Assembly (NCBI GenBank): GCA_977017645.1
Contig: OZ360230.1
Location: 47,988,001-48,052,000 of the forward strand
DNA: 64,000 nucleotides
From: Torpedo marmorata
Lineage: Eukaryota
Direction of reading: 5' to 3'
Positions 1 to 64,000 of the stretch are shown here, in pieces (within the stretch, counting starts at the first letter, position 1; every line of letters starts with the position of its first letter). The notes below the pieces were generated by a model. That model worked only from the letters and a program-made list of their open reading frames with translations, was not told the origin of the DNA and ran no database searches. A program made the position numbers and the translations under genes.

Positions 1-14775: not shown

Positions 14776-17700
14776 ATGTGTCTGTCTCTATGGTGGGGGT
14801 GGGGTGGTTCTCGCGTGCTCATGTAAGGGAAGGGGGAGAAAGAGGAGAAAGAGGAAGGAAACTGAAGGGAGTGGTCAGAATGGAAAAGAGGTAAGTGGCA
14901 CCAATGAAAAGGGAATATTGAAACAACCGAGTAACTGAAAAACAGAAAGTTTGCTAAAAACACAATCAAAGTAAGTAAGGGGATAAGCCCTACTTAGACA
15001 GTTAGTTGCGTATCGCCTGATTATATTACTTAGCCACTTCCTCTTTCGTTGTTTCCAATATTATTGAGGAAAATGATCGTCTCATTTTTGCAATTTTAGT
15101 CATGTGACTATATAGACATCATAAATTGCTCACGGGCATTTTGGGGCATTGTTGCTAATCATTCAAATTGTACGTCAACGTGTTGTAATTTAAATTGTTA
15201 CTCACAAGTGGCAATATAATAATATATCTAAATATTAGATCGATCATATATGTACACAAACACGTGCAAGTAAATACCAGCATCTTTGGCTCGTCTTAGT
15301 GCGCTTCCGAAATTGTTGTTATTGAATTCAAAAGCGTTCCACTCAAAGACCAAAATTACTTAAAAATAATTATGAAAGGAAAATATATCTTAGTTTTATA
15401 GTTTTAACTGACCATCGTAAATTGTGATGTGCAACGCAACCAAACTATACCTGGTAGCCACCTCAAAATAATCGTCATGGGGAAATCGCTTTTACCAGGT
15501 AATATTTAAAACCGATTTTGATCGCGGAGCTTGGTGTTTGTGGAAGTTTGACGTCCATTTTATTTAGCAAGTGAAGAAAGGCAACGTATAACTTTTTTTT
15601 TTGACAATTATACTTAACTTTGCCTGAGGTGAGGTCCATAGGGCAGAGTGTAGTTTTTGACATCTAGACTTGCAACACGCCAGAGGGGGTTTGCACAGTT
15701 TAGATGGAATGACAGTAGCCTGTAAATTGCATTTGTCATCGGACTGGACACGACAAACTTATGCCAAATCGAGAAGAGAAACAATTAACTAAAAAGTAGT
15801 CGCCCCAACATATAAGTCGTGAGTTAAATCTTAAATATTGTTTCCACATAAAAGGTCGTAAGTCAGTCCATTGCTGTCTGACCCTTGAGTTGCTTGTTAA
15901 AAGCATTATTCACACAGCCTCTAACAAAACCTCCTCAGCTTTCACGGAAATGTTTTTATTATTCTATTTTCTTACATGATTCGTTAATTAAGAAAGCTGA
16001 GTGATTAGAATAGCACCTGCGTGTTGTCAGGACGATTTCTGCATACTAATCTGTACATCTATATATCTAGTAATTATAACATAAAATAAGACATTGAATA
16101 GAACGCAAAGATTTTTTTCTAAGGCTTCTACTAATCCCCTATTAAAGGAGTCTTGTTAAATAATTCAGGACAGTTTCCGGAAGTGGGATTAGCGAGTCCA
16201 TTATTTTTCAATGAAATGATATTTCACACTCAAATGAACCTCAGTATTTCTATAACAGCCTCTGAAAGGTCAGCCTCTATTTTCCAGAAATTAGAAATCT
16301 AAAGGGGAGCTTGATTCTTTTATGAACACAGGGTGACAATAATCTCCTTAGGACCCGCAGCCGTAATTAAAAATGCAATGAAGAAACCAGGCTTTCTTCC
16401 TCTGATGTGGAATTTTACGATTTGAGTGCATGTCGCCAAATATAAATGTGAACTTTCCTGCATGGCCACCGAACATTCGACTGTTTTATTTAGGTATTCC
16501 AATCATCTTACTGTGGTGACACCGCTATATTGATAAACTCATGCGTGTATATTTTCTGTATCAAAATCCTGACAGCATGTTTTATGCTGATGTCTTGGCA
16601 AGAACATCATTTTGTCCAAAGAATGCAAACAAGGGAAAAGTCAAAGCGATAATTAATCCTTTTAACATTCTATGATTTCGCGTCCAGAACATACTGTAAT
16701 GCCATTCATATGTTATTAAATTAGATTTATACTGCATTTGCTTCGTTTTCAACCAGCATGCTCATACGAAGCTCTCTCTGCCTGATTCCAAAATACGTCA
16801 TACAATTTATTTACGAGTAATGTCAAACAAATCAATAAGGCTATATAATTATGCAACTTGAAATATTGGAAAATGTGAATGATATTGTTCATTTCTTATA
16901 TAGCTAATATATAGGGTCACGCTACCGTTGAACCAAATATGATACTGAGATGTTCATGATTAAGATATGCCTCACAAACACCAGGCTGGCTGTATTCATC
17001 ATTTTTGCAAAGCTGAAGTTTGCATGCTTGATTGCTTTATGTGGAACAGCACCAGATGCACGAGGAATACTGGAGTGTATGAAAGCAACACTGTATGTTA
17101 TTAATCTAAACTTCGAAAAATGAACATCACCATATGCAGATCGCCCAACCCTGCATTACCTGAATGACAGTTGTGGCTCTATATACCCCGAAATATGGAC
17201 TTCAGAGTCATTTGGCATTCCAGAGGGATGCAAAGTTTAACATAAACTAATATTTTACCAAAAAAAGACGCCATGACAACTAGAACCATACACCTGACGG
17301 ACATAACTTCATACTTATTTATTGAAAGCTTATAAAACGTGTCAAAATACAATTGAAGAATGCTTCAGTCAATAAATTAGTATTATTTGTCTATATTCTG
17401 TTACTGTCTGGTTAAAGTTAAATGTGACTTTTAAGTGCAAAATGAATATTCTAAAAGCATATCAGTATGAGCGTGTAACTGCCTTAATTAAATATGCAAA
17501 ACTGTTATTAGTTACCAGTAGCATTGAATGAACCTTTGAGAAGTATTCGGTTATCCAAACTTAGATATCGGGCCATCACTTCTACATGGTTGTTGATGCT
17601 AGAGCAAGAAAGGAAATGCAAAAAGTATGTTTGTCTTTGTTTGATTTTACATTTACACAAAACAGCGCTGGATTCATTTGTCGAGAGTATTTAAACGAAA

Positions 17701-20700
17701 TCCATCTTGCCTGTAATTGATTTATGACAATTTATATAATGTCTTTAACAAACTATTTGTGTTTTACAGGCCAAATGAACACGGTGACTATTTTAGATTG
17801 TAGGGTGCAGTTTCACAATTGCCCCCCTGCAAGATCAATCTTGTGAACGCGGCTGACGACCCGTTTCAGGGTGGTTTAAAAAAATAAGATTATAAATATG
17901 ACATTTCATCGCATCTGATTTTGCTGCAGCTGGTAAACGTCAGCAAGGTTAGTTATAGCATTTATTAACATGTAAATCGAAATCCACGAATATAATAAGC
18001 ATATATGCCAACATTGTGCGACAGACAATATGGAGCCAGTCCACTTAAACAACATGCATCTGAAAAGCTAAATATTTAAATATCGTTATAATTGTTTATC
18101 AACGGTGCAAACCACGTTTTGCCACTTGAATATATTGTTATGAATATGCACGTGTGATTGTTTAAGTACTTAAAGTTAGTATTTTGAATTTATAAAGGTC
18201 AAGGCGCATTCTACTATGAATTTGCGATCTTGGGACTGGTTCCACAGAAGGACGACTGATAGATTGTTCGAATGTTTTAGATATACATTGATTAAACGAA
18301 TAAAGTTGACCGTGGCTCTTGAAATGAAGGTGTTAAATCTGCTTTTGGAATGGCAGTAAAATAAGAAAACAAGACTTCAAAGATGTTGAAATGCGTATTG
18401 TCTATATAGGAGAGGAAATAGATTTGAAATATCACTTGGATTCTACGGGGTCTCAATTCAATGTTACCATTCGATTAAACAGTGTTTTGCTTTGTCTTTA
18501 CCAGCCTGTACGCTTTTTATCCCTCGTAGTTAGGAACCGCATTCACCACATAATATCTACGGTTTATTATGAATTGTAAAAATCAACATATGGTCCACAG
18601 TTTCAAAGGTTTACCGAAGCTGCACGATTTTAATAAGTCATGTGGGTGACATTGTCGACGTCAGAATCTCCACCAGGGGTGATTTCTTCGGACAAATATT
18701 GTTTCTTGGAGCGAACTTCCGTTATTTCTACTTCTTATTAGATCACTATTACCAAGGCTTATTAAGCAACATTATTCAAATTATGTTTTGGCGGATGTTT
18801 AACCAGGTTGCGAATATTTCCTTGTTACACATGTGAAGGAAGATTTAAATAAAAAGTTTTGTGTTCAGTTGGTGCGCATTGAACACGTTATTTCAAACCA
18901 ATTCTTTATTTACCTCGCAATCGTGACGTCTTGAGACTAGCATAAAATAATATGGCATAGGTGCCTATGATTCTCCAAAGTCTTTTCCATTCTTGCATTT
19001 GGTTGAAGTCAGCTTTTCCGAGGGAAATTCATTATAAATCTCAGTGGAAGCGTTTCCTTTGCTTTAAAACAGCCTCTAAATTGTTTGTAAATGTATAATA
19101 ATATATTTCCCCATTATTTAAGTTGCAATCCATCGCCTTAAACTAAATGCTTTTGACCGACACTACAAGAAACTGCTAACAATCTTCAACCGGCGTTAAG
19201 AAACCTATCGGGGTAGGGTGGGGAGGTTGGGGGAGCGAGGGGTGGGGGTAAATCTCTGCTATATTTGTCATTACGTGCATAATCGATCACATATCACTTC
19301 CTTCTAATTTGTATAAAGGCTATGAAAGGTCCTTGTCAACTATTACGCAGCATGTTTTAAATAAGTATGTTGGCAATGAATATGCAGTGATTGTTCTGTG
19401 GCCGATCTGTTCCTGTTATTCAGTTTTGATGATAAATTCTGAAATCAAGTTCTATGCACAATATAATAATAAGAAAAACATCCCTGTTTTTGATTCAAAT
19501 GCAACATCGAAATTGGAATGTCAAATTGACGACTTACAAGACATTAATATGGGGCACAACTATTTGCGTTGATTTTTTTTTAACCCAGCTCATTGTTTTG
19601 TATTCTGGTCGTCTTGTTGTTTGAGGATACTAGTCCTTATACATTCATTGCTTTGTTGTCAGGACTTATCAGTGAATGGACGTTAATTAATGCTCTCCAG
19701 AAGCTTGGATGGGGTGGATGATAGGAAGCAACAGGGGATGAATCCCTCCAAAATGGTTTGTCAACGATGAGAAAGAAAAGCCAGTGTCAATAAAAGAACC
19801 ACTAATGATGGCCACACGTCTCTCACCATGTTGTCCAACGTGCCTTTCCATCTCTTATTGACGATAGTCAAGTGTAATAACTGCATATCCTCAGCCAAGC
19901 ATTATAGCTTTTCGCCGTGTGGATTAATTAGTAAGTGTTGACACCTCTTCACTTTTTTTCTGACCACCATTTTGGACAAATATCGAAGTAAGCAAGAGTG
20001 TGAACATACAGTGGAAGAGGGATTAAATTTCGATTTTCGCCGTTCCTATCACTTAAAAATCCATTTGGTACTTCAAGGTTCATAAATTAGAGACGACAGA
20101 AAAAAATTGTTAAGTCACCGGAAAAATTGCTTGCTCATTTCACCATCAACCACAGCGTAAAAGAAAGCGCATGCGTATAGATTTAGATTCTATTGAGTTT
20201 TAACTAAGAAATGGATCGAACTGTCATGTTTATGCGAAAAAGGGAAATCGTTCCAAATACAATAAGTTTAAGATGACACATCTATGTTCAAAAATATGTT
20301 CACCAAAACAGATAAATTCGACTGAAATAAAACCAGCCCTAACCAATTTCATGTGACTGAAAGCCTTGCCATCATTTTGGTAAGTTGCCATTTGTTTCAT
20401 CGTCGCGTGAGTGATTCACCCGACGTGATATCACATAACTCAAAAACAATTTGAGTTAAACGATGTAATCAAACAATATTTGAACACAGAGCGATCACAT
20501 TTTGAAGTTGACATCCACAATCTATGCAATCCTTATTTTTTGTCAGTTACGAGGGGCAATATCAGCCCTAAACACTTACAGATTTGCTGTTAGCGTGCTC
20601 TGAGCAACAATTGAAAAAAAGACGATCAGGATGGGTGACTATCGATTGCAATAAATATCTCGCACTTCCGGCAGCAATTCAACGTGATTTTCTGCATCTA

Positions 20701-23700
20701 CTATGATACAGTATTGCGAAACATAATGCACTTAATGCAGTTGCCAATAATTCCCTTGGACCGTGTTGACAATAAATCATTCGCCTGAGATCCAGGTCTC
20801 AACTGAAGGTCCCGAATGTCCATACAAAATAAGAAAGGGTTGCGTGTTGTTAGGGACATGTATTGGACGAAATGTTGAAATCGTGGTAATAAATTCATTG
20901 GAACATTGCTTCTCTGCAAATTGCAACTTGACTGTCTTGATGAGAGGCAGCTATTAACGAGACGAGTGGGCTGCTAACTTATTTGATTGTCAATTTACTC
21001 AAATTTGGAAAAGATTGATTTGTGACAGGAAGCTATAATAATCCCAACCGAAAGAATTCCCGATTAAAAGTTATTATCTATTGTTTGCTCGGTCCTAACT
21101 TAGCGTGGACTTAACATGGAAACCAACAGGACAGAATTGTGGACAGTTTTAAAGGCGACAAGGATAGAGCTATGAATAGTTTAATTAAAACTAGCTTATA
21201 TTGTTAAACACGGTTTTGTGAAAAAAAAACTGCTGAATGAATCTGTTTCAGGTTGAATGCTTTTTAACAGATCTCTTTTTAGTGGTGTCGGGCGCAATGT
21301 AATGCCTCACTTCTTGTATAGTGCCCATTTGCCGTGTTCTCAAAAAAAAACCCCGACATAATCAAAAAGTGAACAGCAAACAAAAGATGTAGGCATTACA
21401 AGCGATTGAAGAGCGAGGAGAAAGTGCATTGATTTACTTGGGACAACTCGGCCCTAAATCCATTCAGGGATAGTAAACAACCAGGAAAAATAAAATCCAC
21501 GTTTGTTTTGTTTTGTCCTGGGGAAAAAAATACTTTGTTAAACAATTGTAATCTAAAAGGTTGACATGTCATAATGCATTTGGTTGTGTATTTATTGGAG
21601 CCCATATTATTACGCTAAGTTTACTTTTTATCAATATTTTGTTCAATTGTTTTCTCTCCATTTTTAATTTATAGCAAAATACACAAGTTGAAAGGAAAGT
21701 TTTACAAGACGATTTCCCAACAGAATTTGGATGAAGGAAAGATACTGAAAGGAGGAGAAAACAAAATTTATGTTCTTTGAGTAATAGAGATCACTGCGAC
21801 CAAATCTCACTACGATACTGTAGTAAATTGCATTGAACAAAATGGCGACCGTGTAGTAATTTGAAATGTAAAGCCCGAGAATTAATGTTTCTCTACATTG
21901 TTATTACATCATTACTAGAAAATAAAATGGTCGATATTGATTCAAGAAACACTCATTTAATGCAAGCATAAGCGCAGGAAAATGTTATGCCAATGTTCTA
22001 CTCATCACTCAGATTGTGACCTTTTAAAGCCACCGTTCTATTTCTATAGCAATTATTTCATCAGTTTTATGCACTGAATGGTATACAAGAATGGACTACC
22101 ATTTTAAAATACGAATTTGAACAGGTGCGGCAGCAAGTCAACGATACACATTTGTCCTTTATTCTAAAATGTATCAACAGTTCTAACGCTGTCCGGTCTG
22201 CTAAAGGTAGAAATACAAGTCCTTCTATCTTTTCTCTCTTTAGAAACGGTTCAGAACTAACGGACAGAAAACGCTTAACACAGAGGAGAACAAATCGCTG
22301 ACAAAGAACGCTTTCCGTTTCATCAGCGTCGTTAAGACGACGAGGAAGAATCTCTTAGATAATAACTCCCACTTCAAAGAATTGTGCTCTGAATAGAGAA
22401 TGTACCATCCTTTTTATACAGCCACAAGGGTTTCACTAAAGAGGACTCGACTGTTTGGTTATTTTTCACCGTGTTTATTTTTCGCCATTCACTGGGTACT
22501 TGTATAAAATAAACAACAAGACAATTACTAAAAGACGAATTCCCAACTTATCTGCTCACAGGACCCAGATTGAACCCGCTGTGCTCCCTCTCCGAGGAGC
22601 CAAACCAGTTCGATTCAGACCATCCCTAATCCGCCTGAGAATTCGTCCCAACCCCAAAATATTAAAGATTATGATGAAGTGAAGATTGACTGTACTAACC
22701 TAGCATGAAACCAAAGGTCAACGCAAATGTATCTTAATAGAGTGTCTCGAATCGAATGTGCCTCCTTTGAAGGCAGTTTGCTATTGCTCCGTTCATTACC
22801 ATAGCGATCCTAGTGTGCTGTGCTGATGTACCATAAAACTCACACTTTGGAATTCTAAAACCCAGCTCTTTGAACAGCCCGAGTCTGATTAGAGCCCTTG
22901 TGTCTTTTATTTTCTCTCTCGTTCTTTCAGAAAAAAAGAATCTCCTAGTGTTTTTTTTAAAGTTTACAAAAAGTTGAACTCGCTCCCTGAGTAACTATAT
23001 TAAATAGAAATAGGACATAAAAAGTTATTGACACTCTATCTCAAGCTGCCTCTTTCTATTCGCTGGAGGTTGTAGGGTTACACTTGATGTTTCATTTATG
23101 TTTGATATAAGGCATGATTCGCACAAGGTTTTCTTTGCTCTCTAAAGTAGCAACACCGTAAAACAAATATATATATACACTCATGTGATTGCACACACAA
23201 ACTTGCTTACATATGGCTCTTAAAGAAGTAAACATTCCGTCCTTAATGAAAAGACTGGACTAGCTCCAGACTTGGCTTTCAGTATTTAAGTATGACTTGT
23301 CTATCGCCATAGAAATCCTAACTCACCATGAAGATTCACCGTTGCGAAGAAATACTTCTTTGTAGATTTTTCTTCTTTGATGTTTCCACGAAGATATTCA
23401 GCCTTTTGAGTTGAGGCTGCCTGGATTACCTATAGCAACTGGGTGGACATCTGGAACAAGTAAATAAAAAAGGTGAACAGCTATCCATCGTAATGTTTCC
23501 ATTTATAAAACTCAATAAAATTTTTGCAGCATCCACGACTTCAAAAAGTTGGAAAATGAACGAAACGTTAATTTAATTGGTTTTTATCGTTTTCCGCGAA
23601 ATCAAATCGCATTTATCAAAAGTGAATTAAAATAAATACATGAAAACTTTCTTTCCTTGTTTTTATGGACTTTATCACTATTCGGCGATCCCCCATCGTC

Positions 23701-26107
23701 TGGCTGCGGTCCTGTTCAAAATATAGGTTCGCCTGTTCGCTGTGTCTTTCATGTGAATTTGAACATTTTAATATATGAATACTGCATCTTTCTGAAGATG
23801 CGTTTCCTCAATTTAAACATTCATTTAATCAATACTTTCTTTTCTTTCGTCCTACAATGGTTTCAGTACTAGGTCTCAGAAAAACGTAATTGAAGAAAAA
23901 GAACGAACTAACTTATTTAATAAGATGTGATTGAGATCAGGCAGCTTTACACACAAGCGGTGCAATAGAGCAAACTAGGGGAAAAGATGATTGGATTATT
24001 AATATATTTTCACAGCTGTCCATACTTTACTGGAATATATAATAGATTAGGCTTTCTCTAAATGAGAAACGAATATATTAAGACCGTATTATTTATCTTG
24101 CATAGCAACCTAGTTCCCTTACTGTGCAACACGTTATGTTCCCATTTGCTAGGCCCCTTTACCAGAAAACGTGAAGAGAAAACGACCAGGCTGTCATAAC
24201 TGCCAGTGATAATCCTTAAACTCCTGAATGCGTGCGTAGGTGTTTGAGGAAATGTGAAAAATTGTGAAAGATCGTCCATTTTTCAATTACTAAGCGCAGT
24301 TTGTCCTTAAGTAAAAAAGTTTATTTTTTTTCAGTTCGTTTGGATTCCCGAAGGATTATGGTTTTTGTAAAATATAGATTTTGATTAATCAAAGGTGTCA
24401 CATGGGGACATTTGCACTAAACTGATAAAGAAAATTAATTAACACACGGTGATGATTTATCAATGGTTTCTTGTATTGAATAAATGTTTTAAGCAATATT
24501 TTAATCACAAAACGTGTGTGTGTATGTATATATATATATAAAGAAAGGATAGAGAGGGGGGAGAGCGAGATATGTATCCATGTTTTTTTTAAAGAATCGC
24601 TTATTACGATCCTGTCTATCGGCTATCATCTCTATAATTGACATCTGCATGGGTTTAGCTTTTCATTGTAAAATGGAGCAGTCATTTTTCATCTTATTTT
24701 ACGAAATTTATTAATTTTCCAAGACGCATTTATTTGTGAATTTTTGGCAATACAATGGGAAACTCTACATAATTCATTCGTACATTGGCAAAATACAAAG
24801 TGGTTTTAGAACACATTCCAACAACTTCTCCTTAAACAGTAGGATTTCACCGTAACAATATCTCGGTCATACAACTTCTTCACCAACTATATTTAGGGTT
24901 CCACAAAAGGCAAACGTGCTTCGCCAATGTTACTTATTTTCAAATGGAAATGCGATTTGAATAACGTATTGTGGCGTTCAAGGATGTACTAAGAAATGTG
25001 TCGTTCCTGACTAAAAACATGACCAAGGCAATGAGTTGGATTTTATTCTTTAGAGGTGGTTAATTATATATGTCACAGAGATAGGACAGAACCAATGCTT
25101 TACTATACATATTAACAACAAATAGGTCAATTCCTAAAATGTATTTAAATCTTATTCTTATTATTATCAATTTATTACAAACCAGTGCCCACGTATATCA
25201 AAACATGATCAAAAATACAGAAATAAAATTATCCTACATAGTCAAAACCGCCATTTATAAAACACTATAATTTACAGAACAGACGCTAATGTTTTAACAT
25301 AATCTAAGAAAAAATGTACACTATTTAACTGCCCTGTAATAAAACACTTTGGTTCATTTATACAAAATGTGTTTTATTGTAACATTTTTAATAAATTATT
25401 TTTTTTAAAAAACAAGAAAACAAGAGCGATCTACTTAACACATACATACGTGCATATCAATGCCAATATTTATATGATTTACAGGCTGTAAAATGTCTTA
25501 CACGAAGATGCTTTTTGTAAAAATGTTTAAAGAATAGGCATGCTTTTAAGCAGACAGTATCCATTTTGTTTTGGCCTACAAAGGCTTTTGTACATTATTA
25601 TTCACATCAGGTGTATCTTCCAACCCTCTCCTGCTTTTCAAAGCAACGTAACATACCCCTTTAACAACACGGAATAGTCGTTTGTGATTTTTCCAAAAAG
25701 TAGGAAAATAACAAAGAAAAATTCAAAAGTAATTGGCCTTGTACAATATTTTATGCAACAAAAAAAAAAAAAGGTAGTAGATGGGAAAGCGGTAAGGTGG
25801 GGGTGGGGGACAATTAGAACTGATTCGAATTGCTTTGTTGTTAAAGGTGCGTTATTCCCGACTATTGACTTCAACTTGTGTAAGTTTGCAATCAGGATAC
25901 ATCCTCTTTAATACATGTCTACATCGTTTTGTGTATGCCAGTGTATTGTATTATGTTCACATTACCTACTAACTAGGCGCTAGGCCTGCAGAAAATCAAG
26001 TAATTCAAGTCAAACGTTGCGGTAAGTATGGGATTCCAGACATCTATTGAACAAAGGTTACGAGTTTATTTTTATAAATGCACGTCCAACTAGTTTTATG
26101 TTTCTTG

Positions 26108-26544
26108 TTAGAGAATAGTTCTGGGATCAGAGTTTCTGTAAGAATGCTCTCCTGGTCCAGGTGATGATGAATTGCTTGGAGGAGTTGGAATACCACTTGC
26201 TCCTGTGCTCTGACACACATACCATTCGCTCAGGTTAGCTGCGTGGGAAGATGTGATGGGATCAAGCTGGGAGGCTGGAGCCGGGGGGTCCCGACCTGAG
26301 TCCGAAGACGGAGACACCAGCGAAGGGGTAGAGGATTCGTAGCCCGAGCTTGGAGGAGGAGATTTGCAGTGGACTTTCATATGCTTACGAAGGGAACTGG
26401 GGTGCGTGTACGATTTATCACAGCCTCTTACTTTGCAGTTATAGGGCTTGTCACTTGTATGCACATGAGAGTGCTTTTTCCTGTCGCTGCTGTTAGCAAA
26501 ACGTCTGTCACAGCCTTCAAACTCGCATTTAAAGGGTTTTTCAC
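26108..26544 (-). CDS. zic4: Zinc finger protein Zic4, coding exon 2 (ZF4, ZF5, C-terminus, stop)
   Basis: Acceptor ttttag|GTGAAAAACCC (AG at 26546-26545), phase 1 and matching exon 1. Encodes [71 protein letters not shown]...NLSEWYV. The CKVRGC ZF5 and the absence of an intron in ZF5 are Zic4/5-type features. TAA at 26110-26108. Confidence 0.95.
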
Positions 26545-29500
26545 CTAAAAGGAAACCACAAGGGGCAGAGTGATGAGTCACAAACGTTAAGGTATTTTCT
26601 TTTCATTATTATAGTCCACTATGAAAGTCACTAACACGCGTTTTAATAAATATCGAAATAACCACTTGAGGAATTATAGTAAAATATTGCATTCACTTTC
26701 TTGTAGATTGAAGTATAATTTCTTCTCGTCGGTCTCCATCATTTAAGCATTCTCCTTGTGATTTACAATAAATTCCCGACACAGCAGAAGGGGGAATAGC
26801 AAAAAAAATAGATACTGATAATTATTTTAATAAAACATGTCAACACCATTCAACCTGATCTTAATGCAAGTAACTATATCTGCAGTAAATATAAAAGAGC
26901 GTGGCTACAGTGTAAAGCTTCACAACTGAATTCGTCTCCCCGAACTCTCAAAATGTCGATTTAATATTACACCGTAATTAGCCAAACGTTCAGAAAGCCG
27001 TTAGAATAATTTGACCTTCACTTGCTAGGTTGAGACGGCCAATCAACGATATTAGTGTAGTACAAGCTAGTAGTAAGTTAGTGGGCCCATGGGGAAGCCC
27101 AGACGCATAAACACTGTTATTGTGCCGTGTCTGGAGCGTCCGACACTACGAGCATGAAGTCTGCTCTGACAATTCCCGAGAGCTCTAAACTCCTCCTGGC
27201 TACTCATTTCTCCTTCTTTACTATTAATGCTGTGTATAAAAGAGTGAGTAATGTAAGATTAACTGCGACCAATCCTTGTTAACTGTCATTTCACCAGCTA
27301 GCTTAGCCTTGGCTGAAATAAAACGTCCCAAAGCCTAACATAACTTTATACTAGATAATTCAGGAAAAGATGGCGACGTGGTGATAAACTCTATCAGCTG
27401 TTTGTGCATTCTAATAAATTATTTTAATATCCATGTTTAATTCCCGTTTTAAACTTTAAACGGCAATATTTTATAAGTGAGGTGACAAAACTACTGAAGC
27501 TTCTGTTTACCCAGAGGCGATCTTTTCATGCTTGTTGAAATAAATAATGTAAAAGGGTCGGGATTTCAATTCAATAAAACCTGCCTATAAAGGACTGAAG
27601 CCAATCAAACGGCATGAATATTTTACAAGATAATTACTTTGTTAATAGAATTACTATACTTGCTATTTTTTATTTAAGAATTTAGTAACATTAGTGTTTT
27701 CAATTTTAAACTGAAAGAGAAATGCAATATTTATCATAATTACAGTGATTAATTGCAACATATGGAGAACGCTATTTAACTGAAATATGGGAATGTGTAA
27801 GCATTCGACGCTACAAAACATTCAGCTGTTTTATTGGTTGCTATATTATTTTAAATAAATAGAAATACGGTCGGTCGAATGAAAGCTCTTGTAAATTAAG
27901 TACTCAGCACTCTAAACTGCTGAGCTGAAGTCGATGAAGTGCTGGGAAAGTTTGTTTAGGCAAGCACACTACAATACTATCAAGTGTCAGACACGCACAG
28001 GCAGCGCGCCTGTTCTGCACCAGCAACATTGCAAGATTTACATGTGTTACATACTTCACGATTTAAAAGTATGGAAACCGAATGATGCCATTGCTTGATA
28101 TTTTTCTAAAATATCTATTTTGCATATTTTGCGACAACACGCCATGCATTTTATTTTTTTTTCATCCCATAAGCAGCAATTTACGGCCGCATCTGTGCTC
28201 TTTCATTTAGAATGTATGAGGAAAAAGTATTTTGAAGTTCATATGTACCCGCGTTTATTCTTGTTAAAACAATGTCACAAACCACCTCTTGATCCGATAT
28301 ACACCGAAAGTTCCATTTGATCTAACCTACACCCGGATTGAGGGGTGAATAGAAGTTTCAGTGGAAAATAGTGTCTCGGTTTAAATTGTGTCTATTGATT
28401 TCACAGAGAATCCCTCTCTCTTTCACCACCCCAAACATTCGCCTAAACCCCCCACCCCCGCCCTTATTCCCTGCACCCCCCCCCCTCCATGTTCCCCTCC
28501 GCCAACTATACTTGGACTTAAAATCGACCAATGTTTTGCAACCGAATAGGTTACAGCGATGTAATATGTTAATCGTTTGAGGAGATACCCGCTATTGCGT
28601 GGGGGTGGGAGTGGGAAGCAGGGATGTTAGGGGAGGGGAGCATTTGGAAGATGGAGAGTAGATTTCGTGGGTCTACATTACCCTTCACTATTTTTTACCC
28701 GAGTAAGGCTACGCACAAGCAGATTGCAATAAAAAGAGCGTGTCAACGACGGATTGAACCGTTGCTCTAAAACCAATTAACCGAGGGGCTTCCAGAGAGT
28801 GTGGAAATTTTACGTGCAGTTTCATTACTTGTATCTTATCCGGTGAAGTTCAAAAGCAGCTTTGAATAAGCTTCGATCTACGCAATTTACTTGCGGCTAA
28901 GTAAAGCTAGCAGATGTTTTTGACACATGTCCAAGTTTCACAAATGGTTCTGCAAAAGGCATTTTTCGAAAAGCTAGGCCCAAGCACTTGCTTTCATTAC
29001 TCTTGAGATTATAACATGTTTAGGGTCATAAATAATGATCCGCGTAGACAGTTGAAAATATTAAATTGAAATAAAAACATTTAAGTTAATGCGTTCATGT
29101 TTTCATATTCTCGCAAAAAAACCCAGAAAATATGCAAAATAATGTTAATAAATCTTCGTCATATGCAAAATTTCCATTAAATATACTTAATATCAAAACA
29201 ACGTTCATAGATATTGGCGGGCAATGCTTCGTGAAAAATAAACGCATTTTAACTGTGTTTGAAAGATATAAATTTATTAGCTTTTAATAAAGCAACACAA
29301 CTTCGCAATTGGCAACTCTAAGATTATTTACAGCTAAAACATTTCAAATTATTTATTGCCCACAACATTACGAAGTTCTCAAAGCTGGGTGATTCATATC
29401 AATGCTGTAAAATTAGGCTATCTTCCAAGACACATAAATGCTAGCTTTAATCTGCGCTGCATTGAAGTCCCACTGGTAAACAAAATCGAAAATATGTTTT

Positions 29501-29569
29501 ATTATTTCGTTAATTTCTGGATACCGAAATGAAATAAACATGAAATAACGACACTTGGAAGGTACTGAC

Positions 29570-30716
29570 CTGTGTGCGTTCTTTTGTGGATCTTGAGATT
29601 TTCTGATCGGGCAAACACTTTGCCGCATCCAGGGAATGGACAGGGAAATGGTTTCTCGCCAGTGTGGACTCTGATGTGATTTACAAGTTTATATTTGGCT
29701 TTGAAAGGCTTTCCTTCTCTTGGACACTCTTCCCAGAAGCAGATATGGTTCGACTGCTCTGGTCCCCCAACGTGTTCCACTGTTACGTGAGTAACAAGTT
29801 CGTGCATCGTGCAAAAAGTTTTTGAGCATGGCTTTTTAGTGACAGGGTCCGGTTCAGTCCACTTGCAGATCAGTTCCTGCTTGATAGGTTGCCTCATATA
29901 GCGAAAGAAAGCGCCTGGACCGTGGTGGGCAGCTAGGTTCATGCCACCGTAGCTATGCAGAGGGGAAGAGGCAAAAGGATCACTCCTGGAACTTGCCACT
30001 TGGCCGTAGTGTTCAGACCTGGCGTACATGTCTCCAGGTAGCCCCAGTCTTAACTGTCCGTTCAGATGGTGTCCAGTGGGGGCTGCATGGGGTGCCTGAT
30101 CATGAAGTCCAGGGAATAGAGTGTGGCTTCCAGCCTCGGGGTGACCATGATGTCCGGGGTAGCTACCTGTTGTTGATACAAACATTCCGTGGTGAGAACT
30201 TGTGCCAGGATATTGATCTGTGAGCCCAGGCATGACTGAGGACGTCAAATCTCTGCGGATGAGGAAGTCTCTACCTGCCGAGATAGCCTGGGCCGTGTAG
30301 CTGGCGTGGGAGTGCGAGACCGAGTAACTGACTGCTGCTGCCGCCTGCGCTGGGCCAAAGGCTGCCGTTGGATTGGAGACAACCTCAGCGGGGCCTGGCA
30401 TATGATGGTGGTGATGATGGTGGTGATGGTGATGGGGATGGGATGGGCTGAGTTTAAGTGCCGCAGCGGCTGCAGGGTGCCCCATGTGTTCAGGCCCGAA
30501 TGGACTCGGCCCCAGGCGGGGTTCTCCAGTACTCTCCCCAGGGTGCGTGTGTGCCATTGAGTGGGGATGGCCGCTGAACCCCGGGAAGCCTGTCATGCTC
30601 TGAGGGGGATGGTGATGGTGGTGGTGGTGATGAGCTCCTGCCAAGTCTACTAATCTCAGCGCTGGGTTTCGTTTGGCGAATGATGGGTCCACCATCGGAC
30701 TCCCCAAAGCTTCCAT
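29570..30716 (-). CDS. zic4: Zinc finger protein Zic4, coding exon 1 (N-terminus, two poly-His tracts, ZF-NC, ZF1-ZF3)
   Basis: [31 protein letters not shown]..., LFPGLH...[30 protein letters not shown] and ZF1-3. Donor CACACAG|gtcagt at 29569. Spliced CDS is 1147+437=1584 nt (527 aa). Head-to-head with Zic1. Confidence 0.93.
29578..29795 (-). repeat. Left arm of a 218-bp perfect inverted repeat (within zic4 exon 1)
   Basis: Its reverse complement is base-for-base identical to 43538-43755. Confidence 0.95.
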
Positions 30717-30924
30717 TCTTATAATGCCTGAATGCAGGAAAATAACAAAATAAACTTTTTTTTTTCCAAAAGTTACCGAACTTTAGAAACTCGCCCTTTG
30801 CCAACGTGGAAAGCCATTCGGTGTAGAGAGTGCAGACGGATAGCAGCAGCAGGACGCATTGAGAAACTGAATTGAGATTCATGAACAGCTTTGCAGCCCG
30901 TCGAGCTCCGCGAGCAACATGCGA

Positions 30925-31085
30925 TCTCATTGGTCAGTTTCCAATGATTGACAGTGCCAGTTACGGACCCCAGACAGGGCACATGCGTATTACACCCAGG
31001 CGGTGTTTGATGGTGGGGGTGGGGAGGTGAGGGGATAGGGTAAGGGGTTGGCAATGGGCAAAGGGGGCGGTGAGGGGTGAAGAGA
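30925..31085 (-). promoter_or_regulatory. Putative zic4 proximal promoter
   Basis: ATTGG 30929-30933, CCAAT 30941-30945, TGATTGACAG (PBX-MEIS/PREP decamer) 30945-30954, and a G-run tract with a GGGCGG box at 31010-31080. These lie 200-350 bp upstream of the ATG. Confidence 0.6.
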
Positions 31086-32793
31086 ACATGGAAAACCCTT
31101 TTTGGCGAAAAGGCGTGGGATTTTTTTTTGCGAGTTTCTTGCAACGTATTAAAGAAAATTTATTAAGAGCAACTGCAACTGCTTTTCGCCTATTTTTTGC
31201 AGTTCTATGCCACTCTAGCTTGAATAGCCAAATTGAAGATCTTTAAAAGTTGATCTGAGCAGAAGAATAAAAAAAATAAATTGCAATTATCCTTTCTATC
31301 TTACGATCATTCACTTCTACCAAAATATGGGTGTTGTGGAATAGTCAACCAAGATAGACTGGAGAGCATTTAATGGTTCTGGTGTACATAAAGTATTTTC
31401 AACTATGAAATTTAATTATATGAGCTGATTATTAATGTGGAAATACTCTTACTTTGGAGGGATTAATAGGGTAAAGGAGTCAGCGGGATTTTTAAAAAAG
31501 AGGTGTTACACTGGTGCTGGTTTCACGGACAAATATACAGTTAGAAGTGAAGGAAAGTTTATCCCTTCCCTGAGCCGGTCACATACCAATATCTGCTTAG
31601 CAACATCAAACATCTTGTCCCGCGCACCGCTTTATTTAGCGGCTTATGCAAGAATTTATTTTTTTGCGGGCGAGAAAGAAGGTTCGGCACCAAATTGAAA
31701 ATGAGGTTATGGCCTGTTATACTTCGGCCGGAAATTAGTGAGTGATTTTTTTTTTTATCTTTCCTGACACTAGCAGACTTCCAGGCGTGTTATGTTTTTT
31801 TGACAAAATCAGACGACTGGTGTTCTTAGCCGCACAGACGATCAAAGAGATCCCCAGTCAGAGGCATCTGTTAACTTTTTTTTCTTCCCCCAGACTGAGG
31901 AAGAAACTTTCTCAGCATGCAATAACTTATTGAGTTCTTTTTGCCCGCAGTCCAGGGTTGGTAATTCTGTAAGCGAGAGTTCAGGGAAGTTTGTGCTTTC
32001 GTGGAAGCCGTTGGATCTGACTTGAAGGTGGGAAAGGGGGAGGGGAGAGGTTCATGTGGAATACTTTTATTTTTTTTAGGCTTTGGACATTTTTTACTTC
32101 AGTGTTGTTTTTTCCTGCAGATTGCCAAGCGATTTGAATGGCTGCCTACATCACTTGGATGCAAAAGTGCTTCGTTTTTAAACAAAAACGTGTTTCTAAT
32201 TCCAAAACACAACTCGCGAAGACAATCCCAGACCGTGCTTCGAGAATCTATACATACTGCGTAATCTGCAAATAGGAAACTCACATCGCTTGCGGTGGAA
32301 AAGAAAGTAAACTGTAGCATGTTATGGGGAACACAGAGAAAAATAACGTGATGATAAATTGCTATTTGCTCGCATCCTTCTTTGGGCACACGTGAATTAA
32401 AGGCCTTTACGCTGCTCTTTATATCAGCCTCACGATTTCATATTTTTCTTCTAATACCGGAATGCAATGCTGGTCACAATCCCTCCCCCAACATACAGTC
32501 TTATGTCTGCATCTGTAACTTGCTCTCGGTTCAGACGTCTGTTTAAGTCGCCCTGAGTACATACGTCTGCCTTCTACGTAAAAATAAGTAGTTTAGACTT
32601 TTTTTCAGAGTAGCGAGACAAAACGGGCTACTAACTCAAAAATGTACATTGTGGCTCCTCAGATTGTTCACCAAGGGTATTAAAGGGGAACGGAAACCTA
32701 GAGCAGCGATATCCGTGGATTTAGGCCGTCGTCCTAAGCTGATCTGCGGCAGAGGTTCAAGCCTGCGGTCTTGCACACAGCAGACCTACAATG

Positions 32794-32795
<2 letters not shown>

Positions 32796-32826
<31 letters not shown>
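32796..32826. repeat. (AG)n microsatellite
   Basis: Direct run. Confidence 0.95.
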
Positions 32827-32830
<4 letters not shown>

Positions 32831-35800
32831 AAGTTTTTCAAAGGGAGGTAGGAGTTATACCGTGGATACAAATGCATGGGGGCGGAGTGGTGTGAGTGAG
32901 AGAGAGATAGAAATGCCAAATTTAAGATGGGAGAGAAATAAGGAGAAAGGCGTGGACGTGCGAGTATATCTAGAGAAACAAGAAAGAAAAATGGGTAAAA
33001 AGTATGATCAGATGAGAACACGTGGGGAGGGATATGGGCATGGAGGTGGGGGAAAATTCACACAGTTTGTCTTCACCCACAGCATGTTGAATATAATGAA
33101 ATGTTCGCTCAATTTGTAAACATAATCTTTCCAAACGTAGAAGACGGGCCAATGAGATAATGCAGAGAAATGTCATTAACGCATATTCACTGTCTAATAG
33201 CAATTTCATGTATAGGTATAAAAGGCTTTGGGATAACTAATAGAATAATACTTGCACTACGGTGCATGTCTTCCCTTCATAAATAGCAAATATTCCAAAT
33301 AGTTGGTTTTGTATTTCTGTTTATTCCCGTATTATGCGCACCTTCCATATTTTGAATCCCTCAGACCATCAAGCGGAATCACAAACCGCGAAAATAATCG
33401 ATAAATCTTTGCGTGTTTTTTTTCACCAAATGCTTTAACGTGCAGCAGAGGAGAATGTAGCGTAGATATGTGAATGCTGACACGTTTATATTTTAGCCTC
33501 CAGGGCTTAACACTGCAGACTTAAAATGGGATTTGTACATGTGCTTCTGCATTACCTGATCAAGCCCCCACCTTGGTGTCGGTTTGTCTGCTGTCTTCCA
33601 AGGATTTTTTCAGTAGCAACTGACAGTCCCTCGAAAAGAAGACAGTGCCAAGGCACGTTTCAATATATAAATGTTTCTGTAAACGTAAATATCAGAGAAA
33701 CATCAGTGAATGCTGTGATAGAATAATATATTTACATTTTGTGATTGTGGAAATATTATTCCACATATGTATGCATTATTACATGCAAAAGTGTCATGGA
33801 CCACTAATTTTCCAGTATTGTTTCATATTTATGAAATTCAAAAATGAGTAAAAAGGAAGAATATTTCATCACGGTAGACTTCTAAGGAAAAATACACAGT
33901 GTGTCATATACACTACGTTCACGTTGTTGCTTCTTTACTGTAAATGCGTTTTAGCCAGATGATGTGTTTTATGATTCAGGTTAAGTATAGAATGTGTACA
34001 GTACGATAATACGTTCACTCACACCTAAACATAAGGTTGGGGTGATTCAGCAATTCCCATTTTAATGTTATGTGATTGATCCTTTCATACAATCACATGT
34101 TTTATTGTTAACGTTGATAAACTATGATATATTTGTTTTGGTCGAAGAAAAAAACAAATTTAGCCCAAATAGTCTGGAAATTAGTATGTTACTTTTGTTT
34201 TTCAAGTATGGAGGGTAGTTTTCTTTTCATATGTGATTAAAATAAGACAAAATAATACGAGGTAGATTTTTTTTCCCTCTTATGGGTGGGCAGTTCACAG
34301 CGTCCTCAACCCATTATAAACAGGAAATTATTACAGAATTCCAGGTTTGAAGACTGTAGGATCAACACTAAAGAAGCCCAACTGAGATGCCAAGAAACTT
34401 TGATTATACCTTTGTGCAGTATAAAATACGGCGTATAAACCTACTAGGAAAGCAATAAATAGGCAAGGTGCTCAACTTTAGTTAAAGCACAAATGAACAG
34501 AGTAAATTCCAAATTATTTTCATGCAATTTTCTTTTCGAGGAACGTATTGGAATAGAACATATTAGGGAAAAACCCTCCCCCTACTTTTTTATAGAAGCC
34601 CAAATGCGGCGATAATTTAATGCAATGTTTTCATAAGTTCTTTTTAATAACGCATTCGATGTGAAAAGGAACTAGAAATCTCGTTCTTCAGGTTCCCAAG
34701 ATTCCCTGCGTTATACTCGTTTCTTTCAGCCCCCTCACAAAATGATTAGCACAATGAACAAGGAAATACTTCATTTTTACTACAGTTTAATTTGGCTAGT
34801 TGCAAGTCTGTGAGTTTGTGCATGTTTGCAGTTTAAATCATAAAGTCTAATCCAAGGATATATTGACTCACATTGTCAACAAACACAATGAACCAATTGC
34901 ATTTCTGGGAAAGAGCAATGATTTCCCTATTAAATTATCCCCCGAAACTTAAAATCGAGCAACGTGAAACCTGTAACAGCAGTTTTGAGAAACAAAATAA
35001 TATGGGCTAGGTTGTCTAATTGCTAGCATCGACTCCACATACTCAAGCTGTGAGTGATTTACGTTAGTAATATATGGTGTTGGAATTTAGTATCATTCTC
35101 TCTTGTCAAGATACATTTGCAAATATTTAATTAAATAAGTTTGATTAAGAAGAGAATGTTGTGTTTACGTACAAAATATATAAACTGTTCAGATGAAATA
35201 ATACATGAATAATATTCCAGTTTAAAAAATGTAGCAAACACTGATACATCGCGGTTAATTAGTAACATCAGTGTGGTGTACTTTAGGCACCGAAGGCAGT
35301 TACTTTTTACCTATGCTGCATTTTTAAATGAGATGTTTATTCTGTACCTCGCCTATATAGTAGCCACTCCAGGCCCCTCCCCCTCGTAACTGACGATATT
35401 AATTTCATGTACCAATAAGTGTTAGACTTTTGTCTGGCTAATTATATTGTTGAAAGTAATTTTCAAACAGAACCAATTGATTTCATTGTTTGGTTTTGCC
35501 TGAGCAGTATGTTTTTCATACATGGAATCCCGTGGACGTTAGCTTTAAAATCTTAACATTAAAACATTATTATTTTATATTTCGTATAACAATTAAACAA
35601 TACACGCATAGAAGGCGAGAATTGAGACAGCTTAATCATTTTCTATAGCTATGGGTTAGTAGACGGAAGAAAGCATTTGTTTCAAAGGAAGAATTAACTT
35701 GTCCCATGGAAAGAGGCTGGTATGTGATAACCAGTTATCACTGTGGCAGAGAAAAAATGGAGTTCCGAATGCAGTTCTAATTGGAGTTAAGATCACTAGC

Positions 35801-36882
35801 TACAACTTTAACTTGTCTCAACGTAAACACGTTGCGTGTAAAAAAAACACGAATTATATATTATATTGAGACAATTCAACACACTTTTCAACGTCGGAAA
35901 TCGATGCACGTGATTAGTTCATTTACCTGCTGCGTTGACCGCGCAGAATGCCAGTGTCCACTATCACAACTGATGTATGACTGGAACCCACTAAAAGGGG
36001 AAAGAAGCTAGAAACAGAAGAACTTACACCATTTAGCACACGATTACGTTTTTGTAGAATGATTATACGAACTGACAATCTACACTTCCCAAGCCGAAAT
36101 TCAACATTGTAACTTTTCTAAACACTATCTTTGCGAATTATATTTAAATATTATACAATCAAACCAAATTTAGGGAATCGATACTTATGAATTCTGATCA
36201 TTTTTTCATGATATTAGTTTGGTGTTATCCTTAAATATGTTCTTAACGGTAACTCTGTCCATTAGTGATGCATTATATTCTTCTTTTACAAACTCGGAAC
36301 ATTTGCGAAGAAAAGATCAACACCTTCAAGTTGCTGCCAAATTACTGCTAACTTTTCACTAGAAACTATTCTTGGTGACACTGAGCCGACAACGCATTCA
36401 GCTAACTTCTGTTGTGTTACGTGAAAGCTTTTCTGAAATGAATTGGAAGGATATAATTGTGATTAAACATTCTATGCAGAGACCTTTACCCCGATATTTA
36501 TGATATAAAAAACACCAAGAAGATTAAAGTGTAAGTCCACATTTATCTAAACTACTTACCCGATTTACATTATACTTCATTCCACCGTAAATCAATAAAA
36601 CATGCAAATATCATAGAATAATATGGACTCCAAATACATAAGGTCGAAGGTTGTGGTTACAATACGATATTCGTCAAATATTAATTCTGCTACTTCCAGG
36701 CAGAGTATATTGATCTACAGCAAACAGCTGTTTGTGGGATGTACTGTCACTAAGTTGTAGAGTATAAACCATAAAAAACAATGTAAATAACCTCAGTTCA
36801 GATTGGAGGTCGAAAACAATGTTCATGCAGATCCCATTGTCTTTGTAAATTATACATATAGGTTGTTAGGTCAGCAGTTAGG

Positions 36883-37018
36883 NNNNNNNNNNNNNNNNNN
36901 NNNNNNNNNNNNNNNNNNNNNNNNNNNNNNNNNNNNNNNNNNNNNNNNNNNNNNNNNNNNNNNNNNNNNNNNNNNNNNNNNNNNNNNNNNNNNNNNNNNN
37001 NNNNNNNNNNNNNNNNNN
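36883..37018. other. N run (136 nt), assembly gap or masked sequence
   Basis: Ns in the sequence. Confidence 0.99.
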
Positions 37019-37364
37019 ATAGCCTATCTCATGAACAAATTACAACTTTATATATTTATTTTTTAATGTGCGATAAAAACATGCTAAGATTTTATTTAAA
37101 AATCCGGAGTTTGTGTACAACGTGGTTTCAAATGTAGTTATGTAAATTCGAATTCATTTTATAACATGCGAATCTGCATTTTAATGTTTCGGTAGCTATT
37201 TTTTAGATGCGAGTAAGAAATTTTGTGATGTTAAATGTCCTACCGTTACTGGAACTAGTTATTTCCAGAGTTAAACAATACTCTCACAATTTTAAGTAAA
37301 CTATGTGAATTCACAGGGTCAACATAACTATGACAGAGTAACTCTCATATTGAAATATGAGTTG

Positions 37365-37505
37365 NNNNNNNNNNNNNNNNNNNNNNNNNNNNNNNNNNNN
37401 NNNNNNNNNNNNNNNNNNNNNNNNNNNNNNNNNNNNNNNNNNNNNNNNNNNNNNNNNNNNNNNNNNNNNNNNNNNNNNNNNNNNNNNNNNNNNNNNNNNN
37501 NNNNN
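37365..37505. other. N run (141 nt), assembly gap or masked sequence
   Basis: Ns in the sequence. Confidence 0.99.
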
Positions 37506-40500
37506 AAACCTGCAGAATGCTTAATGTAACAACGTATTTCGCCGTGAATGTAATTTTGTAAGAGTATGCATTTTATTCCGAAATTACACTGGCAACACTG
37601 GGGCTATTTGACAACCTAAAAAAAAACAGTACAATCGTGGTAACGTTTTCGACAATGTTGCAGATAAGTAGATAATTGAAGCGCTAAATAACTGTGCAGA
37701 TACCAAAGCGACAGCAATGAAGTGGAGCTTAACGTTGCAGGCCGCGTAATCAGGGATCAAATGTTCATTCACTAAATATATATTGCACACTTATATTTTC
37801 TGTTTCGATTTCTTCATGCCAGTTTTTAATGCTACAAAAACCGTAAGATAGTGTTAAAGTGAATATCATGCCAGATCAAATACAAATCCTCTTTGTATTT
37901 TGGATAGTTGAAAAGTTGCATCTTAAATTGTATCCAGTAATTCTTTTATAGATGCAGAAGGTGTAAACACCTTCTTTTCCTCCATTATTGATCTATAAAC
38001 AACTGTAGTGGGCATTGCATGTTGATAACTTCGTTATATTTTAGGCATTTTTTCTTTGTGTTATTTACCTATCATCCTGTTGGCTAAGCATATTTAAATC
38101 AGCTGGTGTTTTAATTTCGTGTCGTACTTGAAATTATCGTCAGAAGCAGATGACTTGGGGTTGAATAAACCTTACAACCTCATTCCTAATTTTTCATCCC
38201 TTCATTCATTCCTAAATCCAAAATTCTGATGAATTTCCAGGTGCAACACGAAAGCGTTTTTGCATAATGTCGTGCAATAAGTTATTGTTCGGCTCAAATG
38301 AAATATCAACACCATCAAAAGTACACCAATTTCCAAAGTTATGCTTTCTTTCAATGTGCAAAGAAAACTCTCCCTTCCCGTAATTCAGCAATATCCGGTT
38401 TTTAAAAACTCCGGGCACTCTTTAAGTTATCCATAGCTGAAGAATAAATTAAGTGAAATGAAAAGAGAATTAGTGGCAGCAACCTGTTTTTATTTCAATT
38501 CTGCGACATCTTGTTATGTTGGGTAAAACCCGTAAAAATATGGCATTGCGAAATGCATATGTAATAGTAAATGCCCTGGAAATATTCCAGAATATGGAAC
38601 TAACTCCGCATGAACAAATGACCCAATATACGAATCGCATCTCTAACAGAGATGTGATGCACAGATCTCAAGGCAGGCAGTCGGATAATGGGTAAAGGCA
38701 AGGGTGACCTTCAAAAGTTCTGCTTCCTGCCCCCAAAAGTTTCTCAGGCAAATCCATGATAGCTCAAATTTTAATTCATCTGCCCTTTTCAGCTCAATAC
38801 TGAGTAGGCACGTTTAGCTATAAATATAATAATAAATCTGTCCAAATTCCAGGTTTTGGCAGTTATTTTAAACAACAGCTGATGATGGACACTTTGTCCG
38901 GAAATCATTAGAGTACCGGCTGAAAATCCGCTTTGTTTTGATGAGATTTTACTTCAGCGCTAGTGTCCAAGTCATACATATTTCCGGTTGCATGGTTAAT
39001 AGGATTTTTTTTTTTCAAACAAAGCACATAGATAGGAAACAGATCACCGAACTACCAGCTACTGAAATCCCGTCGTTTCCATTATATCCCTTACGTTAGT
39101 GTTATAATATTAAAAACGTTTGTGCATTCCGTTTGCTCTTTTAAATATAGAACAATTACATCTTGAACAATTGTTCTCAACTTCGACTTTTTAGTTGCAG
39201 GACAGCTAATATTTTGAAGGTATGCATCTTGTGGCATTGTGTGGCTTTGGCACATGTGGCCGGTCACGGGTCAGGGGTCAAACGATATGGTATTTCAAAA
39301 GTCGGCGACTTCAGAGCTATCCTTGCGTGCAGAAGCCAACTTCATTCAAATCGCTTTTAATAGAGATAAGTATAACAAACGAATCGATAGCACACTGAAG
39401 CAGAGACCAAAGAATGCTATCAACACAGGGAAATTCGGTATCAGAAACATTCAAATTAACTTTTGAATTCACTTAAATGTCATTCCAATTATTGGAATAT
39501 TTGCTTCGAGGAAGAAAGGAAACAAACATGAGTCCATTAACTCAGAATTCTATGGCGTTTGCCGGTAGGATAAACGACACGCTTTACTCGACGCAGTTTT
39601 TGAAGAGCCTTCCACTGTACTAGAACTAACATTAGAACACAAACAATTCAAGTTGCGAGTGTATGTACAAGTGAAGCTGCATTTTAAGGAGAGCAACAGG
39701 CAACACTTTAAAAAAAATAAAACATTGAAAGATTACCTTCAAATTATAAATCAAATTTAAATTTTATATTGAATTCAGGGAAATAACTTGAATTTTAAAT
39801 CAAATAAAAACAATTCCTTTTGTAAGCTATACTTCAGCCTCTAGGCAAATGTCCCCCACCCCCGTTCCTCCCTTCATAGAAAAAAACCCAAATGCTTTGC
39901 TATCCATCGACCGAAAACAATCCGAGGGATAATATCGGTACACACAAGTGCTTTCGAATGGAAATGCATAATTCAAAGCCACTCGCACCTAGTTTTGCTT
40001 TTATTAGAACATGATGGCCCCTGACAAGGGCTATTCTGAGGAAACAAAAATCTGACTGATATCTCTATTCTCTTTTTAGTCAATTGCATTTACATGAAAG
40101 ATGATGGAAATTCAGGGGTCAGGAGTCGTTTAGTATAAGTCACTTGAATACACGTGCCTCTCTTACCGTACTCCACCTGTTGAAGAAGATGTCTTCGATC
40201 ATTTAATTCAGGTAACTGAAGTTAAAAAAAATCTACTTTGTAGCGATAACTAGGTAGTCATTCTTCATTTCGCCTTTTCAAGGTTTCTGGAAGCAGTTAG
40301 GGAATGTATGATGAAGCAGAAATGAGCCGTCAGGATGATATTTTAATGGCTTATATGTCACGTCGGTGCATGCGGCTTTGAACTCAAGCAGCCTGCGTTT
40401 CCTGCGGAGAACGCCGCAAATCCCACTTGATAACTTCTACCATCCTTCAACTTTTAAAATCAGCCCTTCTTTGTATATTGGGAGAAGTAGTCTAAAGATA

Positions 40501-42279
40501 ATGCTATGGGATACGTTTACTTTTCATACACTTAAAGTGTCCCTTTAGAATTTGCACACTCAATGAGCAGTAAATCTTTCTGAATCAAATTGCTCCAGCT
40601 TCTGCTTCTAGACTGCTGTGATTTTAATATCAATGTTTTCAGTATATTGCATCATTTAAAGTAATGCTGTGAGGTTAGCTATTGTAATCACCCAGCAAGA
40701 CAATATTATGTTCCATTTAAATCTTAAGAATGCAGGATACCCAGAGTCCGAACAATGTAGAAAAATAACATTAATTTTTATGCATGTGTGAGATTTATCG
40801 GGTTTGAGTAGTTAGTTGAAACAACCTACGTATCTTCGCTTAAGACAATTTTAGACCATTAAAGCAGTAAAAAAAAATAGGTCAGTACTCTTTTCAATAT
40901 CCATGCCAGTCGCATGATTTCGGCAAAGTAAGCACTCAGCCTCAAATTGCCGTAAATTGGGAGCCCATGAGACATGTATTTTAATTTGTTTTTGCTACAA
41001 GCTCTTCATGTGAACATTGTCGTCAGGCTCCAATCATGTAATGATAAACTTGCTTCCTTGAGCAACAGCGCTGTTGTAAAATGTATCTGGAACTTCGCTG
41101 CCGAGCACCGTCCTAAGGCAGAAAATGAAGTGCCCGGCTTTCGCTAACACCATTACCTTCGTGCGAACATCGTTATTCTAAGTTAACCTGTTGTACTTTA
41201 TTAGGAGATTTAATTTTAAGTATTTATTTAAAAATTAAGCAAGCAAGGGCGTTCGTGTAAATTGGGAAACCACAACGCTGAATTAGGAAGGGACCAGGCA
41301 GCAGGACACAAGAGACTATTTGAAACCAATGTCTTTCCAAAGTGGACTTGTGATGGTTTACTAACGGAGATAAATGTTGAAGGATGCGGTACGACTTCTT
41401 TGTTATAAAATAAGACTTTAACTCAGAGGTATAGCTTCAAGGAAGTTCATTGAAGTGGTGAACAAAAGGTAAATTGAACGATTCCGATTCTTTGTTGGCT
41501 TTTTACCTTTCTATTACAGAGAATGCAATTAGACTTAATGAATATGCAAACCGTTGTCCTCACGTAAATAATGAAATTACTTCACAGGGACATAGCAAAT
41601 GGACTTTAACAAATTTGGGGCAATGGATGGCAAAGTGTAAACTGAAGTGCAAATAAGCGGTATTTTGCTTTACTGACGATGTTCATAAACAAGTTTTTTT
41701 TCCCCTTTCATTGTCCGTAATCAATGGAAAGAACACCACTTTTTATATATATATAAAAGGGGAAAATCCTTACTTGCAGCTATTCCACAATTGTTTGAGA
41801 ACCTATAGATATGTATGGGGCAATTCATTGTCACCATCGTTAAAAAAAAAGGCCCAAGCAAGATGTTTTCAATCGCCTTTTACATGTGGAAGGACAGGTT
41901 AATCAAGGGTTTCGTCTCGAAAACAACCAAGTGTTGTATGTTTGTACTGAATCCAAACATATGCATTTTCCTAACCCAATTCAATAGAGTGTTCTTTCTC
42001 TTTTTGCTCACTCATCTGGGTAAGTGAATTTTCACCGGCGATCAAAAAGCTACTGAACAACAAAGGAAGCCGCCCGCTTTTTTTTTCTAGTCTGGAGTTG
42101 TGGCACATTAACGAATTTCAAACAGTCTGACAAGGGGTGACTGAATTGTGAAGTCGAAGAAGACAAGAGTTTTCTTCTGTTCGCTCTCCCACCCCCTTTC
42201 CCTCCTCCTCTTTCCATATTATAGATATATAAAAAAAGAGAGGAGAGAAAAAGAAAGAAAATCTGGACGGCAATAATTT

Positions 42280-42460
42280 ATCAGGAGCGACTGTCACGCG
42301 CGCACAATACCTGCGATTGATGAGACGAGCGGGCCAATCAAGAGGCAGGATGTGAGCCACGAGCCGTTGATTGGTGCCAGGGCACAACGGGGCAGCGCTA
42401 GGCTGGCCAATAGATGCACACGCCAAGCGCCACGTGACTCCTCCCCCAACTCCCATTCAT
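42280..42460 (+). promoter_or_regulatory. Putative zic1 proximal promoter (CpG-rich, three CCAAT boxes, E-box)
   Basis: CCAAT 42334, ATTGG 42370 and CCAAT 42407 (36-37 bp spacing), plus CACGTGAC at 42431. These lie 350-450 bp upstream of the ATG. Confidence 0.7.
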
Positions 42461-42787
42461 CAAGGGGATGGTGTTGTCTTTTCAATTCATTTATCTGCAG
42501 GAATGATTGCCGCTATCATTCTCGAGCTCACCGCCCGGCTGATGAGGTGAAAGTTTCTCCCCAGGAAGATAAACCGCAAAAGACAATATTGCATGATTTG
42601 CGTTTGCAGAGGGGAAATATCTCCAGCAAATTCCCACACGCTGAAGAGAGAGAAGAGAGAAAAATAAGGAGTTTTTGCAAGTCCTCCAAACAGACTCAGA
42701 GACTATTATATTAAGCAAGTTTCGTTGTGAATTGTTTGTGGCTTGCCTTTATATATATTATTGCTTCTCTACCCCTATCGCCAGACG

Positions 42788-43763
42788 ATGCTTCTGGACG
42801 CTGGACCTCAATATCCTACTCTAGGAGTGACTACCTTCGGATCATCCCGACATCACTCAACAGGCGATGTCAACGATCGGGAAGTGGGACTGGGGATAAA
42901 TCCTTTCGCTGACGGGATGGGTGCTTTTAAAATCAGCCCCAGCACTCACGATCTCGCATCGGGTCAAACTGCCTTCACGTCGCAGGCTCCAGGCTATGCC
43001 GCGGCTCTGGGTCACCACCCCGGCCATGTGAGTTCGTACAGCAGCGCAGCGTTCAACTCGACCCGGGACTTTTTGTTTCGCAATCGGGGCTTCGGGGAAG
43101 CCGCTGCAGCTAGCGCCGGCCACAGCCTGTTCGCTTCGGCCGCGGCTGCGGGTAGTTTCGCGGGACCCCATGGACATACCGACGCTGCAGGCCATCTACT
43201 CTTCCCGGGGCTTCACGAACAGGCGACGACTCACGCTTCTCCCAACGCACATGTAATGAACGGGCAAATGCGTTTAGGGTTTTCTGGGGACGTGTATGGC
43301 AGAGCAGACCAATACAGCCAGGTCACCAGTCCCAGGTCGGACCACTACGCCTCGACCCAGCTGCACAGTTATGGTCCCATGAACATGAACATGGCGGCCC
43401 ACCATGGGGCCGGGGCCTTCTTCCGTTATATGAGGCAGCCCATTAAGCAAGAACTGATATGTAAATGGATAGAGCCCGAACAGTTGACGAATCCTAAAAA
43501 ATCATGCAACAAAACTTTTAGCACGATGCACGAACTGGTTACTCACGTAACAGTGGAACACGTTGGGGGACCAGAGCAGTCGAACCATATCTGCTTCTGG
43601 GAAGAGTGTCCAAGAGAAGGAAAGCCTTTCAAAGCCAAATATAAACTTGTAAATCACATCAGAGTCCACACTGGCGAGAAACCATTTCCCTGTCCATTCC
43701 CTGGATGCGGCAAAGTGTTTGCCCGATCAGAAAATCTCAAGATCCACAAAAGAACTCACACAG
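42788..43763 (+). CDS. zic1: Zinc finger protein Zic1, coding exon 1 (ZOC, ZF-NC, ZF1-ZF3)
   Basis: ATG 42788 opens [18 protein letters not shown], the canonical Zic1 N-terminus. [15 protein letters not shown] at 43052-43087, then [26 protein letters not shown]. Donor CACACAG|gtatgg. Confidence 0.97.
43538..43755 (+). repeat. Right arm of the 218-bp perfect inverted repeat (within zic1 exon 1)
   Basis: Identical to the reverse complement of 29578-29795. Confidence 0.95.
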
Positions 43764-45287
43764 GTATGGTGAATATATTTATAAAAACAGGAGAAGTGAA
43801 ATATTCCGCAATGTTTAGAATCGTTTTAATAAACGGGTCACTCAAAGTATTAATTCAGTTACGATTTTATGAATATATTTGCAAATAAATATGTATGTCG
43901 GAATAAAATTAACATGTTTAGCACTTTGATGTTTCTTAACTCCTGATGCTCCTTCTTCTGGTTCCTGTTCTTTTAAAAATAAGGAAAATATATAGTTACC
44001 GCCGTTCTACGACATTAAATGCGATGCTTAAAATAGCACAAAATTCAAGGAGAATCAGTTAATATAATATATGTCATGGTAGAGTTTATTTTCAATTAAA
44101 TTCTTAATTTTATCTGAACAAGAGAATGCCTATGGTTGCTTAGTTTCGTTATAAATTCACAACCAAACGCGCATATACTTGTGTTTTCACTCCCTCCGGT
44201 TTGGCTAATTCATTAATAGTATTTTTTCTCCACATGCATGTAAATTGATATACATAAAGCTGCGAAATCAACTTTCGTAGATAAAGACGTTTTATTCATG
44301 TAACTATATATGCGTGTAAATATTATGTGCGTGTTTGTGTATGTGTATGAGCGCGCGCCCGAATACATATGGGCATCATACGTGCCCACCTAAACGCATA
44401 CATTTTGGGATTCTTCCAAGTTTATAATCTTATTAAAACTTGATTCACAATGTGCGTTTGTGAAAAAAATGCACTTGACAACAATGTCGATGATAATGGC
44501 ACATAATGGTGAGGTTGTTGTAAAGATCTAGCAAAGTCGAGGTTTAACACTTTCTCGACTGTAAAACCTCCAGGGGCACTTAACAACAATTCACTTCACT
44601 GCATGAGATGTCCACTAACTCTTATTTTAAATAAACAGAATTGGAAACGGTTTAATTAAAGCGAAAATGTGAATAGAATTAACAAATAATCATTTCCGTT
44701 GTCTGTTTAAAATGCTATTTCATCATTTGCGTTACAAAGGCTATATTAGTCTATTGGGGAAGCATTTTTTGTTTCAGGGAGAGTTAATGTTTTAAATAAG
44801 AATTAGAATTCGAAAATTAATCTGGTAATTTTAACTTTATTCAAGATACAGTTACAGTTAAATAAAATATATATAAGCATGTAAGGCCGCGACGGCAGCT
44901 GCAATGTCTTGTAACTAGTTCCTGTCCATAATATAAATTAAGTAAATAATCAACATTATTAATCAGTGTTATTCATCCTTCATAACATCCCAGACAGAGG
45001 GGATGGGAACATAATGTAAACATGCTCCAGTTATTTAGGGTTTGCGAGGTATGGTTGTAAATTCGTGAGGCAGGGTGATCCAAAACACGTATTTGTTTTC
45101 ATGATGGCTGCTTTTCTTTGTTTTTTTAAAAAAATAAGTTTAGTACTTTTATACGTACACACACGCACACACTCAGTCATACACACCCACCCACCCACAT
45201 ACACAGACACACACACCCTCGCACATTTAGCATCCATAATATAGATGTAAATAATGAATTTCCTGAGAACTCAAATGGTATTAATAA

Positions 45288-45557
<270 letters not shown>

Positions 45558-45869
45558 TGAATATCTGACAGCTCTGTGCAGATGAAATTATGGAGCAATA
45601 TCCATTTTATAACCCTGTATGTTCAATATATTTTTATTCTATTATAGGTTAAATTTAAATATCGCCTACAGTTATGAAAAATCTATTTTTGCTTCATGTG
45701 TGTACTTAACAACTTTTGGCGATTACATTTTTTGAAATTGAATTTTTCAGAAGGCCTCAACATGTTTAGCGATATATTATATAGTAATACACTTTACATA
45801 TTTAATAAGCCCTCACACAAACGCTCGAGTTGTCTATATAATATTATATATGGTGGATGGTTTTTATAG

Positions 45870-46067
45870 GTGCACGAAGCATCCTCTCAAGGGTCACAGC
45901 CTTCTCCTGCGGCAAGTTCTGGGTACGAATCCTCAACACCCCCTACCATCGTGTCGCCCTCCACAGAAAACCAGACCAACAGTTCAATGTCCCCGACATC
46001 TTCTGCAGTTCACCACACATCCAACCACAGCACGCTTTCATCGAACTTTAACGAATGGTACGTTTAA
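45870..46067 (+). CDS. zic1: Zic1 coding exon 3 (Ser/Thr-rich C-terminus ending NFNEWYV)
   Basis: tttttatag|GTGCACGAA, encoding [25 protein letters not shown]...[10 protein letters not shown]. Total CDS is 976+164+198=1338 nt (445 aa). Confidence 0.96.
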
Positions 46068-49000
46068 GTAAACTACATAAAATAAAATAAAAACTTTTCA
46101 AAAAAGACTCCAAAGTTACGATCGCGAGGAATCAAAGACAAAAAAAAAGCTGCCACTAGAAGCCGAAAGGAATAACAAAAGAAGAAACCAAAACCTTTCA
46201 AAGGTTTCGTAGCGAATCTTAAAATGCATGTAGGACGATGCTATTTCTCCAGCCATTATCAAGTGCTGGATTTAAAGAACGATCTGATAAAGCTCTGAAA
46301 TTGCATGTTGTTCTATGGCAGCGGCCTTTCTTTCTTTCCCTTTTGTAAATATAGAATTACTAGTTTAAGAGTCTAATGTTTGAATCCTGTACATAGACAT
46401 ATCACAGGGGAGTTGTCAACGTGGTATTTGCATATCTGGGCGACGGTTGGAAAATCCAATTATTTGTTTATGGATGGCAAAAAAGTTACTATAGTCGATG
46501 TGTACCAAAATGTGAATTACTTTGTATTTGTCTCAACTGAGCGTCAGAAAGTTAGCAGATACTATTGTTATTAATGTGCTTTTTGTATCCAGTGCAGACC
46601 TTTCGTCCCAAAGTCCAGTCAGAGTAGTGAAGTGTTCAAAGTGTTGCTTGTTATGTCAAAGAAATATCGTAGTGCAAGCTTGGAAACTCCGTGTTAAAAT
46701 GTAACTTTGTTTTATGTAAGACTTGATATTAAAGCAAAATAAGAAATTTATCTGTCCATTGCCTTCGCAGTTGCGATAAATTTATGTATATATTCCCAAT
46801 CTCCATATTTATCCGCATGTACGTAAATTACCGGTATTACGTGTTACAGATATTCGATATTTATGAAAAATGCATTCGTATGTAAAACCTAGTTTACAAA
46901 CTGTTCCATAACATTTCGTACAATATTAAAGATTCCAAAATCCAATGCGCTGCATTCAGTATTTTTATTCATAGGGCAAATTATTGCACGTCACAGAATA
47001 AAATATCGAAGAAACATGGGGTAACTGAAATACATTAACAAGAATATTCTCTATTAAACGATAACATAAGTGCACTTGGAGATATGAAAATAATTGATAA
47101 AAAATTCCCATCTGATCACTGAAAATCACTTGGTTAATATTCATATCTAAAATTTGAAATAAAAAAGTATGGACTATTACGTAAATATATTTTGAATTAA
47201 CATCGCGATACTTGCATTTGTAGTCGTAAACTATTAGAGGTAATAAAAGAATACCCAAATTCAACGTAAAAATTATTTGTTACGAAGGGCAAAAACAACC
47301 GCCTGACTTCACAGGAAGTTAGCGAAAGAATAATGTGTCTGTTTTTGGACGCAATTGTTTCTGGGAATGCGTTGTTAAATATTTCCTACAATGTTGTAAT
47401 TTCGGATAGTCACTGCATTTAAAATAGATCAATAATATTTACAAATATCTTTTAAATATTCAAATATGGCAGATTTCAAAAACTTTCAAAGATGGGACAA
47501 CATGAATGTTTGTGTTTTTACAATTAACTAAGGCCTTTGTAGCTTCATATCTTTGCGATTATAATCGTTAATAGCTGACATTAATTGAAATCATTCTTAA
47601 TTTATGTTCTTTATTGTGAATTATAACCAATGGTTCTAAACCCAACCACTTAATGCAAAATTAAATCTACAAGAAGACTATTTATTTTATGTAATCTGAT
47701 TTTCTTTATGCATCTTTACTTATTTAATTCCCATCCAGTCTAAAAAACCCGTTCCATTCGATGATGTTCTGATAGCAAATTACTAAATGAGGAAAAAATA
47801 AAAATCTAAATTACTTATGCTTAATGACTGTAGCCGAACGCCTGTTTCACTAAATCAGATTGTCTTCTTTGCTATTTACTTTGATAGATTTGCAGGCTAT
47901 ATTGCTTCCACTAACTTAGCTACGCTTGTTGGAACTGTTTGGCTTTGTTCTTCATTGTGGCTTGCATGACCGCTCCATTAAGCAGACAACATATCAACAG
48001 ACAACACAAATCATGATGCAAGCTAAAGTTACGAATTCCCGTGATGTCCATGGAGTAGACAACAGAAACTGACCTTCCGAGAGATGAGATTAATAGTTTA
48101 ACTGTTTTGTTTTAAGATTAGAGTTAGCAAGGCCAGTTCTATAGGGTAAGGAGGCGGGCTAAACCAAATATAATTTCACCCGGTCCAAGAGTTGTAATGT
48201 AGCATTAAATTCAATTGGATTCTTAAACATTAGTTCAGCAATCATACTCTGAAATGTAATGTTTGTATTTTATAACACCTCAATTAAATAGTCTTAACTT
48301 ACTAAGAGATATTTTTCTGAATATTGATTTTGCCCAGCGAAGATAAGCTTCATCCAATCTTTTTTTAAAGTAATTAATTAGCTTGCAGACTTTTTTTTAG
48401 CCGAGTGGTATGTTAGTGAATAATAGCACTTTTGATAATATTCTCAACAGCAGCCGGTAACAGTCAGCTATTGCAGTGGTCAAAGTGAAAGCAAATCATA
48501 GAGCGCCACCTTGCAGACATAGGGATTGTGAGATCTCTGAAGGCAGAGTGAGCTGCGAGTAGGTTGGAGCTTCACAGAGCAATAATATTAAAAAAGACTA
48601 TTCACATCTATGCATACGCAAAGATACATTCACATTATTTTATTTTCCTATTTGTGGATCATAGCGGGAGAATAATCAAAATCAGTGTTGAATTAAAATA
48701 CACAAAAATACCCAACCCATCTAAAACCATTCAATGAATGCTCCGAGGAAGTATTTAATGCCGGTTACGTAAAAGCACAACATTCTGAGCCTCCACCCCC
48801 AATTCCCAATTTCGCCGTCTTCTGTTTATAGACAGCATTTTGTAAAGCCGGCTCCACCGCCGTTAATAGACAAGGTATTGCCAGTAAGAATTATAAGTAT
48901 TCTCCAAATATTTTCTGATACCTCAGCAAAAGAAACAGATTTTGCAGAATTCGTGTGTCGTGTGAGGCTCACCACTGGCAAGATAAAGGTTGTGTAAAAG

Positions 49001-52000
49001 GCGCAATGGATTTTGAATCCGGCCTGCAGGTTGAGAGACTGCCCTGGCACGTTTTTGGTCTCCTGGCCACCGCTTGTGGCAATTGCTCCCTCACTCTGTA
49101 TTGTCTTAATTTTACTATGTGTTTTTTTTGTGGCAAATACAAAATCCAATATTTATTACGACGCTGCTCGAAACCCACTCGTATTTTGAAGAAGATGAGG
49201 ACTGTGGCTAATAGAAACAAAAGTTTGGCATTTATGACTTCTATAAATGGAAATTAAGCACCAACAAATATGATTCGAATTTCATGTCATTTCGGGCAGC
49301 AGCCAAATTGTTGCAAGCAAAGTCGATTTTTAATTCCACGACTTATATCAAATAAGCCTGGAAGTGGAAGTACAACCTTACCAGCCGATTGCATTTTATC
49401 TTCTTGTTCAAGTACGAAATTGTGCACAATTGTTTATTGCTTTTTATTGCGATTGTTTCATGGGTTATCCGTCGTTGAAGCCCGTGAGAGTTTGAGATAG
49501 GATAGGATGTACTGTGCAACACTATTCAGTTGAAACCGAAGACCACATTACCAACCGCCTGAATCAGAAAATATACACCCTCAACTATCTTCAAGTGCTG
49601 TATAACTGGAAAGTACTTTCTGGTGCTCCATGCAAAAAGGTACACAACGCATTTTCTTCTGCAGGGTGGTTGATTTAAACAGAGAAGTGTCTAAATATCA
49701 CAAGACCGCGTTGGAGCCGTCTTCATTTTCAGTTTCCCAACATGATTTTTTTTATTATTGCTGTTCATATAATATTGGAATAGGGGAAATAACAACTGGA
49801 CAGGATTTCACAGAAAACGTTTATCTGATTGCAATGTCTGTAATACACTGAATACATGGGTGTTTCTAATTAACGATTCCTTTCCTTATACGGTGGACAA
49901 GGTAACTAAAGGCACATCATCATGATAATTGCGATGTCCTAACCTTGTCTGTATGGATTGATTGGTCTGTACTGTATAATTTTGGTGTAGGTGGGTTCGG
50001 GCTATAAGAACTTTTCACCGGATTACTACTCACCCGTTCCTACTTTAACAGCTCGTATCACTGTTAAACAGTTCCTCTCGTAGTTGCCTCCTGTTTCATT
50101 GTTGACAGCTTGAATTAATGCGGGTAAAAAAGAGGTAAATAACTATGGGTATATATTTGTAATGAGGTTTTAGCGTACATATTATTTTTAAGTATTTTCT
50201 AAAACAATGCATTGAAAACGGCGACTAGCTTTTCAAATGGTGTTTCGAACTTTTATATTTCCCTATTTATTAGAAGAAAGCAAGTTGGCTGCCATGGGCC
50301 CTTGAGAGCGGTGCAATTCAATAACTAAAGAAACACGATCAGCCTGTGGAATATCGCTGCTATTTTTAACGTGCAGCTGGAAGCTGTCATCAATTTGTAA
50401 TATTTATTCCAGCGATAGAATGATGGCACAACATTGTACGGAGTTTCCAGATGACGCACTCTGCACAAAAAAAAAAACGTTTTAAGTCGAATTAATATCA
50501 AAACCCTGTAGCATTTCTTATTCCAAACCCTGCCACGGTAACTCGTAGGATCAAGCATTAACAGCCTCGCCGACGCAGTGGTTAAAGGAAAAATATATTG
50601 TTTACCGCTATATTTTTAATTTTTTTTTTCGTGCTCTTTGCCCCCAATAATTTTTGCACCGCTGATTAACTTGTGTTAGTAAACAAAAATAACCTGATAC
50701 TTCGGTCTGGTGGAGAAACATTCAGTTGTGGAAGAGCCAGTAGCGGTACATGCGCAGTACGCTGAGTGGAAATATGGCCAACAGTAGTACACGTGCTGGT
50801 GAATATTTATTATTATCATCATCTACTGACCTTATAAGCAAAGGCTGTCCACTGATTCCGAGCAGGACAAATTAGTTGCCAGTCACTTACGGCCGCTTTT
50901 AATACAGGTTAATGTGATACCGCAATAATTAAATCTGCATAAATTATGATACTTTAAATGTCCCCGCATACATATTTATAATCGCAGTTGTCACGCAAGC
51001 GGAATTGAAATGTTAAACTACTTTCCTCAGTTCCTCGATGTACATCATTTATCCAAATCAAGATGCTTAATTTATTAATACACATTTTCAGCTGGTTTGT
51101 GTAAAAAAAAATGTTGTCAACGTCACGATTCAAAAACGCCGACCTGAAATATTTTTTGCACGGAGGATAATGTTCACGTGAAACTACATTTTTAAATATC
51201 CGAGGAGAGCATATTTGGACATTATCAGAGTTTCATAAAACATTTCCGATATGTACAATTGTAACTTTTAAACAGAACTATGATGGATAAATCAACATTT
51301 TCCATTGAGGTACTGACTACTGTTATCGGGGAGCAGACAAAGTAAGATTTCATATCATGCTATAAGCTATATGATTCATGCCGTATATAAACATGTTTGT
51401 ATGTATGTACGAGCATATATTATATTTACATAGCTGATGATGTTAAGAAAATTATACGATTATAATTGGTATTTTACAGAATTATTCTTGCAGATCATAT
51501 GTCAAAATAATAAATAATCTTTTGGTCTATTCAATGTGACTGTTCACTAGGTCCAGTTCAAGTCATACGTCAACATACATTCGCTTTCATAATAACTATC
51601 TGATAAATCTAACATCGATTAACAATATTTCAATTTTACTTGTCGTGATTTATAAACGGTCCCATGTTATATGCAGTATAGATTTCAGCGAAAATAATGA
51701 AACATTATTAATCGTTGTACAGGCAGCAAATACGCCTTTTTGCAATCATTACAAATGTAAATTCGCATAACGTAGCAACTGCAAACCACACTAAAATGAC
51801 TGACCAATTTGTAAATTTTTGTTGCACCCCCCCTCCCGCTCAACTTAATCTAACAGACTATGAACAGCACCGAATTTTAATGTATTAAAGAATTGGATTA
51901 AGCACATAAACATAACATGCAATTTTATTTGCTTTTTAAAATTAAAAGATGGAATTTCCTTGAGGATATACCAGTCGCGTTTGGTTTGCCCTGGTCAAAA

Positions 52001-53979
52001 ATGTGACATTGTAAACCATTTTTGCTAATAAGATCATAATGTTAGCAACTTGAGCACATGTAAATTTATGGTGTTTTGATATTTGAATGTAGGATTTTCC
52101 GCCTGTTTTTCTCGACAGGATTTCGAATCTATTGGAGGTAAAACTAAATTATATGTCACATTGACGTCGTGAGTTGATTTTTTTCTTTACTTATGCACAG
52201 CTAATTTAGATCCCAAAGCAGCTATAAGCAAAAATCCAATAAAAGCAACATTGTATTTTGTGGCGTGCAGTAGGCGTGTAACAATAATTGTAACAGTAAC
52301 AAATGCGGCATGCAAAAATCAACAGTAGGAAACAAAGTTGAACAGAAATGAATATTGCTATTCATGATTAGTGTCTGAGGTTTAATTGGTGATGCTGCCA
52401 TGTTACCCTAATTTCAATTGTAAATATTGAACTTAAATAATTGAACTGTATATTTATTAAAGTGTCACAATATATTCAGTTATTATATACACACGTGAAT
52501 AGGACATTTGAAGTATTATTAAAATCTTATTCATCTGATTATGCAATCTATAGGTGCAGACGTGGTGACAATGCATTTATATTCACCAAGTAATTTCACT
52601 TATGCTTCAGAGTACACTAGGATAGAGCGCTTGATAACGAATCCTTCAATTTACAAAAAATCAGTTTTGCCTTTTTTGCGGACATCAAACCAACATTTCA
52701 AAAAATAACACATTGCAGACCTACGAAAGTTCACCAACAAGTATTTGACATATCACAGATTTATTCCTTTTTTCTCTTAAAAGGAAGTCTTATGCCCGAA
52801 TGTCACATGTAGGCATCACCGTGGGTATATTGTTATTTGCCCAGATTATTTCTTCCGCAGGAGCCCAAGGCAGCAACAAACAGAATCTGCTTTAGTTTAG
52901 ACATTGCTATTAAAAACTGTTTTGGGAAATCAGTGACGATGTATCTAATTGAAGATTATAAAGCATCAAGCGTTTGCATGATTTTTTTCTGATCGCTAAA
53001 AATGTAAAAGCAAAAATGACAGAATTCATCCCAATTTCCCACTGAATTATTTCGAAAATTACATTTGTATATGTATATTTGCATATGTTGTATTTGCACA
53101 TTGTTGACTGCGTTGTATTGCCATTTGGATAAACTTGAAAGAAAATTGAATAGTCGTTCTTCGCTGTTGCCTACATTTTGCAATTCTTCTGTCAACCACC
53201 TACCAAAACGAACCTATATAAATATTCCCCCTTGTCAGGGTCATTGCTTAAATTGCGAAATTGCTTAGTTTGAGTTTGTTGCTGAGACAGGTTCCTGTCG
53301 GTAAAAGGAAGCCCAACAATGGCATGTGCGCAGATTGAATTGAACACAAACTCAATTTAAATGCTTATTGCGACAGTACTTATTTATAACCAAAAAAAGT
53401 GTTATAAAACAAACAATAACCACAATAACAAAGACTTAATGACCATGAATGTCATTTCCTTGTGCTTATGAATTTGTGGACATGAAACGTGGTTACTTTA
53501 AGAGTTCACAGACAAATGGTAAATAAATAATTCGCATAAATGATCATAGATGAGCGAATAAAAAAACAATCACAGGTAGACACAGACGCATTTTAAGTAT
53601 ATATAAAGCCAAACGACGTGATGTAAAGATTTACTGCCCATTTGGAAGCATGCAACGCTAATCAATATTGTTGCTGCTGCTGGTAATTTTATTTCCTTGC
53701 TGTGTTTATTCATGGTCGCTCTATATCTCTCTGGCACTGATTCCGGGTGAGAGGTTACCCTTACTTGCCTCTCCTCGGCGTGCATATCGCCTCCGTTCCC
53801 CTGTGCATATTCTGATTTTTTATTTTATTTTGAAGGCAACTTTACTTTTCGTTTCCTTGTCAGTGTGCAGAGCGGTTTTAACATATTAACGGGGCATTGA
53901 ATAAGGGTTTCAATGTTAACACTCTCGGCAGAATACACATTTTGCATGACTTTTTTTTCAACTGCTGCCGGTTGCACTG

Positions 53980-54350
53980 TTGTCCTTTTACAAAGGGGGA
54001 CGCTCCAAGAGGTACGCGTCTGTCCCACCATTCCACCTGATCAACACACCCGTGATGACTCAACCAACGTGGGCCAATTACCGATCACCTCCGCGCCCTT
54101 TCTGCCTCACGATCCAATCACATTGCATCGCCTCCACTTCGCATCCGCGGTTGAGTGGTGTGGCATCCACCCTCCCTTCGCTGCCTGCAGCCGGATGGTC
54201 CAATCAAATTCCACCCCCGCGCCCCTGCAGTCAATTCCTACTCCAGCACGCGTTCTGCGCATGAATGGAGCGGTGCTGGGTTGAATCCCGCTTCAACCCC
54301 ACGTGCGCACTTCCTCGCGTGGCGTGCGTCAATGGCCGATCTCAAGCCTC
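53980..54350. promoter_or_regulatory. Orphan CpG island with promoter-type motifs
   Basis: Locally GC- and CpG-rich. CCAAT at 54074, 54114 and 54200; TGCGCATG about 54256; CACGTG 54300; CACTTCC about 54308. No associated coding exon recognised. Confidence 0.55.
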
Positions 54351-54993
54351 TCAATCACCAAAGTCAGATGGACCATTGGAGGTCTTGCACTGAGAACATT
54401 AATTGTAATCTGTCACTTGCTTTTAAACGTCGTGGGATCCAACCGTCTTAACACATCTTGTGTGTGGTGACCAAACAGGTTGAGGTTAATGAGCAGGATG
54501 GTGGTAACTAGGTGCAAGCAATAGACAATATCATAACTTCCTGACCACCATATACACTTGATGGAGATCACCCCCTCCCACCACTTCGGAAAGGACATAG
54601 AGTGGTAGAGAAATCACAAACTCAATTGACAAATGATTCATCACCAAGAGGAATAAGAAGAGGTTGTCAGTAATGCCAAATCAAGATCTTGTGGGTGTTG
54701 GAAATACGACTTAAAAGCATAACTTGCTGCCAATGTTTATCACCAGAGAGGGGAAAAGAGTTAATGTTTCCATTTGATCAGAATAGCTGGTGCTGTCATG
54801 CCTTCCCTCCACCAAAACCGTGGCAGAGGCTTTACATCAGACCGACACTGAAGGAGAAACTGGTCAGACCCTTAAATTTACCCTTGGCCAAGAAGATGCT
54901 GCACGCTCTGTGCAGAAGGCAATAAGCACAGCAACATGTGAAGCCTGGCTTAAAATGTGGACGGCAGTTCATTGCATCTGAAAAGAAGCTAGC

Positions 54994-55040
54994 CAATCTA
55001 AATTTGAAATCTAAATCTGAAATCTAAATCTAAATCAATC
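54994..55040 (+). repeat. (AAATCT/AATCTG)n short repeat, possibly an isolated Rex1-type tail
   Basis: aatctaaatttgaaatctaaatctgaaatctaaatctaaatc. It is the reverse complement of the tail type seen at 55927 and 63540. Confidence 0.45.
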
Positions 55041-55621
55041 TTACGACTTAGAAAAAAGTGAATGGTTTTGCAGTTTTGATCCGATGAAGCAGGCGAAATA
55101 AGGCAACAGAGATGATAGCAATGGTTGTTCTGAATGGTCAAAATCTGTATAGGTTTTGTTTCCAGAGTCATCTTTACCTGTAATGTTTAGACAAAAAAAA
55201 ACCTCGCTTTCTTACTTAAAAGGTCTGTGAAGCTTCGGGGGTTCTAAAGGCAAAGAACACTGATGATTTCAAAAAGGAACTGAGGAAAATAAACTTGCAG
55301 GGCTCTGAGGATGCAACAGCAGAACAGGACTGACTGAGCTGTGCTGAGTGCCTGAATGAACCTGTTGGGCCAAATAGTCTCCTTCTATACTGCAACCATT
55401 TTCTGAGACTATGACTCTAGCAGAGAAATCAATAAAAAAACGACACAAATTTGACTCTGTCTTGCGTAATAGCAGAAATTGAAATATCAGGAATCTCATG
55501 AAACTTTTAAACCATTGAACACGAGGGAAGAATTTATAATCATTGGATAGACAATTTTGATTCAGGTGTTCGTTAACCTTTATGGATAAATGAGCAATGT
55601 ATCCAGTGATTTATGCATGGA

Positions 55622-55728
55622 GTAAAAAACACAAAAGCTGGAGAACTCAGCCGGTCAAACAGTGTATTTTATGTAGCAAAGGTAGAAATACATAACCGAC
55701 GTTTCAGGCTTGAGCCCTTCATCAAAGT
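55622..55728 (-). mobile_element. 107-bp Penelope-like-derived short retroposon with a minimal hammerhead motif and 13-bp TSD
   Basis: Direct repeat ATTTATGCATGGA at 55609-55621 and 55729-55741. The minus strand reads ACT-TTGATGA-A-GGGC-TCAA-GCCT-GAAAC-GTC-GGT. Confidence 0.75.
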
Positions 55729-55926
55729 ATTTATGCATGGAACTTGTTTGCCTTCTAAAGAATGGAAAGCCACAAGCCCAAGGGCTCTAGAGATGCCAGC
55801 AGACATTTTTGGAGGTTTCTTACTGTTTACCAAAGCAATAAGTAATTATTAATAAGACTTCAACATGAGATTCCTTTAAATGGGCAATTAGGCAATGGGA
55901 TATTCTGACAGCACAGTGTTGCAAAC

Positions 55927-56084
55927 TAGATTTAGATTAGATTTCAGATTTATTGTCAGAGTACATTCATGATGACATCACATACAACCCTGAGATTCCT
56001 TTTTCCTGCAGGCACGGTAGAATTACCACTAATTGGTAGTGCAAAAATTAAATTGTACACAGCGTATACATGTAAACAAACAAA
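55927..56084 (-). mobile_element. Rex1/Babar-type LINE 3' UTR and tail fragment
   Basis: Closely matches about 63549-63703 (agatttcagatttattgtcagagtaca...acatcacatacaaccctgagattc...gaattaccactaattggtagt...catgtaaacaaacaaa), which is attached to a Rex1-type ORF end. Confidence 0.85.
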
Positions 56085-56121
56085 TTAAAATCTAGTGTGT
56101 GTGCAACACAAACCAGCAACA

Positions 56122-58189
56122 ATGGATGTGGAAAATCTTTGGGAATCACCCGAACCTGATACTTTAAAAAAGGCTAAAAAGGAACAGTTAGTGGTTATAG
56201 CAACAGAGTTGGGCATTGCTTCTGTAAAACCATCAATACAAAAGGCAGAGATTGGGAAAAAATTTGCCAAATACTATATAAAAGGGAAAAAGTTTGAGGA
56301 GAGCGTGTTAGAGCAGTTTCCCAAGAGTAAACCTTCTGAAAACATATAGTTGGAACTGAAGAAATTGGAATTGGAATTGGAGCAAAAGAAATTAGACAGG
56401 GAATTGGAACAAAAGAGATTAGTCTTAGAGATAGAGGAGAACATTAGGCAATATGAGCTGGAAAAGATTAAGTTGGAAAATGAGAGGAGACAAGAAGAGC
56501 ACCAAGATCAAATTTGTGGTCCTGTTAAGAGGTTTTTGGCCAGTAGAGAAGTTAGGTTGGTTCCTCCATTTGAGGAGGTGGAAATAGATAAGTACTTCCA
56601 ACATTTTGAAAAGGTGGTAGTGAAATTAAAATGGTCACAAGACCAATGGTCTCTTATGTTACAAAGTGTAATTAAAGGAAAAGCTCAGCAAGCTTATTGT
56701 ACTCTTAACATGGAGCAAGCTGCTGATTATGAAATGGTGAAAAAGGCTATACTCCAGGATTATGAGTTAGTTCCAGAGGCTTATAGACAGAAGTTTAGAA
56801 ATTTAAAAAGATCAGCAACACAATCTTACACAGAGTTTGCCTATGAAAAGGTTGTGTGTTTTGACCGGTGGTGCACATCTAAGGCAGTAAACAATGATTA
56901 CAATCAATTGAGAGAATTGATACAAATTGAGGAGATAGAAAGGTGTGTTTCTGAGGATATTAAGGCATACTTAGATGAAAAGGAGGTAAAAGCTTGGCAA
57001 AATTCAACTAAGTTAGCAGATGAATATGCTTTAACCCACAAGCCTAAGTGGACGTCAGACAGAATTTTCCAAAAGTGCACTGTGGATAATCAGAAGCAAG
57101 TGGAAAGTAAATTTGGAAGCGGTGTTACGGAAAGAGATAAAGAGAAGTGGAAAAGGGTAAACCCTTTGGGTCCCATTTGCCACTACTGTAGGAAGGCTGG
57201 TCATATGCTAGCAAGCTGTCCAGTGTTGAAAAAGAAGAGAGAAAAGGATGCAACACCTAATGCTTGTATTGAGAGTGAGAAGAGGCATAACACCCAGGAA
57301 GGAGACAAATTTACTGACAAAGTTAGGGATGTATTTAAACCTTTTGTGACTGATGGTTTTGTTTCAGTTAAGGCAGGAGCAAAGCAAGTTCCAGTGAAAA
57401 TCTTGCGAGATACTGGAGCTGCTCAGTCACTTGTGTTAGATAGTGTCTTGAAATTTTGTGAAGCCACTGACACCGGTGAAATGAATTTAATTCAAGGAAC
57501 TCGGGGTGATGTTAAGTCCATTCCTTTGCATAAAATAGTGTTCAACTCAGCCTTGGTGAAAGGACCTATTATAATAGGAGTGAGATTAGAGTTGCCAGTA
57601 GAAGGAGTTTCACTGTTGCTAGGCAATGACTTGGCTGAGGGTAAAGTAGTTCCTGCAGTGCGAATAACCACTAAGCCAGTCACTGATAAGTCAGAAAAAG
57701 ACTCTGATATTTATCCGGCATGTGCCATAACCAGGGCCATGTCCAAGAAAAATGACACTGCAGAGAAGGCAGTGGAAAATAAATTGGTGAAAGAAAAAGT
57801 CGGTGATAATCAAAAACACCTGGAAAACGTTGAGCAATTTCCTGTGTTACACCCATACACTGATAAGACACCTAAAGGCACTGATTTGTCACTATCACGA
57901 TAGGAGCTAATAGCAAGATGAAAGGAGGATCCTGATTTTGATGAGGTGAGGGATAAGGTTCTCTCCTCTCCTGTAGTAGGACAGGAGATTAAGAAGGTGC
58001 CAGTGGGTTATTATGAAAAAAGATGGGGTGTTGATGAGAAAGTGGAGACCATGTGATGTTCCTGCCAGTGAAGAATGGGCAGTAGCGCAGCAGGTTGTGA
58101 TCCCTAAAGTATATAGGGACGAAATAATAACTTTTGCTCATAGCACACCCTTAGGTGGCCACCTTGGGGTGAAGAAAACTACACGGAAG
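56122..58189 (+). mobile_element. Defective Ty3/Gypsy (Gmr1-like) LTR retrotransposon internal region: gag (SCAN-like capsid, CCHC), protease, start of integrase
   Basis: ATG 56122, with in-frame stops at 56347 and 57901. VPPFEE..DKYFQHFEKV, YELVPEAYRQKFR, CHYCRKAGHMLASC zinc knuckle and LRDTGAAQS aspartic protease motif. After a further stop and a frameshift (about 58015) comes DGVLMRKW...VVIPKVYRDEIITFAHSTPLGGHLGVKKT, the N-half of the integrase H2C2 domain. Confidence 0.9.
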
Positions 58190-58634
58190 ATAACCATATA
58201 ACCATATAACCATATAACAATTACAGCACGGAAACAGGCCATTAGTCCCTTCTAGTCCGCACCGAACCAAACACTCCTCTCTAGTCCCACCTACCTGCAC
58301 CCTGCCCATAACCCTCCACCTCCTTCTCATCCATATACCTGTCCAACTTTTTCTTAAATAATAAAATTGACTCTGCCGCCACTACTTCTCCCGGAAGCTC
58401 ATTCCACACTGCTACCACTCTCTGAGTAAAGAAGTTCCCCCTCATGTTACCTCTAAACCTCTGCCCCTTAACTCTTAACTCATGTCCTCTTGTTTGAATC
58501 TCTCCTACTCTTAACGGAAATAGTCTATCCACATCCACTCTGTCTATCCCTTTCATAATCTTAAATACCTCTATCGAATCCCCTCTCAACCTTCTATGCT
58601 CCAAAGAATAAAGACCTAATCTGCTCAATCTTGC
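58190..58634 (-). mobile_element. 5'-truncated CR1-clade LINE (HER1-like) 3' end
   Basis: RLSRLGLYSLEHRRLRGD.IEVFKIMKG...TRGH...FFTQRVVAVWNELP is the CR1 ORF2 C-terminal signature. The tail is ...GGCCTGTTTCCGTGCTGTAATTG(TTATATGG)n, an 8-nt repeat. Confidence 0.92.
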
Positions 58635-58653
58635 AGACCAAAATTTTCTTTGT

Positions 58654-59528
58654 GGGTGGGAGTTGTTATGGACCATGACTGAACATTTGGACTGCGGACG
58701 GTCAGCAGGAAGGATGACGTCTTTGGAGTACACACTGGGACCAGGTACTGAAAGAGTTAACTTGCCCAGGGCTGGCTGTGCTCAGAGAGAGAGACACATA
58801 GAGGGAGAGACAGGCTGTGGAAAGATACTTTGTTGCACTTTTGCAAAAGCAGGTGCAAACCTCTGCAAAAAGCATTCAGTTTGGAGTTGCAAAAGGCTGA
58901 AGCAACAACACCAAAACCAGGCTTGTGCATTCCAGTTGAAAGACTGTGGAATATAGCACATTGTCTCTTGTATCAGCAAAACCCTGAGATAAAGCAACTT
59001 TCGTGGAGAACAGGCGTGAGATCAACGAGACAGGCTGTGAGATCCAAGTTCACAACTCAATCAGTGGTTACTGATTTGGAACAGCAACCCTCATGCACCT
59101 ACTAAAAGGGAAAACCATCGGAAGAAAAGCAGGCCAAGCATTCGTAAGCTTAAACATAAATTGTGTGTCTCTCCAATGTTCATTCAGAAGTCCTTCGTGC
59201 CAACACACAGAGCTAAATTTGGACCCCGAACATAGAGAGTGATTTTTGTGGACTGTATTTTTGAGACTGACTTATTTTTATGACTGACCTGGGGTTTTGG
59301 GGAAGGTTTTCTATTTTTTTTCTTGAGGGTTGGGCACAGAGTGTAATGGTCTGGGCTTTACACACACACACACACACACACTCTTTAGATAAGAATAGTG
59401 TTTATAGACATTTATAGTGGGGTTGATTGTAGTGAAATTATATGTTTAATTGTCGTTAATAAATATAAATTTCAATTTTGCCCCTTTTGCATTGCGTTTT
59501 CTGTCGTTGCTGGTTTGAATTTGTAACA
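58654..59528 (+). mobile_element. 3' LTR of the Gypsy element (about 875 bp)
   Basis: Preceded by aaattttcttt and the purine-rich gtgggtgggag (PPT-like). Begins TGTTA and ends TAACA (terminal inverted repeats). AATAAA at 59458-59463 and an internal (AC)n at 59359-59381. Unrelated LINE sequence resumes exactly at 59529. Confidence 0.75.
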
Positions 59529-59595
59529 CTTCAAATCTGGCGTAGAAGGCATTGAGTTCCTCTGGGAGAGAAGTTTTGCCATCTGCTACTTTACC
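59529..59595 (-). mobile_element. Rex1/Babar-type LINE internal ORF fragment
   Basis: The minus strand translates KVADGKTSLPEELNAFYARFE, the conserved pre-RT motif of Rex1-type ORFs. Confidence 0.75.
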
Positions 59596-59859
59596 ATGCA
59601 GGAGAGATCAGTGATTAAGAGAAGAATTTGGTGCAGCAATATGGATAGTACCTTGCTCATATTTCCTCTGTCTGGTTTTACTGGCATTGATGGCACTTTA
59701 TGCTCTTAACTTCCTTGATAATATTTATCCAACGTGAGGGAGAATTAACAAGGATAGCAAGATTGTAAATGATGAGTTGTCCTTCCAATGATTTCAACAG
59801 TCTGCTTTCATACTCGTTCTCATGCTCAATCATACATGCATTGCTTATCCAGTGAGATT

Positions 59860-60545
59860 TGACAACAACCTTGAGCTCAACGTCAGCAAAACCAAGGAGA
59901 TGATTGTGGACTTCAGGAGGAAGTCAGGGGAACACGACCCAGTCCTCATCGAGGGCTCAGTAGTGGAGAGGGTCAAGAACTTCAAATTCCTGGGTGTCAA
60001 CATCTCCGAGGATCTGACCTGGAGCCTCCACGTTGATGCAATCACAAAGAAGGCTCGTCAGCGGCTATACTTTGTGAGGTGTCTGAGGAGATTCGGTATG
60101 TCACTGAAGACTCTCGTAAACTTCTACAGGTGTACCATGGAGAGCGTTCTGGCTGGTTGCAACACTGCCTGGTATAGAGGTGCCAACTCTCAGGACAAGA
60201 GTAAACTCCAGAGGGTTGTTAACTCGGCCTGTGACATCACAGGCACCAAACTTCACTCCATCGAGGACATCTACATAAGGCGGTGTCTTAAAAAAGCAGC
60301 CTCTATCCTCAAAGACCCCCACCACCCAGGCCATGACCTCTTCACTCTGCTTCCATCGGGAAAAAGGTACAGGAGCCTAAAGACGAACACTCAATGGCAC
60401 AAGGACAGCTTATTCACTGCTGCCATCAGATTCCTGAATAAGCAATGAACCAAAGACACTGCTTTACTTTTGGTGCACTATTATTTATAATTTTTTATAG
60501 AAATGTCGTAAGATGGTTATAACATGAATGTTAATTGCACTATGA
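59860..60545 (+). mobile_element. Rex1/Babar LINE copy A (5'-truncated), first part
   Basis: [19 protein letters not shown]...[13 protein letters not shown]...KKARQRLYF...[20 protein letters not shown]. The 3' UTR is interrupted after tgcactatga. Confidence 0.92.
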
Positions 60546-61796
60546 ATTAACACATACCTAAGCAAAGATCTGGACCCACTGCAATTCGCCTATCGTCACA
60601 ATCGCTCCACAGCAGATGCAATATCGCTGGCTCTCCACTCAGCTCTGGATCACCTCGAAAACAGCAATTCATACATACGGCTGCTCTTCATAGACTACAG
60701 CTCGGCCTTCAATACCATTATTCCCTCAGTGCTGGTCAAGAAGCTACAAACTCTAGGCCTCTGTACCCCACTCTGCAACTGGATCCTTGACTTTCTCATC
60801 GGAAGACCACAGTCAGTACGAATTGGAAACAACGTCTCCTCCTCACTGATTATCAACACAGGCGCACCCCAAGGATGCGTGCTTAGTCCACTGCTCTACT
60901 CGCTATACACTCATGACTGTGAGGCCAGGCACAATTCCAATGCCATATACAAGTTTGCCGATGACACCACAGTTGTCGGCAGAATCACAAACGGCAATGA
61001 GGAAGCGTACAGGAGGGAGATAGATCAGCTCATTGAATGGTGTAATGACAACAACCTCGAGCTCAACGTCAGTAAAACCAAGGAGATGATTGTGGACTTC
61101 AGGAGGAAGTCAGGGGAACACAACCCAGTCCTCATCGAGGGCTCAGTCGTGGAGAGGGTCAAGAACTTCAAATTCCTGGGTGTCAACATCTCCGAGGATC
61201 TGTCCTGGAGCATCCACGTGGATGCAATCACAAAGAAGGCTCGTCAGCGGCTATACTTTGTGAGGCGATTGCGGAGATTCGGTATGTCGCCAAAGACTCT
61301 CGTGAACTTCTACAGGTGTACCGTGGAGAGCATTCTAGCTGGTTGCATCACTGCCTGGTATGGTGGTGCCAACTCCCAGGACAAGTGCAAACTCCAGAAG
61401 GTTGTTACCTCGGCTTGTGACATCACGGGCACCAAACTTCACTCCATCGAGGACATCTACATGAGGCGATGTCTTAATAAAGCAGCCTCTATCCTCAAGG
61501 ACCCCCACCACCCAGGCCATGCCCTCTTCACGCTGCTTCCATCGGGGAAAAGGTACAGGAGCCTAAAGACGAGCACTCAACGGCACAAGGTCAGCTTCTT
61601 CCCTGCTGCCATCAGATTCCTGAACAATCAATGAACCAAAGACACTAGTGCACTATTGTTTATAATTTTTATATAGTAATGTCGTTAGAATGGTTAATAT
61701 GAATGTTAATTGCACTATGATGCTGCCGCAAAGCACCGAATTTCATGACTTGTTCATGACAATAAATTCTGATTCTGATTCTGATTCTGATTCTGA
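60546..61796 (+). mobile_element. Rex1/Babar LINE copy B (5'-truncated, RT domain intact), nested in copy A
   Basis: Open frame 60546-61634: [56 protein letters not shown] plus (TTCTGA)5 tail. Confidence 0.94.
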
Positions 61797-61860
61797 TGGT
61801 GCCGCAAAACACCGAATTTCATGACTTGTTCATGACAATAAATTCTGATTCTGATTCTGA
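61797..61860 (+). mobile_element. Rex1/Babar copy A, displaced 3' terminus and tail
   Basis: tggtgccgcaaaacaccgaatttcatgacttgttcatgacaataaa(ttctga)3 continues exactly where copy A stops at 60545. Confidence 0.85.
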
Positions 61861-62012
61861 AAAATGACAGCTTGAAGAAAATTACCTGGATTGAATTTTG
61901 AAGGTAAGACAATCAACAACAAGTAACTTTAAAAAAAAGACAATCAATATTATTGTAAATATCAAGTAGGTATCGGAGGTTAATTTAAATTTATTTTTGA
62001 AACTGAAAATAT

Positions 62013-63418
62013 ATAATTCAAACAACTCTCTGAAAAGTTTATCTTACCCAATACTCATTTCTTTAGATATTTGCAAATTAGGCATTTTCTTCAATCTCAG
62101 ATTTTTGATTTATCTGGAGCTCCCGATGCGAACTTTATGGATGAGTGTTTTGGTTTGCAGCCTTCTCGTAAAGGTTTAATATCTATTATTTATGTTAAGT
62201 TACTATGTTTAAGACAGGCCCCGTTATTTAAAATAAAAAATGCCAGGGAAGGGGATTTAAACCTTTCAATATCAGATGAAGTTGTTTAAGGATTTGAAGA
62301 TCTCTGGATATCGGATCTACTGGCATACTTGATCTCCATAATAGAATTAGTTTATAGATTGGTATTCTCCTTACTCTATCTTTTTCTTTCTTTTTTCTTC
62401 TTCTTTTTCTATTTTTATTTTCTATTTTTATTTTTATTAGATTAGTGGGGTTGGGAGGGTTGGGGAGGGGAGGGGGGGTGAAAATGTATCACAAATACTT
62501 TGATAATTTTATATTTTATTTTATGTATTTTGTGATTTAAACATTTTAAATAAAATATTTAAAAAAAAAATATCAGATGAAGTTTGGGATTTAATTTTTA
62601 AGTTGGTCAATAACTCATCGTAATGTGCTCATCATTGTTTACTTCTCTTTAAAGTTGTACATAGGCCGCATACGTCCAAAGCTAAATTATCTTGTCTTTA
62701 TCCAGATATAAATTCTTGTTGTGATAGATTTAAGAGAGGAGAGGCTTCTTTAATTCATATGTTCTGGACTTGCCCTAGTCTGGAAAAATACTGGAGAGAT
62801 GTCTTCCATACTTTATCTTTAATTCTTGACATAAATTTAGAGCCGAATCCTTTGGTTGCTCTTTTCGGAATAACAGGAAAGGATGATGTTCTTTTGACTT
62901 CAATTAAATGTTGAACTCTATCCTTTGCTTCTCTTTTGGCACGGCGAGCGATATTACTTAGATGGAAGGATGCTGCCCCGCCCACGCATGCTCAATGGCT
63001 GAGAGACATATCCACAATTCATAAACATATTTGAACTTAGAAAAGATTCGTTATTCAATTGATAATTCAGGTATAACATTTCAAATGCTGTGGGGGCCAT
63101 TTATGAGTCATTTTCTTTGCCTTTAATATAATATAATACTGACCTTTATTTTTTTCTCTGTTTTCATTTTAGTATTAATTATGCTTATTATCATACAACG
63201 TGGATAAAGTAGGGATGGGTTTTTGATTTTTCCTTAATCGGGATAAAATTATTAATATGTTTATGAATTGTGGATATGTCTTATGATTTCTGTATCTTCT
63301 TTTTTAATGATTGAATCTGTTATTTACACTTAACACTCCACAATTGCTTTTTGTACTTTTATGTTTTTTTCTGCTTTAAAATCAAAATTAATAAAATATT
63401 TTAAAAATAAATTAAAAA
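62013..63418 (+). mobile_element. Degraded 5'-truncated L1-clade LINE (ORF2 C-terminus and 3' UTR) with 14-bp TSD
   Basis: LPNTHFFRYLQIRHF, FKVVHR, HMFWTCPSLEKYW, LLARRAILLRWK, LEKIRY. A-rich end. TSD GAAACTGAAAATAT at 61999-62012 and 63419-63432. Confidence 0.85.
62284..62568 (+). mobile_element. 285-bp poly(A) retroposon (probable L1 3' UTR) nested in the L1, with 16-bp TSD
   Basis: TSD AATATCAGATGAAGTT at 62268-62283 and 62569-62584. T-rich then G-rich tract, AATAAA at 62549, then an A run. Confidence 0.85.
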
Positions 63419-63537
63419 GAAACTGAAAATATTTTCAAAATGATATACAAACACCTTTTAATAAAAAAAGCTTACTAATTATTCCAATGAAAATATGTTG
63501 TTTTATAATTTGGTTGAATATCATTCTTGATGGATCA

Positions 63538-64000
63538 ATTTCAGATACAGATTCAGATTTCAGATTTCAGATTTATTGTCAGAGTACATACATGACATCA
63601 CATACAACCCTGAGATTCTTTTTCCAGCAAGCGCGGCAGAATTACCACTAATTGGTAGTACAAAAAAAACTGTACACAGCGTAAAACATGTAAACAAACA
63701 AAGAACTGTAAACAGATAATGAATGTAAACAAACTGACTGTGCAATATCGAGAGAATAAAAAAGAAAATGAAAATCAATAAAGTGCACAAGTAAGAGTCC
63801 TTAAATGAGTCTCTGATTGAGTTTGTCGTTGAGGAGTCTGATGGTGGAGGGGTAGCAGCTGTTCCTGAACCAGGTGGTGTGACTCTTTTGGCACCTATAC
63901 CTCTTTCCTGATGGCAGCAGCAAGAACAGAGCGTGTGTTGGGTGGTGTGGGTCTTTGATGATTGCTGTTGCTCTCTGACGGCAGCGTTCCCTGTAGATGT
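63538..64000 (-). mobile_element. Rex1/Babar LINE, second subfamily, 3' end (runs off the window)
   Basis: The minus strand encodes [36 protein letters not shown]...FRNSCYPSTIRLLN, followed by a 3' UTR, AATAAA and an (AATCTGA)n-type tail. Confidence 0.9.

What the first reader, a model, noticed from the sequence alone, without database searches (positions are those of the whole stretch)
29568..43765. 218-bp perfect nucleotide identity between zic4 and zic1 zinc-finger exons: concerted evolution by gene conversion
Seen: the reverse complement of 29578-29795 equals 43538-43755 with no mismatch. The wider tract 29568-29822 / 43511-43765 has only 3 mismatches in 255 bp and ends at the shared GT donor. 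Internal controls with identical amino acids are diverged: 11 of 19 codons differ in [19 protein letters not shown] just upstream, and 13 of 25 codons differ in [25 protein letters not shown] of exon 2. Known: the Zic1/Zic4 head-to-head pair is shared across jawed vertebrates, so silent sites should be near saturation. Inference: recent or recurrent intrachromosomal (fold-back) gene conversion keeps the ZF1 C-half, ZF2 and ZF3 identical, coupling the DNA-binding core of two ancient transcription factors while their N- and C-termini evolve separately. I cannot tell from here whether this has been reported for this lineage.
Basis: partly seen in the sequence, partly recalled or inferred. Interest (0 to 1): 0.88.

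Follow-up and report, generated by a model that had tools for sequence, protein, structure and literature searches.

The report
Shark Zic1/Zic4 zinc-finger gene conversion
In this cartilaginous fish, two neighbouring developmental genes that split before vertebrates diversified share a 218-base stretch letter for letter, most likely because one copy has overwritten the other: a known process, apparently not yet noted for this gene pair.

Summary
Observation confirmed: the arms match at 218 of 218 bases, and at 252 of 255 up to the exon-1 donor. The genes are true zic1 and zic4 orthologues of a cartilaginous fish. Silent sites differ at 0 of 71 codons in the core against 115 of 192 outside the tract, so protein constraint or chance cannot explain it.

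Best reading (0.85): non-allelic gene conversion between close inverted paralogues. It is confined to the longest indel-free shared block (272 nt; the others are 116 and 96 nt, 77-78% identical). It is probably a near-neutral by-product of protein conservation: ZF4 stays protein-identical with saturated silent sites.

Pan-vertebrate ultraconservation fails at protein level (20 of 85 sites vary). Gene models of two bird species switch from zic1 to the zic4 intron here, a hint of long shared DNA in birds. Ray-finned fishes diverged.

Not shown: orthologue DNA, raw reads, donor direction, true recency. GC3 is not raised. Precedents: oxytocin/vasopressin exon 2, engrailed/invected, Capitella Dlx. 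No Zic report was found in the open-access library searched.

The parts
29570..30716 (-). zic4 (subclass B) coding exon 1, from the first in-frame ATG to the phase-1 intron; encodes the N-terminus, ZFNC and ZF1-ZF3
   Evidence: 93% identity to Scyliorhinus canicula Zic4; groups with Zic4 on the flank tree, support 99 with S. canicula
26108..26544 (-). zic4 exon 2: ZF4, ZF5 and subclass-B C-terminus to the stop (protein 527 aa)
   Evidence: colinear with S. canicula Zic4
42788..43763 (+). zic1 (subclass A) coding exon 1: N-terminus, ZFNC, ZF1-ZF3
   Evidence: 95% identity to Callorhinchus milii Zic1; flank tree; Pfam zf_ZIC 216-262, zf-C2H2_15 269-298, zf-C2H2 300-324
45307..45470 (+). zic1 exon 2 (ZF4-ZF5); silent sites saturated against zic4, so it serves as internal control
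   Evidence: 28 of 50 identical-residue degenerate codons differ
45870..46067 (+). zic1 exon 3 to the stop (protein 445 aa)
29578..29795 (-). zic4 arm, 218-bp perfect core
43538..43755 (+). zic1 arm, 218-bp perfect core (end of ZF1, ZF2, most of ZF3)
29568..29839 (-). zic4 arm of the 272-nt indel-free homologous block (97% identical); the 255-nt homogenised tract is 29568-29822; it carries a private Ser-to-Cys codon at 29813
   Evidence: S. canicula Zic4 has Ser there
43494..43765 (+). zic1 arm of the 272-nt block, bounded upstream by a 2-codon indel in the ZF1 loop and downstream by the non-homologous intron; homogenised tract 43511-43765
43384..43479 (+). unconverted 96-nt homologous block (ZFNC and start of ZF1), 77% identical to zic4 29848-29943
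45304..45419 (+). unconverted 116-nt homologous block (ZF4), 78% identical to zic4 26432-26547
36883..37505 (.). two assembly gaps (N runs 36883-37018 and 37365-37505) in the 13.65-kb spacer between the arms

Best explanation
Non-allelic gene conversion between the inverted, 13.65-kb-apart paralogues zic1 and zic4 has overwritten about 255 bp of the zinc-finger exon. How it most likely works: (1, shown) selection holds ZF1 C-half to ZF3 nearly invariant in both proteins and free of indels, leaving one 272-nt colinear block. (2, inferred) A DNA break in one arm is repaired from the nearby other arm without crossover; copying stops at the ZF1-loop indel, where the subclasses differ, and at the non-homologous intron. 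(3, inferred) Conversion changes no residue, so it is tolerated, and each event resets silent divergence and keeps the block recombinogenic. The 116- and 96-nt blocks are too short and have escaped. (4, inferred) Crossovers would invert the spacer and swap N-termini between subclasses; they appear not to persist, since N- and C-termini are paired normally here. The identity is more likely a by-product of protein conservation plus proximity than a selected coupling device.
For: Sharp fall of silent divergence from saturation to 2 differences in about 53 synonymous sites. The flank tree puts the two genes in subclasses A and B, each with support 100, so they are not a recent duplication (quick tree, 59 chosen rows, SH-aLRT only). 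Only the longest indel-free block is homogenised: 272 nt at 97% against 116 nt at 78% and 96 nt at 77%. Tract codons are diverse (four-fold third bases A13 T9 C7 G6), so codon bias is not the cause. No Rfam hit in the window and no unusual fold (z +0.54). Mismatches sit at the edges, as layered tracts would give (p 0.011). Of 8 named bird models that pair a Zic1 N-terminus with intron read-through, 3 (Accipiter nisus P0124; Nipponia nippon P0199, P0201) run into the intron that 5 Zic4 models carry; an identical stretch between arms produces such switches. Same pattern published for inverted Capitella Dlx homeoboxes, also without a GC rise (PMC3199776, passages).
Against: The diagnostic test (paralogues closer than orthologues at DNA level) could not be run: no vertebrate DNA collection was available. 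GC3 is not raised (0.45 in the tract vs 0.57 and 0.53 in the 5' parts of exon 1; Fisher p 0.16 against all other codons); the same lack led Gwee et al. to prefer nucleotide-level selection for elephant-shark vasotocin/oxytocin exon 2 (PMC2656470, passages). Identity does not extend into the intron beyond GT. No lineage-specific residue shared by Zic1 and Zic4 was found: in ray-finned fishes only E32D occurs in both sets, and same-species pairs differ at 6-7 tract residues. Zic2/Zic5 show no protein-level convergence (6.2 mean differences). A single bird arm-switch needs only one shared k-mer, which arises by chance in 9-16% of simulations at k=21 and about 1% at k=31. Raw reads were not seen.
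Confidence: 0.85

Rival explanations
1. Purifying selection at the nucleotide level: both exons carry an overlapping element (splicing, enhancer, RNA structure or microRNA sites) frozen since the tandem duplication or since early cartilaginous fishes.
For: GC3 not elevated. Identity is exonic and ends at the donor. Sharks mutate slowly (7e-10 per base per generation; PMC10587355, abstract and passages). The same argument was made for elephant-shark vasotocin/oxytocin (PMC2656470).
Against: The tract is not invariant across vertebrates even as protein: 20 of 85 positions (15 inside the core) vary among 107 named Zic1/Zic4 proteins, including C. milii Zic1. Zic2, 3, 5 and the Zic6-like protein, which descend from the same ancestral exon, differ at 4-14 residues on average from Zic1. 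Equally conserved protein blocks on either side are saturated, and a silent mismatch lies 8 nt from the donor. No Rfam family and no folding signal. It would need about 46 silent sites frozen in two genes at once.
Confidence: 0.07
2. Assembly, gap-filling or polishing artefact: one arm's sequence was written into both loci.
For: The assembly is scaffolded, with gaps between the arms. Bird gene models show that assemblies do switch arms at this place. The private Cys codon follows a T run and could be an error.
Against: An assembler can only merge or switch arms that already share long words. Outside the tract the longest identical run is 20 nt. At 56-60% codon divergence the two separate shared blocks needed to enter and leave occur in 0.4-1% of simulations at k=21 and at most 0.014% at k=31. 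Both genes have proper gene-specific flanks on both sides and no N in or near the tract. An artefact could erase a few mismatches but could hardly create the signal.
Confidence: 0.06
3. Recent whole-gene duplication, or codon bias and protein constraint alone.
For: The tract protein is nearly invariant.
Against: Flanks are saturated and each gene has its own orthologues across jawed vertebrates. The probability of 71 identical codons under local codon usage is about 1e-30.
Confidence: 0.01

Closest known systems
Oxytocin/vasopressin-family exon 2 (bovine, human, coelacanth, elephant shark); PMC2656470, passages read
   Same: Old linked vertebrate paralogues; one exon almost identical at DNA level (197 bp in cattle, 97-98% in elephant shark and coelacanth) while the rest diverged; GC3 not raised in the fish cases; conversion versus nucleotide-level selection is debated.
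   Different: Here the genes are transcription factors, head-to-head, and the duplication predates the vertebrate genome duplications (PMC7403390, PMC6175831, passages). The tract is part of an exon and does not enter the intron, whereas bovine identity includes 135 bp of intron.
Capitella teleta Dlxa/Dlxb homeobox conversion (PMC3199776, passages), and hexapod engrailed/invected (known only as cited there; the original paper was not held)
   Same: Closely linked inverted transcription-factor paralogues; mosaic conversion limited to the most conserved DNA-binding region (150 bp in Dlx); no GC rise; present in some lineages only.
   Different: Invertebrate homeoboxes in tail-to-tail order; the Dlx tract includes some intron. 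That paper found no conversion in vertebrate Dlx pairs; the case here is a vertebrate C2H2 zinc-finger pair.
Long-lived mammalian concerted pairs BMP8A/B, DDX19A/B, TUBG1/2 (PMC2720389, abstract and passages)
   Same: Segmental homogenisation of linked paralogues lasting over 100 Myr, one pair inverted.
   Different: Those tracts span exons plus introns and show raised GC; that screen required an intron match, so an exon-only tract like this one would be excluded by design; 'zic' does not occur in its main text. The Zic pair is several times older (age recalled).
Zic1/Zic4 head-to-head pair, subclass A/B (PMC7403390, PMC4467302, PMC6175831, passages)
   Same: Same genes and arrangement, from a tandem duplication before the vertebrate genome duplications.
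   Different: The passages read mention no gene conversion or nucleotide identity; the chick paper notes only high similarity in the finger region (PMC2908108).

Membership tests
Vertebrate Zic1/Zic4 gene pair | Five Zic-type C2H2 fingers; subclass A and subclass B partners; divergent head-to-head order; intron after ZF3 | tested here: met
   nearest solved structure human ZIC3 2RPC
Non-allelic gene conversion between paralogues | Bounded tract with far lower synonymous divergence than the flanks of the same gene pair | tested here: met
   3 of 82 vs 115 of 192 codons, p 1e-20; dS 0.038 vs saturated
Non-allelic gene conversion between paralogues | Duplication older than the tract's identity (flanks group by gene) | tested here: met
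   protein flank tree, subclasses supported at 100 (quick method, SH-aLRT only)
Non-allelic gene conversion between paralogues | Paralogues closer than orthologues in the tract at DNA level (tract tree groups by species) | not testable with these tools
   no vertebrate DNA collection on hand; cluster member look-up unavailable
Non-allelic gene conversion between paralogues | Lineage-specific amino-acid changes shared by both paralogues (protein proxy) | tested here: inconclusive
   Zic1-Zic4 3.06 mean differences vs Zic1-Zic2 3.75 and Zic4-Zic5 5.34, but this also fits shared ancestral residues; no shared derived change in ray-finned fishes beyond E32D; C. milii Zic4, the best test, was not among the hits
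Non-allelic gene conversion between paralogues | Raised GC3 from GC-biased repair (common, not obligatory) | tested here: not met
   GC3 0.45 in tract vs 0.53-0.57 upstream, p 0.16; also absent in Capitella Dlx
Non-allelic gene conversion between paralogues | Polymorphisms shared by both arms; sequence confirmed in raw reads | not testable with these tools
   single assembled sequence only
Exonic ultraconserved element | At least 200 bp identical between orthologues of distant vertebrates | tested here: not met
   protein proxy only: 15 core positions vary among 107 named Zic1/Zic4 proteins; conservation limited to cartilaginous fishes is not excluded
Structured RNA element in the exon | Rfam match or folding stability above shuffles | tested here: not met
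   0 Rfam hits in 64,000 bases at gathering thresholds; z +0.54, 147 of 200 shuffles fold as well

The most novel reading that the evidence does not exclude
Zic1 and Zic4 have kept exchanging this exon segment since before the vertebrate genome duplications, independently in cartilaginous fishes and birds (perhaps squamates), while ray-finned fishes and amphibians escaped. That would be among the longest-lived concerted evolution known for a vertebrate transcription-factor pair and a natural experiment on why conversion persists or stops. The same inverted repeat could also flip the 13.65-kb spacer and swap activation domains between subclasses A and B; the Accipiter and Nipponia chimeras might include a real case.
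Probability: 0.3. Interest if true: 0.72.

Novelty: new member of a known kind. Interest (0 to 1): 0.52.

Why it matters
If confirmed, it extends partial concerted evolution to a developmental transcription-factor pair older than the vertebrate genome duplications. It gives a clean test bed for the open conversion-versus-selection argument raised for oxytocin/vasotocin exon 2 in elephant shark and coelacanth, because here a tract without raised GC3 sits beside two saturated control blocks of equal protein conservation. Practically, it warns that zinc-finger-based nucleotide trees of Zic genes, probes or guides aimed at ZF2-3, short-read mapping and assemblies can confuse zic1 with zic4; chimeric bird gene models already exist in public databases. 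The functional effect on the proteins is probably small.

Tried and rejected
Donor direction: core codons looked zic4-like (log-likelihood ratio +10.5), but the held-out control failed (zic1 blocks scored up to +9.8, and 9 of 11 zic4 blocks scored negative), so no donor is claimed. Protein identity as proof of conversion: rejected, because ZF4 is also protein-identical in shark (1 of 1), birds (13 of 13), turtles (3 of 3) and coelacanth/lungfish (2 of 2), although its silent sites are saturated in this window. The lineage table (Zic4 tract identical to this Zic1: shark 1 of 1, birds 17 of 18, squamates 5 of 6, turtles 0 of 3, marsupial 0 of 1, amphibians 0 of 11, coelacanth/lungfish 0 of 2, ray-finned 0 of 34) is only suggestive; rows are 90%-identity clusters and not independent. 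GC-biased conversion signature: absent. RNA structure: none. Search for more chimeras with the zic4-intron read-through: 6 hits among 112 candidates, 1 with a Zic1 N-terminus, none new. Cluster members (other shark Zic4 proteins) could not be listed. The careful tree did not finish; the quick tree was used, with 59 rows chosen by hand (57 of the 205 named hits plus the two window proteins). 30 of 235 hits had no name and were left out of all counts; 14 named hits lacked a complete tract by my pattern. Literature: searches 'zic1+zic4+gene conversion' (1 paper, irrelevant), 'zic1+concerted evolution' (same paper), 'gene conversion+zic1+shark' (0), and searches found no report on Zic conversion. 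The library lacks most subscription papers, including the main Zic phylogeny papers, which I did not see. The supplement of PMC2908108 could not be read; no other supplements were opened.
Full report
Observation. The reverse complement of 29578-29795 equals 43538-43755 at 218 of 218 bases; the wider 255-nt tract has three mismatches (zic1 43520, 43537, 43756) and ends at the shared GT donor. The gene models are zic1 on + (42788-43763, 45307-45470, 45870-46067; 445 aa) and zic4 on - (30716-29570, 26544-26108; 527 aa). Best hits are Scyliorhinus canicula Zic4 (93%) and Callorhinchus milii Zic1 (95%), so the window is from a cartilaginous fish. The tract covers codons 242-325 of zic1: the second half of ZF1, ZF2 and ZF3. 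Two N gaps lie in the spacer, none in either gene.

More than chance. Among codons with the same residue and more than one codon choice, 3 of 82 differ in the tract (one is the exon-junction codon) against 115 of 192 elsewhere (Fisher p 1e-20); in the core 0 of 71 differ where about 29 identical ones are expected at saturation. Four-fold sites outside differ at 56 of 82 (corrected distance about 1.8, lower limit 1.07). Tract dS is 0.038 (0.005-0.137). Simulated tracts at 60% codon divergence gave a longest run of 16 nt on average and 50 at most in 50,000 trials.

The genes are old paralogues. A protein tree without the tract separates Zic1/2/3 from Zic4/5/6-like with support 100 and places each window gene with its shark or chimaera orthologue (quick method, 59 hand-chosen rows). 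The literature dates the tandem duplication before the vertebrate genome duplications (PMC7403390 and PMC6175831, passages). So something has acted on this tract alone.

Anatomy that points to the mechanism. The two genes share three indel-free blocks in the finger region: 272 nt (97% identical), 116 nt (78%) and 96 nt (77%). Only the longest is homogenised. It is bounded by a two-codon indel in the ZF1 loop and by the intron. A minimum of roughly 130-230 bp of near-perfect homology for efficient conversion in mammalian cells is recalled, not read; it would fall between these lengths. The three mismatches sit at the edges (chance 0.011 under uniform placement, a post hoc test), as expected if central positions are converted more often or more recently. 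I infer break repair from the nearby inverted copy without crossover, tolerated because it changes no residue and self-sustaining because it resets divergence. Whether the template is the same chromatid (fold-back), the sister or the homologue cannot be told.

How recent. Not settled. On a constant clock and a duplication age of about 500 Myr (recalled), the tract's divergence is about 2% and at most about 13% of the total: roughly 10 and at most 65 Myr. Sharks are slow (7e-10 per generation in the epaulette shark; PMC10587355, abstract and passages). On an assumed grid of 1e-9, 3e-10 and 1e-10 per site per year the point estimates are 19, 63 and 189 Myr. One old event cannot be excluded from this window alone.

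Evidence from other species, protein only. Among 107 named Zic1 and Zic4 proteins, 20 of 85 tract positions vary, 15 within the core, so the tract is not a pan-vertebrate ultraconserved element. Zic4 is identical to this Zic1 across the tract in shark (1 of 1), birds (17 of 18) and squamates (5 of 6) but not in ray-finned fishes (0 of 34), amphibians (0 of 11), turtles (0 of 3), coelacanth/lungfish (0 of 2) or the one marsupial. Ray-finned Zic1 and Zic4 have drifted in different directions (6-7 differences in same-species pairs), so the 5' half is not being converted there. This pattern is only suggestive, because ZF4 is also protein-identical in most of these groups, and in this window it is so without DNA identity. 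More specific: mis-annotated bird models read through the exon-1 donor. Five with a Zic4 N-terminus share one read-through; five with a Zic1 N-terminus share another; three more (Accipiter nisus P0124; Nipponia nippon P0199 and P0201) join a Zic1 N-terminus to the zic4-type read-through (P0199 rests on three residues only). The window's own introns begin in the same two ways. This is what arm-switching at a shared stretch gives, or a real inversion. It shows at least one long identical word in birds, not whole-tract identity.

Against, and rivals. GC3 is lower, not higher, in the tract (0.45 vs 0.53-0.57; p 0.16). Gwee et al. used this same lack to favour nucleotide-level selection for elephant-shark vasotocin/oxytocin exon 2 (PMC2656470, passages), but conversion without a GC rise is reported for Capitella Dlx (PMC3199776, passages). 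Selection on an overlapping element has no support from Rfam or folding, and would have to freeze about 46 silent sites in two genes while sparing neighbours of equal protein conservation. An artefact needs two shared long words to enter and leave the other arm, which saturated arms give in at most 1% (k=21) or 0.014% (k=31) of simulations; the longest identical run outside the tract is 20 nt. A codon-usage test for the donor failed its control and was dropped. The decisive DNA comparison with orthologues, and raw reads, were not available.

Function. ZF4-5 are unconverted, ZF1 in the related GLI does not contact DNA (PMC2837044, passages), and selection already keeps the fingers alike. Subclass differences in activation map to domains outside the fingers (PMC7403390, passages). 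Conversion here probably has little effect on the proteins, beyond possibly purging mild changes; the private Ser-to-Cys codon at the zic4 tract edge (29813) is either such a not-yet-overwritten change or an error.

Known or new. It works like the oxytocin/vasopressin exon 2, engrailed/invected (second-hand, via PMC3199776) and Capitella Dlx cases, and like the long-lived mammalian pairs of Carson and Scherer, whose screen required an intron match and does not mention Zic in its main text (PMC2720389). Ten full-text searches of the open-access library found no report for Zic genes; subscription papers on Zic phylogeny were not seen, so prior mention cannot be excluded. Verdict: real, most likely gene conversion (0.85), a new and unusually old member of a known kind; interest 0.52, rising to about 0.72 if orthologue DNA shows independent, continuing exchange in sharks and birds.

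Noticed in passing
public proteins P0124 (Accipiter nisus), P0199 and P0201 (Nipponia nippon): Models named Zic1 join a Zic1 N-terminus to the zic4-type intron read-through at the tract: misassembly at a shared stretch, or a true inversion of the spacer.
   Followed up: partly
public protein P0157 (Neopelma) and P0138 (Aptenodytes): Bird Zic1 models that break or are garbled inside the tract; may reflect assembly gaps at the repeat or ordinary GC-rich gaps.
   Followed up: no
window 29813 (- strand): zic4 has a Cys codon where zic1 and S. canicula Zic4 have Ser, next to a T run; no Cys at this site among 107 named Zic1/Zic4 proteins. Private mutation or sequencing error.
   Followed up: partly
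window 36883-37505: The two assembly gaps start about 216 nt from the centre of symmetry of the inverted repeat (36666.5); no long hairpin was found there, so probably coincidence.
   Followed up: partly
window 30728-30760 (- strand): A pyrimidine-rich stretch ending in AG lies 12 nt upstream of the zic4 ATG, suggesting an upstream untranslated or alternative exon; S. canicula Zic4 starts two residues earlier.
   Followed up: no
window 45339-45365 vs 26486-26512: A 20-nt identical run inside exon 2 (ZF4), the longest outside the tract; compatible with chance at this divergence, possibly a relic of an older conversion.
   Followed up: partly
public proteins P0185, P0192, P0207, P0228 (shark and ray Zic3) and P0096 (C. 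milii Zic6-like): Three shark Zic3 proteins and the chimaera Zic6-like protein share Gln in ZF2 and Ile before the ZF2 histidines, unlike most bony-vertebrate Zic3; could be a trace of exchange in the zic3/zic6 pair.
   Followed up: no
window 59792-61720: Two adjacent copies of a LINE-type reverse-transcriptase fragment (RVT_1 and ALKBH8_N domains; 91% identical over 688 nt).
   Followed up: partly
window 56350-57903: 517-codon open frame with a SCAN-like domain and a zinc knuckle, resembling the gag region of an LTR retrotransposon; 55928-56084 and 63549-63702 are 89% alike and may be its terminal repeats.
   Followed up: partly
public proteins P0235 (Alligator, named ZIC 1) and P0055 (Anas, named ZIC 4): By sequence these look like Zic2 and a partly duplicated Zic5 model: probable misnaming.
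   Followed up: no
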